Positions 1 through 64,000 are shown, counted from the stretch's first letter. The stretch: DNA of 64,000 bases from Bacillota bacterium (GCA_022790955.1 JAAVYD010000143.1:4635-68634); one strand, 5' to 3'. Translations and numbers: made by a program. Notes: generated from the sequence alone by a model not told the origin.

Positions 1-76
1 TTGATATTTAAAAATATTAAATAAATCAGACAGTAAAGGAATTCCTACTGTTAAGTAATGCCAAAGGAGATTATTA

Positions 77-1081
77 ATGTTTAACTTTCTTATTCTCAGT
101 TTTCTTTCGGGGGTAATTGAATTAGGAGTTATTTATCTCGGGATTGTTCAGAATTTTTCTATTTATTTGATAATAATGCTTCCGTTTTTCTATCAAATGG
201 GAAATTTGATGATAAGTATACTTCCTAAAAGAAAAACGTTAGATGCTATTTTTTCATGGACAGTATGTTTTTTGTCAATTATTTATTATATATATCCTAA
301 TTTTGGGATTTTAGCTATTCAATTGGCATTTAGTTCTTATTGTCTTCAACTTATGAGGGTACATCATAAAAGTTCATGTCCTGCATGGTTGAAACGCAGT
401 TTTCGAATAGCCGGTTTTGCATTATCCCCAATTATGATTTGGGGCCGAGGACAGGTCATACTTCTTCTTAGTTCTCTATTTTGCATTTTTTTAATCAACA
501 AAGATGCTATAGTGCAGGGAGAAAATAAAAAAATGTTTCAAAAGTGGAATGTTCAAATAACAGGAATATCAATGGTTATGGTTTTTCATCAGTTACATTA
601 TTTCGTGTATACCTACATTATGCCTATACTTGTATATAAGATGACCGAAAGCATTATAACGTCTAGTTTGGTATTTTCTGTGACTTGGATAGTTTATCTT
701 TTGCCTCAAACTATCGCTGAAAAATTAAATATTACTAATTATAAAAAAATGTTTTTTTTCTGCCATCTATTTTTGGCAGCGTGTATGGCGACTATAGCTA
801 TATCTGCATATTTTTGTAATACAACTATTGTTCTTCTGTTTTGGTTATTAACAGGATTTGGAGGAGGGAGTGTGTTTTGCATTAAATATCTTTGCAAAAA
901 ATACGAATCTATAAATATGGATTTTTCTGAAAATATTGGGCATTTTGTAGGTCCTTTGATTGCGGCTTACTTTTGTCATATGACTACAGAATATATATTT
1001 GTAGTTCTTCCTGCAATATCCTGTTTCTTTGTCATTATTGCGTTGATATTATCAATACATACTGTAAATAAGGGGATATAA
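77..1081 (+). CDS. Polytopic integral membrane protein, unknown family
   Basis: 334-aa ORF with AAAGGAG upstream of the ATG. About 10 hydrophobic segments and no catalytic motif recognised. The stop lies 2 nt before the next ATG. Confidence 0.6.
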   Translation: MFNFLILSFLSGVIELGVIYLGIVQNFSIYLIIMLPFFYQMGNLMISILPKRKTLDAIFSWTVCFLSIIYYIYPNFGILAIQLAFSSYCLQLMRVHHKSSCPAWLKRSFRIAGFALSPIMIWGRGQVILLLSSLFCIFLINKDAIVQGENKKMFQKWNVQITGISMVMVFHQLHYFVYTYIMPILVYKMTESIITSSLVFSVTWIVYLLPQTIAEKLNITNYKKMFFFCHLFLAACMATIAISAYFCNTTIVLLFWLLTGFGGGSVFCIKYLCKKYESINMDFSENIGHFVGPLIAAYFCHMTTEYIFVVLPAISCFFVIIALILSIHTVNKGI

Positions 1082-1083
1082 TT

Positions 1084-1908
1084 ATGAAAAATGAAACGAT
1101 TTATAGAGCAAAAGTGTTATGTACACCTTCAAAATTACCGGCATCAGATTATGTAATTAATCCGTATATTGGCTGCATACACCATTGTAAATATTGTTAT
1201 GCCTCATTTATGGGACCCTTTACGGGTCATATGGAACCATGGGGAACATATCTTGAACCAAAAAAATATATGTCGTACAAGCTTCCGAGTAAATTAGATC
1301 AGTCAAAGACGATTCTTATTGGTTCTGTTACGGATGCTTATAATCCAGCAGAGAGTAAATATCGTTTGATGCCACCAATTTTAGAAGCTTTGAAAGAATG
1401 CCCGGCTCATATTGAGATTCTTACTAAGTCTAGTTTGATTTTGCGAGATGTTGATTTGCTAAAAGAAATATCTGATCTTGCAGTTGGAATATCTTTGTCG
1501 AATCTTGACGAATCGGATAATAAGGTAATAGAACCTGGAGCTTCTACGGCAAAAGAACGTTTGAAAACATTGAAAGAACTTCATGAAAATGGCATTAAGA
1601 CATATATTTTTATTGCACCGTATTTACCTGGAGTTACCAGTTTGGATTTGCTTTACGATGCTTGTGAAGGTATTGTGGATTATATTTGCGTGGAAAATCT
1701 AAATTTGCGTGGGAATTATAAGCAGCCGATGTTGGATATTATTAAGAAGTTTCATCCAGATTTATATGAATTGTGGCTCGATATCTATACACGTAAGAAA
1801 GGAGGGGCATACTGGGCTGAGGTAGAAAAAAAGATTGGGATATTGAAAAAAAAATCAAGCATTCCGATTATTTCTTATATGTATCATGAAAAGATTAAAA
1901 AGTTATAA
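1084..1908 (+). CDS. Radical SAM protein (SPL/photolyase-like branch, tentative)
   Basis: 274 aa with the CxxxCxxC cluster motif GCIHHCKYCYA near the N-terminus. Size and layout resemble Rv2578c/SPL-type radical SAM proteins. Confidence 0.75.
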   Translation: MKNETIYRAKVLCTPSKLPASDYVINPYIGCIHHCKYCYASFMGPFTGHMEPWGTYLEPKKYMSYKLPSKLDQSKTILIGSVTDAYNPAESKYRLMPPILEALKECPAHIEILTKSSLILRDVDLLKEISDLAVGISLSNLDESDNKVIEPGASTAKERLKTLKELHENGIKTYIFIAPYLPGVTSLDLLYDACEGIVDYICVENLNLRGNYKQPMLDIIKKFHPDLYELWLDIYTRKKGGAYWAEVEKKIGILKKKSSIPIISYMYHEKIKKL

Positions 1909-1919
1909 GGAGAAGGAAT

Positions 1920-2852
1920 ATGACATACACATTAGCCAATATACGGATGAAAAATTATTTAACAGCATCATCTAGCCCTTTAACGGAATCTATTGAACGC
2001 CTGAGATGTTGTTATGAAGCTGGATTTTCTTCAGCGATATTGAAAAGTTCCGCAGCATATGTAAAAACAGGAACTGGACATGGAAGGAAAATTGTATATG
2101 TTAAAGATGGCTATTATGCAGACGCATCTTTTGAACGAGAAATTTTAACATTAGAAGAAGGGATCGAACTCTATAAAGAAGCTGTAAAAAATTGCCCGTC
2201 TGATATGCTTTTAATTCCAAGTGTAAGCGCGTCTTCATTAGAAACAGAAAAATGGCTTAAACCTTGTAGTCAATTCGAGTTATATGGGGCGCCACTGATT
2301 CAATTAGATTTTTTTTATCTTGGGACATTAGAACATGATGAGAGATTTTATAAAAAACTAAAAATATTACTGGTAAAGCTTGTTCAGGGTTTAGATTGTA
2401 CTATTATGCCAAAACTGAATTTAAATTTTGAGCCAGAAAGGACTTGCAAAGTACTGAAAGAAAGTGGAATTAAAACGGTATCCCTCTTAGATTCTATGAG
2501 AGAAATTCCGGATTCTAATTTAGGATTGCGCGAAGGTACTACATCTTATTTTGGAGCGCGTCAATTGCCATATACTATTAAATATTTGAAAATAGCAAAA
2601 CAATATGGATTGGAAGTCTGTGCCGGTGGTGGCGTGACCTCAAAGAATGATGTGGATTTGTTGCTGGCGACAGGTGCTGATATGGTTCAGGTGGCATCAT
2701 ATATTTTAAATCGAGATTTTAGAGCAGTAGAAGAACTACTTGATGCTAAACTTTGTTCAGATACTCGTTCAGATATAACCAAACATAATCCGTGGTGTGA
2801 TTGTGAAAATGGAAAGAAATGTGAAAAGTGCGGAGCATGTGTGCCACATTAG
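1920..2852 (+). CDS. Dihydroorotate/dihydropyrimidine dehydrogenase-like FMN TIM-barrel protein with Cys-rich tail
   Basis: 310 aa, with a GGAGAAGG RBS. The C-terminal barrel signature GGGVTSKNDVDLLLATGADMVQVAS is present. There is an added tail CDCENGKKCEKCGAC (CxCx5CxxCxxC). Confidence 0.55.
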   Translation: MTYTLANIRMKNYLTASSSPLTESIERLRCCYEAGFSSAILKSSAAYVKTGTGHGRKIVYVKDGYYADASFEREILTLEEGIELYKEAVKNCPSDMLLIPSVSASSLETEKWLKPCSQFELYGAPLIQLDFFYLGTLEHDERFYKKLKILLVKLVQGLDCTIMPKLNLNFEPERTCKVLKESGIKTVSLLDSMREIPDSNLGLREGTTSYFGARQLPYTIKYLKIAKQYGLEVCAGGGVTSKNDVDLLLATGADMVQVASYILNRDFRAVEELLDAKLCSDTRSDITKHNPWCDCENGKKCEKCGACVPH

Positions 2853-3024
2853 ACATTGTAATTGAGATTTTAAAGAAAGTCACAAACAGTGTTTGACTTT
2901 CAGAAATAGAATTAATTCAAAATTGAGTAATGAAAAGGTTTCATATGAAAAATGCTTTATACCAATACAATTTGGTAAACATACTAATATATGGATGAAA
3001 TAATGGATGGTATACAAACAATAA

Positions 3025-3888
3025 ATCGAATCCAAAGCGGATGAGCTGCAGACGATTATCATGAAATTGCCAAACGGCGTAAGGTTCCATAACGTGCCCA
3101 CCGGAAAGACAAGCGCCACAGGCGTTAGCGTAGAAATAAACGGCAACACAAAGTTCTATCTTTCCGCGCCACTTACCTAGACGGAGGAAGTGGAAGATTC
3201 CTAATTTGCTCTATGATGGGTAGCATCACCAAGGACTATAGCATCTATAAGATTACTACAGGCGGTGCCACACAGGATCTTGCTCTGATATTTGATGCGG
3301 GTGTAGATGATGAGAAAAATGTGGATTTTGGTGTGAGCTGGATAAAAATGGTGGCCGTGGAGACCGTAAAAAAGGCTCAAACAAGCAATGCCGCTATTGC
3401 GGAGGCTGTTTATGAGCTTTACAGTGATGCTGCCTGCACAAGCCTGCTCACAACGATGCCCGCTACAGACAGCAACGGTAGATACAATGTTACTCTTACA
3501 AAGGCACAGGATACGGTATATCTGGAAGAAATTTCCTAACCGGTCGTTTATGTGCTGGATAACATCAGTCTAATAATAGTGGAAGGGAGTGCCTTAAAGA
3601 CTGTAACAGATAAAGAGCAGCTGGCAAGTCTTATCACATATAAACACGGTAAAGTGATGACCAAGGCAAATGTGGCCGATGACGGTGTGGCGTTTTCCTA
3701 TACAGAGTAGATACGACCGGGGTTGTTTACAACGTATATGCTGGTGTCGAAATCGTGGCGACGGACAGAAATGTTGTGTATGTTAAGTAGATATGCTCTG
3801 TTTTGTGATGAGAAAAAAGGACAAAGGCTCTTCAGTGAAGCCGGAGATAAAGCCAGTGTTTATGCGGGTCACCGGACAGGAGGGCTAA
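3025..3888 (+). pseudogene. Decayed fragment of a Cna-B type surface adhesin, paralogous to the gene at 13398-17711
   Basis: At least four consecutive open segments in different frames (3025-3180, 3213-3539, 3541-3710, about 3715-3888). They read collinearly with roughly residues 355-600 of the 13398 adhesin. Examples: KLPNGVRFHNVPTGKTSATG..FYLSA vs TVPKDVTCHNLTKETSATNG..FYLSA, and AVYELYSDAACTSLLTTMPATDSNG vs AVYGIYTDKKCENLFLTMTATGADG. There is no signal peptide and no sorting signal. Confidence 0.75.
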
Positions 3889-4135
3889 TTTTTTTGGTCG
3901 GAAAATGGAGTATGCTATTTAGGTGTGTATCGAGTTTACGTAGTTTAATATTCTTGAGTAAAGAAACCATGATTTCGGAGCAATGAGGTTCATCCGCAAA
4001 TTTTAGTATATGATAGAAAATAATTTTATAAATGCTGATATACTGAATTCCCCGAACGGGTATTAATTCCAAATACTATGTTTGTGGAAGAACCAACAAT
4101 GGAAATCTATATTCTGGATACGAGAACCGCTTTTG

Positions 4136-4172
4136 ATTGGCTCGATTACCATTTATAAGAAATCGAGCCAAT
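4136..4172. repeat. Perfect 12-bp inverted repeat with 13-nt loop
   Basis: ATTGGCTCGATT (4136-4147) and AATCGAGCCAAT (4161-4172). No U-run follows on either strand. Confidence 0.8.
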
Positions 4173-4546
4173 GTCAAGCCTTGAGCCGCTTTGCGGGGTG
4201 TTAGTTGGCTTTACTTTTGTAAGATTTCTTGTATTCTGGATAATCGTCAATCGGTTTTCTGATCACTGGGGGCATGGATGTCAATGCTGGAATCTTCACG
4301 CAGTGGCAGTCAAAAGAATATAGGTACTGATAGATAAGTAATAGAAAAAATATGTGTATAGTGTAGGAAAAACATTGATATCTGGTACGAGAAAAAGAAA
4401 TAACCAATATGACATTTGCTTATAGGAAAATTGTGAATTGTAAAAGTAAATTAAAAAATTGGGATATACGATTAAAAAATACAATTTTCTATTGACCATC
4501 TTGCACAAAAATGTTATACTATAAATGGAAAATATGTGCAATGTAA

Positions 4547-5020
4547 ATGAGGAAGAGGTGGTCATATGTTGAGAAAAAAAGTAAGTACCCCGAAAAAGTT
4601 TCTGACTGCCAAGATACGTTACCAATCACCGTAGAGAATGGCATTATAACAAAAGGAACATCCCCTATTCCTGTCATAGGAAGTTTTGGCGGAATGATTT
4701 TTTCGGGTGCTGTGTTTGGAAACTCGGAGGCTATAATATTTTTGATTGTTGCGTCTCTAGTTAATATAATTTATTATGGGAGACCAATGCTGAAAATGTT
4801 TTTTGATTTTTTGCTAAAATATAAGGAGCAAAAGTATGATCAATCCATTTCGAAGACAGAAGCGAATGAACAGGAAAGAAAGATGAGACAGATGGAGTTA
4901 GATCATGCGTACAGGATGAAAGAATTGGAATTACAAGGAGGGAATAGCTATAAGTTATTTAACAGTTCAGTAATTCCGCCTGCAAATGTGGCAGAAGAAC
5001 AAAACAGATATTTAAGTTGA
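4547..5020 (+). CDS. Hypothetical small membrane/coiled-coil protein
   Basis: 157-aa ORF with one or two hydrophobic segments followed by a charged coiled-coil-like tail. The start is uncertain because an RBS-preceded ATG at 4566 is in another frame. Confidence 0.35.
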   Translation: MRKRWSYVEKKSKYPEKVSDCQDTLPITVENGIITKGTSPIPVIGSFGGMIFSGAVFGNSEAIIFLIVASLVNIIYYGRPMLKMFFDFLLKYKEQKYDQSISKTEANEQERKMRQMELDHAYRMKELELQGGNSYKLFNSSVIPPANVAEEQNRYLS

Positions 5021-5192
5021 TTCTGTAAAAAGTAAGCTTCCTCTACTTTGACATTGCAGTATGAATAAATATATGAAGCGAGGTAAAAAATATGATAATT
5101 ATAGTTTAGAAGGTGGTAACAAATTATCGGATAAAATTTGCTACCGCCTTTTGTATGGAAATCATAATATAATTTAAGGAGATATGATATAA

Positions 5193-6491
5193 ATGGATGA
5201 AAGATTGTTTAATATTAATAGTGATAATAGAGACATCCTTAATGCAATAAGATGTAAACCGGGGATTGAAAAAACAGTATTGGCAAAGGAGGTTAATGTA
5301 GCATTTAAAACTTTAGTAAAACAGTTAGAGTATCTGGAAGAAAAAAAATTTATCAATACAGAACCCAGTTTGAGAATAAATAGAGAAAGATTTTATATGT
5401 GTGGAATTAGTGTTGGAGGTTCACATTGTAAATTGACTATAACTGATGCAAATTATAATGCAATTAGTAAGGAAAAATTTGTTAATTTATGCGAAAAATA
5501 TAACGTATTTCAACAAGATTTTTTTATGAAAAAGAACAATATAACACCTTATGGATATAAATATTTTGAGACACCAGAAGAAAGAACACAGCTGGAGATA
5601 TTCTTAAAAAAAATAATAAAGGATATTATTAAATTGTATGATATTTCTATAGAAGAGGAATCTTTACCTAGTGTTATAAGTATTGGTATTGCATTTACAG
5701 GTTCTATAGATTCAGAAAAACAGGTAATAGTTCGTTCGCACAATTTAGATTATATGAAGAATGTATCGCGTGAGATGCTATTAGGTCCAGAGATCTTGAA
5801 TGCTTTGAAACAAAGAAAAATAGAATTTGTTATCGATCATAATGCAAAAGCAATGGCTGTATGTGAAAAGTTTTCTCTTTATCATATAGATAATATAAAT
5901 TATAATTATTTTAGTAAAAAGAATATTGCTTGTTTTTACTTAGGGTCTGGAATAGGATGTGGATTAATTTTGAATAATAGATTAATACGAGGATGTCACA
6001 ATTATAGTGGAGAGTTAGGGCATATACAAGTTCCGAGATATATTGAGTGTAAAGATGATGATATGGGAGAAGTTTGTACATGTGGAGCAAAAGAATGCTT
6101 AGAGCATTTAATCATACATGATGTATTTAAAATGAAAAGAAAGGAATTTCGAAAAATAACTTCTGAAAAAATAAGACAAGACATTTTTGAACTTAAAAAA
6201 AATGACGAGGAAGAATACAATAAAAGAATGAGAACCTTGGGGTACTATATAGGATGGGCTGTAGATACAATTACAAAATTGTTGAATGTTGGTTTGATAA
6301 TATTTTCAGGGAAAATGACTTGCTTTATTGAAGAAGCATGGCCGTATATAAAGCCGACGTATAGTGAATTAAATTATACGCTATTAGATTGTCCAATGAT
6401 TTTATCTAATTACGGTTCTTTAGCCCCATCGGTTGGAGCAGCTATTCTATCAGCATATCCGGCACATGAACTGATTGAATGGAAAATATAA
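5193..6491 (+). CDS. ROK-family transcriptional regulator (N-terminal wHTH plus ROK sugar-kinase-like domain)
   Basis: 432 aa with an AAGGAG RBS. ROK signature YLGSGIGCGLILNNRLIRGCHNYSGELGH plus the Zn motif CTCGAKEC. The N-terminal 60 aa look like a winged helix. Confidence 0.85.
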   Translation: MDERLFNINSDNRDILNAIRCKPGIEKTVLAKEVNVAFKTLVKQLEYLEEKKFINTEPSLRINRERFYMCGISVGGSHCKLTITDANYNAISKEKFVNLCEKYNVFQQDFFMKKNNITPYGYKYFETPEERTQLEIFLKKIIKDIIKLYDISIEEESLPSVISIGIAFTGSIDSEKQVIVRSHNLDYMKNVSREMLLGPEILNALKQRKIEFVIDHNAKAMAVCEKFSLYHIDNINYNYFSKKNIACFYLGSGIGCGLILNNRLIRGCHNYSGELGHIQVPRYIECKDDDMGEVCTCGAKECLEHLIIHDVFKMKRKEFRKITSEKIRQDIFELKKNDEEEYNKRMRTLGYYIGWAVDTITKLLNVGLIIFSGKMTCFIEEAWPYIKPTYSELNYTLLDCPMILSNYGSLAPSVGAAILSAYPAHELIEWKI

Positions 6492-6601
6492 GTAATAGTA
6501 TACTGTAATAAAATTCATCATAAAAATGCATTTGTAACCAGCGTTGAAAAAGATTTCACAGGAAAATAAAATGGACGATAAAATGTAGAAAGTATTGGTA
6601 T

Positions 6602-6640
6602 CTGGTATGAGAGATAAAGTCATCTCATACCAGTTTTTTT
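6602..6640 (+). terminator. Rho-independent terminator after the ROK gene
   Basis: Stem CTGGTATGAGA (6602-6612) pairs with TCTCATACCAG (6623-6633), followed by T7. Confidence 0.8.
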
Positions 6641-6663
6641 GTAAGCGCAAAATAGCGAGTACC

Positions 6664-6692
6664 TTGACATTTTGCGTTTACGTTTTTTTATA
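6664..6692 (+). promoter_or_regulatory. Candidate sigma-A promoter for the first gene of the conjugative element
   Basis: TTGACA (6664-6669), a 17-nt spacer, then TTTATA (6687-6692), about 30 nt upstream of the ATG at 6725. Confidence 0.4.
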
Positions 6693-6724
6693 CCATAATG
6701 CAAGGAAAGAGGTGAAATAAATTA

Positions 6725-7326
6725 ATGAAAGAAAACAAAGAATTTAATCCCAAGATACTCCGTAAAGAGGTCTTCGAAGTAAAAAGTCCTAAACGGATTG
6801 TAGTGGGAGATCCCTACTATATGGAAACAGTGCCACAAGAGAGACTAAATAAACTGGTTGCAGCGTATAACCCCCCCCGGAGTATTTTGAGACTCGACTG
6901 GTCATCGAAGAATCAGAGGCGACAATACCTTCGGATTGTGAAAAGCATAAATTTAGAGTCATCGAGATTTATATGGCTCCTCGAACAGCAATTGATATTT
7001 ATATGAAAGGCTGCATGTATGAAGGACAGAAGGTGGAGCAGAGACCAATCGGTGTGGATACGGCAAGATATATTATTGATGTGGGAGACAGAAGGGAAAC
7101 GTATCATACAGGGGGAGACGGATATTGGGGAGATGCCTATGAATACAGGCATAAAGAGGGAGAAAAATCCTATGTAGATGGGATAGAGATTGTGCTGACA
7201 ATGCCGGAATACATGTCCTTTGAAAAAGTAAAAGATTCCATGAATTATCTGTTTGAAGATATGTGTCCGTTGCCGGAAGAAACAGCGGAGAAGAAGCCAG
7301 CCAAAAAATACCAGCCAGAACGATAA
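6725..7326 (+). pseudogene. Frameshifted gene (DUF4241-like, tentative) split at a C8 tract
   Basis: The frame-2 ORF reads ...KLVAAYNPP up to the C8 run at 6871-6878. Frame 1 then continues sensibly as PEYFETRLVIEESEATIPSDCEKHKFRVIEIYMAPRT...TGGDGYWGDAYEY to 7326. A +1 or -2 change in tract length would fuse the two halves. Confidence 0.7.
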
Positions 7327-7414
7327 AAATATGTTGACTTCAATCAGCTGACTATGCTTGATGTAAGAACAATACAAGGAGGATATAGCACTGAATAAAA
7401 AGAACATTACTGAA

Positions 7415-8113
7415 ATGAATCCAGAACATTTTTGGAAATTGATAGAAGAAATGAAAGAACACTGCGGGCAGGATATGGTATGGGCGGCCCGGTGGATGAA
7501 GAACAGACTCTGCAGGCTGCCGCCGGAACAGGTACTAAAGTTCCACCTTATCCTGATGGGATATAAGGAAGCGGCAAATAAATACGGCCTTTGGACAGTC
7601 GCTGCGCTTATAAAAGAAATGGGATGTTCCGATGACGGATTTATTGATTTCAGGGCATGGCTGATCGCGCAGGGAAAAGATATTTATATGGCAGCTCTGG
7701 CGAATCCGGATTCCCTGGCTGCGGTAAAACAGTATGGATATTGTGAGTTTGAAAGTTTTAACTATGCAGCATCTAAAGCATATGAAGAACTGACAGGAAG
7801 AAGCGTCTACAGGGATTATACAGATGCTGAAATGAAAATAGTGGAAAAAGAACTGCTGCAGGACATCCGATATCACCCCATGATAGAGTATCCGCTCAAT
7901 CCCCCAGAGGCGGTGGTGGTATATCCAAAGGCGGGTAAGCAATTTATTCAAAAACATGATATCAATTGTCCGGCTTTTGCAGCCATATGGAATCCAAGTC
8001 TGCCGGAACTGAAGAAGCTGGTAGAAGAGGGAAAAAGGGAAGCCCATAAATATCAGAAAGAGAGACAGGGGAAGAAAAAAAGAAGTAAAGAACGTGGAGG
8101 AATAGAAAGATAA
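7415..8113 (+). CDS. DUF4240-like protein
   Basis: 232 aa. N-terminal pattern FWKLIEE...DGFIDFRAWLIAQGKDIYMAALANPDSLA as remembered for DUF4240, with a basic C-terminal tail. Confidence 0.6.
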   Translation: MNPEHFWKLIEEMKEHCGQDMVWAARWMKNRLCRLPPEQVLKFHLILMGYKEAANKYGLWTVAALIKEMGCSDDGFIDFRAWLIAQGKDIYMAALANPDSLAAVKQYGYCEFESFNYAASKAYEELTGRSVYRDYTDAEMKIVEKELLQDIRYHPMIEYPLNPPEAVVVYPKAGKQFIQKHDINCPAFAAIWNPSLPELKKLVEEGKREAHKYQKERQGKKKRSKERGGIER

Positions 8114-8205
8114 TGCAGGAAAATTTTATAATTGTTTTGTAATAAGCAGGCAAATACCTTTTAAGGAAATGTCTGCTTTTTTGTTAGAGGGAAAGAGGGG
8201 CGGTC

Positions 8206-8538
8206 ATGGGAAAAGTAAATATCAGTATTTATGAATTGTTGGCAGTAGCCAGAGAGACTCAAGGTTCAGATTATGTGAAAGGGGATTCCATGCTTTGTGA
8301 GCGGCGGTTTCAGGCTCAGACCAGACATATGATTGAGTTTTTAGTTACCGGTACACAAACAGAGATGGGAAGTCCGGGGGCATATTGCCGGAGGTTCCTG
8401 ACAGAGGAAATCTATAACAAAACTTTGCATCTGGCTGAAAAAGGGGAAATTTGTATTCAAAAACATGCCACAGTAGACAGAGGAAATCTGCAGTATAAGC
8501 CTGCAGCCTGTCAGCAAAGCCAGAAAGGGCAGGAATGA
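8206..8538 (+). CDS. Hypothetical protein
   Basis: 110-aa ORF with no motif recognised. An alternative frame is also open over 8476-8617, so a frameshift cannot be excluded. Confidence 0.35.
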   Translation: MGKVNISIYELLAVARETQGSDYVKGDSMLCERRFQAQTRHMIEFLVTGTQTEMGSPGAYCRRFLTEEIYNKTLHLAEKGEICIQKHATVDRGNLQYKPAACQQSQKGQE

Positions 8539-8637
8539 GATCCCTGACCAGCTGGAAAAGAACATATTCCCGGAACAGGACTGCCCGGATTTTCCAGTTT
8601 TGTTTCCGCAATTTTAATAAGAGAGGATGTGACATTT

Positions 8638-9546
8638 ATGGTAATCGGAATCGATCATGGCTATTATGCCATGAAAGGGAAAAATATTGTGTTCCCGACC
8701 GGAATTACGGCTTATGAATATGAGCCGTATACCATGCAGAATGTTCTGCAGTATCAGGGGAAATATTATGTCTGCGGTACGGGACGCCAGGCCTTATTAA
8801 AGGATAAGACTGCAAACCCCAATTATTATCTGCTGACAATGGCGGCAATGGCGCAGGAAATACGTTACCGGAAAGCCGGGAGAAAGACAAGGGTTGTTCT
8901 TGCAGCCGGACTCCCGCTTGCCGGATTTGGGAGGGAAAAGCGGCTGTTTAAGGAATACTTGCTGCGAAAAGAACAGCCGCTGGTGTTCCAATATGAAAAA
9001 GAATACTATGAAATATTGATTGAAGATGTGAAACTGTTTCCACAAGGGTACTCTGCCCTGGCTCTGCACCCGGAGTATATCAATGGAGAACCGTCTGTCC
9101 TGCTTGTGGATCTGGGAGGCTGGACGCTGGATTTGATGCGCCTTGACAATGCTGTTCCAAACGCAGCTACATGCCGCAGCCTGGAGCTGGGAGTGATCCG
9201 GTGCATTGATGAGATTATGGAGCAGGTGCGAAGGAGCAGCGGACTGTCTGTAACCGAGGTTCAGGTGGAACGTGTTCTGGCTGGCAGCTCCTGCAGCATG
9301 AACCAGAATGCAAAGGAGACAATCCTGCGGCATGGGCGTATCTATACAGAACGGATTCTGTCTGCCATTATGGAGGCTGGATTTGATCTGAGAGCGATTC
9401 CGTCCATATTCATGGGAGGGGGAGCGGCTATTTTAAAACGCCATGTAAAGCCACAGGACGGGCTGTGCCGGGCAATTTACCTGACAGATGTCCATGCCAA
9501 CGCTGCCGGGTATGAAAGGCTTGTAGGGCAGATGTCGAAGCAGTGA
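8638..9546 (+). CDS. parM: ParM/StbA-family actin-like segregation ATPase
   Basis: N-terminal phosphate-1 motif VIGIDHGYYAMKG. Later motifs are LLVDLGGWTLDL and FMGGGAAIL. AGAGGA RBS before the ATG at 8638. Confidence 0.75.
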   Translation: MVIGIDHGYYAMKGKNIVFPTGITAYEYEPYTMQNVLQYQGKYYVCGTGRQALLKDKTANPNYYLLTMAAMAQEIRYRKAGRKTRVVLAAGLPLAGFGREKRLFKEYLLRKEQPLVFQYEKEYYEILIEDVKLFPQGYSALALHPEYINGEPSVLLVDLGGWTLDLMRLDNAVPNAATCRSLELGVIRCIDEIMEQVRRSSGLSVTEVQVERVLAGSSCSMNQNAKETILRHGRIYTERILSAIMEAGFDLRAIPSIFMGGGAAILKRHVKPQDGLCRAIYLTDVHANAAGYERLVGQMSKQ

Positions 9547-9821
9547 GACGCCCGGTGTTCTCTTTCCGCCCCAACATGGACAACCCGGAGCACCGCAGGG
9601 CATGGGAAATGCTGCAGAATATTCCGGAGGGGCAGAAGAATGGCTTTCTGGTGCGGGCAATCTTAAAAGAAAGGGAAGCTGGTTATCTGGAAGAGGTGAT
9701 CCGGCAAGCTGTTCGGGAAGAGCTGAGTTGTGGCAGAACAGCACATAAAGCGACGCAGGATTTACAGGGGGAACTTCCCGGTCAGGTGCTGGATTTTATT
9801 TCTATGCTGCAGGAAGAATAG
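9543..9821 (+). CDS. Small protein coupled to parM (possible ParR-like adaptor)
   Basis: 92 aa. The GTG start overlaps the parM stop. Position and size fit a partition adaptor, but there is no sequence-level proof. Confidence 0.4.
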   Translation: MRRPVFSFRPNMDNPEHRRAWEMLQNIPEGQKNGFLVRAILKEREAGYLEEVIRQAVREELSCGRTAHKATQDLQGELPGQVLDFISMLQEE

Positions 9822-9977
9822 CCTTGTTTTTTGAAAGGGGGAATGCCTACTGAAAGAAGTAATTTATTTTATGTAGTCTGCTTCGTTTCCGATATTGATA
9901 TTTGTTGGGTATTGTGAATAGATATGTATGCATTTTTGGAGTATGTTGGGTGTAACAAAAAGAAAGGAGATACCCAA

Positions 9978-10400
9978 ATGGCAGAGATGAAAAACATATG
10001 TGGAAAGATTCCTCTGGAACTGCATGCGAAAGTACGGCAGGAAATCGAGCGGAGGGAAATCAGCACACAGCAATTTATTCAACAGGCAATAGAAGAACAT
10101 TTTATGGAGAGAAAAGGAGAGGTCAGCATGGCAGTAAGGACATTGGCGGTACAGGTATCAGAGGAATTATTTGCAAGATTCAAAACAGCACTGGCAAAGA
10201 AAGGCTGCAAGCAGAAGGATTTCTTAATTGAAATCATCGAAAAGGCTGTTGAGGAAATCGAAAAGGCTGAGATGGCAGAGACTAAAGAAGAGGCTGTCAT
10301 GGAGGAAGAACCGGAGGGAGAAGAGACGCAAAAGGAATCGGAAGAGGAAGCGTCCGGGAATCCCACAGCAGATATGGAAACAGAAGATATAAAGGAATAG
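9978..10400 (+). CDS. Tandem ribbon-helix-helix (CopG/Arc-like) DNA-binding protein with acidic tail
   Basis: AAAGGAGA RBS before the ATG at 9978. Two RHH-like units (IPLELHAKVRQEIERREISTQQFIQQAIEEHF and VSEELFARFKTALAKKGCKQKDFLIEIIEKAV) are followed by a Glu-rich tail. Confidence 0.6.
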   Translation: MAEMKNICGKIPLELHAKVRQEIERREISTQQFIQQAIEEHFMERKGEVSMAVRTLAVQVSEELFARFKTALAKKGCKQKDFLIEIIEKAVEEIEKAEMAETKEEAVMEEEPEGEETQKESEEEASGNPTADMETEDIKE

Positions 10401-10415
10401 GGGCGGGTGAGATTA

Positions 10416-10453
10416 CAGGAGCGGTGTGGCAGAAACCATGCCGCTCCTGTTTT
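10416..10453 (+). terminator. Rho-independent terminator
   Basis: CAGGAGCGG (10416-10424) pairs with CCGCTCCTG (10441-10449), followed by TTTT. Confidence 0.75.
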
Positions 10454-10500
10454 CGTGCCATTGTATGTTCCAAAACTGCCGATGGTATATTTTTGTGTAA

Positions 10501-11793
10501 GAAAGGAGGCTGATAGCCGGAGAAATTATTCGATTTTTTGATTTATTCAGCGGAATCGGCGGATTTCGTGAAGGGCTTAGGAGAGCCGGAGGTTTTGTCT
10601 GTGTCGGGCATTGTGAATTAGACGTTCATGCGGACCAGAACTACCGGGCTCTGTTTGCAACGGAAGGGGAGTGGTATTGTAATGACGCAAGAAGCATCGA
10701 AACAGGAAGCGTACCAGATTTTGATCTGTTATGTGCAGGATTTCCTTGTCAGACATTTTCCATCGCCGGAAAGAGGAAAGGATTCGCAGACGCCAGAGGA
10801 ACGCTTTTCTTTGAAATTGCCAGACTGGTTAAAGATAAGCGCCCTGCATATTTTCTGCTTGAAAATGTACCCGGACTCTTATCGCATGACAAAGGGAGGA
10901 CGTTTTACACCATCCTCAGTACGTTTCATGAACTGGGGTATCATGTGGAATGGAAAGTGCTTAACAGCAAGGATTTCGGAGTCCCACAGTCAAGAAAACG
11001 AGTGTATCTTATCGGATATCTTGATGGAAGATGTGCCGGGAAAATATTACCTGTCCAAAGAGCAAACAGAGCGGCTCTTATACAAGTCTGCGAAGGCAGT
11101 CAGGGAAAAAGAGTCTACCATCCGGACGGAGTAAGCTGTACGCTTATGTCAAGCGCCGGGGGTATGGGTGGAAAGACCGGACTTTATAGTATGGGAATTC
11201 CTATTAAAGAGGCAACGCAGGCTGGATTTAAAATGGCGTATCCGGGCGACAGTATTGACCTGGGGTATGCCACCATGAATACAAGGCGGGGCCGCGTGGG
11301 ACATGAGATTGCTCATACATTGACTACCGGGAGCCAGCAGGGAACGCTGCACTTTGTCGATCTTTCCTATCCGCCGCAGGTGACGGAGCATGCAAGATGT
11401 ATCCATACCCGGCAGGACGCAGGCGTATTCAACCACAGAGGGGAGAGTTCCGGCGTGCTGGAAGAGAGCAGAGCAAGAGCCATCCTGACACCTGCAAAAG
11501 AAAAGACCAGACAGCAGGGGCGCAGGGTAAAGGAGGCAGAAGAGTCCATGTTTACGATTACAGCCACAGACTGGCATGGAGTTATCTATCGCGGCAGAAT
11601 CCGCAGGCTGACGCCGAGGGAGTGTCTGCGGCTGCAGGGGTATTATGACGAACAGATTGACGTCATGGAAAAGGATACTTCAGACAGACAGCTTTATAAG
11701 CAGGCAGGAAACGGGGTAACTGTGACGGTCATTGAGGCGATTGGCAGGAATCTATCCAGCGTCCATCAGGAACTGCAGACTGAAAAAGAGTAA
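10501..11793 (+). CDS. DNA (cytosine-5) methyltransferase, orphan; start codon unresolved
   Basis: The frame is open from 10501. Motifs present: I FDLFSGIGGF, IV GFPCQTFS, ENV, and QSRKRVYLIG. There is no in-frame ATG, GTG or TTG before GTG 10945, which lies after motifs I-VIII. GAAAGGAGG at 10501-10509 is followed by in-frame CTG, ATA and ATT codons. Confidence 0.8.
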   Translation, partial: ERRLIAGEIIRFFDLFSGIGGFREGLRRAGGFVCVGHCELDVHADQNYRALFATEGEWYCNDARSIETGSVPDFDLLCAGFPCQTFSIAGKRKGFADARGTLFFEIARLVKDKRPAYFLLENVPGLLSHDKGRTFYTILSTFHELGYHVEWKVLNSKDFGVPQSRKRVYLIGYLDGRCAGKILPVQRANRAALIQVCEGSQGKRVYHPDGVSCTLMSSAGGMGGKTGLYSMGIPIKEATQAGFKMAYPGDSIDLGYATMNTRRGRVGHEIAHTLTTGSQQGTLHFVDLSYPPQVTEHARCIHTRQDAGVFNHRGESSGVLEESRARAILTPAKEKTRQQGRRVKEAEESMFTITATDWHGVIYRGRIRRLTPRECLRLQGYYDEQIDVMEKDTSDRQLYKQAGNGVTVTVIEAIGRNLSSVHQELQTEKE

Positions 11794-11820
11794 AAAATAT
11801 AGGAAAGGCAGGGATGTTCT

Positions 11821-12771
11821 ATTGATTTAAGAGACCAGTATTTCGGTACGGAGATTGAGATGACAGGGATTACCCGGAAACGCGCGGCGGAAGTGGTGGG
11901 GGAATTGTTTCATCATACACCGAAGTATGATGGAGGAACTTATGAGGTCTGGAGTGTGCGGGATCCGGAGGGAAAGAAGTGGAAGTTTGCCTATGATTCC
12001 AGTATTAACGCAGAGCGGAAATATCGGGGAGTCTATATAGAAACCAGTTCGGAGTACAAGACGGAGATGGTTACTCCCAAACTGGAATATTCAGAAATGG
12101 AGAAACTGCAGAAAGTGGTACGCTGTCTTAGGAATCATGGGGCTAAGACGAATAGCTCCTGCGGGCAGCACGTCCACGTAGATGCAGGAAATCATACGGC
12201 AAAAAGCCTGAAGAATGCATTGTCGATTATGTATTCTAAAGAGGATATACTGTTCAAGGCGCTGAAAGTGCAGCCGGATCGGGAGGATACATACTGTCAG
12301 AAAGTCCGTCCGGCAGTGCTTGAAAAGATCCGGCGTATGCCGAACAGTACGATTTCAATGGAAAAACTGAAAAAAGCATGGTATGAAGGCAGGGATGGGA
12401 GTTCCCAGCATTATAACTGGACCCGGTACTATGCGTTAAATCTGCATGCAGTGTTCTCCAAAGGCACGTTGGAGTGGAGATGTTTTGAAAGCACGCTTCA
12501 TGCCGGAAAAGTGCGGGCGAATATTGTCCTTGCGCTTGCCATTTCCGCACAGGCAATTAACCAGAAATGTACCCATGCAAAGAAAACGGAGATCACAGAA
12601 AATCCCTGTTTTACCTTTCGGACATTCCTGCTCCGGCTCGGTTTAATCGGACCGGAGTATAAAAATGTCCGGGAACATCTGCTCTGCAATCTGGAAGGAG
12701 ATAAGGCATGGCGGTATGATAAGGACAGTTATGAGTGCCTGAAAAGGAAAAAGGCAGGGGAGGCGAGATAG
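11821..12771 (+). CDS. Amidoligase_2-family (glutamine-synthetase-fold COOH-NH2 ligase) protein; start codon unresolved
   Basis: The frame is open from 11803. The conserved N-terminal motif YFGTEIEMTGITR spans the first ATG (11860). Other motifs are TEMVTPKLEY and SCGQHVHVD. ATT 11821 is the only plausible upstream initiator. Confidence 0.7.
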   Translation: MDLRDQYFGTEIEMTGITRKRAAEVVGELFHHTPKYDGGTYEVWSVRDPEGKKWKFAYDSSINAERKYRGVYIETSSEYKTEMVTPKLEYSEMEKLQKVVRCLRNHGAKTNSSCGQHVHVDAGNHTAKSLKNALSIMYSKEDILFKALKVQPDREDTYCQKVRPAVLEKIRRMPNSTISMEKLKKAWYEGRDGSSQHYNWTRYYALNLHAVFSKGTLEWRCFESTLHAGKVRANIVLALAISAQAINQKCTHAKKTEITENPCFTFRTFLLRLGLIGPEYKNVREHLLCNLEGDKAWRYDKDSYECLKRKKAGEAR

Positions 12772-12787
12772 GAGGGAGGTGAGGACG

Positions 12788-13303
12788 ATGACAGAGCAGT
12801 TCTATTTTGCTTATGGCAGCAACATGAATTTAGATCAAATGGAATTCCGGTGTCCGAAAGCAGAAGTGGTGGAAAATGTCCGGCTGGAGAATTACCGTTT
12901 GGCGTTCCGGGGAAGAAGTTCTGGCGGAGGCGTGGCGACTATTTTGCCGGAAGAGGGAAGCCATGTGGACGGCGTGCTGTGGAAGATTACACCGGATTGT
13001 GAGAGCAGCCTGGATCTGTATGAGGGCTATCCGCATTTGTACGGCAAAGAGATGATCTGCGTATCCAATGAAGAGGGGAAGAAGCGGGAAGTGATGGTAT
13101 ATACCATCAATGAGCCGTATAAAAGTATTCCGGCAAGACCGTCACAATTCTATCTGGAAGGGATTCTGGAGGGGTGCAGGCAGAATGGTATTCCCACCGG
13201 GCAGATTCTGGAAGAGGTAGAGCGTACCCGGAAAGAAATCAATGCCGCAGAGCAGGAGAAGAGAGGAAAAAAGGGATGTAAAAAAGAACATCGGGAAAGG
13301 TAG
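12788..13303 (+). CDS. Gamma-glutamyl cyclotransferase (GGCT/AIG2-like)
   Basis: GGAGGGAGG RBS. N-terminal FYFAYGSNMN motif, as in GGCT, plus LDLYEGYP with the candidate catalytic Glu. Confidence 0.8.
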   Translation: MTEQFYFAYGSNMNLDQMEFRCPKAEVVENVRLENYRLAFRGRSSGGGVATILPEEGSHVDGVLWKITPDCESSLDLYEGYPHLYGKEMICVSNEEGKKREVMVYTINEPYKSIPARPSQFYLEGILEGCRQNGIPTGQILEEVERTRKEINAAEQEKRGKKGCKKEHRER

Positions 13304-13334
13304 GCCGCAGGGAGAAAATTCTCTGCGGCTTTTT
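13304..13334 (+). terminator. Rho-independent terminator
   Basis: GCCGCAGGGAGAAAATTCTCTGCGGC hairpin followed by TTTTT. Confidence 0.75.
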
Positions 13335-13397
13335 CTGTCTTGGAAACAGTGAAATACAGGGAATGTGTTTTTGTAAAAAAGTATAGAAAGCGCTCAG

Positions 13398-16300
13398 ATG
13401 AGTGGAAAGGAGAATGCAGCGAAATTGAAAAAAACAAAAAGAAGAATTATAGCGATGGGGCTTGCAGTTTTGATGGGACTGAGTTCTGTCGGGAGCATGA
13501 CCTATGCGCATGAGGATAAGGAAACGGATATTACTGCCGAAGATATTACGAAAAGTGTGAATGACACATCTTTTACAGCGGAAACCTGTATGGAGGGAAT
13601 CCATTATGATGCGTCTAAAGAAACAGTTACGTTGGAGTCTGTTGAATCGGAAAGAGGAGGCTCTTATCAGCCTAAACAGGCTGGCACATACATTGCCAGA
13701 TATCGGGTCGTCCCGAAAGACCAAAGAGACAGTTATGTGATTTCCCGGAAGATTGTCCTGACGGATACCGAAGGGAGCGCCTATGCAGAGGATAATGGCG
13801 GCAGGAAGCAGAAAGAAAATACGGATCCGGAAGATCATTCGGAACCTGAAAGCAAAACGATGCCGGAGGTAAGCGTTACAAGTACCAATGAATCGGATAC
13901 GAAAAAGACACTGGAGCAGTTAGAAGAAGATATTGAGAATGGAAATATTATGATCCTGTCTGCGGCAGATTTGTCTTTATCCAGAGCAGCAAGGTCTGCA
14001 GTACATCTGGAAAAGGGCGAGGATATTCAGTATCCGTCCTATCTTGGGAATTATCTGACCTGTAAGTTCCGTGTGAACGGAAAGATTGCATACTGCCTGC
14101 AGTCTCATAAGGCAACACCGCCCAGCGGAGAGTATGTGGCGAAGGTGCTGGATTCCAATGAGAATCTGCAGAAAGTCCTGTACTATGGGTATGGCGGCGC
14201 CGGGGATATTACGGGTTCTTACCTGTCCGGGAAAAGCGCAAATGAGAGATATGTATATACCCACATTGCGGCAAGCTACGCTTACGCAGGTGAGAATGGA
14301 TTCGCAGGCTGTGCTTATAATGATCTGGTAGGGGCAGGAGTCATTGCATATATCAATCACCTGTTCGGAATGGAAAAGCCGCCGAAAGGCGAGCTTTCCT
14401 TATCGAAAACGGACGTGAAAGCTGTCCGTAATGGAGAGATCCAAAAAACATCGAATATCAAATTAAATGGGGATCACAGAAATTATATCACAGTGACTGT
14501 GCCCAAAGATGTGACATGCCATAATCTTACAAAAGAGACTTCCGCTACAAATGGGAAACTCCGTATTTATGGCGGCGATACCTTTTACTTGTCCGCACTG
14601 ATGAGCGTGACAGGAAAGTATGCTTCGGGAAATCTGTACGGCTCAATCCGGGAGACATGGAAAACATTGGTGCTGACAACAGGAAATGAGCAGCAGGATA
14701 TCGGTGTTTTTGAGTCGGAATCAGCGTCTCCGGTAAGTTTCAAAGTGGATTGGCTGGAAATGGCGAGAATAGAGCTTGTAAAAAAGGACATGGATACCAA
14801 AAATCCGCTGGCCGGGGCAGTTTATGGTATTTATACCGATAAAAAGTGTGAAAACCTGTTCCTGACAATGACGGCTACTGGCGCGGATGGAAAGGCAGTC
14901 AGTGATTATTTTGACGCGGCGCTTAAATGTGTTTATGTGAGGGAAATTACCGCGCCGAAGAATTATGTGCGGAATCCGGATATTTATAAGGTAGATGTAG
15001 AGGCAGGAAAGACGGCGGCTGTTACCGGCTATGACGAGAGAGTGACAGGCTCCGTTCATATCCATAAGACAGACAGGGAAACAGAAAAGTTCCTGCCGCA
15101 GGGCGACAGCGCTCTGGCCGGGGCGGTTTATGGGCTGTATGCAAAAGAGGATATCGTACATCCGGACGGAAAGACAGGCGTTCTGTTTAGAAAGGGCAGC
15201 CTGATTACGCAGGGTGTGATTAAAAAAGATGGATCACTGGATTTTACGGAACTGTATCTGGGAAAGATGTATGTAAAAGAAATCACACCGCCAAAAGGAT
15301 ATACGCTGGATATGGCGCAGTATGATGTCACCGTCACCTATGAGGGGCAGGAGCAGGCAGAAGTAACACGAGACCTGACTGTCAGCGAACAGGTGAAGAA
15401 ACAGGCGTTCCAGCTGATTAAGATTAGTGAGGACGGAGAACAGACAGAAGCAGACCTGGTAAAGGGCGCAGGTTTTACCGTCTATCTGGTAAGCAGTTTA
15501 TCCAAAGTAAAAAGCGGGGAACTTGCTCCGGCAAATGGTTCTGCATTTGTTGCAGACGATTTCAGGAACTATGATTTTTCAGGTGAGAAAGCGGCAGTTA
15601 CCTATGAAAAGGGAAAGGAAGTTCTCGTACCGGAATTGATGACCGATGCCAAAGGATATGCCGTCAGCCCGGAGTTTCCCTATGGATTGTATGTGGTTGA
15701 GGAAAGTACGGTGCCAAAGAATCTGAAGAAGATAGCTCCATTTCTTGTAACTGTGGAGGAGGACAGCAGAGAGCCGATGCAGTGGCGGATTTTTGATGAC
15801 CGTCCGTTTCAATTTCTTCTGAAGATTATGAAAAAGGACGCTCAGACCGGAAGTCCGGTATTAAAAGCAGGAGCTTCTTATAAGATTTTCGATTGTGAAA
15901 AAGAAGAATATGTAGAGCAGGTCATTCAGTACCCAAAGAAAGAGAAAATCAGTGTATTTACCACCAATGACGAGGGCTGTTTGGTAACACCTGAGAAACT
16001 GAAATGTTCCACGTACCGCATTGAAGAAACAGCGGCACCGGAAGGATTTGTAAGACAGGGGAATGAAATGTCCCTGTATGATGGAGAGAATCTCCTTTCC
16101 GCTGCGGAGATCACAACAGCCGGGGAATATAAAGAGAATCCTCAAAAGAGCATTGAGATTACCATTTCTTCTGATACCGCTCATCAGATTGATCCAGATA
16201 CGGGGGCAGTCATTGTAGGAGTAGAGCAGTCCAATGATGAGCAGGTAGGAAGCCTTACCCTGATAAAAACCGGGGAGCAGCTTATCGACGTATCCGGGAA

Positions 16301-17711
16301 ATCCATTTTAGAGCAGGCAGCTTCTGTATTTGGCAGGATAAAAGATGTAATTACAGGAACGGATTCTGATATGGGCGTGTTCCGTAAATTTGAATATGAG
16401 GAGCTGGGCGTAGAGGGGGCAGAGTTTGAACTCTATGCTAAGGATACCATTTATTCTCCGGATTATAGGAAAGATGAAAAAGGCGATCCGGTTGTCCGGT
16501 TTGAAAAAGATGATCTGGTGGCGAAGCTTACGACAGACGGGGAAGGAAAGGCTGTTGTCCATAACCTTCCTCTTGGTTCTTATTATCTGAAAGAAACGAA
16601 AGCAGGGGAGCATTTTGTGCTGAATACGGAACAGAAAGCGTTCACATTGACAGCCGGGAATGATACGCAGGCGGTTGTATATGAAAGTGTTTCTTATAAG
16701 AATGAGCGCCAGAAAGTGGAAGTAACGGCAGATAAGAAAGATTCTGTATCCGGGAAGCCGTTAGAAGGCGTTGTATTTGGGCTTTATGCCGGAGAAGATA
16801 TTGTTTCCTTAAAGGGAGATGTCCTTGTGGAAAAAGATACCCTGCTGGAGAAAAAGGAAACGGACGCTGAGGGCAGGGTGCAGTTTGACAGCGACCTGTA
16901 TCATGGGAAATATTATGTGAAGGAAGTGAGGAAACTTCCGGGATATCTTACGAATGAAACTGTGTGGGAGTTTGAAGCCGTCTATGAGAATCAGGAGATA
17001 AACGCTCTGACATTCCAGAGGGAAATAGAGAACCAGCCGACAGAAACGCATTTTTCTAAGACGGACGCGACGACCGGGGAAGAACTGGAGGGCGCAAAAC
17101 TGCAGATTATAGACAACGATAAACATGTGGTGGAAGAGTGGGTAAGTAAAAAAGAGCCGCATATAGTCTATGGGCTGCCGGAAGGAAGTTATACACTGCA
17201 TGAAGAACTGGCTCCCTTTGAAAATGGATATGTGTCCGCGGCTGATGCGGCGTTTGAAGTCAGAGAGGACGGCAGCGTGACGAAAGTGGAGATGAAAGAT
17301 GAATATTCCAAAGTGGATATCTCCAAAACGGACCTGACAACGGGAAAGGAGCTTCCGGGGGCAACACTGCAGGTGATCGGCAGGGCTGGAGAGATTTTGG
17401 AAGAATGGGTAACGGACGGGAAACCGCACAGGATAGAAAAATTGCCCGTAGGGGAAGAACTGATATTGCGTGAACTGTCTGCCCCGGAGGGCTATGAGAT
17501 TGCGGAGGAAGTGAAATTCACACTGGAAGATACAATGGAAATTCGGAAAGTGGAAATGAAAGACGCAAAGATTCCGGATATCCCAGTGCCAAAGACAGGG
17601 GATAACCGGGCGGTTCCCATGATTCTGCTTGCAGTCTGCACAGTTTCCGCAGCAGCGTTTGCTGTAGTAACAATCCGCAGGAAAAAGAAGAATCAGCATG
17701 AAGAAAAATAA
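13398..17711 (+). CDS. Large cell-wall-anchored adhesin with multiple Cna-B/SpaA-type domains
   Basis: 1437 aa with signal peptide IIAMGLAVLMGLSSVGSMTYA. About 10 repeats follow the pattern LxGAVYGLY...DxxGxxxF..L..GKYYVKExxAPxGY. The C-terminal sorting signal is VPKTG, a hydrophobic helix, then RRKKK. Confidence 0.9.
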   Translation: MSGKENAAKLKKTKRRIIAMGLAVLMGLSSVGSMTYAHEDKETDITAEDITKSVNDTSFTAETCMEGIHYDASKETVTLESVESERGGSYQPKQAGTYIARYRVVPKDQRDSYVISRKIVLTDTEGSAYAEDNGGRKQKENTDPEDHSEPESKTMPEVSVTSTNESDTKKTLEQLEEDIENGNIMILSAADLSLSRAARSAVHLEKGEDIQYPSYLGNYLTCKFRVNGKIAYCLQSHKATPPSGEYVAKVLDSNENLQKVLYYGYGGAGDITGSYLSGKSANERYVYTHIAASYAYAGENGFAGCAYNDLVGAGVIAYINHLFGMEKPPKGELSLSKTDVKAVRNGEIQKTSNIKLNGDHRNYITVTVPKDVTCHNLTKETSATNGKLRIYGGDTFYLSALMSVTGKYASGNLYGSIRETWKTLVLTTGNEQQDIGVFESESASPVSFKVDWLEMARIELVKKDMDTKNPLAGAVYGIYTDKKCENLFLTMTATGADGKAVSDYFDAALKCVYVREITAPKNYVRNPDIYKVDVEAGKTAAVTGYDERVTGSVHIHKTDRETEKFLPQGDSALAGAVYGLYAKEDIVHPDGKTGVLFRKGSLITQGVIKKDGSLDFTELYLGKMYVKEITPPKGYTLDMAQYDVTVTYEGQEQAEVTRDLTVSEQVKKQAFQLIKISEDGEQTEADLVKGAGFTVYLVSSLSKVKSGELAPANGSAFVADDFRNYDFSGEKAAVTYEKGKEVLVPELMTDAKGYAVSPEFPYGLYVVEESTVPKNLKKIAPFLVTVEEDSREPMQWRIFDDRPFQFLLKIMKKDAQTGSPVLKAGASYKIFDCEKEEYVEQVIQYPKKEKISVFTTNDEGCLVTPEKLKCSTYRIEETAAPEGFVRQGNEMSLYDGENLLSAAEITTAGEYKENPQKSIEITISSDTAHQIDPDTGAVIVGVEQSNDEQVGSLTLIKTGEQLIDVSGKSILEQAASVFGRIKDVITGTDSDMGVFRKFEYEELGVEGAEFELYAKDTIYSPDYRKDEKGDPVVRFEKDDLVAKLTTDGEGKAVVHNLPLGSYYLKETKAGEHFVLNTEQKAFTLTAGNDTQAVVYESVSYKNERQKVEVTADKKDSVSGKPLEGVVFGLYAGEDIVSLKGDVLVEKDTLLEKKETDAEGRVQFDSDLYHGKYYVKEVRKLPGYLTNETVWEFEAVYENQEINALTFQREIENQPTETHFSKTDATTGEELEGAKLQIIDNDKHVVEEWVSKKEPHIVYGLPEGSYTLHEELAPFENGYVSAADAAFEVREDGSVTKVEMKDEYSKVDISKTDLTTGKELPGATLQVIGRAGEILEEWVTDGKPHRIEKLPVGEELILRELSAPEGYEIAEEVKFTLEDTMEIRKVEMKDAKIPDIPVPKTGDNRAVPMILLAVCTVSAAAFAVVTIRRKKKNQHEEK

Positions 17712-18495
17712 ACTCCGGATCTGGCAGGCAGTTTTCCTGCTGATTTTTATTATTAGCGCTGGAATTTTAGTCTATCAGATGGTCTGTCTGCCGTTGGAGA
17801 ACCGGAAGATGGCAGAGCAGTTAAAAGAAGATTTCCCGGAGGAAACTCCGGGAGATTTCTCCCCCGAAGAGAACCCCTTACCAGCTGGGAAAGAAGAGGA
17901 AGTCTCCGGCGTTAATCTTGCAGCGCTTAAGGCAAAGTATCCTGATGTGAGAGGTTGGCTTACCGTTCCGGGTACAGGGATTGATTACCCGGTTCTGCAA
18001 AGCAAAGAATACGAGCCGGAATATTATCTGCGGCGGAATTACCGGGGAGAGGAGGATGTGAATGGAAGCCTGTTCCTGCAGTGGAACTGTGAAGTGTCTG
18101 AAAGTAAGAATCTTATCATCTATGGGCATAACATGAACAGCGGCGCCATGTTCGGGAATCTGGGGCGGTATGCGGATCAAGAGTACTGCAGGAGTCATTT
18201 AAGTGTGTTTTTCCAGACACTGGAGGGCATGGCAGAGTACGAGGTGACAGCGGTTATAAAAGCAGATGTGCAAATGTTCCCGTTCCAGCAGGTAAAGTTT
18301 CAGGAACCGGACGGTCTGGAGAAATATATTCGGCAGGCGAAAGCCCAGAGCTTGTTTGGGATTGAAGCAGGTGCGGATAAAAAGGGCGTGGCACAGGTAC
18401 TGACATTGGTAACCTGTTCTTATGAATGGCAGGGCGCCAGAAATATTGTAGTGGCAGTAAGAAAAACGACAGCCCGGAAAGAGAAAAGTGTCTGA
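17698..18495 (+). CDS. srtB: Class-B type sortase
   Basis: 265 aa. Overlaps the adhesin stop by 14 nt. N-terminal TM segment. Motifs: DVRGWLTVPGTGIDYPVLQ, IIYGHNM and the catalytic TLVTCSY. Confidence 0.8.
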   Translation: MKKNKLRIWQAVFLLIFIISAGILVYQMVCLPLENRKMAEQLKEDFPEETPGDFSPEENPLPAGKEEEVSGVNLAALKAKYPDVRGWLTVPGTGIDYPVLQSKEYEPEYYLRRNYRGEEDVNGSLFLQWNCEVSESKNLIIYGHNMNSGAMFGNLGRYADQEYCRSHLSVFFQTLEGMAEYEVTAVIKADVQMFPFQQVKFQEPDGLEKYIRQAKAQSLFGIEAGADKKGVAQVLTLVTCSYEWQGARNIVVAVRKTTARKEKSV

Positions 18496-18703
18496 AAACC
18501 GGGGCTTTGCAACGCCTCGTTGCACAGGTACAGGAGAGACGGCAGGAAGTGTTTGAAAGTGCCGGGTATTAGACGTGTTGCGGAACATCTGCTACAGTAT
18601 ATTAGAAAAAGTGTCTGAAAGTACCCGGAAAGTGCAGAATGTGAGACGCTCTTTAGAATATCTGCGTCGGGATATCAGGGAAAAGTGTTTGAAAGAAACC
18701 GGG
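18485..18703 (+). repeat. Four-copy iteron array AAGTGTYTGAAA-N2-5-CCGGG
   Basis: Copies at 18485-18504, 18546-18566, 18608-18628 and 18682-18703. Start-to-start spacings are 61, 62 and 74 nt. The first copy overlaps the sortase stop codon. The array fills the leader of metK. Confidence 0.85.
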
Positions 18704-18800
18704 AAATTAAACAAAAATGAATCATATTGCAGCAATGGCAGGGTGTGTTCTTTTTGAAAAGAGTGCATCCTGTTTGCTTTAAGAAAGGAAGAAAAAGAAG

Positions 18801-19961
18801 ATGAAACGATTTTATACAGCAGAATCTGTAACGGAAGGGCACCCCGATAAACTGTGTGATTTGATCGCCGACAGTATTTTAGATGCCTGTCTTAGTCAGG
18901 ACAGTGAGGCGCGGGCAGCCTGCGAGGTACTGGCAACAAAAGGGAATATCATCGTAGCCGGAGAGATTACCAGTACCTATGAACCGAATGTGCCGGAAAT
19001 TATAAAAAAAACATTGGAAGATGTGGGATATTCGGCAGAAGGAATTGCGATAAATGTCCTGCTCCATAACCAGAGTCTGGATATTGCAGGGGCAGTAGAA
19101 AATTCAAAGGAGAAACGCACAGGACTTATATCCGGTCAGGCAGATTGGGAAAATGGCGCCGGCGATCAGGGTATTATGATTGGATATGCCTGCAATGAAA
19201 CGTCCCAAATGCTGCCCATGCCTGTTGTGCTGGCAAATCGGATTGTCCGGGAATTAGCCGCCTGCAGACGGAGCGGATATATAACGGGAATCCTGCCGGA
19301 CGGTAAGGCACAGGTCACCGTAGAATATGAAGATAACAGGCCGGCGCGTCTTGCCAGCGTGGTGGTATCCTGCCAGCATACGGAGGAAAAGAACCTGAAA
19401 AAACTGGAGCATGAAATCAGGAATAAAGTTTTGGCTGCGGCGCTTCACATTTTGCCGCCGGACGAGGATACGCAGATTTTTATAAATCCCTCCGGGCGGT
19501 TTGTCTGCGGCGGATTGGAGGCCGACACCGGGCTTACAGGAAGAAAGCTTATGGTGGACAGTTATGGAGGTATGGCTGCACATGGCGGCGGTGCGTTTTC
19601 CGGAAAGGATTGTTCCAAAGTTGACCGCTCCGGCGCATATATGGCGCGTTACATTGCGAAGAACATGGTGACAGCCGGCCTTGCCAGCAGGTGTCAGGTT
19701 TCGCTTGCCTATGCTATCGGCGTGGCGCAGCCTGTGATGGTACAGGTGGATACATTTGGCACAGGGAAGGTCTGTGCAGATGATTGTCTGGCGGCGGCAA
19801 TCCCTCTTGTGTTTGGACTTACGCCAAAGCAGATCGTAGATACTCTGCGTCTGAAACGCCCTATTTTCCGGCAGACTGCCGTATACGGACATTTTGGAAG
19901 AAAGGAATTTCCGTGGGAAAGGACAGACCGGGCAGAGCGGCTCCGTAACACAGTAATGTAA
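18801..19961 (+). CDS. metK: S-adenosylmethionine synthetase
   Basis: 386 aa with motifs GHPDKLCDLIADSILDA, GAGDQGIMIGYA and GGGAFSGKD. Confidence 0.95.
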   Translation: MKRFYTAESVTEGHPDKLCDLIADSILDACLSQDSEARAACEVLATKGNIIVAGEITSTYEPNVPEIIKKTLEDVGYSAEGIAINVLLHNQSLDIAGAVENSKEKRTGLISGQADWENGAGDQGIMIGYACNETSQMLPMPVVLANRIVRELAACRRSGYITGILPDGKAQVTVEYEDNRPARLASVVVSCQHTEEKNLKKLEHEIRNKVLAAALHILPPDEDTQIFINPSGRFVCGGLEADTGLTGRKLMVDSYGGMAAHGGGAFSGKDCSKVDRSGAYMARYIAKNMVTAGLASRCQVSLAYAIGVAQPVMVQVDTFGTGKVCADDCLAAAIPLVFGLTPKQIVDTLRLKRPIFRQTAVYGHFGRKEFPWERTDRAERLRNTVM

Positions 19962-20932
19962 TGGCCTGGGCAAGCGAAGAACAGATTCAGGTAGTCCTGC
20001 AGATACGGGCATTTGAATATCTGCAGGAGAATCAGCCGTACCGTCTGAAAAAGACGAGGATCATCAACGAATGGGAACTAACAGACCATGATAGTTTTAA
20101 AATCAATGGGATTACAAGTAAATGGCACTGGAAATCCAGAGATATCGGAGGGGTAAGCGCCTTGCGCTTTCTGATGCAGGTGGACGGCCAGAGTTTCCCG
20201 GAGGCGGTTGCGCTTCTTTCGGGGAAAGAATCTTCTTACGGGCGGACGGAAATGGAGGAGCCGAAGAAAAAGGAATTTGTGCTTCCAAAGGCAGGCAGGA
20301 ACTGCAGGCGTGTCTGGCACTACCTGAACCAGCGCGGAATCAGTGATGCGGTTATCCTGTATTGCAGGAGATTGGGGATTCTTTATGAGAGTGATCCCTA
20401 TCATAATGCTGTTTTTGTTGGGACAGATGAAAAAGGGATTCCCCGGTATGCATTTTTACGCGGGATTTACGATAAGGAGGGAAAGTCCTTTAAAATGGAA
20501 CAAGCGGGAAGCGAGAAACGGTATGCATTTTGTGTTCCCCCGGTGGGGGAAAGTGTCCGGGTTGCAGTATATGAAGCCTGCATTGACGCACTGGCGCACA
20601 TGACATTGGAGGAAGGGAAGGCAGATAAATACCGGCTTGTTTTGGGAGGAATCAGCGCGCCGAAAGAAGGGCAGTCCCGAAAAGAAATGAAAAAGCCGCC
20701 TGCATTGGAGCATTTTTTAAAGCAGCATCCAAAGATTCGGGAAATTGAAATCTGTACGGATAGTGACTTTGCCGGAAGATGGGCGTGCGAGCATATTCGG
20801 AAACAGTATGAAGGAGGATATCAGATGATTGAAAATTTGCCGAAGAAAGACGGGGCAGATTATGGAGACCTTGCAAAAGAGGCAGTAAAGGAGCGAAAGA
20901 AGTCATATCGAATAGAAGAACGGGAGAGGTGA
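19961..20932 (+). CDS. DUF3991/Toprim domain protein (element primase-like)
   Basis: 323 aa. Toprim Glu in VYEACIDALA and DxD in CTDSDFAG. The ATG overlaps the metK stop. Confidence 0.65.
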   Translation: MAWASEEQIQVVLQIRAFEYLQENQPYRLKKTRIINEWELTDHDSFKINGITSKWHWKSRDIGGVSALRFLMQVDGQSFPEAVALLSGKESSYGRTEMEEPKKKEFVLPKAGRNCRRVWHYLNQRGISDAVILYCRRLGILYESDPYHNAVFVGTDEKGIPRYAFLRGIYDKEGKSFKMEQAGSEKRYAFCVPPVGESVRVAVYEACIDALAHMTLEEGKADKYRLVLGGISAPKEGQSRKEMKKPPALEHFLKQHPKIREIEICTDSDFAGRWACEHIRKQYEGGYQMIENLPKKDGADYGDLAKEAVKERKKSYRIEERER

Positions 20933-21702
20933 CAGAGTTGTCTGAAGAGACGAATACGAAAATGAAACTGGAGATTTTATCGACATTGTCAGGTGTGTTC
21001 CGGCAGGACGAAAGGGAATATGATGATGAAAATGAGATGGACTGGGGCGATGTGCCGATGGAGGGCGCAGACCTTGCAGCATACGAAGAAGCGATAAAGA
21101 GAAAAATGCTGGAGTATGACGGCGGCGTTCCATGCGACCTGTGTCAATATTACAGCAGGAATGAGCAGATCAGAGAAAAAATCGAGAGCGCCATTGTGTC
21201 AGTTAAATGTGAGGAAGGCGTATTATATGGCTGTACAACACTGACTGTAAAAGAGCCGCTTAGTGAAGCAGAACTGGAAGAATTCAGCGACTATCTGACC
21301 GGGCAGTACAGTGATGGCTGGGGTGAGGGATTTGAACAGCAGGATATTCCGGTAGATGGCGGCGATCTGAATGTAAGTTTCTGGAGATATTCTGATTTCC
21401 AGATTCAGATTCGTCCTGTGACGCAGGGAGGCCAAGAACAGAAGAAGAAATTGTCCCGTCCGGAAATGCAGCTGCTTGGACATGATGGAAATATCTTTTC
21501 TATTATGGGAGATGCCAGGCAGCTGTTAGTCCGTAATGGCCAGAGGAATGAAGCGGACGAGATGATCGAAAGGGTAAAAGAATCCGGGAGCTACTACCGG
21601 GCGCTTGGCATTATTAGTGAATATGTGGAAACAGAACTAAGCAGTCCCCGGCAGGAGGGGAAAGAAAAGACGAAGAAAACGGCGCGCGGGGAATGCCGGT
21701 GA
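20929..21702 (+). CDS. Conserved conjugative-element hypothetical protein (acidic)
   Basis: 257-aa ORF whose start overlaps the previous stop. No motif recognised. Confidence 0.5.
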   Translation: MTELSEETNTKMKLEILSTLSGVFRQDEREYDDENEMDWGDVPMEGADLAAYEEAIKRKMLEYDGGVPCDLCQYYSRNEQIREKIESAIVSVKCEEGVLYGCTTLTVKEPLSEAELEEFSDYLTGQYSDGWGEGFEQQDIPVDGGDLNVSFWRYSDFQIQIRPVTQGGQEQKKKLSRPEMQLLGHDGNIFSIMGDARQLLVRNGQRNEADEMIERVKESGSYYRALGIISEYVETELSSPRQEGKEKTKKTARGECR

Positions 21703-21734
21703 AATAGTAAAAATAAAAGGGAAAGGATGATGCT

Positions 21735-22565
21735 ATGGAAAATTGTTTGAAACTGGAAGAACTGATGAAAGAAGGAATGTTCCCGGAAGAATTTACGGGC
21801 GGGGAGCGGTGGCAGATTCTGCATGGCGATACGCTGAAATTAGTACAGTCATTTCAGCCGGGTGTATTTGACGCAATCATTACAGATCCGCCCTATGCTT
21901 CCGGAGGTACCAGGCAGAATGAGCGCAACCGTACTACAAATCAGAAGTACAGCAGTATGAAGCCGGGAAATGCTCTGCCGGATTTTGACGGAGATAATAA
22001 GGATCAGCGTTCCTGGACGCACTGGATGGCAGAATGGCTGTATGATGCGAGAAAAGCATGCAAAAGCGGCGCCCCTGTCTGCCTGTTCATTGACTGGAGG
22101 CAGTATCCGTCTATTACAGACGCTTTGCAGTGGGCAGGCTGGATCTGGAGAGGAACGGCTGTGTGGGATAAGGGGAATTCCCGCCCGCAGAAAGGCCGTT
22201 TTCGTCAGCAGGCTGAATACATTGTGTGGGGAAGCAATGGCCCAATGCCGGTGAGCCGTCCGGTGTCCTGCCTGCCGGGAGTGTTTCGGTACGGAAATCC
22301 CCAGAACCGTATCCATGTGACGGAAAAGCCGCTACAGCTTATGAAAGATGTGATTCAGATTTGTGAGCCGGGAGGCAGAATCTTAGATCCCTTTGCCGGA
22401 GCAGGCACAACAATCCTTGCGGCCGTAGAGGAAGGATATGAGGCGGTGGGGATCGAAGTGACGGACGCATATTATAAGCTGGGTACTGACCGGGTACGTT
22501 TTGCATTGGAAGCAAAGGAAAAGGAAGAGCAGGAGAATAGGGAAGAAACAGGGCAGAAAGTGTGA
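21735..22565 (+). CDS. N6-adenine/N4-cytosine DNA methyltransferase (PF01555-like), orphan
   Basis: 276 aa. Catalytic motif IITDPPYASGG and SAM-binding ILDPFAGAGTT. No restriction partner nearby. Confidence 0.85.
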   Translation: MENCLKLEELMKEGMFPEEFTGGERWQILHGDTLKLVQSFQPGVFDAIITDPPYASGGTRQNERNRTTNQKYSSMKPGNALPDFDGDNKDQRSWTHWMAEWLYDARKACKSGAPVCLFIDWRQYPSITDALQWAGWIWRGTAVWDKGNSRPQKGRFRQQAEYIVWGSNGPMPVSRPVSCLPGVFRYGNPQNRIHVTEKPLQLMKDVIQICEPGGRILDPFAGAGTTILAAVEEGYEAVGIEVTDAYYKLGTDRVRFALEAKEKEEQENREETGQKV

Positions 22566-22627
22566 CAGGGTATCCCATTGGATGCCCTGAAACCGTTTCA
22601 TGGGAAAGGCAGGCATCCATATGGATG
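22565..22627. promoter_or_regulatory. Two inverted repeats sharing GGATGC/GCATCC half-sites
   Basis: CAGGGTATCC-CATT-GGATGCCCTG (22565-22588, 9/10 arms) and the perfect 16-bp palindrome GCATCCATATGGATGC (22612-22627). Confidence 0.6.
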
Positions 22628-22641
22628 CGGAAAGGAAATGA

Positions 22642-23019
22642 ATGAAAAAAATGTATGATGTAACTGTCCAGGAAGTTCGGGAGTGGAGTGTGAAGATTCC
22701 TGCCTTAAGCGGAGAAGAAGCAAAGCGGATTGTAAAGGAAGGATGTCATCTGCATGGATTTACAACCAGCGCCGATGATGTAAAATCCGTCAGTTATGAA
22801 GCGGTGGAGCAATTGCCGAAAACTGTATTTGAAGTAGAAATTAAAAAAGTATATACCATTAAAAAATCAATTGCCGCTTATACAAAAGAGCAAGCCGTAG
22901 AGCGGGCGGAGATATTTTATGAGGACAGAGCTTTTGACGGAGAATTTGACGACAGTACGCTGGAGGTGCTCTTTGAGGCAAAAGAACAGAAAATAAAAGA
23001 AAAAGAACCGGAACGATAG
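22642..23019 (+). CDS. DpnD/PcfM-like small protein (tentative)
   Basis: 125 aa. It has two similar halves (YDVTVQEVREWSVKIPALSGEEAKRIVKE and FEVEIKKVYTIKKSIAAYTKEQAVERAE), as in PcfM-type proteins. Confidence 0.45.
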   Translation: MKKMYDVTVQEVREWSVKIPALSGEEAKRIVKEGCHLHGFTTSADDVKSVSYEAVEQLPKTVFEVEIKKVYTIKKSIAAYTKEQAVERAEIFYEDRAFDGEFDDSTLEVLFEAKEQKIKEKEPER

Positions 23020-23030
23020 GGGGGATTTAT

Positions 23031-23354
23031 ATGGAACAGGCATTGGCGTATGTGTCCTGTCCGACAGACGATAGCCGGGCAAAGATGCAGAAATACTGCC
23101 GGAAGATTTATGAGCTGGGATATGTTCCCATCTGTCCTCAGTTTGGCTTTGCTCCGTTTTTAAATGAGAGTGAGGCAGAGGACCAGCAGGCATTGAATCG
23201 AATGTCACATATTATTCTCAGGCGGTGCCGTATGGTAGTGGTCTGCGGAAAGGAAGTGACTGGTACGATGAATACGGAGATCAGCATGGCAGACAGACTC
23301 CATATCATCTGCACGACGCTGGATGGATTGATAAAGATTAAAGAGACGGAGTAA
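23031..23354 (+). CDS. DUF4406-like (nucleoside deoxyribosyltransferase-fold) protein, tentative
   Basis: 107-aa ORF with the GGGGGA RBS region. Family call is from general resemblance only. Confidence 0.4.
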   Translation: MEQALAYVSCPTDDSRAKMQKYCRKIYELGYVPICPQFGFAPFLNESEAEDQQALNRMSHIILRRCRMVVVCGKEVTGTMNTEISMADRLHIICTTLDGLIKIKETE

Positions 23355-23417
23355 CCAGTGGCTTCGATTCTGACGGGGGAAATTGATTTCGCTGGTGCGA
23401 CAGGTTTTGCAAGCATA

Positions 23418-23437
23418 GCGTTTGGATATCCAAACGC
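23418..23437. promoter_or_regulatory. Perfect 20-bp palindrome (oriT or operator candidate)
   Basis: GCGTTTGGATATCCAAACGC lies in the 131-nt gap upstream of the 23486 / mobC / relaxase block. Confidence 0.5.
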
Positions 23438-23485
23438 ACTTTGGGGAGAACCCCAATCCCCCAGAAAGGAGAGGAATAAGTAATT

Positions 23486-23941
23486 ATGAAAGTAGCTCTG
23501 GAACAAAGAATGGAAGCTGTGTTTAACAGGAAAGCGCTGAATCTCCGACAGCTAAAGGAGGTGTCAGGCAGAGGGCGTCAAAAGCAGAGATTCCGGGTGG
23601 AAAAGATTGCAGAACTGTCCCCGGAAGATTTTGCGTTGATTTCCACAAGGTTAGACAATTATTACCGTTTTCTGTATGAAAGCAGGGAATCTATGTATTT
23701 TGATGCTGGAGACCAATGTTTTCATTGCATTCTTATTACAACGGCAGAAAGAAAAGAAGGGATACTTGTAGAGGCAGAAGGATATGCGTATGTCCGGTAT
23801 GGAGCCTATATTCCGGATTGTAGGAAGCTGGATCTGCGTCAGGCAGAGGTAATGAAGGAGGTGACGCTCTCCCATGATATTCCTGAAGAATATTGGAGGA
23901 CGGGGGAGCGGCAGAAAACAGGAAAAGGGCAGGAAAGGTAG
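23486..23941 (+). CDS. Hypothetical protein upstream of mobC
   Basis: 151-aa ORF with an AGGAGAGG RBS. No motif recognised. Confidence 0.5.
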   Translation: MKVALEQRMEAVFNRKALNLRQLKEVSGRGRQKQRFRVEKIAELSPEDFALISTRLDNYYRFLYESRESMYFDAGDQCFHCILITTAERKEGILVEAEGYAYVRYGAYIPDCRKLDLRQAEVMKEVTLSHDIPEEYWRTGERQKTGKGQER

Positions 23942-23949
23942 GTGAATCT

Positions 23950-24258
23950 ATGCGGAAACGAAATCATGTAGTGCCGGTGCGTTTAAATGCAAAGGAGCTG
24001 CGGCATTTGGACGAACAGGTACGCTTAAGCGGTCTTGCGAGGGAAGAATATTTGCGGACGCTGATTCTTGGAGCAGAAGTTCATGCGAAGCCTTGTGAGC
24101 ATCATGCAGATCTGCTTCGAAAGGTTGCAGGTTTATGTAATAATGCCAACCAGCTTGCCCATACAGCCAACGCATCAGGAACGGCTAGTCAGGAAAGTAT
24201 CCGGGAAATGTTGCGGATCTCGAAAGAGACATGGCAGCTTGTGAAAGAGGAATGGTAA
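23950..24258 (+). CDS. mobC: MobC-type relaxosome accessory protein (RHH)
   Basis: N-terminal RKRNHVVPVRLNAKELRHLDEQVRLSGLAREEYLRTLILG pattern, immediately upstream of the relaxase. Confidence 0.7.
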   Translation: MRKRNHVVPVRLNAKELRHLDEQVRLSGLAREEYLRTLILGAEVHAKPCEHHADLLRKVAGLCNNANQLAHTANASGTASQESIREMLRISKETWQLVKEEW

Positions 24259-24264
24259 TGGCTT

Positions 24265-25557
24265 ATGGCATACACCAGTATCATTCCCGTCCACCGCCTT
24301 GACAATTCTATTGAATACGTCAGGGATAAAGAAAAGATTGCAAGAAAGGCAGAAAGAGCCGGCTCATTAGAAGAGGCGGTTTCGTATGCCCTGAACCGGG
24401 AGAAAACAGAGCAGAGCATCTTTGAGGATTCCATTGGATGTACCTGTGAATCTGCCTGTCAGGATATGATTGCAACCAAAGAGCGGTTTCACAAGATGGG
24501 CGGCGTGCAGGGATATCACCTGATCCAAAGCTTTGCCGCCGGGGAGGTGACCCCGGAACTGGCACACCTTATGGGGCAGGAACTGGCAGAACAGCTCCTT
24601 AAAGGAAGATTTGAGGTGGTGATTACAACTCATCTTAACACCAACCACTATCATAATCATTTGGTATTTAATTCTGTCAGTATGGCAGACGGCAGAAAGT
24701 ATCACAGCAATGCCAGAAGTTATTATGAGGAAGTCCGGAAAATATCGGACGGTCTGTGCCGGAAGTATGGGCTGTCCATTATTCAGACCAATAACGGGAA
24801 AGGGAAATCATACGCCCAGTGGCAGGCGGAAAAGAAAGGCGAGGCAACCTGGAGGACCGCCATACAGATGGATATCCGGGAAGCGGTTCAGATTAGCTTC
24901 ACCTGGAAACAGTTCCTGTCTGAGATGGAGAAACGGGGCTATGTGTGGAAATTGAACCGGAAATATATTGCCTTGAAAGCGCCGGGAATGGAACGCTATA
25001 TGCGGTTAAAAAGTCTGGGGAAACATTATTGTGAGCAGGCAGTCCGGGAATGGATTCTGCATCCGAAAGAAAAAGGGAAAAGGCAGGCAGGAAGAGCCGG
25101 GACAGGGTGGAAGAAAACCACTGGATTGCAGGCTCTTTATTATTCCTATCTTTATCAAATGGGCATCATGGAAAAACGTCCAAAGCGGGTGTCCTATCTG
25201 GTTCGTGCGGATATCCGCAGGCTGGATAAGCGGATTACTCAGATGGAATTCCTGCAGAAACATGGGATCACGACACGTGAACAGCTTTCCGCTTACCGGA
25301 AACCACTGGAAGAACAGGTACTGGTGCTTCTTAGGGAACGCCAGAGACTCTACCGCAGAGAGCCAGAGTCAGGACGAATTACAGAGATTGGAGAGAAGCT
25401 GAAATCTTTACGTGGGGAGATCAAACTGTGCGGGCAGATAGAGCAGCACTCAAAGGAGATAGAAGAAAGGCTGAGAAGAGCAGAGAAAGAGAAAGCTGAA
25501 ACGAAAGAGCAAGGAAAGGAGGAAACCAGATGGAAGAAACAGATACCGACAAAGTAA
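24265..25557 (+). CDS. Relaxase/mobilisation nuclease (PF03432-like)
   Basis: 430 aa. Histidine triad HLNTNHYHNHLVFNSV. The N-terminal IPV...YV region carries the candidate catalytic Tyr. Coiled-coil C-terminus. Confidence 0.85.
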   Translation: MAYTSIIPVHRLDNSIEYVRDKEKIARKAERAGSLEEAVSYALNREKTEQSIFEDSIGCTCESACQDMIATKERFHKMGGVQGYHLIQSFAAGEVTPELAHLMGQELAEQLLKGRFEVVITTHLNTNHYHNHLVFNSVSMADGRKYHSNARSYYEEVRKISDGLCRKYGLSIIQTNNGKGKSYAQWQAEKKGEATWRTAIQMDIREAVQISFTWKQFLSEMEKRGYVWKLNRKYIALKAPGMERYMRLKSLGKHYCEQAVREWILHPKEKGKRQAGRAGTGWKKTTGLQALYYSYLYQMGIMEKRPKRVSYLVRADIRRLDKRITQMEFLQKHGITTREQLSAYRKPLEEQVLVLLRERQRLYRREPESGRITEIGEKLKSLRGEIKLCGQIEQHSKEIEERLRRAEKEKAETKEQGKEETRWKKQIPTK

Positions 25558-26519
25558 AATATTATTCCATTGATGAGGGCGCAGCGCGCAGGTCGAAAGA
25601 GATGATGAGTTTTTTTGATTACCGGGAAGGAAGCGCAACAGAAGAATATCGAAAGCAGGTGGATCAGGCAGTGCAGATTGCAGTGGCGCAGAAAGAAAAG
25701 GTTGATCCAGTCTATCACGAAAAAATTGATACACTTTTGGACACCTATGCACGAAAATTGGCTGAGAACATGAACCATCAGTTTGAAATTGACGCACGTG
25801 TACCGTCTATTCTGATTGCAGGAGGCGCGAATTTTCCGGTGAGAAAAAAAGAGAAGCAGAATGCTGCCGGCGCAAAAAACAGGGAGGAGTGGCGGCAGAT
25901 ACAGGGGATTCTGGATAAAATCCGGGGAACAGGAACAAGCGGCATCCGCTCAGACCATCCTCATGCATTAGAGCAGCTCAAAAGAAAGCTGGAGCATTTG
26001 GAACAGTCCCAGAAGCTTATGAAAGACGTGAATGCCTATTACCGGAAGAATAAGTCTTTGGAAGGCTGTACCCTTTTATCTGCGGAGCAGACGGAGAAGA
26101 TTCGGACGTCAATGGAGCAGTTGTGGCATCCAGAGCCAAAACCATTCCCATCTTATGTGTTATCTAATAATGGTGCAGAGATACGTCGGATCCGATCCCG
26201 AATACAGGAATTGGAGCGGTATGCGGAAAGCGAATTCAGGGGATGGGAATTTGCCGGAGGAAGAGCAGTAGCGAATCAGGAAGAGAACCGCCTGCAATTA
26301 TTCTTTAAGGAAAAGCCGTCAGCAGAGCAGAGACATGAATTAAGACGGAGCGGATTTCAGTGGGCACCAAGCACCGGGGCATGGCAAAGGCTGTTGAATG
26401 ACAATGCAATATCTGCCGCCGGGAGGCTTCCGTTTCTTATGCCGCTTTCTGGGAAAACGGTAAGACAGCTCCAGCCGGGGGCAGGAAGAAAGCCGGGAAA
26501 TAGAGAAAACAGCCGGTAA
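25530..26519 (+). CDS. DUF3560-like protein (tentative)
   Basis: 329 aa. C-terminal LRRSGFQWAPSTGAWQR pattern. Overlaps the relaxase end. Confidence 0.4.
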   Translation: MEETDTDKVKYYSIDEGAARRSKEMMSFFDYREGSATEEYRKQVDQAVQIAVAQKEKVDPVYHEKIDTLLDTYARKLAENMNHQFEIDARVPSILIAGGANFPVRKKEKQNAAGAKNREEWRQIQGILDKIRGTGTSGIRSDHPHALEQLKRKLEHLEQSQKLMKDVNAYYRKNKSLEGCTLLSAEQTEKIRTSMEQLWHPEPKPFPSYVLSNNGAEIRRIRSRIQELERYAESEFRGWEFAGGRAVANQEENRLQLFFKEKPSAEQRHELRRSGFQWAPSTGAWQRLLNDNAISAAGRLPFLMPLSGKTVRQLQPGAGRKPGNRENSR

Positions 26520-26549
26520 TGAAAAAAATGATATAAGAGAAAACAGGAG

Positions 26550-27335
26550 GTGGACGCTATGAATTTAGGAGGTGAAGCGGCAGATCAGGTTGTCCGGTAT
26601 TCATTAGAGGGGCTGGATCACAGCCTGCGGTTATCGGGAACCGCAGCGAAGAACCTGGCAGTATTCCTTGCAGCTCTTTTGAAAAATAATAAGAAGAGTT
26701 ATGGAAAAATCTGTATGGCGAGGATGCTAAAAGAGAATAGACCGCTGAAGTTTTTTATGATTCCTTCAAAACGTATCCACGAGTTTGCGAAGGAGGGGAA
26801 GAAGAGGGGGCTGCCCTATGTGGTGATCCGGGACAGGAAAAATCCTCAGTTGTGTGAGTTGATGGTATTTGCAGACGATGCGGCAAAGGTAAACCGGGTT
26901 ATGGACAAGATGAATCTGGATTTCCTGAAATCTGAAAGCTGCGAGGCGGTGCAGGAAGTAGCAGGAGAAACAGAAAAAACAGCAGCGCCTGAACAAGAGA
27001 TTCCAGTCATAACAGAGACGGTTGAAATGCCGGAGGGCGAAGTACAGTTTGAACTGGGAAGTATGGAGAATGATTTTAATTTCGGGAATCTGACAGGTGA
27101 AGCAGGAAATTTTACGCAGGCGAAGGAAGAAAGGAATCTGTCCGATCTTTCCTCGCGCAACAGAGATATTTTTACCGGGCAGGACGGAGAGAGTAAAAGG
27201 GCGTCAGTGCGGGAGGAATTAAACCAGATTAAGCAGGAGAAGCAAGAGGCAGGACGAAAAAAGAAGCAGAGGAACAAAGGGCGTTCCGGACGCAGGAATA
27301 AAAAGAAAATAAAAAATAAAGGAAAAGGAAGGTAA
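26550..27335 (+). CDS. PcfB/DUF3801-family protein
   Basis: N-terminal LSGTAAKNLAVFLAALLKNNKKSYGKICMARMLKENRPLKFF pattern, with a Lys-rich tail. Confidence 0.6.
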   Translation: MDAMNLGGEAADQVVRYSLEGLDHSLRLSGTAAKNLAVFLAALLKNNKKSYGKICMARMLKENRPLKFFMIPSKRIHEFAKEGKKRGLPYVVIRDRKNPQLCELMVFADDAAKVNRVMDKMNLDFLKSESCEAVQEVAGETEKTAAPEQEIPVITETVEMPEGEVQFELGSMENDFNFGNLTGEAGNFTQAKEERNLSDLSSRNRDIFTGQDGESKRASVREELNQIKQEKQEAGRKKKQRNKGRSGRRNKKKIKNKGKGR

Positions 27336-27339
27336 GAGA

Positions 27340-28284
27340 ATGGATTTATCAAAATATTTGCAGAATGAGGCAGAGACGCCTGTAGATACGGGAGGACAGC
27401 TATCAAAAGAGGAATATGCAGCATTAAAAAAGCAGGAGCGTGAGGAAGTGTGGGGAGAAATTGACTCGAAAGCGCAGGATATTTTCAAGGACAGCGATTC
27501 TCTGAAAGGATTCCTTGATTTTATGGCACAATGCAAACCACAGAGGACGCCGAACCTGTTGCTGCTTTACAGCCAGAATCCGGAAATCCGTCAGGTAAAG
27601 ACTTTTGAAAAATGGAAAGAAGAACATAAGACGGTAAAAGCCGGTGTGCATGGCTATACGTTTATGGCAGAGAACAGATATGAAAAAGACGGGGAAATCC
27701 GTCAGGGTTATAAAATCTGCAAGGCATATGATATCAGCCAGATCCGCACAAAGCAGCCGGAGACGGAAGAACCGAAGCCGATGGACACCTTAATGGGGGC
27801 GCTTCTGACAGATACGGATACCCGGATTCTGGTAGCGGACCATCTTCCGGAGAACGTGCAGGCGCAGTATATTCCAAGACAGCGTACCATTTATGTGCGG
27901 AATGGAATGAGCGAAATCATGACATTTCATGCAATCAACCGGGAACTGGCATGTGCTTCTTTGGACAGGCGCGACGGGACGTACAACCGGGCAGAGGTTT
28001 CGCCGCAGGCATTCTGCACCGCTTATGTGGTAGCGCAGAAATATGGTGTGGATACGGCCGGATTCCAGTTTGACATGGTATGTGAAAAGATGGAATATGG
28101 CACAAAAGATCCGAAGGAACTGCGGGATTTTGTGCATGAAATTAAGAGCGCTGCATACAGCATTGAAAAACATATCGACCGTAACCTGGGAGAGCCGGAA
28201 CAGGAATTTATAGCAGATGAATTTGCGGTATCCGAGGGGAAAAAGCAGAAAGGAAATAAGGCCAAAAATCAGCCGGAACGCTGA
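27340..28284 (+). CDS. ArdC-like antirestriction protein, N-terminal ssDNA-binding domain type
   Basis: 314 aa. FLDFMAQCKPQRTPNLLLLYSQNPEIRQVKTFEKWKEEHKTVKAGVHG resembles the ArdC N-domain core. Confidence 0.55.
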   Translation: MDLSKYLQNEAETPVDTGGQLSKEEYAALKKQEREEVWGEIDSKAQDIFKDSDSLKGFLDFMAQCKPQRTPNLLLLYSQNPEIRQVKTFEKWKEEHKTVKAGVHGYTFMAENRYEKDGEIRQGYKICKAYDISQIRTKQPETEEPKPMDTLMGALLTDTDTRILVADHLPENVQAQYIPRQRTIYVRNGMSEIMTFHAINRELACASLDRRDGTYNRAEVSPQAFCTAYVVAQKYGVDTAGFQFDMVCEKMEYGTKDPKELRDFVHEIKSAAYSIEKHIDRNLGEPEQEFIADEFAVSEGKKQKGNKAKNQPER

Positions 28285-28400
28285 AACGGGGAATTTCTTT
28301 CTGCATAAGAACGGCAGATATTAAGCCGGGGTGCGGCAGGCTCAGGATAAGTAAACTGTGAAAGGAGGGGCGTTTTATAGAGAAAAAAAGGTGTATCAAG

Positions 28401-28685
28401 ATGGACGAGGTTACAAAAAATATGCTGATTCACGCACTCCGGGATGTGTTCCGGGAGGAAAAGACAGAGGGGCTTCCAACAGAGGAAACGAAAGCGCTGG
28501 TGTTAAAACTGGCAGAGCATGACAGTCAGAAACTGTTTTTAGATAATACAGAGTATAAAAAAGCGGTGCAGGCGCTGAACGGTCTTCGGGATGGATATAT
28601 CCGGGCAGGGCGTTATACAGACGGAATCGATACCGTCCTCATAAAGCTTATGCGTTCCAAATATAAGAGATGTGCGGTGAGATAA
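28401..28685 (+). CDS. Small conserved element protein
   Basis: 94-aa ORF with no motif recognised. Confidence 0.45.
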   Translation: MDEVTKNMLIHALRDVFREEKTEGLPTEETKALVLKLAEHDSQKLFLDNTEYKKAVQALNGLRDGYIRAGRYTDGIDTVLIKLMRSKYKRCAVR

Positions 28686-28762
28686 GCGTCAGACAAAAAT
28701 ATAGTAACTTTTAAGATATAAATATAAAATGATGTTTTGAAGGAAAGGAGGAATGTGCAAAG

Positions 28763-29023
28763 ATGTATGAACGGGAAATGAAACAGTCAGAACTGCTTAG
28801 AAAACGGTATCCGGCTGGAACGAGACTCTGCCTCGATTATATGGAAGGGGAGGCGGATATGCCGGCCGGCCTTAAAGGGGAAGTAACGTTCATTGACGAT
28901 ATCGGTCAGATACACATGAAGTGGGAGAATGGCAGGAGCCTGCCGCTGAATGTGGAGGCAGACAGTTTTCACCGGGCGGGCGCACCGGAGAAAAAGCGGG
29001 ATAAGGGGGAAGTATCCAGGTAG
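28763..29023 (+). CDS. DUF4314-like protein
   Basis: 86 aa with the pattern GTRLCLDYMEGEADMPAGLKGEVTFIDDIGQIHMKWENGRSL. Confidence 0.55.
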   Translation: MYEREMKQSELLRKRYPAGTRLCLDYMEGEADMPAGLKGEVTFIDDIGQIHMKWENGRSLPLNVEADSFHRAGAPEKKRDKGEVSR

Positions 29024-29046
29024 GAAACAGCAGGAAGTCAGAATGG

Positions 29047-30804
29047 GTGGTCTGGCTTCTTGCATTACCGGTTGTCTGGTGGGCGGCGGTTCTGTTTGCA
29101 GACGCAGCCACTCCCGGAAGAAACCTGATGGAATTATTGGAGCATCTCACAGAAAAATTAAATACTCCCTTTCAGTTACAAGTGACAAGCTATACTGCAA
29201 AGTCGGTTCTTGTGTGTACCGGACTATATGGAATAGGAATCGGTATTTTTTATGCAAATGGGAGGAACTACCGGAGAGGTGAAGAGCATGGCTCCGCCAA
29301 GTGGGGAGATGTCAGGCAGATCTGTAAAAGGTATCGGGAAAAGGAGTATGCGAAGAACTTGCTGATGACGCAGAATTTCCGTATCGGTTTTGACTGCTAT
29401 AAGCATAAACGGAACCTGAATGTATTGGTGGTGGGAGGTTCCGGTGCAGGAAAATCAAGAACGTATGCCATTCCTAATATCATGCAGTGTAATTGTTCAA
29501 TGGTGATTACTGATCCGAAAGCGGAGCTTCTGCGAAAGACGGGCGGGTTGCTGAAGAGAAAAGGGTATGAAGTGAGAGTGTTTGATTTAATCCATCCGGA
29601 CACTTCTTTTTGTTACAATCCCTTTGAGTATGTGCAGGATGACAAAGATGTCCTGCGCCTGATTTCCAACCTGATCCGCAACACAACACCAAAGGGCGCA
29701 CAATCCTCTGATCCTTTTTGGGAGAAGAGCGAGACCGCGCTTTTACAGGCATTAATGCTGTATCTGCTCCATGAGGCGCCGCCGGAGGAACAGAATTTCC
29801 CTATGATTATGGAAATGCTGGCGTCGGCGCAGGTAAAAGAAGATGATGAAGATTATGAATCGCCGCTTGATATTTTATTTGAAAGGCTGGAGATGAGGAA
29901 TCCGGAAAGTATTGCAGTGAAGCAATATGCTATTTACAAACAGGCGGCAGGAAAGACAGCGAAAAGTATCCTGATCTCAGTCGGGGTCCGTCTGGCAGCT
30001 TTTAATCTTCCGCAGATTGCAAGCCTGACCTGTACAGATGAGTTGGACCTTGCCAGTATGGGGGAGAAGAAAGTGGCGCTTTTCTGTTGTATTCCGGACG
30101 CGGATACTTCCCTTAACTATCTGGTAGGCATGATTTACAGCCAGATGTTCCAGACACTTTATTATGTGGCAGACCGGAAATATGGCGGGAGGCTTCCGGT
30201 TCCGGTTAACTGCATTATGGACGAGTGGGCGAATGTTGCCCTGCCGGATGACTTTGAAAAAATCCTGAGTACCTGCCGGTCAAGATCCATTTTCTGCAGT
30301 ATTATCATTCAGAATCTGGCACAGATGAAAGCATTGTTTAAGGATTCATGGGAAAGTCTGGTGGGGAATTGCGACAGCTTATTATATCTGGGCGGCAATG
30401 AAAAAGAGTCCCATAAGTATGTGTCCGAACTGCTGGGAAAAGAGACCATTGATACGAATACCTATGGGCAGACGAAAGGGCGATCCGGCAGTTACTCCAC
30501 CAACTTCCAGCAGAGCGGAAGAGAGCTTCTGACTCCGGACGAGGTGAGAATGTTAAATAATGATTATGCACTTTTACTGATTCGTGGAGAGCGCCCGGTC
30601 ATGGATCAGAAATATAATCTGATGAATCACCCGAACGTAAAGGAAACGGAAGACGGGGGCGCGGCGCCCTATGATTATGCGCAGGCTCCGCTGGCACATG
30701 ACGATTTTTCGTTTGATGGAACTAGATATGAAGATTATGAACTGCTCTCCGGCAATGATTTGACCGGGGAGTCTTTTGATGGGAGGAATGCTGATGAAGA
30801 TTAA
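29047..30804 (+). CDS. Type IV coupling protein (VirD4/TraG, CD1115-type)
   Basis: 585 aa. Two N-terminal TM helices, Walker A VVGGSGAGKSRT and Walker B-like region CIMDEWAN. Confidence 0.9.
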   Translation: MVWLLALPVVWWAAVLFADAATPGRNLMELLEHLTEKLNTPFQLQVTSYTAKSVLVCTGLYGIGIGIFYANGRNYRRGEEHGSAKWGDVRQICKRYREKEYAKNLLMTQNFRIGFDCYKHKRNLNVLVVGGSGAGKSRTYAIPNIMQCNCSMVITDPKAELLRKTGGLLKRKGYEVRVFDLIHPDTSFCYNPFEYVQDDKDVLRLISNLIRNTTPKGAQSSDPFWEKSETALLQALMLYLLHEAPPEEQNFPMIMEMLASAQVKEDDEDYESPLDILFERLEMRNPESIAVKQYAIYKQAAGKTAKSILISVGVRLAAFNLPQIASLTCTDELDLASMGEKKVALFCCIPDADTSLNYLVGMIYSQMFQTLYYVADRKYGGRLPVPVNCIMDEWANVALPDDFEKILSTCRSRSIFCSIIIQNLAQMKALFKDSWESLVGNCDSLLYLGGNEKESHKYVSELLGKETIDTNTYGQTKGRSGSYSTNFQQSGRELLTPDEVRMLNNDYALLLIRGERPVMDQKYNLMNHPNVKETEDGGAAPYDYAQAPLAHDDFSFDGTRYEDYELLSGNDLTGESFDGRNADED

Positions 30805-31150
30805 TCAATTGAAAAAGACAAAGGAAGAAAGAAAAACCAAACCGCTTCCGATGAAACCGACACAGAAACGGATATTTTTAACCTACGCAGTAATGGCTCT
30901 AATGCTCTGCATGGGAGGCATTACTGCTTATGCGGCAGGCGATCCGCTTTCAGTAGTCAATAACCTGTCTGCCTTTATTTTTTCTTTAATCCGGGCGATT
31001 GGGCTGATTCTGCTGGGATTTGGAATCGTACAGGTGGGATTATCGCTGAAATCCCATGATCCCAGCCAGAGGGCAAATGGGTTCCTTACGCTGGCCGGAG
31101 GAATCATCATCACTTTCGCAAAAGAAATCCTTGACCTGATTGTGGGATAG
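30794..31150 (+). CDS. Maff2-family small membrane protein
   Basis: Pattern GLILLGFGIVQVGLSLKSHDPSQRANGFLTLAGGIII, with two or three TM helices. Confidence 0.6.
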   Translation: MKINQLKKTKEERKTKPLPMKPTQKRIFLTYAVMALMLCMGGITAYAAGDPLSVVNNLSAFIFSLIRAIGLILLGFGIVQVGLSLKSHDPSQRANGFLTLAGGIIITFAKEILDLIVG

Positions 31151-31218
31151 GAAATTGCAGGGCGGAGAACATCTCCGTCCTGCCTGTCGATTGAATTTGT
31201 GAAGGAGGTGAATCAGGA

Positions 31219-32058
31219 GTGGAGAGTGATAACTGGATTGTGCAGAACTTAAATTCTGCATTGGAAACATGGAATGAGAAACTGGCAGAGATATGGACGC
31301 TTTTAACGCAGAATCCGGAGTCCTTTAAGGGCGGTGAAATCTGGAGGGTTATGGTCAATATCAACGACGCCTTGAAAGCGATTGGATATGGGCTTCTGGT
31401 GCTGTTCTTTGCAGCAGGCATTGTCAAAACCTGTTCGAGTTATGCGGACATGAAGAAGCCGGAGCATGTGGTAAAGGCGTTTATCCGGTTTGCGCTGGCG
31501 CAGGGAGCGATCATGTATGGCATGGAACTGTTAACATCCATTTTTTCTATCATACAAGGCATCGCAGCAAAGATTATGGCAAACGCCGGGGCAGCAGGGG
31601 GCGTGACAGAACTTCCGGCAGAGATTGTAGAAAAAATTGAGTCGGTCGGCATGCTGGAGTCTATTCCCTTATGGATTGTGACTTTGCTTGGAAGTCTTCT
31701 GATTACTGTTTTATCTTTTATTATGATACTGACGGTGTATGGGAGAATGTTCAAGTTATATATGTATACTGCAATCGCACCGATTCCCATCTCCTCGTTT
31801 GCAGGAGAACCGACACAGTCCATAGGAAAGAATTTTATTAAATCCTATGTGGGGGTGTGTTTGGAAGGAGCAATTATCGCATTGGCATGTATCATCTTTT
31901 CGGTGTATTCTGCCAGTTCGCCAGCGGTGGGTGATACGTCCTTAAGTGCAGTGACGCTTGTATGGAACTATGTGGGAGAACTGGTCTTTAACCTGTTGGT
32001 ACTGGTGGGAGCAATCAAAGCGTCTGACCGGGTGGTAAAAGAAATGATGGGATTATAG
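31219..32058 (+). CDS. VirB6/TrbL-like polytopic T4SS membrane protein (CD1112-type)
   Basis: 279 aa with 5-6 TM helices. Its position between Maff2 and PrgI/VirB4 fits this role. Confidence 0.6.
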   Translation: MESDNWIVQNLNSALETWNEKLAEIWTLLTQNPESFKGGEIWRVMVNINDALKAIGYGLLVLFFAAGIVKTCSSYADMKKPEHVVKAFIRFALAQGAIMYGMELLTSIFSIIQGIAAKIMANAGAAGGVTELPAEIVEKIESVGMLESIPLWIVTLLGSLLITVLSFIMILTVYGRMFKLYMYTAIAPIPISSFAGEPTQSIGKNFIKSYVGVCLEGAIIALACIIFSVYSASSPAVGDTSLSAVTLVWNYVGELVFNLLVLVGAIKASDRVVKEMMGL

Positions 32059-32073
32059 AGGTAGGTAAAACAG

Positions 32074-32508
32074 ATGGAAGTAAAAATGAATAAAGAGATC
32101 CGGGACTATCAGGAGTCCATGTTTATGGGATTAAATTTTAGACAGTGTGTATTTTCCTTATTGGCAATTTTTGCAGCGATAGGAATTTATTTCGGATTAA
32201 AGGAGTTTGTGGGAGATGAAATAATAGGGTGGTTTTGTGTTTTGGGGGCAGTCCCTTTTGCAGCTTGTGGATTTTTTCGGTATCATGGAATGAATGCGGA
32301 GCAGTTTCTGTGGGCGTACATCAAATCAGAATTTTTATATCCGAAAATGCTGCTTTTCAGGACGGAAGATATTTATTATTCCTGTATGAAAGAGACAATC
32401 CGGCTTGGAGATAAGGGAATGACGGATGGCGCAGCCCTCCGAAAGAAGCAGGAAGTAAGAAAGAAGAAATCCGTAAAGAAAAAGGGAAGGGGTGAAGTAT
32501 TTGATTAG
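32074..32508 (+). CDS. PrgI/VirB3-like small membrane protein
   Basis: 144 aa with two TM helices. It lies immediately upstream of, and overlaps, VirB4. Confidence 0.6.
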   Translation: MEVKMNKEIRDYQESMFMGLNFRQCVFSLLAIFAAIGIYFGLKEFVGDEIIGWFCVLGAVPFAACGFFRYHGMNAEQFLWAYIKSEFLYPKMLLFRTEDIYYSCMKETIRLGDKGMTDGAALRKKQEVRKKKSVKKKGRGEVFD

Positions 32509-34831
32509 AACACTGAATCAAGCAATAAAAATGGACCGGGAAAAATTCAAAGTCCCCAAGTCCGTACAACAGGCAATTCCTATCCAGCGTGTTTGGACAG
32601 ATGGGATTTTTCAGCAGGGTACTAAATTTTCAAAATCATTTCGCTTTTCTGATATTAACTATGCTATTGCAAGCAAAGAAGATAAGACGGAGATGTTCCT
32701 TGACTATTCTGCACTTTTAAATGCGCTGGATTCTGGCGCATCTGCCAAGATTACTTTAAATAACCGCAGGATCAATAAGAAAGAATTTGAGGCTTCATTG
32801 CTTATTCCAGTGAAAGGGGACGGCCTGGATGAGTATCGCAGGGAATATAACGAAATGCTGTTATCGAAAGTAAGCGGAACAAACAATAGCATTTATCAGG
32901 AACGATATCTAACAGTCAGCATTCACAAGAGAAATATTGATGAGGCAAGAACATATTTTGCACGTGTCGGAACGGACATCGTCACGCACCTTGCAAAGCT
33001 GTCTTCCATTGGTGAGGAACTGGACGCAGAAAGCCGCCTTCAAATCTTCCGGGATTTTTTCCAAGCGGATCAGACACAGAGTTTTCCGTTTGATTTCAGA
33101 GCATTTGCAAAGAAAGGGGGTAGCTTCAAGGACTGGATCTGTCCGCAATCTATGGAGTTTACGAAAGACTGTTTTAAGATTGATGAGCGATATGGCCGTG
33201 TCCTCTATATGCAGGATTATGCCAGTTATGTAAAAGATGATATGATTTCGGAATTATGCAGTCTGAGTAGAGATCTGATGTTATCCATTGATATCCTGCC
33301 GGTACCAACAGACGAGGCGGTAAGGGAGATCCAGAATCGTCTGCTAGGCGTAGAAACCAACGTGACCAATTGGCAGAGACGTCAGAATGCGAATAACAAT
33401 TTTTCCGCTATTGTGCCATATGATATGGAACTGCAGAGAAAAGAAACAAAAGAAATGCTGGATGACCTGACGACACGGGATCAGAGAATGATGTTCGGAA
33501 TCCTGACTCTGGTGCATATAGCAGACAGCAAAAAGCAGCTTGACTCTGATACAGAGAGCATTTTTTCTGTGGCCAGAAAGCATTTGTGCCAGATGGCAAC
33601 TTTGAAATGGCAGCAAGTGGACGGCCTGAATACGGTACTGCCATACGGAGTCCGAAAAATCAATGCACTGCGTACCCTCACTACGGAATCCACTGCGGTA
33701 TTGATTCCGTTCCACACGCAGGAGATCATGCAGCCGGGCGGCATTTATTATGGGCAGAACGCGGTGAGTAAAAACATGCTGGTGGCAGACCGAAGAAAGC
33801 TTTTGAACGGGAACTCTTTCCGTCTTGGAGTCAGTGGATCCGGAAAGAGTTTTTCGGCAAAAGAAGAAATCGTAGACCTTGCGCTGTCTACCAGTGACGA
33901 TATCTTGATTTTAGATCCGGAGTCGGAATTCGGTTCGCTGGTAGAATCCTTAAATGGAGAAGTAGTTCGTATTTCTGCCACTTCTGATACCCATCTGAAT
34001 GCACTGGATATGGATTCCGCATATGGAAACGATAAGAATCCGCTGATTGAAAAGTCAGAATTTATCCTGTCTTTGTTTGAGCAGTTGGTTGGAGGCGGCA
34101 ATCTATCTGCCAAAGAGAAATCAATCCTGGATCGTTGTACCGCAGATGTATATCGGGATTATATGAGAAACGGATATCAGGGAGAAGTGCCGACGCTAAA
34201 AGATTTGTATCGCCAGTTAATGCTCCAGCCGGAAGAGGAGGCGAGGGGGCTTGCATTGTCTTCGGAATTATTTATCAATGGCAGCCTTAATACCTTTGCA
34301 CAGGAGACGAATGTGAATACTAAGAGCCGTATCATTGCATATGATATCCGGGAATTAGGGGAGCAGCTCATGCCTTTGGGCATGCTGGTAACATTGGATA
34401 GCATCTTCAACAGGGTAATTAAGAACTGGAAGAATGGACGAACCACCTGGATTTTTGCCGATGAATTTTATTTGTTATTCCGTTATCAATACAGTGCGGA
34501 TTTTTTCTATCGTTTGTATAAGCGGATTCGGAAGTATAATGGTTTTGTGACAGGTTTGACACAGAATGTGGAGGAACTGCTTCGTTCAGATACCGCAAGA
34601 CTGATGTTGGCGAACAGTGAGTTTTTGATTCTTCTGAATCAGGCGACTACAGACCGTGATGAGCTGGCCTCACTTTTGAATATTTCCGAGAATCAGTTAT
34701 CGTATATCACGAATGTAGGCGCTGGAAAAGGGTTGATCCGCTGCTCCGGGAACCTTGTACCATTTGAAAACAGTTTCCCGAAAAATACCAAGCTGTATCG
34801 TTTGATGACAACAAAGCCAGGAGAATTTTAA
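32492..34831 (+). CDS. VirB4-like conjugal transfer ATPase (CD1110-type)
   Basis: 779 aa. Walker A GVSGSGKSF and Walker B-like region TWIFADEFY. Confidence 0.9.
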   Translation: MKYLIRTLNQAIKMDREKFKVPKSVQQAIPIQRVWTDGIFQQGTKFSKSFRFSDINYAIASKEDKTEMFLDYSALLNALDSGASAKITLNNRRINKKEFEASLLIPVKGDGLDEYRREYNEMLLSKVSGTNNSIYQERYLTVSIHKRNIDEARTYFARVGTDIVTHLAKLSSIGEELDAESRLQIFRDFFQADQTQSFPFDFRAFAKKGGSFKDWICPQSMEFTKDCFKIDERYGRVLYMQDYASYVKDDMISELCSLSRDLMLSIDILPVPTDEAVREIQNRLLGVETNVTNWQRRQNANNNFSAIVPYDMELQRKETKEMLDDLTTRDQRMMFGILTLVHIADSKKQLDSDTESIFSVARKHLCQMATLKWQQVDGLNTVLPYGVRKINALRTLTTESTAVLIPFHTQEIMQPGGIYYGQNAVSKNMLVADRRKLLNGNSFRLGVSGSGKSFSAKEEIVDLALSTSDDILILDPESEFGSLVESLNGEVVRISATSDTHLNALDMDSAYGNDKNPLIEKSEFILSLFEQLVGGGNLSAKEKSILDRCTADVYRDYMRNGYQGEVPTLKDLYRQLMLQPEEEARGLALSSELFINGSLNTFAQETNVNTKSRIIAYDIRELGEQLMPLGMLVTLDSIFNRVIKNWKNGRTTWIFADEFYLLFRYQYSADFFYRLYKRIRKYNGFVTGLTQNVEELLRSDTARLMLANSEFLILLNQATTDRDELASLLNISENQLSYITNVGAGKGLIRCSGNLVPFENSFPKNTKLYRLMTTKPGEF

Positions 34832-34924
34832 TACAAAGAACTTAATTTGATGTGGAAGACGGGAACAGGGCATATCTGCAGAATAACAGGTATGCCCTGT
34901 TTCTTTAAGTGAAAGGAAATTTTG

Positions 34925-35269
34925 ATGAAAGAGACAACTATTACATTTATTGCATCTGAATGTGGGGAGTTCCACAACCTCGGAGAGAGTGTAGAGTGCA
35001 GTTCGCTGAAAGAAGCGTTCAAGTATTATCAAAGGTATAGACGGAGATCTCCACAAATGATTCCGTCTTTGGAGTTTTCACTCCACAATGCAGATGATCC
35101 GCTGTATAGTGACGGGGCGTTTACATTAGCCACAGGGGAGTATGGAAAAGAAATGCTGGCCTTAGTGCCATATTATGAGAAACATCCACTGGTACAAAAA
35201 GCAGTAAGAGAATTGGAGAAGTTGGAAACACAGCAGAAAAAGGAACACAAAAGGGGGATGGCACGGTAG
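34925..35269 (+). CDS. Small conserved element protein
   Basis: 114-aa ORF with no motif recognised. Confidence 0.4.
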   Translation: MKETTITFIASECGEFHNLGESVECSSLKEAFKYYQRYRRRSPQMIPSLEFSLHNADDPLYSDGAFTLATGEYGKEMLALVPYYEKHPLVQKAVRELEKLETQQKKEHKRGMAR

Positions 35270-35297
35270 TTGCTCAGCAAGGAAAAGAGGTGAGAGA

Positions 35298-36998
35298 TTG
35301 AAAGACATTAAAGTAAAAGTTCATGATAAGAGTCCTAAGATCCGCAATCCAGCTTCCAGACTTCCCAAAGAACTGGCGCGTTCTACGGTACTAAGGGCAA
35401 AAGAAAAGTCAACAATGCTATTCGACAACGCAGAAAGAGAGAAAGGCCAGGAGTCCGGTATAGAATATGCAGTGAAAAAAGTGGAATCGGCAGAATATAG
35501 AGCTGGAAGCGGAACTGCATCAGCAGCTTGGCGCAGTGGAAAAAAGCTGGCTGTTAAAACACGCGAAATAATAAAAGAAAGAAAACAAGGGCAGGAGGCG
35601 GCTCAGGCAGTCAAAGAGGCGGCTGCAGAAACAGGAAAGGCGTCTGTCAGTCCGGGCAGAGAAAGGGGAATCGCTTCCTCGTCTTTTATGCAGGACAAGA
35701 TTCGATTAAAACCAGAATCCAAAGAACTGGTCAAAGAAACGAAAAGACGAACTGTAAAAAAGTCTTTTCATGTAGTGAAATCTTCACCTGTTATGCCGGA
35801 GAAAATCAAAACCCAGACGGTCATCTCTAAAAAAGAGGCTGTAAGAACTGCTAAAGCCGCAAAACAGGCGGCGGTAAAATCCATGCAGGCATCGAAACAG
35901 GCCGTGCGGACAGCCAGTACCACAACGAAAGGATTGAAAGTAATGGCAAAGGAAGCCGCTACAGCAGTAAAAGCAGTCCTTGGGGCTGTCATGGCAGGAG
36001 GCGGAGCAGCCATTATTGTGTTGGTTTTGATGATAGGTATTATTGGCGGCGCTGCATTTATGGGAAACTCTCAAAGCGCCGAACCGCTTAGTGCAGAGGT
36101 TCTGGCATATACTTCTATGATTCAGAAGTATGCAAATGAATATGGAATCCCAGAGTATGTTTCTTCTATTCAGGCAATCATGATGCAAGAAAGTGGAGGA
36201 AGGGGAACAGATCCTATGCAGGCAAGTGAATGTCCATATAATACAAAGTATCCCAATAGTCCGGGTGCAATCCAAGATCCGGAGTATTCCATTAAAACAG
36301 GAGTGAAGTATTATGCAGACTGTATCAGTCAATCTGATTGTAAAAGTCCACAGGATATGGAAAAGCTGAAACTTTCCTGGCAGGGATATAATTATGGAAA
36401 TGGATACATATCCTGGGCAATTCGCAATCATGGCGGATACAGTGCAGAAAATGCCTTGCAGTTTTCACGGGAACAGGCGGCTTCCCACGGATGGTCAGGC
36501 TATGGCGATCCGGAATATGTTCCTCATGTTATGAGATATTATTCCGGCGGCGGATTCTTATTTGCCGGATTATTTGGGAATGAACAGCTTGTAACGATTG
36601 CCAAAGGCCAGCTTGGAGATGAGGGCGGTCGGAAATTTTGGTCATGGTATGGTTTTGAAAGCCGGGTGGAGTGGTGTGCCTGCTTTGTCAGTTGGTGTGC
36701 GGATCAGGCAGGGCTCATCCAAAGTGGAGCGGTTCCGAAGTTTGCATTATGTACTGCGGGTGTGGACTGGTTCCAAAGTCAGGGAAAGTGGCGGAGCGCC
36801 GGAAGTATGCCTGTTGCTGGCAGCTATATTTTTTTTGACTGGGATCATGATGGCAAAAGTGATCATGTAGGAATTGTAGAAAGTTGTGATGGAACTACGG
36901 TGTATACGGTAGAAGGAAATAGTGGAGATATGGTAAAGCAGAATCGTTATTCTGTCAATTCGCCATCTGTTTTGGGATATGGAGTGGTGATTTATTAA
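35298..36998 (+). CDS. Cell-wall hydrolase: lysozyme/SLT-like plus CHAP domain (CD1108-type)
   Basis: 566 aa with a TM helix. Lysozyme-like motif IQAIMMQESGGRGTDPMQASE. The CHAP Cys is in WCACFVSWC and the His in SDHVGIV. Confidence 0.85.
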   Translation: MKDIKVKVHDKSPKIRNPASRLPKELARSTVLRAKEKSTMLFDNAEREKGQESGIEYAVKKVESAEYRAGSGTASAAWRSGKKLAVKTREIIKERKQGQEAAQAVKEAAAETGKASVSPGRERGIASSSFMQDKIRLKPESKELVKETKRRTVKKSFHVVKSSPVMPEKIKTQTVISKKEAVRTAKAAKQAAVKSMQASKQAVRTASTTTKGLKVMAKEAATAVKAVLGAVMAGGGAAIIVLVLMIGIIGGAAFMGNSQSAEPLSAEVLAYTSMIQKYANEYGIPEYVSSIQAIMMQESGGRGTDPMQASECPYNTKYPNSPGAIQDPEYSIKTGVKYYADCISQSDCKSPQDMEKLKLSWQGYNYGNGYISWAIRNHGGYSAENALQFSREQAASHGWSGYGDPEYVPHVMRYYSGGGFLFAGLFGNEQLVTIAKGQLGDEGGRKFWSWYGFESRVEWCACFVSWCADQAGLIQSGAVPKFALCTAGVDWFQSQGKWRSAGSMPVAGSYIFFDWDHDGKSDHVGIVESCDGTTVYTVEGNSGDMVKQNRYSVNSPSVLGYGVVIY

Positions 36999-37089
36999 AA
37001 TATGTAGTTTTGGATTAGCAATATGTATTTAGGGACAGATTTACTATTATGATATGTTGACAGGAGAAAAATATCAGAAGCGGATGTAC

Positions 37090-38419
37090 CTATTTTGCAT
37101 TTAACAATATTGATACCTTGAAAAGTTGATCCTGATATTCAAATTTTGCTATCCCATTATATTGTTCAATGATACTGAGGACCGAGGAAATGCCAATTCC
37201 TTTGCGTCCCTTTTTCTTGGACGAAATGAAAACATTACCAGATCTTAGAATCTCTCCCTCAAAGCTGTTTTCAATAATGATAGTCAGAAGAAATTTAGTA
37301 GTTGTTGATATTTTCACATTAATGAACTTGTCTTGGGAGTTCATTCGTGTGCAAGCTTCGACAGCATTTTCCAAAAGATTGGAAACAATAACGCATAAGT
37401 CCATATCAGGGATGGTTGTTTCTTCCGGGAGAGATATGGAAATGTTGAAATCAGCGCCTGTGTTCTTTGAAAGTTCATTGTAATACCCAATCAGCGAGTT
37501 TAGTGCAAGGTTGTCGCAGAATATATTTACCTGGGGGGGGGTATAGGGAGGGGAGGTATTCCTTGATGTAGTCATTTAATTCCTTGATATTCTCTGTTTT
37601 AATATAGCTATCAATTACCAGAAGATGGTGGCGCATATCATGGCGCTGCCTGCTAGTCTGTTCGATCTGATGCTGGAGGATTTCTGACTGTTTGTATTGT
37701 GAATCAGAGATAGTTTCAGAGATATGCAGCTTTTCGGAAAGAGTTGCATTTTCGCTGACGACAACAACCATACGCATGATAAGAACGTAGGTGGCGAAAG
37801 TTAGAATTACCCAGAGGGGTGGGATGAAATAGAAAAATCTGTCCGGCATAGAGTTTGGGGAAGAGATATTCTGGGAAAATAAAAGGTTATGGAGCAAATT
37901 ATTGCAGATAGGGATAATCCACACCTGATTCCATATGGAAAAGGAAGCAGTATAGTCTAGAGCAGGGCGTAGGAATTTTTGGAAAAAGCGGTATATGAGG
38001 GGGAATGTAACAATTGTCAAAATAATCCTGATTACGGACGAATCAAAAGTGTTGAAAGAAGGAAGGCGGCCGTTCATCAGGAAAAAAGTATACATGGAAA
38101 GGAGCGTAACATGTTCTGCGTGGCATTTTGCGATAGCAACGATAAAGATACCTTGACCTAGACGGTATCCGGTGACCATGTCGAAAATGATCGCACCGAG
38201 GATAATGGTGAATAGACCGATGGCAAGGTATTTAAGTGGAAATGCGTCATAGCTTGCGTATGTGCCAGAACCATAAAAAGTAATCAAAAGATACGAAAAG
38301 ATAGCTCCGGCAATATGCAGGAAAACTGGGGTACGCAGGCGATCTTTAAATGCGAGGAGTAAAAGAGCGAAACAGGGAAGGATAAAACAAAGTGTATTGA
38401 TGATATGGGCAGTTGTCAT
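37090..38419 (-). pseudogene. AgrC/LytS-type (HPK10, GHKL) sensor histidine kinase split by a frameshift at a homopolymer
   Basis: The N-terminal ORF (38419-37475) has 6-7 TM helices and the H-box RHDMRHHL. The C-terminal ORF (37575-37090) has the N-box VSNLLENAVEA and the G-box GRKGIGISSV. The frames change inside the G9 run at 37533-37541. With 8 residues the protein would read ...EYLPSLYPPQVNIFCDNLALNS.... Confidence 0.85.
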
Positions 38420-39144
38420 GATATCGTACCTCCATTTACATAATCAAAAATATAGTTTGCATATGCTTGGATGATTTCCTTTTTTTGAGATTTGGAAATC
38501 AGCAGGCGCTCTCCATTTTTCAGAATAAAATCATTACCCTCCCAAGTATCTATATAGTCCATATTGACCATGCAGTTTCTATAACACCATAAAAATTGCC
38601 TATATGGGGACAGCATCGGGGAAAAGCTGCTGAAGAACATGTAGGAACGAATGACCTTTGACGGAGTATGTACCTGAATGTAATGGTTGTGGTAATCCAC
38701 ATACATGATATCGGTAATAAGGACCCGTGTTATATAATATCCTTCTTTCAGCTCGATGTAATGCGCAAATTTCTTGACAGTATTCTCAAAACGACTCAAG
38801 GCATCTTCAAGCTGTGCATAAGTGTATGGTTTCAAAAGATAATCCAGGGCATGGAGTCGGAATGCTTTGACTGCATGCTCTTTGCTGGAGGTTGAAAAAA
38901 TGATTTGACACTTAGGATTATATCTTTTAAGCTTTTTTGCAATTAGCATACCATTCGAATTTGGCATGAATATATCAAGAAAAACAAGATCGTAGTGCTC
39001 GGTACCAAGTGTGCCCTCGAAATCCTTTTCATGAGAAAATTGCTTTATTGATACATGGATTTTGTGTTCCTTGCAGTAACGATAGACATATTCAGATAAA
39101 AGTATAAGATCTTGTGAACAGTCATCAATTAGTGCGATAGTCAT
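38416..39144 (-). CDS. LytTR-family response regulator
   Basis: GGAGGAT RBS before the ATG at 39144. REC domain IALIDDC...DLVFLDIFMP, and a C-terminal LytTR-like domain. The stop overlaps the kinase start. Confidence 0.85.
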   Translation of the reverse strand: MTIALIDDCSQDLILLSEYVYRYCKEHKIHVSIKQFSHEKDFEGTLGTEHYDLVFLDIFMPNSNGMLIAKKLKRYNPKCQIIFSTSSKEHAVKAFRLHALDYLLKPYTYAQLEDALSRFENTVKKFAHYIELKEGYYITRVLITDIMYVDYHNHYIQVHTPSKVIRSYMFFSSFSPMLSPYRQFLWCYRNCMVNMDYIDTWEGNDFILKNGERLLISKSQKKEIIQAYANYIFDYVNGGTIS

Positions 39145-39354
39145 AATATCCTCCGTAACATCATAATCAAGGCATTGGAAAACTTTTGTGCCAACGCATT
39201 TAATATTAACATACAAAAAGATTTAATAGAATTAAAAAATTGGTAACACTTCATTTAATACGGTAAAAGGTTTGTTTTATGCAGCAATAGGGTGTATAAA
39301 AATGTGGGAAATAATGGATGGACGGCTTGAGTAAACATAGTGAGGGATATAAGT

Positions 39355-40275
39355 ATGGAAAAAATATTGATCGTGGATGACAGTGTTGTGCAGGCAACAC
39401 AGCTGAAAACAATTATAGACGATGAGTATGATATTGTCATCGCACAAACTGCAAAGGACGGGCTGCGTCTGGTGAGCGAGGCGGATTTTTCCCTCATTCT
39501 GCTGGATGTTGTGATGCCTGGAATGGACGGTTTTACGCTGTTAAAGAAATTGCAGGAAGAAGTTATTACACAGAGTATTCCGGTCATTTTGATTACCAGC
39601 TTATCCGGCGTGGCAGACGAACAGCGCGGGCTTATTTTAGGAGCAGTTGACTATATCACAAAGCCCTTTGAACCCTTAATCGTTAAGGCAAGGGTCAACA
39701 CACATATCAAGCTGTACCGCTACCGCAGGCAGATCGAGCAGCAATCCATGACCGACCAACTGACAGGAATTGCCAACCGGCACAGATATGAACAATACAG
39801 TGTCACGAAGTGGAATGAAGCAATTAGGCTGCAAGTCCCGTTTTCCATTTGTATGTTTGATATTGACCGCTTCAAAGTATATAACGATACCTTTGGCCAT
39901 CCTGCCGGAGATAAGGTGATCGCTTCCGTTGCTCAGACAGCGGCTTCCTATTTGAGACGCAGTACAGATTTTCTTGCTCGCTACGGCGGTGAGGAATTTG
40001 TGGCATTGATCCTGGGCGACAGTTCGCAGCAGATTTTTGGACACTTGAAGAAAATCCGGCAGGCGGTAGAGAACCTGCACATTCCCCAGGAGCCGTCTGT
40101 GGCTGAATGGGTCACGGTCAGTGTCGGAGGAGTTACGGTTGTTCCTGATAAGGAAAGCGCCTATGATTTTTACTTAAAAATCGCGGACACGATGCTGTAT
40201 GACGCAAAGAAAAGTGGACGGAACAGGGTTGTTTGGGCAGATGAAAGGCTGAAACAGTTGTGGGAAAAAAGATAG
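39355..40275 (+). CDS. Response-regulator diguanylate cyclase (REC-GGDEF)
   Basis: REC domain ILIVDDS...LILLDVVMPGMDG. Active-site motif GGEEF, with an RSTD I-site 5 residues upstream. Confidence 0.9.
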   Translation: MEKILIVDDSVVQATQLKTIIDDEYDIVIAQTAKDGLRLVSEADFSLILLDVVMPGMDGFTLLKKLQEEVITQSIPVILITSLSGVADEQRGLILGAVDYITKPFEPLIVKARVNTHIKLYRYRRQIEQQSMTDQLTGIANRHRYEQYSVTKWNEAIRLQVPFSICMFDIDRFKVYNDTFGHPAGDKVIASVAQTAASYLRRSTDFLARYGGEEFVALILGDSSQQIFGHLKKIRQAVENLHIPQEPSVAEWVTVSVGGVTVVPDKESAYDFYLKIADTMLYDAKKSGRNRVVWADERLKQLWEKR

Positions 40276-40317
40276 TCTGTTTGACATCAAAATATCAATT
40301 CATATGGGAGGGATATT

Positions 40318-41013
40318 GTGAGCTTATTGAAGCTTTTTAGCAAGAGGGGCAAAGAGCGGCCGCCTCAAGAGAGTAAAGATGTAAATGACGCAGAAGAACT
40401 TGACATTTATTCGGGTATGCGGGTGGAAGTAACGACAGATGCGGGACAGATGCTTTTTGTAGCAAAACTGCTTGGCCTGCATGGGAAAAAAGCGGAGCTG
40501 CACCAGTATTCAGAATCTGAGAGTGTCAAGGACGTTGAAACTATCCATGCCAGGATCAGAGGGTACAGCGACTACGAGCGCAAAGCGGTCTATATGGAGG
40601 GTATGATTACACCTGGCTCCAGGCATATATGGCAGGTCGAGGAATTGACCGTCATTCGCATTGGTAATGACCGCGCTTTCTTTCGGTTAGAGACAAATCT
40701 CGATGCCACCGCCACCATGTTCAGTGGATTGGCGATGGGAGAAAAGCCTTGCAAACTGCTGAACATCAGTGTAGGCGGAGCCTGTGTCAGCTCGGGGTAC
40801 AGATATCACGAGGAAGATAAATTCTTGCTGAAAGTCAGGCTGTTAGAGGACAGGCCGGAGTCGGTTATGTTCACTCAAGTTATTCGCGTCGTTGAGAAAG
40901 ACGAGGGGAGTTTTGAATATGGATGCCGGTTTTTGGAATTGACAGAAGCCGATCAGGATCAAATAACACAGAATATTTTCGCAGCCCAGTGCAAAAAAAG
41001 AGGACGTTCCTGA
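40318..41013 (+). CDS. PilZ-domain c-di-GMP receptor
   Basis: 231 aa. RxxxR (RAFFR) and N-x-S-x-x-G (NISVGG) motifs with the correct spacing. Confidence 0.8.
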   Translation: MSLLKLFSKRGKERPPQESKDVNDAEELDIYSGMRVEVTTDAGQMLFVAKLLGLHGKKAELHQYSESESVKDVETIHARIRGYSDYERKAVYMEGMITPGSRHIWQVEELTVIRIGNDRAFFRLETNLDATATMFSGLAMGEKPCKLLNISVGGACVSSGYRYHEEDKFLLKVRLLEDRPESVMFTQVIRVVEKDEGSFEYGCRFLELTEADQDQITQNIFAAQCKKRGRS

Positions 41014-41045
41014 ACATTTATGAAAGCATAAAGGAGAGTAGAAAA

Positions 41046-44000
41046 ATGAGTGTATTCTGTCACTATAACCGCGGCGGCAAGCGGTTCCAAAGAAAATCAA
41101 AATCCGAAAACAATTTAGGGGTACGGTTTGCCGCACTTCTTTTGTGCTTGTCTATGCTGACGGGCTTCCTCCCCGCGCTGGCATTGGCGGCGGACGATGA
41201 GGGAAAACTTTCTAACATTGTGACTTTTGACAGCATTACTCTCCACTACACTGGTGCTGGCGGTCAGCCGGAGGGGACGGCTATTCAAAACGGCGCTTTG
41301 ATTGAAAAAGATAAAAAGTTGGTATTGCGCTATACATATGCAATTACAGAGGAACAATGTAACCAGATAACAGCAGGAACGGACTATTATCTGGATGTGT
41401 CTCCACACTTGTCGTTGCCTAATTTGAATGGAGGATCAGAACTGACCATTGAAACGGATGATGGCCCGGTACCGTTTGGAAAGATCTATTCAGATGGCAA
41501 TAGAGCCTGGGTTACATTTGACGCAAAATCGGACGGCTCTGGTACAGTTTTATCAGAGTATGGTGAACTCAACAACGCTTTTTTCTATTTGAACTGTAAC
41601 CGGGCAGGGGCAGTACCTGCGGGAGAAAGTCCCATAGAGGGGAATAGCAACCTCTATGCGATGAAGTTTGAAAATGTCTCTGAGTTGCGGTTCGGCTATG
41701 CGGAGAATGAGCCGGTGACGGCAAAAGCGCAGATTAACAAAGGCGGCAAGTTGCAGGATAAGACAATCATTTGGACAATTGACTATACCCCGTGGCAAAA
41801 TCCTGCCGCAAGCGACCCTGTGACGCTGGACACACCCTTTGAACTGCGGGACACCATTGATACCTCTTTGCACAGTTATGTTGATGGTAGCGTGACAATC
41901 GGCGGATTGCCTGTAACCGCTTATAATTCCCGCGATGATATTCCAACAGACGCAGAAACTTATGTACTTGTAGAATCGCCAGTGGACGGCGGCAACACTA
42001 CTTTGACCTTTGGCGGTGCAAAATTTAATGCCGGAGAAGCAACCCAGGGGAACCCGGCAACATCGCTGACGATCACCTATCAGACCACCGTCAACGATGA
42101 TCTTCTCCTGCCGGGAGGAACAGGCGGTAAGAAAGTAACAAACGCCGCCGACTTGTTTGCCGGTGAAAATGGCGCGTTTAATAGTTTGAGCATCAGCAGT
42201 AAAAACACAGTTACGATTCCCCAACCTACATGGCTTACCAAAACAGGGAAAACGACCCGTGATCCTGGCAACGGCTCCACTACTGATTGGACGGTCACAT
42301 TCCAGCCGAATGGTTTTTCTTTTGAGGATAGTAACAATCTGACACTCCATGACCAACTTCCCAATGGCAGTACATTGGTGGACGGCTCTGTAAAGATAAA
42401 TGGAACGGAAGCAATGGTGACAGCCGGAACAAATAACGATTTTACTATTTCCCCAATTACAGCGAATAGCCAGCCTGTCACTATTACCTATCAGAGCCAT
42501 GTGGAAGAAGATATGTACGACAGCGGTACCAGCCTGGGCAGCAATACCGCATGGTTTACGTTCCAGTATGGAGATAAGGAGTATACGACACCCCAGGCCA
42601 AAAAAGATGTTGGGAGTGGGGATGGCAGCGGAACCCCCGGTACAGCCACACTGGTCAAGACGAATACAGGCTACAATACGACAGACCGCACGATTGATTG
42701 GACGGTGACAATCAATCCTCACAAGGCCAATCTCAAAAGCGGCACTTTTACTGATGATTTGAAAGCCGTTGGCCCTCGGTGTACTGCCGGGCATACAAGT
42801 GGTCTGGAATTAGTGGGCGGTACAAGTGGTATTACAGTTTTGATTGATGGAGCCACTCCCGAAAACTCCGATTTTGTACAACTAGAGTACGACAATCAGA
42901 AAATTACTATTAAAGTCGGGAATGTCGGAGCAAAAACTATCACCCTCACCTATACCACAAAGGTATGTGACCCTTGCTTATTTGCGAATAACACCGCGAA
43001 AACAGCGTTCAAAAATACTATATCGACAAGTGATATGGTAATCGGAAGTCAGACCACTGGCCGCACCGCCAGCGCCGACAGTACGGCCAATATTAGCGTT
43101 GCAGTTTTGTCCAAAAAGGCACCGGTCTATGACTACGCTACCGGCACCATGAAATGGACGGTAGAGGTTGACGCAGCAGGGCTGCCTATGGCTGAAGTGG
43201 TCTTGACGGACGAGTTACCGGCGGGATTGGCTTATGTGGAGGACTCCCTCAGCACCATTCCGGCAATTACGGACGCGTCAGCGAGTGTGGCAGGGCAGAA
43301 GCTGACCATCAATTTAGGTACAGTCACGGCAAAAACTACGGTCACTTTTGATACGGAAGTTGACCCGGAAATTTTAGATTTTAGTGGAGACAAGCCGGTT
43401 ACAGTGGCAAACACCATTCACATGAACGGCAAAGCGGACGGAATTGAATTTGTCAAAGTTTCCCACAGCGTTCAGCAGAACTTTTCCAATCATGGCCTCG
43501 TCAAGAGCAGCACAGTAAATAACCAGCAGGAATTTATTCAATATGAAGTGCTGATCAACACCTTTGGCCTTGCGCTTCCGGAAAATCCCTCTCTTGTGGA
43601 CACGTTGGACAAACGGCTCCAACTGGACACTGATACGTTGCGGTTCTATAAAGCAACCCTGTCTGGAACAACTAATAATAAAGACCAAAAGCCCGGTTAC
43701 ACAAAAACCGGAGATGGTCAGCCGTTAAAAGTTACCAGTTTTGACCCGGACACAAACAGATTTATCGTACAGCTTCCGATTAATGCCGATAGCCGGGATG
43801 CCTATGTGCTGACCTATACAACGGATATTATTGACCGTCAGACGGGCGGTTACAGTAACAGCGTTCGTTTTGATGGCGGCTCTGTTCTGCTGGGCGGCAA
43901 TAAAAACAACAGTGCCGTCGTTGGAGGCGGCGGAGGCGGAGGCGGCGGTGTTGCCGCGCGGAAAGCTATTATCACCATTGCCAAAGCGGATAGTGAAGAT

Positions 44001-45242
44001 CAAACACCTCTTGCAGGTGTGTCCTTTACGCTGTATCAATGGGACAGCGGCAATAATACGCAGGGTCTGCCCTTTGCCCAGGGGAAAACCGATGCCCAGG
44101 GAAAACTGTCATTCAAGGTAAAGCCCAACACGGTCTATGAATTGGTGGAAACCGAAAGTGTTCCCGGTTATGGGAGCGCCTTTGGCTGGAACGACCTCCC
44201 CGCTGGCGTGACCGAAACAGACGCGGGTCTTTTGGTTACAGCAGGAGCGGCAAAATCGGAGCTGACGCTGGAATTGACGAATGAGGCCCATACAACCGAC
44301 CTTGTGTTCCGGCTGGTCAATGAATCCGGCATCCCGATGACGGGTGAAAAAGTACAGATATTTACATCCGATCCCACAGGGCAACCTGATTTAGTTCCGG
44401 TCAAGGAAGTAACTGTTTCCTCCGATGGAACGGTTAGATTCCCAGGGATGCGCCGTGGAGCAAAATACTATGTCCGGCGGCCGGATGGCAATATTTTACC
44501 CGTAGAAGTGCCCGCTCAAGCTGACGCCGATCCAACAGTGACTTTACCGGATGGCACATCAGCAACACTTACGGCAGATTATCAGGTTACAGGTATCACA
44601 GCGCCGGATCAACAGTGGACGTTGACCATCAACAAGGTAATTAGCGGCGGCGCAATCCCTTTGCCTGGGGCAACTATTGGGCTATATGCAGACGCAGATT
44701 GCCAGTTCTTGATTAAAGCAGATGTGAGCGGCCAGGACGGAACTGTTACTTTTTCGGGGCTGATAAAAGATCAAAGCTACTGGCTGAAAGAAACTGCAGC
44801 GCCTGCCGGCTATCATTTGGACGCTGCAATTTATGAGGGTAGTGAAGCAAATTCCACGGTAGCCATTGCAAATACTCCCAGCAATTCCGGCAACACTGGT
44901 ACTCCGAGCGAACCGAGTATTCCCGGCGAACCGGATACTCCGAGCGAACCAGGCACTCCGAGCGAACCGGGCACTCCCGGCGAACCAGACACCCCGAGTA
45001 AACCAGGTACTTCCGGCGAACCGGACACTCCGAGTGAACCGGGCACTCCAAATGAACCAGGCACCCCTGTAAGCCCCGGGAATGGAGGTAGCAACAATTC
45101 CACCAATGACCCCAATATTCCGCAAACGGGAGATAATACGCAGCTTTTGACTTTGACTGTGGTCACATTGGTTTCAGGAATTTTACTGGAAGTTATGACA
45201 ATATATTGGAAATTTATGGCAAAACGGCGTGGACAAAAGTAA
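41046..45242 (+). CDS. Large wall-anchored adhesin with collagen-binding-type (Cna-A-like) repeats and Cna-B domains
   Basis: AAAGGAGAG RBS and a signal peptide ending ALALAADD. Repeated I/T-x-W-T-V/I motifs (IIWTIDY, TDWTVTF, IDWTVTI, MKWTVEV). A Gly8 linker. Cna-B units (LAGVSFTLYQ..., LPGATIGLYAD...). A (TPSEPG)n stalk. Sorting signal IPQTG plus TM helix plus KRRGQK. Confidence 0.9.
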   Translation: MSVFCHYNRGGKRFQRKSKSENNLGVRFAALLLCLSMLTGFLPALALAADDEGKLSNIVTFDSITLHYTGAGGQPEGTAIQNGALIEKDKKLVLRYTYAITEEQCNQITAGTDYYLDVSPHLSLPNLNGGSELTIETDDGPVPFGKIYSDGNRAWVTFDAKSDGSGTVLSEYGELNNAFFYLNCNRAGAVPAGESPIEGNSNLYAMKFENVSELRFGYAENEPVTAKAQINKGGKLQDKTIIWTIDYTPWQNPAASDPVTLDTPFELRDTIDTSLHSYVDGSVTIGGLPVTAYNSRDDIPTDAETYVLVESPVDGGNTTLTFGGAKFNAGEATQGNPATSLTITYQTTVNDDLLLPGGTGGKKVTNAADLFAGENGAFNSLSISSKNTVTIPQPTWLTKTGKTTRDPGNGSTTDWTVTFQPNGFSFEDSNNLTLHDQLPNGSTLVDGSVKINGTEAMVTAGTNNDFTISPITANSQPVTITYQSHVEEDMYDSGTSLGSNTAWFTFQYGDKEYTTPQAKKDVGSGDGSGTPGTATLVKTNTGYNTTDRTIDWTVTINPHKANLKSGTFTDDLKAVGPRCTAGHTSGLELVGGTSGITVLIDGATPENSDFVQLEYDNQKITIKVGNVGAKTITLTYTTKVCDPCLFANNTAKTAFKNTISTSDMVIGSQTTGRTASADSTANISVAVLSKKAPVYDYATGTMKWTVEVDAAGLPMAEVVLTDELPAGLAYVEDSLSTIPAITDASASVAGQKLTINLGTVTAKTTVTFDTEVDPEILDFSGDKPVTVANTIHMNGKADGIEFVKVSHSVQQNFSNHGLVKSSTVNNQQEFIQYEVLINTFGLALPENPSLVDTLDKRLQLDTDTLRFYKATLSGTTNNKDQKPGYTKTGDGQPLKVTSFDPDTNRFIVQLPINADSRDAYVLTYTTDIIDRQTGGYSNSVRFDGGSVLLGGNKNNSAVVGGGGGGGGGVAARKAIITIAKADSEDQTPLAGVSFTLYQWDSGNNTQGLPFAQGKTDAQGKLSFKVKPNTVYELVETESVPGYGSAFGWNDLPAGVTETDAGLLVTAGAAKSELTLELTNEAHTTDLVFRLVNESGIPMTGEKVQIFTSDPTGQPDLVPVKEVTVSSDGTVRFPGMRRGAKYYVRRPDGNILPVEVPAQADADPTVTLPDGTSATLTADYQVTGITAPDQQWTLTINKVISGGAIPLPGATIGLYADADCQFLIKADVSGQDGTVTFSGLIKDQSYWLKETAAPAGYHLDAAIYEGSEANSTVAIANTPSNSGNTGTPSEPSIPGEPDTPSEPGTPSEPGTPGEPDTPSKPGTSGEPDTPSEPGTPNEPGTPVSPGNGGSNNSTNDPNIPQTGDNTQLLTLTVVTLVSGILLEVMTIYWKFMAKRRGQK
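44898..45077 (+). repeat. 10 x 18-bp in-frame tandem repeat (T-P-S/G-E-P-G/D stalk)
   Basis: GGYACTCCGAGCGAACCR units read directly. They lie within the adhesin coding frame. Confidence 0.9.
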
Positions 45243-45341
45243 GATATTTCGCTTTTTCTAGTGTATTATCCTGATTGTCTTTATGACTTCCAGTATAATA
45301 CTGGTTATCAGTCTGCGTTGTAGTAGAAAGGAGAAGAAAAA

Positions 45342-46817
45342 ATGAAAAAATTTACCAGAAATATGGCTGTAATTATGGGTGTCATTGTTTTAATTTGTTC
45401 TTTTTCATTGACAGGATGCAAAAAGGAAGAAGCTAAAACAGAGGTGATTGTGGAAAGCGAGGGACAGATGAGCGGAGTCCTTGTGAGTTTTGAAGGTAAG
45501 ACATTGGTGACCGAAGAAGCCGGAAAAGAGTATAATTTTGATGTTTCGAATGCAGAAATCAAAACAAGAAATATGAGGGCAGGAGATGAACTTGTCGTTT
45601 ATTTTGAAGGCAAATTGAAAGGTAATGATACGTCGAAGATCAAGGTGACAAGTGTCGAAGATCTTGGCGGCAACGACCACCAAACGGAAAAGCAGGCAGT
45701 AGGCACACTTGTAAATTTGACGGAGAATACCATTACAATCCGGCAAAATGATGGTACAGAGCTATTGTTTAATTCGAATAACTGCCAGCATGAATTTAAG
45801 AATGGAATTCGAGAAGGAAACTGGATTGTTGTAACCTATATAGGGGAAATAAAGGGAACGGATACCAAAAATATAACTGTTATTAAAATTACAGATAATG
45901 ATCCTAATACTGTAAAGAAAGAACAGAAAGAGATGAAAATCAAGGCTGTTAATGAAACTGTATATGCAACAGCAGGGGTACATATAAGAGAGTCCTATAC
46001 AACGGATTCCAAAGTTTTGGGTTCTCTTGCAAAAGGCGCTTCTATACAACGTACAGGAGCGTGCGAAAATGGGTGGTCACGTGTCCAGTATGAGTCCAAA
46101 GATGCATACATTTATGGGGAATATCTGACAACAGAAAAACCGAAGAAAGATGCGCCGGCAGCAAAAACAAATGGAAAGCCGCCGGCAACCGTGCAGGAGG
46201 GGGATAAACCGAAACCGGTTCGACAGCCGGTGGAATCAAATACACCAGAACAGCAGCCAGCGGAATCAAATACACCAGAACAGCAGCCAGCGGAACCAAA
46301 TACACCAGAGCAGCAGCCAGCGGAACCAAATACACCAGAGCAGCAGCCTGCAGAACCTGTACAACAGCAGGAACAAACATTTACAGGGACTGTACTTGAT
46401 GTAAGTATGAATACATTAACGGTTGCAGTAAAACAACAGGAGTATACGCTTTATATTGCAGATGCAGAGCATGAGTATGCCAATGGAATCCAGACAGGCA
46501 ATACCGTCACGGTTACATATGTAGGAAATCTGGAAGATTTGGAGCACCTTGTTGTTACCAAAGTGGAAGATTCCGATCCAAATGAAGCAGCAAAAAATGC
46601 TGTATATACAGGAACTATTGTTGACGCTACTATGAATACACTTACGATTCAGACAGAGGACGGCGCAGTTATGACATTTATCAAAGAGGATGCAGTGAAT
46701 AATTTGGAGGCGATGTCTTATGGCCAGAAAGTTAAAATCACAGCGGATATGACAGCCTCAAAAGCAGAGGAAAATGTTTTTCAGGCAAAGCAGATTGATC
46801 CTGCAGACAGCGAATAA
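45342..46817 (+). CDS. Lipoprotein with bacterial SH3 domain and Pro/Glu/Gln repeat linker
   Basis: Lipobox SLTGC. SH3b-like segment VYATAGVHIRESYTTDSKVLGSLAKGASIQRTGACENGWSRVQY. Three similar beta-rich modules. Confidence 0.75.
   Translation: MKKFTRNMAVIMGVIVLICSFSLTGCKKEEAKTEVIVESEGQMSGVLVSFEGKTLVTEEAGKEYNFDVSNAEIKTRNMRAGDELVVYFEGKLKGNDTSKIKVTSVEDLGGNDHQTEKQAVGTLVNLTENTITIRQNDGTELLFNSNNCQHEFKNGIREGNWIVVTYIGEIKGTDTKNITVIKITDNDPNTVKKEQKEMKIKAVNETVYATAGVHIRESYTTDSKVLGSLAKGASIQRTGACENGWSRVQYESKDAYIYGEYLTTEKPKKDAPAAKTNGKPPATVQEGDKPKPVRQPVESNTPEQQPAESNTPEQQPAEPNTPEQQPAEPNTPEQQPAEPVQQQEQTFTGTVLDVSMNTLTVAVKQQEYTLYIADAEHEYANGIQTGNTVTVTYVGNLEDLEHLVVTKVEDSDPNEAAKNAVYTGTIVDATMNTLTIQTEDGAVMTFIKEDAVNNLEAMSYGQKVKITADMTASKAEENVFQAKQIDPADSE
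46227..46346 (+). repeat. 4 x 30-bp in-frame tandem repeat (PAESNTPEQQ)
   Basis: Near-identical 30-nt units at 46227, 46257, 46287 and 46317. Confidence 0.9.
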
Positions 46818-46857
46818 GGAGTTGTTATAGAGGGAGCGCTTTAGGGAGAAGTAAAGA

Positions 46858-48291
46858 ATGGAACTTAAGAATGAATTAAAAAAATGTTCACAAAAGATAA
46901 TCAAGCAAGGAAAAGAAAATATGATAGCGTCGGTAAGCCTGAAAGTACTTTTGGCTATTGGATTTTTTGCCGTATTGTGGCTCTTACGGTCTTACACTGT
47001 AGACTTCTGTCTTCGTACTTTGGAGCAGGAAACGAAAGAAGTGCAGGAGAATATTCATTTACAGATTTCATTCGCACAAAGCCGTTTGGAAATGCTTGGG
47101 GATATCATAGAGAAAGAAGAGGATATCACTTCTGAACGGGTACTTCAAATTCTTAAGTCTGATACAGGTATAGATCTGGTGTCCCGGCTTGGAATTATCC
47201 TCCCGGATGACAGGGTTCTTAATCAGGACGGAACCCTGTCAGATCCAATGAATGGGATTACATTTAAAGCATTGGTTGGAAAGAGAACCTTTATTACGAA
47301 CATGGAACCGGATAATCTTGAGCCGGATAAATTTGTTCTTTTTTTTAATATTCCGATTAGGAAAGAAGGACAAACAGAAGGAATATTATTCGGCGTAATA
47401 GAACCACAGGTTTTATCCGACTATTTCAAAGTAGATATTTTTGATGGAAATGCGGATATTTTTATTGTCGATACTCAAAATATGGAATTTATTATGGATA
47501 CTCTTCATGGACAGGGAGAGTCTGATGCATTTGAAGGGCATAAGATTAAAAGAGGGTATAGTGAGGAGCAGGTCGCACAGGATTTTGCAGATGGTAAGGG
47601 CGGAATAACAGCCTATTATTCAAGAAGCCTTAAGGAATATTTATATACGGCGTATGAGCCGGCCGACATTAATGATTGGTTTGTTATGCTGACAGTGCCA
47701 GAAAGTATTGTTTTCAGAGAAGCCGTATATATTGAGAAAGTTTTGTTCTGGCTTGGACTTTATGAAGCGATTGTTCTGGTTGCCTATTTCTCGTGGGATA
47801 TAAAACGAACACGGAGAGAAATACATGCTAAGGAAAAGCTGGCAACTACGGATCTTCTTACGAATTTGAAGAATAGAAATGCATATGAGCAGATATTGGC
47901 ACAGTACGAAGAGGACGCTCCGGCTGACTTATCCTGTGTTTATGCAGATGTGAATGGACTTCATGAGCTAAACAACAGCCAGGGGCATGCGGCCGGAGAC
48001 AAAATGCTGCAGACAGTGGCAAAGGTATTTGTTGAGTATTTTGGCGAGGAACATGTCTATCGTATTGGAGGTGATGAATTTCTGATATTTATGGAAACCA
48101 ATTTGGATAAAGTGTCTGAGAAAGCATTGGCGGCTAAAGAAAAGATCATGGAGGCAGGCTATCATGTCTCTGTTGGAACAGCATCAGGGGGAAATGCAGT
48201 GTCCGTTGTAAAGGTGGCCGAGTTAAGAATGTATGAGGATAAGAAGCGGTATTATATGGGACAGGGTGACAGGCGTAAAAGCCGGTGCTAG
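46858..48291 (+). CDS. Membrane-anchored sensor diguanylate cyclase (periplasmic-type sensor plus GGDEF)
   Basis: 477 aa with two TM helices flanking a ~250-aa extracytoplasmic domain. RIGGDEF active site, with no RxxD I-site seen. Confidence 0.85.
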   Translation: MELKNELKKCSQKIIKQGKENMIASVSLKVLLAIGFFAVLWLLRSYTVDFCLRTLEQETKEVQENIHLQISFAQSRLEMLGDIIEKEEDITSERVLQILKSDTGIDLVSRLGIILPDDRVLNQDGTLSDPMNGITFKALVGKRTFITNMEPDNLEPDKFVLFFNIPIRKEGQTEGILFGVIEPQVLSDYFKVDIFDGNADIFIVDTQNMEFIMDTLHGQGESDAFEGHKIKRGYSEEQVAQDFADGKGGITAYYSRSLKEYLYTAYEPADINDWFVMLTVPESIVFREAVYIEKVLFWLGLYEAIVLVAYFSWDIKRTRREIHAKEKLATTDLLTNLKNRNAYEQILAQYEEDAPADLSCVYADVNGLHELNNSQGHAAGDKMLQTVAKVFVEYFGEEHVYRIGGDEFLIFMETNLDKVSEKALAAKEKIMEAGYHVSVGTASGGNAVSVVKVAELRMYEDKKRYYMGQGDRRKSRC

Positions 48292-48363
48292 TAATTGTAT
48301 GGGCGAGGAAGTGGCTCATTGAGGCTGGGGTGGATGTTTTACTGAAATGAGGAGACGAAAAAG

Positions 48364-50169
48364 ATGCGTACAAGAAAAGAGCTGAAAGTGCAGGCTAAGA
48401 AAGTATTGAAAAGACATTATTGGCTGTTTGTTGCAATCTGTCTGGTAGCGGCAATCTTCGGAGCAGAGTTTTCTGCACCGATTAATGTGGAAACAGGTGA
48501 AGAGGCTACAACGGCAGTATCCGAGAAAATGACAGTTGCTTTTGGAGAATTTATGCTGGGTATCGCCGGGGGAAATACTGCGGACAGACAGAAGGAGATT
48601 GAAGATACCGAAGAGAGATATGCCGAGGAATCAAAGGCAGTTCAAAAAGCAGTGTTAGGGCGGAGCAGAGGTGTTTTTGCTGCGGTTATGAATAAGGCAG
48701 CATCAGGGGCATTTATGATGTCATTAGCTGTAGGTATTCATTCTCTGGTAGGTTCTGACAGTCTGACAGTTGCGATATTGCTTTTGGGAGCACTTATTTT
48801 AGTGCTGTTTGTTCAGGTTTTTATAATCAGTGTATACCGTGTAGTGATAAGAAGAATGTTTTTGGAAAGCAGAACTTATGAAAATGTGCCGATTCAAAGA
48901 GCATGGTTTTTACTGCGGATTAAGAAATGGCTCCATGCCGGCGTGGTTCTTCTGGCAGCCAGTGTGATGAATCTGCTCTGGGGGCTTACGATTGTGGGAA
49001 TGTTTGTAAAGTATTATTCTTATTTTCTGGTTCCGTATATTGTGGCGGAAAATCCGAATATCAAAGCAATGGAGGCAGTTACCTTATCCAGAAAACTGAT
49101 GAAAGGGCATAAGTGGCAGTGCTTTATTCTGGAAATGACATTTATCGGCTGGGATCTTTTGGGAATATTTACACTTGGTATCTCTAATGTCTTATGGACA
49201 AATCCATATAAGTCAGCGGTGATGGCCGAGTATTATGCGGAGTTACGAAGGCTTGGAAAAGAAAAGAAGATTGAAAACACGGAACTTCTGTCCGATGAGT
49301 ATTTATTTGAAAAGGCGGATATTTATGAGCTTGAGCAAGTTTATGCAGATGTAGAAGCGGAATATGCAAAAGCAGATACAGAGCTTTTGCAGCTTAAAGG
49401 GATACATAGAATTTTGGCAAATGTATTTGGCGTGACAATAAAACAGAATAAAGAGATGGAGCGTCTGGAAGAAGAGCAGAGCCGGAAATTCCTGCTGACT
49501 TATGATAAAGCTGCATTGGAGGGAAAGACATATCCAACCAGGCTTTATCCGATTCCGGAGCACAGGAAACGCGCATGGGTTATGAATCTTAATTATTTGA
49601 GATATTATTCTGTCTGGTCAGTGATTATGCTGTTTTTTGTGATGTCATTTGTTGGATGGATATGGGAAGTGAGCCTTCATCTGGTAACAGACGGAGTGTT
49701 TGTAAACCGGGGGGTTATGCATGGCCCGTGGCTGCCAATCTATGGGTATGGAAGTGTGATGATCCTGTTGTTATTAAACAAATTCCGCAGAAAACCCGCG
49801 GCGGAGTTCGTATTAGCGGTTGTGCTGTGCGGCTGTGTAGAATATTTTACTTCGTATTACCTTGAAATTGCACATAATGGCACAAAGTGGTGGGATTATA
49901 CCGGATATTTCCTGAATCTGAATGGAAGAATCTGTGCGGAGGGTCTGCTTACTTTTGGTGTCGGCGGTATGGCGATTGTATATATGCTGGCTCCGTTTTT
50001 GGACAGCCTGTTCCGAAAAATACCGGTGAAGGCGTTGATGATATCGGGATTAGTCCTGATCGGTATCTTTGCGGCAGATCAGGTGTATTCTTCTGAACAC
50101 CCGAACGAAGGAAAAGGAATCACAGATTATGCGGCGGTTTCTTCACCGATGGAGGTGGCAGGGAGATGA
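48364..50169 (+). CDS. Large polytopic membrane protein (DUF975-like N-half fused to a PF06541-like C-half, tentative)
   Basis: 601 aa with more than 10 TM helices and a central coiled/charged linker. Confidence 0.5.
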   Translation: MRTRKELKVQAKKVLKRHYWLFVAICLVAAIFGAEFSAPINVETGEEATTAVSEKMTVAFGEFMLGIAGGNTADRQKEIEDTEERYAEESKAVQKAVLGRSRGVFAAVMNKAASGAFMMSLAVGIHSLVGSDSLTVAILLLGALILVLFVQVFIISVYRVVIRRMFLESRTYENVPIQRAWFLLRIKKWLHAGVVLLAASVMNLLWGLTIVGMFVKYYSYFLVPYIVAENPNIKAMEAVTLSRKLMKGHKWQCFILEMTFIGWDLLGIFTLGISNVLWTNPYKSAVMAEYYAELRRLGKEKKIENTELLSDEYLFEKADIYELEQVYADVEAEYAKADTELLQLKGIHRILANVFGVTIKQNKEMERLEEEQSRKFLLTYDKAALEGKTYPTRLYPIPEHRKRAWVMNLNYLRYYSVWSVIMLFFVMSFVGWIWEVSLHLVTDGVFVNRGVMHGPWLPIYGYGSVMILLLLNKFRRKPAAEFVLAVVLCGCVEYFTSYYLEIAHNGTKWWDYTGYFLNLNGRICAEGLLTFGVGGMAIVYMLAPFLDSLFRKIPVKALMISGLVLIGIFAADQVYSSEHPNEGKGITDYAAVSSPMEVAGR

Positions 50170-51356
50170 TAGCACTTTATTTATCGCCGCTTTACATCTG
50201 TGTATGCGGATATCTTTTCTGGCATTTTGTAAAATGGTCAGGAGCAGGTCACAGTTGTTTTGAAAAAAAGAGTGTGCGGGTGATACTTGCAATTGTGTAT
50301 CTGGGTGTGATTTTCAGTATACTGATTGCATTTTTGATGGAGCCTTCTTCACTTCAGAGAAAGATACAGCTTTTTGCCAATTACTGGTTGGGTGTTCTTT
50401 TGTACGCGGTTCTTGTTGTGGCGGCTGCAGATATCATACGTTTGATTTTAAAGAAAACGAACCTTAAAGTAAAAGATAAATTATTTTCCAGGACAGGACA
50501 TCTGGCAGTGGGAACAATCTGTTTGGTTTTGACAGCAGTGTTCAGTATTACAGGGATCTTAAGTGCACGGACGATAAAAATGACGGATTATCAGATTGAA
50601 GTCGATAAAAAAGCAGGGAATCTGGAGTCTATTAAGGTGATTCTGATTGCCGATCTTCATCTGGGGTACAGTATCGGAAACTGGCATATGGAACAGATGG
50701 TACATAAAATCAATAAAGAAGCTGCGGACCTTGTAGTGATCGCAGGAGATATTTTTGATAATGAATATGCGGCGCTTGAGCATCCCGGGCAGATAGCAGA
50801 AACACTAAGTCATATTAAAAGTAAGTATGGAGTATATGCCTGTTATGGCAACCATGATATTGAAGAGAAGATATTGGCAGGATTTACATTTTCCAGTGAT
50901 AAAAAGAAGGTCAGTGATCCACGGATGGATGAATTTCTTGAGAAAGCAGAAATTAAGCTTTTGAGAGATGAGGGCGTGCTGATCGACGATGCTTTTTACC
51001 TGTATGGACGGCCGGATTATGAAAGGCCGGGAAGAGGAATTGAGACAAGAAAGACGCCCGGCCAGATCACAAAGGATATGGATCTGACAAAACCTGTTCT
51101 GGTGCTCGATCATGAACCGCGGGAATTGGAGGAACTGTCAAATGCAGGAGTAGACGTTGACTTGTGCGGACACACTCATGACGGACAGACGTTTCCGGGC
51201 AACCTTACGATTCATCTGTTTTGGGAGAATCCTCGCGGATATCTGAAAAAAGGAGATATGCATAATATTGTTACTTCGGGAATCGGAGTGTTTGGTCCGA
51301 ATATGCGGGTGGGAACCAGGAGTGAAATCTGCCGGATTAGCGTCGAATTCCTGTAA
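50166..51356 (+). CDS. Membrane-bound metallophosphoesterase (YkuE-like)
   Basis: Four N-terminal TM helices. Motifs DLHLG, GDIFD, GNHD and GHTHDGQ. The start overlaps the previous stop. Confidence 0.85.
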   Translation: MIALYLSPLYICVCGYLFWHFVKWSGAGHSCFEKKSVRVILAIVYLGVIFSILIAFLMEPSSLQRKIQLFANYWLGVLLYAVLVVAAADIIRLILKKTNLKVKDKLFSRTGHLAVGTICLVLTAVFSITGILSARTIKMTDYQIEVDKKAGNLESIKVILIADLHLGYSIGNWHMEQMVHKINKEAADLVVIAGDIFDNEYAALEHPGQIAETLSHIKSKYGVYACYGNHDIEEKILAGFTFSSDKKKVSDPRMDEFLEKAEIKLLRDEGVLIDDAFYLYGRPDYERPGRGIETRKTPGQITKDMDLTKPVLVLDHEPRELEELSNAGVDVDLCGHTHDGQTFPGNLTIHLFWENPRGYLKKGDMHNIVTSGIGVFGPNMRVGTRSEICRISVEFL

Positions 51357-51397
51357 ATTTATGAAAGATACATATGAGAAAGAGAGGAAAGAGTTTT

Positions 51398-51637
51398 ATG
51401 GATAAGAATTTAGTAATAGCTATGTGGAGAGTATTTTATATAGTAGCGTTGCTGCTGGGAATATTAGGTGCGGCCTGCACGGTTTTGTCGCTTTATTTGG
51501 TCTTTAACGGAAATGAAGCATTTGAAGCATCACAGCTTATTCTTCCAGCCGTTTGCGCATGTTTTTCTATTGCAGGCTTTGTGGTTATGAAGCTTTATAA
51601 AAAGCGTATCGATGCTGCTAAGAAGAGAGGGGAATAG
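51398..51637 (+). CDS. Small two-TM membrane protein
   Basis: 79-aa ORF with an AGAGAGGAAAGAG RBS, upstream of the ABC transporter. Confidence 0.4.
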   Translation: MDKNLVIAMWRVFYIVALLLGILGAACTVLSLYLVFNGNEAFEASQLILPAVCACFSIAGFVVMKLYKKRIDAAKKRGE

Positions 51638-51642
51638 GTAGT

Positions 51643-52368
51643 ATGGATTATATTATCGAGACAAAGAATCTTACCAAAGATTATAAAGGCTTTCTGGCAA
51701 ATGATAATGTGAGTATCCAGATTCCAAAAGGGGCGGTACATGGACTGATCGGACGGAATGGAGCGGGAAAGACAACGCTAATGAAGATGATTCTGGGATT
51801 TTCCAACCGAACAGGCGGAACGATCATTATTAACGGAAAAGAAGATGAGGCATCACTTTGGGCAGAGCGCAGTAAGATTGGCTCTATTATCGAAACACCT
51901 GCTTTTTATGATGAGATGACCTGTTTTGCCAATTTGATGTATCATGCGAAGCTGATCGGTTACGGGGATAAAAGTCATGTGATGGAAATACTGCGCAGAG
52001 TAGGGCTGGAGCGTTTTAAAGGCCGTAAAGTAAAAGCGTTTTCGCTGGGAATGCGGCAGAAGCTGGGAATTGCCTGTGCGATTCTTGGAAAACCGGAGTT
52101 TTTGATGTTAGACGAGCCTACGAATGGTTTGGATCCTGTATCAATTGCAGAGATCCGCACTCTTTTATTAGATATCAATGAAAAGGACGGCGTGACAATT
52201 TTAATTTCCAGTCATATTTTAGGTGAGATGGAAAAACTGGCATCTTCGTTCTCCTTTATGTTGGATGGGAAATTAGTAGACAGTATTACAAAAGAAGAGT
52301 TGGAAGAAAAGAATCAGGATTTGGAGACTTATTTCCTGGAAATGGCAGGAGGGGTGAAAGATGAATAG
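51643..52368 (+). CDS. ABC transporter ATP-binding protein
   Basis: Walker A GRNGAGKTT, signature FSLGMRQK and Walker B FLMLDEP. Confidence 0.9.
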   Translation: MDYIIETKNLTKDYKGFLANDNVSIQIPKGAVHGLIGRNGAGKTTLMKMILGFSNRTGGTIIINGKEDEASLWAERSKIGSIIETPAFYDEMTCFANLMYHAKLIGYGDKSHVMEILRRVGLERFKGRKVKAFSLGMRQKLGIACAILGKPEFLMLDEPTNGLDPVSIAEIRTLLLDINEKDGVTILISSHILGEMEKLASSFSFMLDGKLVDSITKEELEEKNQDLETYFLEMAGGVKDE

Positions 52369-53077
52369 GATTTTCCGGGCAGAGATATATAAATTGAGGC
52401 ATATGCCAAGTTTTTGTTATGGTATATTAGCTGTAATACCGGCGGGGCTTTTGTGTGCTGTTATAGCAAGCATGGATCGTGAGATCACTATGGTAGAGCT
52501 GTTTTCAGGAATGGCATCATATGCAAGTTTTTTTGTGGTTGCGGATATAGTTCTTTATGTGACAAATGATTATGAAAAGGGAACCATTAAGGCAATTATA
52601 TCCAGTGGAGTCAGCAAGAGCAGGGTTTATTTTGGAAGGCTGTTAGTATCTATATTTATTGCAGAAATTGGTTTTCTGCTCACACTCGCAAGTGCTGCAT
52701 TATATGCGAAGATCGTAGCGCAGATTCCGGTTTCTGACTGGACGATGGCGCAATATATTTCCAGCACAGTAATACAGATGATTTTTATTGCACTGTATGC
52801 GACTGTTGGGTATTTTGTTTCTGTTGTTGTAAGAAAACAGTCACTGGCTATTATCATTGCGCTGGTGGTTATTCATGCAGAGCCGCTGCTGGTAAGTTAC
52901 CTTGGAAAAATGTTGAAGATGGATCTGGAAATCTTTGATATTTCCAATGTTAGCCAACAGATGGAGGCACTTGATATCACAGGAAATGTATTGCTGGGAA
53001 GTGGAATTTTTGTGTTGGTTACAGTATTCGTCTGTATTGTGATCGGAGTTCAGGTGTTTAAGAGATATGACATTTAA
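52361..53077 (+). CDS. ABC-2 type permease
   Basis: 238 aa with six TM helices. The start overlaps the ATPase stop. Confidence 0.65.
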   Translation: MNRIFRAEIYKLRHMPSFCYGILAVIPAGLLCAVIASMDREITMVELFSGMASYASFFVVADIVLYVTNDYEKGTIKAIISSGVSKSRVYFGRLLVSIFIAEIGFLLTLASAALYAKIVAQIPVSDWTMAQYISSTVIQMIFIALYATVGYFVSVVVRKQSLAIIIALVVIHAEPLLVSYLGKMLKMDLEIFDISNVSQQMEALDITGNVLLGSGIFVLVTVFVCIVIGVQVFKRYDI

Positions 53078-53089
53078 ATAGGCGGCATT

Positions 53090-53533
53090 TGAATAGATCC
53101 CGTCTATGTGCAAGCAGACCTTGATGTGTATGATTTTTTCAAGAGTCAAGGGACGATCATTGTCAATGACACCGCCGACTTTACGGGTATGAACGGCTGC
53201 TATCTGTATCAAGGGCGGGGACGTGAAGCCGGACAAGGCGCAAAAGCTCAAATGCTGGTGCTTGCGTCCCATGAGGGCATTGTTTGTTCTCTCTGATGTG
53301 TGGCTGATCTGCCGCAAGAGGCTGATGAACAACATGAAAATCCAGTCCGTCCGGAAAGCCACCCACACATGGCTGATGGGGAAAATCAAATGCGGGAACT
53401 GAGGATATGCCCTTATGAGTACTTTCAATCCCTCTGGCAAGCAATACCTCCGCTGTACGAAACGACTGGATACAAGAGTTGTCCGGGGTGTGGGAAAATC
53501 ACCACGAGAGAGCTGGAAGCGGTGGTGTATTAG
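53090..53533 (+). pseudogene. GC-rich coding remnants of unknown origin
   Basis: Two short, natural-looking reading frames in different phases. One reads IDPVYVQADLDVYDFFKSQGTIIVNDTADFTGMNG...LVLASHEGIV. The other reads ...YKSCPGCGKITTRELEAVVY. No RBS or full-length ORF is present, and the composition differs from the flanks. Confidence 0.4.
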
Positions 53534-53741
53534 CAGATGGTCAAGAAGCGGGCAAGCTACAAAACGCTGACGGGTATATCAGCGCTTGTCAGACTGTTAC
53601 CCTGTGTAGTCTCTTGTAAACTGTACTTTTTCAAAATAAAAATAATTAATTTCATATAGAGCGTTTGGTGGTGCCGTGATTCTACATAGGATTGCGGCAC
53701 TTTTCTTTTTGACATATTCCGACCGAGCTATACGGGATTAC

Positions 53742-53775
53742 GTAATGCAGATAAAAGCGAGAGGTCCACCGTACT
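53742..53775. repeat. Left copy of imperfect direct repeat
   Basis: GTAATGCAG-ATAAAAGCGA-gaggtc-CACCGTACT. Confidence 0.7.
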
Positions 53776-53816
53776 CTGATTTGATTTCAAAGAATTCAGA
53801 TCGGAGGTAAAGAAAG

Positions 53817-54248
53817 GTGGCTTTTAATAAAGCAAGAGAAGAACAAAAATGGAAATTGTGGAAGGAACGTGAAGAGCAGATTATGCGTAGCGAAGGGATG
53901 AGCGAGGACGCGATCCAGAGCCTGTATCAAATGGACTGGGATGACTTTAATGAAGAACGGAGGTATCAGGAACACCTCTCATCTAATCAGGAGGAATTAT
54001 ATGCTGGAAGGGAGACAGAATATTTTCCGGAAGTTAAGGATATCCAGCAATTGTTTGACAGTATAGAAAATGAGCAGCTTTTACATATACTTTTGGAGTT
54101 GGATAAAAAAACACTGCAGATTTTGCTGCTTAAAATGTGGGGGTTTTCAGTGAGTGAAATATCCGCTCAGTTGGGTATTCCAGAGAAGACAATCTATACC
54201 CGGATTGACCGGTTGAAGAAAAAAATAAAAAAAGTTATGGAGAAGTGA
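53817..54248 (+). CDS. Sigma-70 region-4-type HTH protein (mobile-element regulator)
   Basis: 143 aa. C-terminal LQILLLKMWGFSVSEISAQLGIPEKTIYTRIDRLKKKI. GGAGG RBS before the GTG start. Confidence 0.7.
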   Translation: MAFNKAREEQKWKLWKEREEQIMRSEGMSEDAIQSLYQMDWDDFNEERRYQEHLSSNQEELYAGRETEYFPEVKDIQQLFDSIENEQLLHILLELDKKTLQILLLKMWGFSVSEISAQLGIPEKTIYTRIDRLKKKIKKVMEK

Positions 54249-54767
54249 AGAAAAAAGGGGGTGTTTGTCGGCTATATATATGAGAAGGGTAATTACCCGG
54301 AGTGTTCCTTGACAATTACATACCAGCATTACAGGTACGTTCTCGTAGATAGAAGCGTGACAGTATAAGCGCCATGACGGATGAAAGCAGCACTGTAGGA
54401 TGTCTGTATTCATTTTGAGCGATTCCTTATAGCTGTGAATAAGATTTTAGCAGGTCTTTCGCCATGAGCATCTGCGGGGGATAATGATACGAATATCTGC
54501 CATAGAGCAGAGGATGGACTCCAAGTTGTAATCAGCAAGACTTTCAGGAAATCTGCGAGCGGTGCGAAGCGAAGCATCCGCCTGTGATGTTCCCTAAACG
54601 TTAAAGAATGTTGGGTATCGGGGGTGGCGGGGACAAATACGATGCCAGAAAATTAAAATAAAAGAAATCGATGAAGAGTGTGTCGTTGATATCAGATACG
54701 TGCGGCTGTGGGGAGGCCTACAGCCGTATTCATGTGGTATTAACGCCATGCGGAAAGAAGAAGTAAT

Positions 54768-56735
54768 ATGTTTTATAAAGTAGAATACCAGAAAAGAGTA
54801 CATCAGGAGATAGAGAAGATATTCAGAGTATTACTGCCGGAGCAAGGGCTGGCGGTGCGTGAAGAACAGATCCGGTTATGTCATGAAATGCTTAACACCC
54901 TGCTGGAAGGAAAGATTGCTCTTTGTGATGCGGGAGTAGGAATTGGTAAAACTTATGCGTATTTAGTTGCATGCATCATGATGAGGAAGTATTCTGCGCT
55001 CGCAGAAAGAGTTGTACCACTGAATTATTTCCCAATGGTGATATCTACCTCCAGCATTGCACTGCAGAAAGCGATTCTTTCAGAGTATATCCCATTTCTC
55101 TCAAAGGTGCTTGTAGAACATGGAATGATTCAAACACCACTTCGGGCAGTGGTAAGAAAAGGAAAAGAACACTTTGTATGTGATGTCAGGCTGGAACAGC
55201 GGCTGGAAGCAATACGCGATAAGAAGAAAAATGCAATACAAAAAGAAGCTCTTATATTATTACGCAAACATTACGATATGGATGAGGTACAGGGAATCAG
55301 TGGATTTGACCGCAGGCTGGTAAATGTGCCGAAGTTCTGTCCAAGAGAATGTCCGGAAAAGGATACTTGCCGTTATCAGAAGTATTTGAACGAGGCAAAA
55401 AGGAAAGATATCTTTATTCAGATTTGTAATCACAATTATCTGCTTGCAGACGCGTCGCACCGGAACAAAGATTACCGTCCGCTTCTGGTAGATTATCGGA
55501 TATTAATTGTGGACGAAGCGCATCAGCTTCCAGAAGCCGCAAGGCAGATGTATGGGAAAAGTTTATGTTTTGATAATATTCGGGAGATAGGATACTATTT
55601 GGAGCAAGAGCATCAGAATGCGGAAGCCAGAACAATGAAAAGTGTCATACGAAATATGCTGGATATTATTGCAGAAAATCACATGACCGGAAATGGACTT
55701 AGAGCACACTTCTGTATGTCAGAAGAATGCTCGTTATATTTATACGAGGGAATCCAAATGCTGGATAGGCTGATGGAAACATTAAAAGGGACAGTTCCCC
55801 AATGGATACTGAACAGGCTGAAAGAGGCAAGAAGCGTGTTGGAGTGTTTCTTTTGTCAGGATCGGAAATATGTTCTTTACTTAAAATTGGATCAGGAAAA
55901 ACTTCCAGTTTTGTGTGCCGCCAGTCGGGAAATCCCAAATCTTTTGCAGGATATGCTGTGGAACAGGGAAATATCTGCTATTTTGGCCAGCGGAACACTA
56001 AAGGACGGAAAAGGGTTTGAAAGAACCAGACAGATGGCAGGATTAAACAATAGGAAGAATGTGCAGGAATATGTGGCAGTTTCGCCCTTTTCTTATAAAA
56101 AGAACTGTTTGCTATATCTACCTAAAACATTGAGACGTTATAAAAGAGGGAGCAGGGAAGAAGCGGAGATGGTAGCAAAGCATATTCACTCTCTGGTTTG
56201 TTCTACCTATGGACATACATTGGTGTTGTTTACATCTTATGCTTTAATGGGAAGTGTGTATCAGATTTTGCGCGATCGTTCTCCTTTCCCGATGGTAGAG
56301 GTGTGGAGGCATTCACAAGAAGAAATTATGAAATTTAAGAAAATGGAAAATGCTGTATTGTTTGCAGCAGGCTCCTGCTGGGAGGGGGTAGATTTTCCGG
56401 GAGATATGGTATCTTCCCTAATTATTGTGAAACTGCCGTTTGCTGTTCCAGATCCAATCAGTGAGGCGGAAAAAGAAGAGTACGAGACATTGGAAAAGTA
56501 TATACAGGCGATTATCATACCGGATATGCAGAAGAAACTACGTCAGGGATTTGGAAGGGCAATCCGGACGGAAAAAGATACCTGTGTAGTGTCTATCCTG
56601 GATTACCGGGCAGTAAAGGGCGGCAAATATTATGAAGATGTTATGTGTGCTCTGCCAGCATGCCAGATGGCAGAGGATATGAAAGATGTACGGGAGTTTA
56701 TCCGGAGCAGAAAAAGTTTAGAATATTATTTATAA
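54768..56735 (+). CDS. dinG: DinG/XPD-like (Rad3-family) DNA helicase
   Basis: 655 aa. Walker A CDAGVGIGKTYAY and DEAH box IVDEAHQL. Cys cluster FCPRECPEKDTC between motifs I and II. C-terminal helicase motifs FAAGSCWEGVDFPG and QGFGRAIRT. Confidence 0.8.
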   Translation: MFYKVEYQKRVHQEIEKIFRVLLPEQGLAVREEQIRLCHEMLNTLLEGKIALCDAGVGIGKTYAYLVACIMMRKYSALAERVVPLNYFPMVISTSSIALQKAILSEYIPFLSKVLVEHGMIQTPLRAVVRKGKEHFVCDVRLEQRLEAIRDKKKNAIQKEALILLRKHYDMDEVQGISGFDRRLVNVPKFCPRECPEKDTCRYQKYLNEAKRKDIFIQICNHNYLLADASHRNKDYRPLLVDYRILIVDEAHQLPEAARQMYGKSLCFDNIREIGYYLEQEHQNAEARTMKSVIRNMLDIIAENHMTGNGLRAHFCMSEECSLYLYEGIQMLDRLMETLKGTVPQWILNRLKEARSVLECFFCQDRKYVLYLKLDQEKLPVLCAASREIPNLLQDMLWNREISAILASGTLKDGKGFERTRQMAGLNNRKNVQEYVAVSPFSYKKNCLLYLPKTLRRYKRGSREEAEMVAKHIHSLVCSTYGHTLVLFTSYALMGSVYQILRDRSPFPMVEVWRHSQEEIMKFKKMENAVLFAAGSCWEGVDFPGDMVSSLIIVKLPFAVPDPISEAEKEEYETLEKYIQAIIIPDMQKKLRQGFGRAIRTEKDTCVVSILDYRAVKGGKYYEDVMCALPACQMAEDMKDVREFIRSRKSLEYYL

Positions 56736-56903
56736 GGTTATTTCCGGTATTGTTGGATTTGCTCCATTTGAAACGAGTGCAGGTGGAAATGTTTGGTACA
56801 GTTTCAGCAAAGAAATCTTACGAATTGTTGGATTTGCTGAATAGATATCCCCACATAGATTGGGTATACTGTGTATAGCGTTAGAGGAAAGGCGGTGAGT
56901 GAA

Positions 56904-58019
56904 ATGGCACAATATATAGTTGTATTATACCGGGAGGTAAATCAAAAGTATTATTGTATCCGGGAGCGGTTAAGTGGCGATATTGTGCTTGAACCATCTC
57001 AATATCTAATGCATAAGACAAGGCAGAAACGGTCACCAAATACAATCAAGAGAAGTGCTTATGCGCTTTCATATTATCTAAATTATATGGCGATGGAAAA
57101 TCTAAAGCTGGATATGATATGGGAGATGAAGTATGAAGAACAGCATGAGCATTTTACCAATTTTTTACATTGGTTAAGAAATGGGATTCATAGCAATGAA
57201 AAGTACCAGAAGAAACCAAGTAATGAAACGTGTAATGCGTATCTCAAAGAAGTATTTCGATTTTATGAATTTTTAGAAAGAGGAGAACGCGTGGGAAATT
57301 TGAAGGTGCTGTCGGATGCACAATTTATTGTTCGGAACTCCATAGGTATCAAAAGAGTGTTGAAACGGAGAAGTTTTGAGGGATATTTAAAAGAACAGGG
57401 GCATCAAGGTAGAAGCATAGAGCAGGATAAGATCATTGTACTGTTGCAGGCATGTGCAAATTGTCGAGATCAGATTCTGCTTTTATTATTAGCCGAAACC
57501 GGGTTTCGTATAGGAGAGCTTTTGGGGGTGCGATATGAAAAAGATATTAACTTTAAAGAGCATATCATTTATGTGAATTTTCGAGAAGATAATGAGAATG
57601 AGGCTAGAGCAAAAAATGCGGAATTACGGAGAGCGAAAATCAGTAATGAAACCTTTGCAATTTTAAGATTCTATATGGAAGAATACAAAGACTTGATTTT
57701 TACACAGGAATTTCTTTTTATCAATCTGTCAGATGATTATAAAGGGAAGCCAATGAGATATGGAACGGTGTATGCGATGCTGGAACGTTTGGAGCATAAG
57801 ACAGGGATTAAGGCAACACCTCATATGCTACGACATTATTTTTCTAATGAAAGAAAAAAAGATGGCTGGCCGATAGAACTGATTAGCCGAGCGTTAGGGC
57901 ATAAAAATATCGAAACTACTATGAAGTATTTGAATATTTCGGATGATGAATTGATCGAAGTCAGTGACGTCTTTTATCAGAGACATCAATCCTTATATGG
58001 AATCGACCATCTGCTATAG
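56904..58019 (+). CDS. Tyrosine recombinase 1 (Tn554 TnpA-like size)
   Basis: Motifs ETGFRIGELLG, HMLRHYF and LGHKNIETTMKYL. Confidence 0.85.
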   Translation: MAQYIVVLYREVNQKYYCIRERLSGDIVLEPSQYLMHKTRQKRSPNTIKRSAYALSYYLNYMAMENLKLDMIWEMKYEEQHEHFTNFLHWLRNGIHSNEKYQKKPSNETCNAYLKEVFRFYEFLERGERVGNLKVLSDAQFIVRNSIGIKRVLKRRSFEGYLKEQGHQGRSIEQDKIIVLLQACANCRDQILLLLLAETGFRIGELLGVRYEKDINFKEHIIYVNFREDNENEARAKNAELRRAKISNETFAILRFYMEEYKDLIFTQEFLFINLSDDYKGKPMRYGTVYAMLERLEHKTGIKATPHMLRHYFSNERKKDGWPIELISRALGHKNIETTMKYLNISDDELIEVSDVFYQRHQSLYGIDHLL

Positions 58020-58036
58020 TACGAGGAGGCGGTAAA

Positions 58037-60031
58037 ATGTCTGCAATCAGAATACAAGAAGCTGAACATTTTGTGATTCAAGAACATTTAAATGAGCAGC
58101 TTATGGTAGATGGATTGCTACAGGAAACACAGATTGAATGTGCAAAAAGGTTTTTATTCCGGAAAAGGATATATGATGTGACACTTATCGAGGAGTCTGA
58201 CTTTCGGCAGTTTAAGAGAGAGTTACTAGATGGCGAGGGATACATACGCAGACAGGTGGTGGAAATGTCAGGGGCACTCCGTAGGGTTCAGAAATATTGG
58301 ATAGAAAAGGAATATGGGGAGCTATTACATGAAATAGAGCGTTGTACGGATGCAGAAACACAACTGTTTGGTAATATTAAGAGATTTTTGATACGTCAAG
58401 GAATTCATCATTTAAAAGAAGTGGACTATTTACTTCGAGAGAAATATGAACAAGAACTGGCAAAGACAAGAACGGATGAACAGTGTTTAAAGTATTTGAA
58501 AGCGTTCGATAGGGTGAAACAGTATGATATTCGGGAAAATATGAAAAAACTTACGGGAATGATACGGAATAAGCTAACGTATAACAATCAGATTATTTTC
58601 CTGCCATATCTTCCCGATCAGGAACTGGCGATGGAATTTGACAAAGTGCGTGATAAAAATGAATGGATATGGGATTTTAAAAGGTCAGCATCAGAAATTT
58701 TAAAACGTCAGGTATTTTCCATATTAATATATATTCTTGATAATATGAGGGGGGATCCAAAGGGACGTAGAGTCAGGTTTTTACTGCCATTACGATGGTT
58801 ATATGAATTTTGCGTAGAGGAAAGGATTGCAGATTTAGAACGGCTGGAATTATACCAAATAGAAATGTTGAAAGAGACTGTTGCTCAGAAAGTAGTCAAT
58901 TATAAAAATGCCATGCAGATTGTGGACAACTGCAGAAAGATATTATTTCTAAATTCCCAAGAGATACACTGGAACGCAAATGTGTGGTATATAGAGCGGT
59001 TTCAGTTATCGCCGGAAAGAATCAATCCCAGTAATCCAGTTATGAGAATCAGTTTTTATGAAGTTAGCAATAAAAATAGTAGGGCATTACTTCAAGAATA
59101 TGTAAGATATCAGATTGGAATTACAGGTTTAACCATTGGAAATATCCGAACTCAATTATATGATTTAAAAAAGTTTTTGGAATACTTCACAGAGAAATCC
59201 TCCATTTTTGATTTATCAGATGTAGAACTGGAGTCTTATTTTATAGAGCTTCAAGAAGAAGATATAAAAGCAGAGACTTATAATAAACAGATAATTAATA
59301 TTTGGAAGTTTTATCAGTATTTCCTGTCGAAAGAAAGAATAAAAGAAATTCCTTTTGAATTAGAGTATTATTTGCAGAAAACATATCCTGTGCATTATGA
59401 CAGGACTGTAGAAGAAGCAATATATATGGAGATTCTCAATAAGTTGCATTTGTTTCCAGAGGTATCAAGACTGATATTTTTGCACCTATGGTGTACAGGA
59501 TTACGAATCAGTGAAGTTTGCACCTTAAAAGGAGACGCATACTACTGGGATGGAGAAGATGCATGGATAAAAGTATATCAGATTAAGATGAAAGCGGATA
59601 AGTTAATACCGATACCATTGGTATTATATAGGATTATGGATATATATATTCAAAAAAATAAAATACAAGCGAAGAGTTATTTATTTAAAAGCACAAATGG
59701 TGGAGCATACCGAGTAGGAAGTTTTTATAGAACATTTAAAGCCAATTGTGAAAGATATGAGATTGCTAACAGCGAGTATGTATTTAAAAGTCATGATTAT
59801 CGGCATACGCTGGCGACCAGATTTTATGATGATGGAGTATCTATACAGACGATACGAGATTATTTAGGACATGTTACCGAGGATATGACCAAGCAGTATA
59901 TAGACTATCTGCCAAAGAAAATTACTAAAGCAAATGAAGAATACTTTAACAAACCGGGAAATAATCTGGCGGCAGGAATTACAGTAAAGAAGCGTGGTGA
60001 GAAGGATGACGGAAAGAATCCACATATATGA
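58037..60031 (+). CDS. Tyrosine recombinase 2 (Tn554 TnpB-like size)
   Basis: 664 aa with motifs CTGLRISEVC, HDYRHTLA and LGHVTEDMTKQYI. Confidence 0.85.
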   Translation: MSAIRIQEAEHFVIQEHLNEQLMVDGLLQETQIECAKRFLFRKRIYDVTLIEESDFRQFKRELLDGEGYIRRQVVEMSGALRRVQKYWIEKEYGELLHEIERCTDAETQLFGNIKRFLIRQGIHHLKEVDYLLREKYEQELAKTRTDEQCLKYLKAFDRVKQYDIRENMKKLTGMIRNKLTYNNQIIFLPYLPDQELAMEFDKVRDKNEWIWDFKRSASEILKRQVFSILIYILDNMRGDPKGRRVRFLLPLRWLYEFCVEERIADLERLELYQIEMLKETVAQKVVNYKNAMQIVDNCRKILFLNSQEIHWNANVWYIERFQLSPERINPSNPVMRISFYEVSNKNSRALLQEYVRYQIGITGLTIGNIRTQLYDLKKFLEYFTEKSSIFDLSDVELESYFIELQEEDIKAETYNKQIINIWKFYQYFLSKERIKEIPFELEYYLQKTYPVHYDRTVEEAIYMEILNKLHLFPEVSRLIFLHLWCTGLRISEVCTLKGDAYYWDGEDAWIKVYQIKMKADKLIPIPLVLYRIMDIYIQKNKIQAKSYLFKSTNGGAYRVGSFYRTFKANCERYEIANSEYVFKSHDYRHTLATRFYDDGVSIQTIRDYLGHVTEDMTKQYIDYLPKKITKANEEYFNKPGNNLAAGITVKKRGEKDDGKNPHI

Positions 60032-61499
60032 GTTAGAATGTTATAAGCTGGCAACTGAAGAAAAGCGTGCAAAGATGAATAGCAGTGAAAAAAGGTATTT
60101 TAATTTGGAAGGCTTACCATCAGAACAGATTCGGGAGATATTAGAAGAATTTGTATGGGAACGGGGAAGGATATTAGCACCGTCTAGCATGGTATCTGAA
60201 TTGATTTACTACAATAATATCCGAAATTTTCTCATAGAAAAGAATATCAAAGAACTCCATTATGTTAACAGGGAAAAGATTATCTTGTTATTAAAAGGCT
60301 GGATGTTAGAACGAGGATATGCGCTTACAAGTAAAAAATATCGTCCGGCATATGATACAATGGTTGACGAAACATCTGGTATAGAGAAGTATATGAAAAA
60401 GCTTCTGCGTTTTATAAAACCGGAGGATTATCAAGAAGAGCAAGAAAAGGATATATGGGAATTAAAAAAAATTGGGTTTCAGATAAAAGATAGTCCGATT
60501 AGAAATGTAGAAACAATTAATTTTACACATATATTACAAGAGGATATAAGGACAGAGGTAAAGAGAGCTGTTTATCTACAACTCAAATACGTAGCGTTAG
60601 GAACTGTTTTGTCGGAGATGACGGCGACCAACCGCTTTACCAAGTATCTGGCAAAGAAATATCCGAAAATTTTATCGCTCCAAGATTTAGAACGAGAACA
60701 TATAGAAAATTACCTCGTTTATTTACAGACGGAGGATAAAGGGAGAAAAAATTATCGTTCAGATCTTTATGCTTTGCGAAGAGTTATTCAAAAGGTTGGA
60801 AAGATATATGAGCGGGAACATATGGAGAGTTTGTTTATCAATACAGATTTTCCAAGTACACCGAGATATGCATTCAGCTTTCGTACAGATGCGGAGATTA
60901 AGCGATTAAATGCTTTTATTTTTAACATGGATGAGCAGATTTCCAGATGCCTTATAATACACCAATTGTTAGGAACTCGAATATCGGAAACATTAACATT
61001 AAAAACAGATTGTGTATCCTTTAAAGAAGAGCGGTATTTTGTAAGAATTGATACGATAAAATCAACAACTTATGACAAACCAGTCAGTGAAGAACTAGCA
61101 ACGTTGATATTTGCAGCTATTGAATATACGAGAGAACGCTATGGTGAAACAAAATATATATTTGTACATGCGAAAGATTCAACAAAACCATATCAGTATT
61201 CCATGATTCAAAACAGGATTATGGTAATGATCCGACAAAAGGATATCCGGGACGATCATGGAGAACTCTTAAAGTTTGGAACACATATTTACCGCCATAG
61301 CTATGGAAAAAAATTGACAGAAATGCATGTGGAAGATTGGATGATAGCTAGGTTGCTTGGGCATAAGACGCTAAGAACAGTACATCACTATCGTAGGATT
61401 GGAAACAAAATGATGGCAGATGAGACAAGAAAGTCCAGAGAAAAAATGGACATGATTCTTCTACAAGTCATAGAAGGGTGGGAAGGATATGAACTATGA
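60006..61499 (+). CDS. Tyrosine recombinase 3
   Basis: Motifs LGTRISETL, HIYRHSYG and LGHKTLRTVHHYR. Overlaps the end of recombinase 2. Confidence 0.85.
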   Translation: MTERIHIYELECYKLATEEKRAKMNSSEKRYFNLEGLPSEQIREILEEFVWERGRILAPSSMVSELIYYNNIRNFLIEKNIKELHYVNREKIILLLKGWMLERGYALTSKKYRPAYDTMVDETSGIEKYMKKLLRFIKPEDYQEEQEKDIWELKKIGFQIKDSPIRNVETINFTHILQEDIRTEVKRAVYLQLKYVALGTVLSEMTATNRFTKYLAKKYPKILSLQDLEREHIENYLVYLQTEDKGRKNYRSDLYALRRVIQKVGKIYEREHMESLFINTDFPSTPRYAFSFRTDAEIKRLNAFIFNMDEQISRCLIIHQLLGTRISETLTLKTDCVSFKEERYFVRIDTIKSTTYDKPVSEELATLIFAAIEYTRERYGETKYIFVHAKDSTKPYQYSMIQNRIMVMIRQKDIRDDHGELLKFGTHIYRHSYGKKLTEMHVEDWMIARLLGHKTLRTVHHYRRIGNKMMADETRKSREKMDMILLQVIEGWEGYEL

Positions 61500-61911
61500 T
61501 AAAATGATAGCCTTAAATAAAGCGGAGAGCGAACAGAAAGTAAAATTGGCTCAACAGGCTATAGACACATTAGTGGAAAGAAAGGAGTATCCTTCGGTAA
61601 CGGAGCTAGTGAAGATGACGGGGTTATCCAGAGGGTTCTTCTATAAAAATAAAATAGTAAGAGAATGGCTGGATAATTCCATACAAAGACAAAGCGGAAT
61701 TTTGCAGCATATTTGGAAACGAAAAGCGGAATTTGGAGAAGCGGAAATTCTTGATTTGCGAATGGAAATTTCGAAACAAAGGTCAGATAATGAAAAGCTG
61801 AGAGAGGAAAATCAAAAGTTAGGAGAACAGGTGGATAAGTTACAGCAGACAATAGATAATCTCCAGAAGCGGTTACGAAAGAAAGAAATCACATTTTTGA
61901 AGAAGCTGTGA
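61489..61911 (+). CDS. TnpC-like small HTH/coiled-coil protein
   Basis: 140 aa. Overlaps the recombinase 3 stop. N-terminal VTELVKMTGLSRGFFYKN HTH-like segment and a C-terminal heptad region. Confidence 0.65.
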   Translation: MNYDKMIALNKAESEQKVKLAQQAIDTLVERKEYPSVTELVKMTGLSRGFFYKNKIVREWLDNSIQRQSGILQHIWKRKAEFGEAEILDLRMEISKQRSDNEKLREENQKLGEQVDKLQQTIDNLQKRLRKKEITFLKKL

Positions 61912-61952
61912 TTATATCACAGGGATCGTTGAAAAAAATTATTGGCTTAAAA

Positions 61953-62033
61953 ATGGAAGTGTTACATTTGAAACTTGAGATTGAAGATTTAGCAGAAGAA
62001 AATCAGAGGTTGAAAAGTGAATATGAAATATGA
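61953..62033 (+). pseudogene. Coiled-coil fragment resembling the C-terminus of a TnpC-like gene
   Basis: 26-aa ORF MEVLHLKLEIEDLAEENQRLKSEYEI. It overlaps the start of the next TnpC-like gene. Confidence 0.35.
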
Positions 62034-62388
62034 CAAAATAGTTTCTATTAGTCAGGCAAAAAGTAGAGAAAAGGTCAAGATTGCAAAACGAGAAATCCAA
62101 AATATGTTGGAGAGGAAAGAAAAGATAACTGTGGCGGCGTTGGTAAGAAATACAGGTTTTTCTAAAGCACTTTTTTATGATAATGATGAGGTGAGAATGT
62201 ATTTGGATGACGCGTTTCGCAAACAAGGCGCTTGTTATAATCCAAAGCAGGTTATTATAGATAGAGTTATGGAGAAGAAGCTTGAGATGTTAAAAACAAG
62301 TAATATAAAATTGAAAAAAGAAAATGAAAAGTTGAGGTATGAGAATTTTAAACTTAGGGAAGAAAATGCTTGGTTAAGAGAGAAATAA
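62023..62388 (+). CDS. Second TnpC-like small HTH/coiled-coil protein (paralogue of 61489-61911)
   Basis: Collinear similarity to the first copy: YDKIVSISQAKSREKVKIAKREIQ..LVRNTGFSKALFYDN vs YDKMIALNKAESEQKVKLAQQAID..LVKMTGLSRGFFYKN. Confidence 0.65.
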   Translation: MKYDKIVSISQAKSREKVKIAKREIQNMLERKEKITVAALVRNTGFSKALFYDNDEVRMYLDDAFRKQGACYNPKQVIIDRVMEKKLEMLKTSNIKLKKENEKLRYENFKLREENAWLREK

Positions 62389-62417
62389 ATTAAGCAAAAA
62401 TAAATATTGAAAATAAT

Positions 62418-62457
62418 GTAATGCGGTGGTTTAAATCTAAAAGCGAATCACCGTACT
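62418..62457. repeat. Right copy of imperfect direct repeat
   Basis: GTAATGCGG-(10 nt)-CTAAAAGCGA-at-CACCGTACT. The three blocks match the left copy at 8/9, 9/10 and 9/9, in the same order. Confidence 0.7.
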
Positions 62458-62692
62458 ATTTTATATTAATAATAGGAAAATGACAAGCCTACCAGTCGAG
62501 AGGTGCGGTGAAAGTTCCCCTGTTTATAAGGGATTCCAGGTGGGTACTAAATTTATGATGGATTTGTCTAATGATTTATGGTACAATGAATGCTCAACCG
62601 TGAAGACCCATTATGAATCTGGTTAAATTTACATAAAATTATAGATGATCTTTTCTGAAAATGGGAAAGCATAGTTTGAAAGGAGTATTTGT

Positions 62693-63157
62693 ATGAAATA
62701 CGTATGTATGCTTATATCGGTAGCTGACATTAACGCCGCAAGGAAATTTTATGAGGATTTGTTTGGATTAGAGGTGTTTCAGAATTACGGAAGAAACATA
62801 GCCTTTACCTGCGGTTTGGCATTGCAACAGGATTTTGATTGGCTTTTGAATCTGCCGAAAGAAAAGATATTAAAGAAATCCAACAATGAGGAAATTGTTT
62901 TTGAGGAACAGGACTTTGATGGGTTTCTGAACAAGTTGAAAGAATACCCGGATATTGAATATCTAGGAGAAGTGATCGAACATAGCTGGGGCCAGCGTGT
63001 GATTCGGTTTTACGATTTGGACGGACATATCATTGAAGTTGGAGAAGATATGAAAATGGTGATAAAGCGTTTTCTTGCTTCTGGTATGACGATAGAAGAA
63101 GTTTCTGTGAAAATGGATGCTTCCGTGGAGGACTTAACGAAACTTCTGAATAGTTAA
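62693..63157 (+). CDS. VOC/glyoxalase-bleomycin-resistance family protein
   Basis: 154 aa with an AAAGGAG RBS. N-terminal VADINAARKFYEDLFGLEV and C-terminal FYDLDGHIIEV patterns. Confidence 0.7.
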   Translation: MKYVCMLISVADINAARKFYEDLFGLEVFQNYGRNIAFTCGLALQQDFDWLLNLPKEKILKKSNNEEIVFEEQDFDGFLNKLKEYPDIEYLGEVIEHSWGQRVIRFYDLDGHIIEVGEDMKMVIKRFLASGMTIEEVSVKMDASVEDLTKLLNS

Positions 63158-63202
63158 TATACGGTGGACGAGGAAACGAATCGTAATGGGGGTGGGTGGA
63201 AA

Positions 63203-63577
63203 ATGAAACGAGAATTAGGAATCGCAAGGTGTGGACTTGCTTGCTGCCTGTGTTCGGAAAATGTAAAATGCAATGGATGTTCTTCGGATAACTGTCCAGG
63301 CTACATCCAATGTGAAAACAGAAAATGTTCCATCGAAAAGGGGCTCTCAGGCTGCTATGCTTGTAAAATGGATTGCAAAAGAGGTTTGCTGAGTAAAATC
63401 AAGCCATATGGTTTTACATCGTTTATAAAAAGATATGGGATGCAGAAGCTTCTTAACTACCTCGAGGAAAACGAAAAGAAAGGAATCGTATATCACCGTG
63501 AAGGAATCATTGGCGATTATGATGATTTTGATGATGTGGAAAGGCTGATAGAATTTGTTATGAATGGAAAACGTTAA
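63203..63577 (+). CDS. DUF3795-like Cys-rich protein
   Basis: CGLACCLCSENVKCNGCSSDNCPG...C..C pattern near the N-terminus. Confidence 0.55.
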   Translation: MKRELGIARCGLACCLCSENVKCNGCSSDNCPGYIQCENRKCSIEKGLSGCYACKMDCKRGLLSKIKPYGFTSFIKRYGMQKLLNYLEENEKKGIVYHREGIIGDYDDFDDVERLIEFVMNGKR

Positions 63578-63623
63578 TCTCCATCTTGTCGGGACTTTGA
63601 ATAAATTTGAGGAGAATGATTTA

Positions 63624-64000
63624 ATGAAGGCATTTAGTCGAGAAGCAAAACAGATCATGATTGAGCGTTTCGGGAAAGATACAATTATAGCATTGGCAAC
63701 AGCAGAAAATGTAACTCCTTATGTGCGATATGTAAATGCCTATTATGAAAATGGAGCTTTTTACATCATTACCCATGCACTCTCAAATAAAATAAAACAT
63801 ATAAAAGATAACTCCGTTGTTGCAATCGCTGGAGAGTGGTTTACAGCGCATGGAAAAGGGGTTAGCTTGGGTTATTTCGGGAAAAAAGAGAATTGTGTGA
63901 TTGCTGAAAAGCTGAAAAAAGTCTTTGTAGAATGGATCAATAACGGGCACACGGATTTTGATGATGAAAACACCATCATTCTGCGTGTAGAATTAACAGA
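63624..64000 (+). CDS. Pyridoxamine 5-prime-phosphate oxidase-like (split-barrel) protein, 3-prime partial
   Basis: GAGGAG RBS. The ORF MKAFSREAKQIMIERFGKDTIIALATAENVTPYVRYVNAYYENGAFYIITH... runs off the window end and is not in the supplied ORF track. Confidence 0.55.
   Translation, partial: MKAFSREAKQIMIERFGKDTIIALATAENVTPYVRYVNAYYENGAFYIITHALSNKIKHIKDNSVVAIAGEWFTAHGKGVSLGYFGKKENCVIAEKLKKVFVEWINNGHTDFDDENTIILRVELT

Follow-up and report, generated by a model that had tools for sequence, protein, structure and literature searches.

Gene organization of the recombinase module

The window analysed in this study is a stretch of 64,000 nt (C101:4635-68634), in which three genes with Phage_integrase matches lie in tandem on the plus strand with overlapping or near-overlapping boundaries, as a sequence-only reading of this DNA had claimed. 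Recombinase 1 (56871-58019) encodes 382 aa from a GTG codon, and its relatives suggest 56904, 11 codons in, as the likely start, giving 371 aa; recombinase 2 (58037-60031) encodes 664 aa and recombinase 3 (59994-61499) encodes 501 aa. The earlier sizes were about 371, 664 and 497 aa. The claimed R/HxxR/H..Y residues were identified in all three: R213, H318, R321, H344 and Y353 of recombinase 1 are invariant in 13/13 relatives, and R490, H586, R589, H612 and Y621 of recombinase 2, as well as R329, H431, R434, H457 and Y466 of recombinase 3, in 19/19. In these residues (R / HxxR / H / Y) all three enzymes are catalytically complete.

After blastp comparison with the Tn554 family, recombinase 1 was found to be 29% identical to TnpA (E 3e-42), and in the tree it is the sister of the TnpA clade (support 95/94). 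Recombinase 3 shows 23-25% identity to TnpB across aa 60-485 (E 2e-26) and is nested in the TnpB clade (98/98). Recombinase 2 is 24-25% identical to TnpB across aa 286-644, its 285-aa N-terminal extension having no match among the Tn554-family proteins compared, and is sister to the clade of TnpB plus recombinase 3 (95/91), namely a deep extra paralog. The placement against TnpA and TnpB that had been proposed as a check gives, in gene order, a TnpA-like protein, a deep extra paralog and a TnpB-like protein, and together with the DUF6262/TnpC gene it bears out the claimed mixture of Tn554 and three-recombinase features.

A TnpC-like coiled-coil gene, predicted to lie over the last recombinase stop, was indeed found: DUF6262 gene 1 (61489-61911, plus strand; PF19776, E 2.5e-31) overlaps the stop of recombinase 3 and encodes a TnpC/GinD-like protein with an HTH and a C-terminal coiled coil (matches to coiled-coil families). 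The DUF6262 family annotation is also carried by TnpC of Tn554. A second DUF6262 gene on the same strand (62017-62388; PF19776, E 8.5e-37) had not been singled out before; the two proteins are paralogs (37% identity, blastp E 1e-22), and the copy number among relatives ranges from 1 to 4. The order of three recombinases followed by a small TnpC-like gene is kept in 63 of the 66 loci with enough downstream sequence.

Upstream of the trio, the sigma region-4 protein, the stretch of about 520 nt and the DinG/XPD-type helicase with a Cys cluster are present as had been described. A terminator-like hairpin (53670..53701, plus strand; a pattern match from a consensus scan) closes the upstream cargo unit just ahead of this block. 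The sig4 gene (53817-54248, plus strand; Sigma70_r4_2, E 1.1e-8) encodes an HTH protein with sigma-70 region 4 only, and is separated by 519 nt from the gene for a DinG/XPD-family Fe-S superfamily-2 helicase without exonuclease domain (54768-56735, plus strand; Pfam Helicase_C_2, E 3.8e-31). The helicase carries the full set of DinG/XPD Fe-S features (Walker A GIGKT58, DEAH249, Cys138/191/195/201) and matches DinG of PDB entry 8zef (E 2.3e-28), but stays below the NCBIfam cut-offs for YoaA (293.6 vs 680 bits), DinG (265.8 vs 789) and Csf4 (113 vs 400).

The structured element between sig4 and dinG

A structured, conserved element some 540 nt long (54222..54766, plus strand; nhmmer extent C101:58856-59400) occupies the gap between sig4 and dinG. 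In agreement with the former description of this stretch as non-coding, no conserved ORF was found in the element; RNAalifold predicts 106 pairs, 44 of them with compensatory changes. Paired cells amount to 96%, compared with 36-47% when the partner is slid, a level matched by none of 500 shuffled controls, and a number of G-U pairs stay unchanged in 10-11 of the 11 sequences. The element was detected in 43 of 47 loci with DinG and in none of 13 without it.

In order to relate the element to known RNA families, we compared it with Rfam, in which no entry matches the window's copy at the gathering score. Like the dinG RNA of Rfam (RF03082), the element precedes a dinG gene in a Firmicute, and one relative has in common with that RNA the AAUGAUAC box followed by two hairpins. 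The Rfam model has only 87 positions against about 540 nt here; it gave a faint match in one of the six intergenic regions tested (L007, best score 18.7 bits, the gathering score being 46.9), no match in the window's gap or four other gaps, and stayed below the gathering level in seven loci. Membership of RF03082 was rejected on this score.

We read the element as a plus-strand RNA that would form the leader of dinG. As an alternative, the structure might act as single-stranded DNA, that is, as a single-strand origin or promoter on the transferred strand, with DinG as its replication helicase. A large, strand-specific structure carried on a conjugative element and strictly linked to a DNA helicase agrees with this alternative, and the features that usually mark a cis-regulatory leader, namely a terminator or sequestration of the RBS, were not observed. 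The invariant G-U pairs, however, suit RNA better than DNA, the faint dinG RNA match in one relative points the same way, and the DinG-less sister elements would need such an origin too, yet lack the structure. We consider the single-stranded DNA reading unlikely, though deserving of some weight.

With respect to gene order, DinG immediately precedes the trio in 47 of the 60 related loci that are informative, and the trio follows DinG in all 14 informative DinG loci. The helicase is a conserved partner of the trio and not incidental cargo. Both DinG and the RNA are absent from 13 of the 60 loci, and therefore the trio needs neither. The sig4 gene precedes DinG in 16/16 DinG loci, and a Sigma70_r4 gene is also found upstream of the trio in 3/3 DinG-less loci checked; sig4 is a putative activator of the end module. 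The block of sig4, RNA and dinG is the front part of the operon, conserved yet dispensable.

Target gene, element ends and conjugation genes

The whole window (1..64000, plus strand) is the interior of one integrated conjugative element of about 69.5 kb (C101:142-69619), both ends of which fall beyond the window, and the insertion makes up nearly the entire contig. By profile match, a flp1-like pilin gene was identified on the window's own contig in two complementary pieces with 69.5 kb between them, the 5' piece at C101:87-140 (profile positions 2-19; a weak match when taken alone, E 0.012) and the 3' piece at C101:69619-69711 (profile positions 18-48). The same split recurs in four of five other genomes checked, all four being Lachnospiraceae, with intervals of 60.2, 74.7, 79.2 and 81.7 kb; in the fifth it is interrupted by a contig end.

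The left end starts with GGAATATTCACCCCCTATTATGGGG and abuts the flp codons directly in 5/5 genomes, being kept over about 40 nt in four genomes and over the first 19 nt or so in the DinG-less genome G044. The right end closes with CCAG-N4-GGTACTAAATTTT, a motif kept among the right ends of relatives. The two ends are asymmetric, no notable terminal inverted repeat was detected, and a 5-bp repeat, TGGTN, is present at both junctions in four of the five genomes and varies by host. An independent contig of 36 kb (run X5) is nearly identical to the element across 18.5 kb, including the terminal cargo segment, and departs from it precisely at the flp junction (with the differences concentrated at L048 18488-18536), where the near-identical element adjoins a diverged flp. 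The trio proteins are identical between Roseburia and Erysipelatoclostridium.

Within this interval the window carries a NikA/MobC-like gene (23893-24258; PF21983, E 6.6e-12) preceding the gene for a MobA/VirD2-like relaxase (24265..25557; Pfam PF03432, E 6.3e-38), followed by genes for a type IV coupling protein (29047..30804; PF02534, E 4.1e-67) and for a PrgI-family protein plus a VirB4/TraG-type ATPase (32074..34831; PF12666, E 1.6e-30, and PF19044, E 2.3e-11), all on the plus strand. A PF01935 match also lies among the conjugation genes (24265-34831), and a CHAP-lysozyme gene is likewise present in the window. The coupling-protein gene falls within the flp-split interval in 5/5 genomes. 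The gene content of an integrative and conjugative element (ICE), namely relaxase, coupling protein and VirB4-type ATPase, is found here on one integrated segment with defined ends in its target and a recombinase of its own, the trio; Phage_integrase matches on the contig are confined to the trio, and no large serine recombinase was found on it.

Near the right side, an att-like internal copy of the right-end sequence (62449..62561, plus strand) shows 81% identity to the true right end (C101:69512-69617) and carries the motif common to the right ends of relatives. The right end is present twice in this genome, with 2.4 kb between the copies, a duplication that simple integration does not account for. 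The terminal cargo segment (62562..64000, plus strand) reaches the true right end about 1 kb outside the window and holds, after Pfam analysis, a glyoxalase-like gene (62693-63157) and Cys-rich DUF3795-like genes.

Taken together, the trio and the DUF6262 genes probably constitute the integration and excision module of an ICE of about 69.5 kb, site-specific for the flp1-like (Tad) pilin gene and belonging to the Tn554/GInt superfamily. The trio and the DUF6262 proteins would act jointly on the asymmetric ends, with recombination across a core of 5-6 bp (TGGTT here) within the flp codons '..LILV|VV..', and the relaxase and type IV secretion genes carried on the element would then transfer the released circle. 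The sig4 protein may activate the operon; our best guess is that the RNA works with the helicase, either as its partner or as a cis-acting leader, and that after excision the helicase helps to process or replicate the element. Neither an excision product, a circular junction nor an empty site was found in contigs from four runs, and a close relative without the element was not found.

The sequence-only reading had instead placed an autonomous Tn554/RIT-like transposon of 8.7 kb between 9-bp repeats, its cargo being DinG and a regulator as a minimal module for defence or replication. Copies of the 9-mer CACCGTACT are indeed present at positions 53767 and 62449, with 0.09 expected per 9-mer, the trio is related to Tn554, and PADLOC typeIV_DinG (PDLC01439) matches the helicase over nearly its full length (E 2.2e-91). 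The repeat was, however, picked post hoc and is missing from the second right-end copy; conservation runs about 100 nt past 62457 to the shared right-end motif; and the X5 contig passes unchanged through both proposed ends. The 9-mer is not the element boundary, because the homology of relatives, the split target gene and the independent contig place the ends elsewhere. The search of other genomes for the unit found ends at flp junctions 60-82 kb apart, and no empty site. Neither cas or csf genes nor CRISPR arrays were found near the helicase gene, and its Csf4 score is low. The junction data contradict an autonomous 8.7-kb unit, which is highly improbable, and the claim that sig4, the gap and DinG are its only cargo was not borne out. 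The helicase itself may or may not act in defence.

A distinct GInt-type island, non-conjugative and some 9-12 kb long (sig4 to the right end), was also considered; it would share the flp site in tandem with an ICE unrelated to it and would either move by itself or be mobilised in cis. Pairs of elements share just 9.3-10.2 kb or so at 90-99% identity, the DNA to the left being different, which we read as mosaicism, though a self-contained 10-kb unit would look alike. The left breakpoints of this shared DNA differ by partner locus, however, a pattern that recombination fits better than a fixed end. Differences between the nearest relatives of the sig4-RNA-dinG block and those of the trio (DinG is 80-81% identical to that of loci L078 and L079, the trio there just 44-51%) agree with such an island, as does the lack of conjugation genes in GInts as published, and the right-end duplication indicates that accretion-like events occur here. 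Against it, no left-end copy or att-like site was found on the element upstream of sig4, the ICE would be left without an integrase of its own, and the flp 5' piece with the conserved left end lies 60-82 kb off in 5/5 genomes. A separate island is improbable, and the single ICE is retained as the preferred explanation.

Comparison with known systems

Type IV CRISPR CasDinG (Csf4) resembles the present case in that a helicase of the DinG family is carried by a mobile element, but csf/cas genes and an array are absent here, and the helicase reaches 113 bits with the curated Csf4 model of NCBIfam, for which the cut-off is 400. RIT elements, as described, likewise consist of three adjacent or overlapping, catalytically complete tyrosine recombinase genes. 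Their Rit proteins are of 315-410 aa, in contrast to 371-382, 664 and 501 aa here, and they are described with terminal inverted repeats and without a TnpC-like gene, whereas DUF6262 genes and asymmetric ends are found here; assignment to RIT was rejected on these three points of the RIT description. The SE elements, likened here by their description only, have a four-gene module in which an additional member separates the ordinary recombinase from the large one and a TnpC-like protein follows, and a 6-bp core or footprint as here, but their Tfp is described as lacking the RHRY residues, and SEs as gammaproteobacterial and non-conjugative.

In common with Tn554, TnpA-like, TnpB-like and DUF6262/TnpC-like genes are found in the same order, with site- and orientation-specific insertion, asymmetric ends and a short core. 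Tn554 differs in having two recombinases, a size of 6-10 kb and no conjugation, compared with three recombinases on a 69.5-kb conjugative element, and protein identity is just 23-29%.

The module layout is that of a GInt (ginABCD), for which the combination of 'three recombinases' and 'TnpC' has already been named (PMC5385486). Both this element and GInts, as described there, are islands integrated site-specifically between short imperfect repeats, with a tandem trio of tyrosine recombinase genes at one end, accompanied by a small fourth gene of the TnpC type. Homology to GInt rests on one published Firmicutes gin operon, Roseburia inulinivorans ACFY01000093, which is our locus L134 (first recombinase 53% identical, same architecture), the Pseudomonas GinA-D proteins being likened by description only. 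Table S3 of PMC5385486 gives the R. inulinivorans helicase as the insertion target; it is instead part of the element. GinC is described as lacking the first catalytic Arg, whereas recombinase 3 has the full set, R329 being invariant in 19/19 relatives, and 1-4 DUF6262 copies are found here. In the same account the operon of GInts and Tn554 lies at the left (5') end and reads into the cargo; here it occupies the right end and points outward, a point against our preferred explanation. GInts are described there without conjugative determinants, in contrast to the full conjugation apparatus of this element, and the three recombinase genes belong to the right-end module of a conjugative GInt/Tn554-type element, not to a small transposon.

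Module genes, element ends and the split pilin target

All genes were called by ORF listing together with Pfam and NCBIfam scans, which bore out the genes of the sequence-only reading, entirely on the + strand: a 143-aa sigma-70 region-4 protein (sig4, 53817-54248), a gap of 519 nt, a DinG-family helicase of 655 aa (54768-56735), three Phage_integrase proteins of 382 aa (recombinase 1, 56871-58019), 664 aa (recombinase 2, 58037-60031) and 501 aa (recombinase 3, 59994-61499), and two proteins of the TnpC-like family DUF6262 (61489-61911 and 62017-62388). The helicase carries Walker A GIGKT58, DEAH249, QGFGR593 and Cys138/191/195/201, the spacing of which we take to be that expected for the Fe-S cluster of DinG/XPD helicases; its nearest solved structures are DinG and XPD, it scores under all the curated NCBIfam equivalog cut-offs, and its gene is the sole one with Helicase_C_2 found in the 88%-complete genome of the window. 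After alignment to the XerA sequence 4a8e, the residues R, HxxR, H and Y were identified in all three recombinases. They do not vary among 13 homologs of recombinase 1 nor, for recombinases 2 and 3, among 19 sequences, of which 15 are family members and 4 are TnpB proteins of the Tn554 family.

The 9-mer CACCGTACT is present at 53767 and 62449, and had been proposed to bound a transposon of 8.7 kb. The repeats are not the boundaries of the element, since a comparison of 40 related loci shows conserved DNA running about 100 nt beyond 62457 to a common right-end motif. In relatives this motif adjoins the 3' part of a Flp1_like (Tad) pilin gene, flp (Pfam profile positions 18-48 of 49), followed downstream by Tad-locus genes (DUF5702, A24 prepilin peptidase). 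The source contig of the window, C101, carries the right-end sequence twice with 81% identity, at window 62449-62561 and, some 0.9 kb outside the window, at C101:69512-69617; the flp 3' part adjoins only this second copy. A Flp1_like search of the genome located the 5' part of flp (profile positions 2-19) at C101:87-140 and the 3' part at C101:69619-69711. The 5' match (E 0.012), weak taken alone, gains weight because the two pieces are complementary, ...GMSVIELLLILV then VVMIALILIFKNQ..., and because the pattern repeats in other genomes with related loci: in 4 of 5, both flp pieces are on one strand, separated by 60.2, 74.7, 79.2 and 81.7 kb, the fifth meeting a contig end.

The left end begins directly after the flp 5' codons as GGAATATTNACC(C/A)CCTA in all five genomes having both pieces; the likeness continues as ...WTATGGGGTGGGTATAAGGTGTAT in four and stops after about 19 nt in G044, a genome with a DinG-less locus. 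Their right ends have ...CCAG-N4-GGG(G/T)(C/A)CTAAWTTT(T) in common. Both junctions carry a 5-bp repeat in 4 of 5 cases, TGGTT for the element of the window and TGGTG, TGGTG and TGGTC elsewhere, while the junctions of Blautia producta differ from each other (TAGTG vs TCGTT). In front of the window, at C101:27-206, the flp 5' fragment runs into the left end and forms a chimeric ORF of 59 aa. At the other end, several relatives show AGGGGG-N8-9-ATG in frame with the flp 3' part, which might still allow translation of a pilin fragment that lacks its leader.

The window lies entirely within this insertion of about 69.5 kb in flp, and includes genes for mobilisation (NikA/MobC-like protein, MobA/VirD2-type relaxase, DUF3801, ArdC-N) and transfer (type IV coupling protein, PrgI, VirB4/TraG-type ATPase, lysozyme-CHAP hydrolase), together with sortase-dependent adhesins, an actin-like partition protein and methylases. 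A coupling-protein gene lies within the flp-split interval in all five genomes, and on C101 the trio gives the sole Phage_integrase matches and no large serine recombinase was found. The insertion is a conjugative element, with the trio very probably as its recombinase. The sequence-only observation thus holds in the main, but its boundaries, and its reading of sig4, the gap and DinG as the cargo of an 8.7-kb unit, do not.

Several features of the cargo and of relatives were recorded in passing. Signalling cargo at 37090-41013 consists of a LytTR response regulator and a GHKL kinase on the minus strand, a receiver-GGDEF protein and a PilZ protein, adjoined by a 1439-aa collagen-binding/SpaA adhesin (40923-45242), and a second GGDEF protein (GGDEF-dCache) is encoded at 46858-48291. 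At 13398-18495, also inside the conjugative element, a sortase comes after a 1437-aa adhesin that has a thioester domain and seven SpaA repeats. In the culturable Blautia producta DSM 2950, the flp-inserted element lies between 478,234 and 559,974 of the chromosome. Its coupling-protein gene appears as two profile pieces (C1:519189-520109 and 522677-522898) with about 2.5 kb between them, as though an insertion had interrupted it, and this split recurs in a second trio element of that genome, near 2.93 Mb.

Between the two right-end copies lie about 2.4 kb with a glyoxalase-like gene, two Cys-rich DUF3795-like genes and a PNPOx-like gene. The DNA after the internal copy is unlike a left end, and no internal left-end copy was found in contig C101; the right-end duplication may be a relic of tandem insertion. 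An independent 36-kb contig from sequencing run X5 spans the window from about 46500 to the right junction with 26 differences. X5 was flagged as a possible source of the stretch, but these differences argue against its being this assembly. Most of the differences listed begin two bases beyond the flp junction, indicating the same element, including the 2.4-kb terminal segment, at the same site beside a diverged flp. Contigs of four runs, which drop rare forms, contained no joint of the internal right-end copy with flp, no circular junction and no empty site. When flanks or an empty site were sought at the DNA level in 40 relatives, the only matches were short and at chance level. The 2.4-kb segment reaches 5-15 times the depth of its surroundings in mouse-gut metagenome runs, which points to look-alikes of this segment in other contexts.

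Recombinase relationships and linkage with DinG

The Tn554 kinship suggested by the sequence-only reading was borne out by blastp and by phylogeny, which link recombinases 1 and 3 to TnpA and TnpB. By blastp, recombinase 1 matches TnpA (29% identity, E 3e-42), and TnpB is matched by both recombinase 3 (23-25%, E 2e-26, aa 60-485) and recombinase 2 (24-25%, E 3e-26, aa 286-644), these two sharing only 21% identity with each other (E 2e-7); the two DUF6262 proteins share 37%. In a maximum-likelihood tree of 39 rows, covering 8 trios, 4 Tn554-like pairs and 7 integrases of the window's genome, recombinase 1 is sister to TnpA (95/94), recombinase 3 falls within the TnpB clade (98/98), and recombinase 2 is sister to the clade of TnpB plus recombinase 3 (95/91). 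Plasmid modules of Tn554 type are annotated as a tyrosine recombinase (361 aa), a site-specific integrase (630 aa) and a 'DUF6262 family protein'. A trio on plasmids was looked for and not found: all the matches of recombinases 2 and 3 were Tn554-like with two recombinases, no trio being present in plasmid regions H1, H4, H6, H14, H26 and H30, and neither megablast of the 9.1-kb region nor tblastn of DUF6262 protein 1 gave a plasmid match.

A profile of recombinase 1 detected 268 related stretches in a collection of species-representative genomes, and the counts among 66 and 60 loci that follow come from the best 80 of these 268. Recombinases 2 and 3 plus DUF6262 are present in 63 of the 66 loci with at least 5.4 kb downstream, with one DUF6262 copy in 39 loci, two in 18, three in 5, four in 1 and none detected in 3, and DinG lies directly upstream in 47 of the 60 loci with at least 3.3 kb upstream. 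A search starting from DinG gave 16 loci, with the trio downstream in all 14 that have enough sequence and sig4 upstream in all 16. DinG is thus obligately tied to the trio, but the trio is not tied to DinG. In all three DinG-less loci examined, a Sigma70_r4 gene still precedes the trio at a distance of 1.5-2.5 kb, so that sig4 is a more general partner than DinG. DinG has its nearest relatives (80-81% identity) in loci whose trio is more distant (44-51%), indicating mosaicism between the DinG block and the trio.

Near-identical copies were detected in mouse-gut runs of 11 studies, the sequencing runs listed including none of RNA. Loci of Roseburia inulinivorans DSM 16841 (Lachnospiraceae) and Erysipelatoclostridium sp. 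AM42-17 (Coprobacillaceae) do not differ in any of the three recombinases over the parts aligned, which points to very recent transfer between classes. In a Dorea amylophila locus (L089, 7001-8419), DinG ends at residue 401 and adjoins the last 70 residues of recombinase 1, a deletion that took out the junction of the two genes. In one further locus, L012, the full recombinase 1 gene is preceded by an additional, partial copy.

A structured element between sig4 and dinG

The stretch described earlier as 520 nt of non-coding DNA is non-coding insofar as no conserved ORF, small ORFs included, was found in it, but it holds a conserved structure of about 540 nt with 44 covarying pairs. The gap is conserved in blocks across 11 diverse copies, for which RNAalifold predicted a fold of 16 helices and 106 pairs, compensatory changes being present at 44 of the pairs. 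As a control the partner was slid by 1-3 columns, whereupon the cells that pair fell from 96.0% to 36-47% and the covarying pairs from 44 to 9-15, and none of 500 shuffles reached the observed values, the tested structure being derived from the same alignment as used for the controls. By sequence profile, the element is single in the window's genome (window 54222-54766), is present in every DinG-bearing locus of the first two locus sets, and in the third set (best 80 of 268) accompanies 43 of 47 DinG loci and 0 of 13 DinG-less loci. In L012/L100 and L033/L168 the sig4-dinG gap measures 1.3-1.7 kb and the element matches in separate pieces, as if interrupted.

We interpret the element as a large structured RNA located within the leader of dinG. 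The main alternative is an origin acting as single-strand DNA, against which several G-U pairs invariant on the + strand favour a + strand RNA. A promoter scan was not above shuffles (11 found vs 8.9 expected). A function of the RNA as guide for the attachment site was considered and rejected, as the longest substrings that the gap shares with attL/attR, both strands considered, were no longer than in shuffled controls in four genomes. Rfam 15 gave no gathering-level match in the window or in seven loci. In one relative, RF03082 ('dinG RNA') scored 18.7 bits vs a gathering score of 46.9, with a AAUGAUAC box and two hairpins in common, and no such match was seen in the gap of the window or in four other gaps; the element is possibly a distant and extended relative of this motif.

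Proposed mechanism and known systems

Going beyond the observed gene identities, homologies, split target, conserved ends, conjugation genes, covariation and co-occurrence, we propose a most likely mechanism by analogy with GInts and Tn554. The trio and the DUF6262 proteins would recombine the asymmetric ends across a TGGTN core and excise a circle, which would then be transferred by the conjugation genes. Sig4 would activate the operon at the end of the element, in an arrangement that would parallel the sigma-like Orf7 beside xis/int of Tn916. DinG, by family a 5'-3' Fe-S helicase, would help to process or replicate the excised or transferred DNA, and the structured element would control or partner it. 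A possible defence role of DinG, raised by the sequence-only reading beside one in replication, accords with a hit of the PADLOC typeIV_DinG model (E 2.2e-91), but cas genes were not found and the helicase falls short of the curated Csf4 cut-off. It seems rather unlikely that the RNA of about 540 nt, the Fe-S DinG and the heteromeric triple recombinase form one unrecognised machine, in which a new large RNA class together with the helicase controls or drives excision of conjugative elements, possibly by a replicative, copy-out-like route; the GInt/SE/Tn554 superfamily would then have its first conjugative branch that includes an RNA component.

The attachment site is identified as a Tad-system pilin gene, and a large conserved structured RNA or DNA element is added outside the coverage of Rfam 15. 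The multi-recombinase module very probably serves as the integration system of large conjugative elements widespread in gut Lachnospiraceae, and in the literature searched no description of an integrative conjugative element with a trio plus DUF6262 module was found.

The arrangement of three recombinases plus a small fourth gene has been named GInt, all four genes being reported essential (PMC5385486), and SEs carry intA-tfp-intB-srap (PMC10214605). For two Firmicutes gin operons, Table S3 of PMC5385486 gives an ATP-dependent or Rad3-related DNA helicase as the gene they are 'inserted in', and their size and att sites as not determined. One of these operons, Roseburia inulinivorans ACFY01000093, is our locus L134, which shows sig4, structured element, DinG, trio and DUF6262 in the same order as the window, so that the helicase is part of the element rather than its target, and the published reading is corrected on this point. 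Published descriptions treat GInts, SEs and Tn554-like elements as non-conjugative; for GInts, bioRxiv 10.1101/2024.06.12.598671 describes a lack of conjugative determinants and states that their route of transfer and spread is unknown. In contrast, the element of the window has conjugation genes inside, which would supply a transfer route for the GInt/SE/Tn554 superfamily, and its module reads outward, whereas the Tn554 and GInt operons do not. We class the element with the GInt/Tn554 kind, as a conjugative variant that carries an unannotated large structured element.
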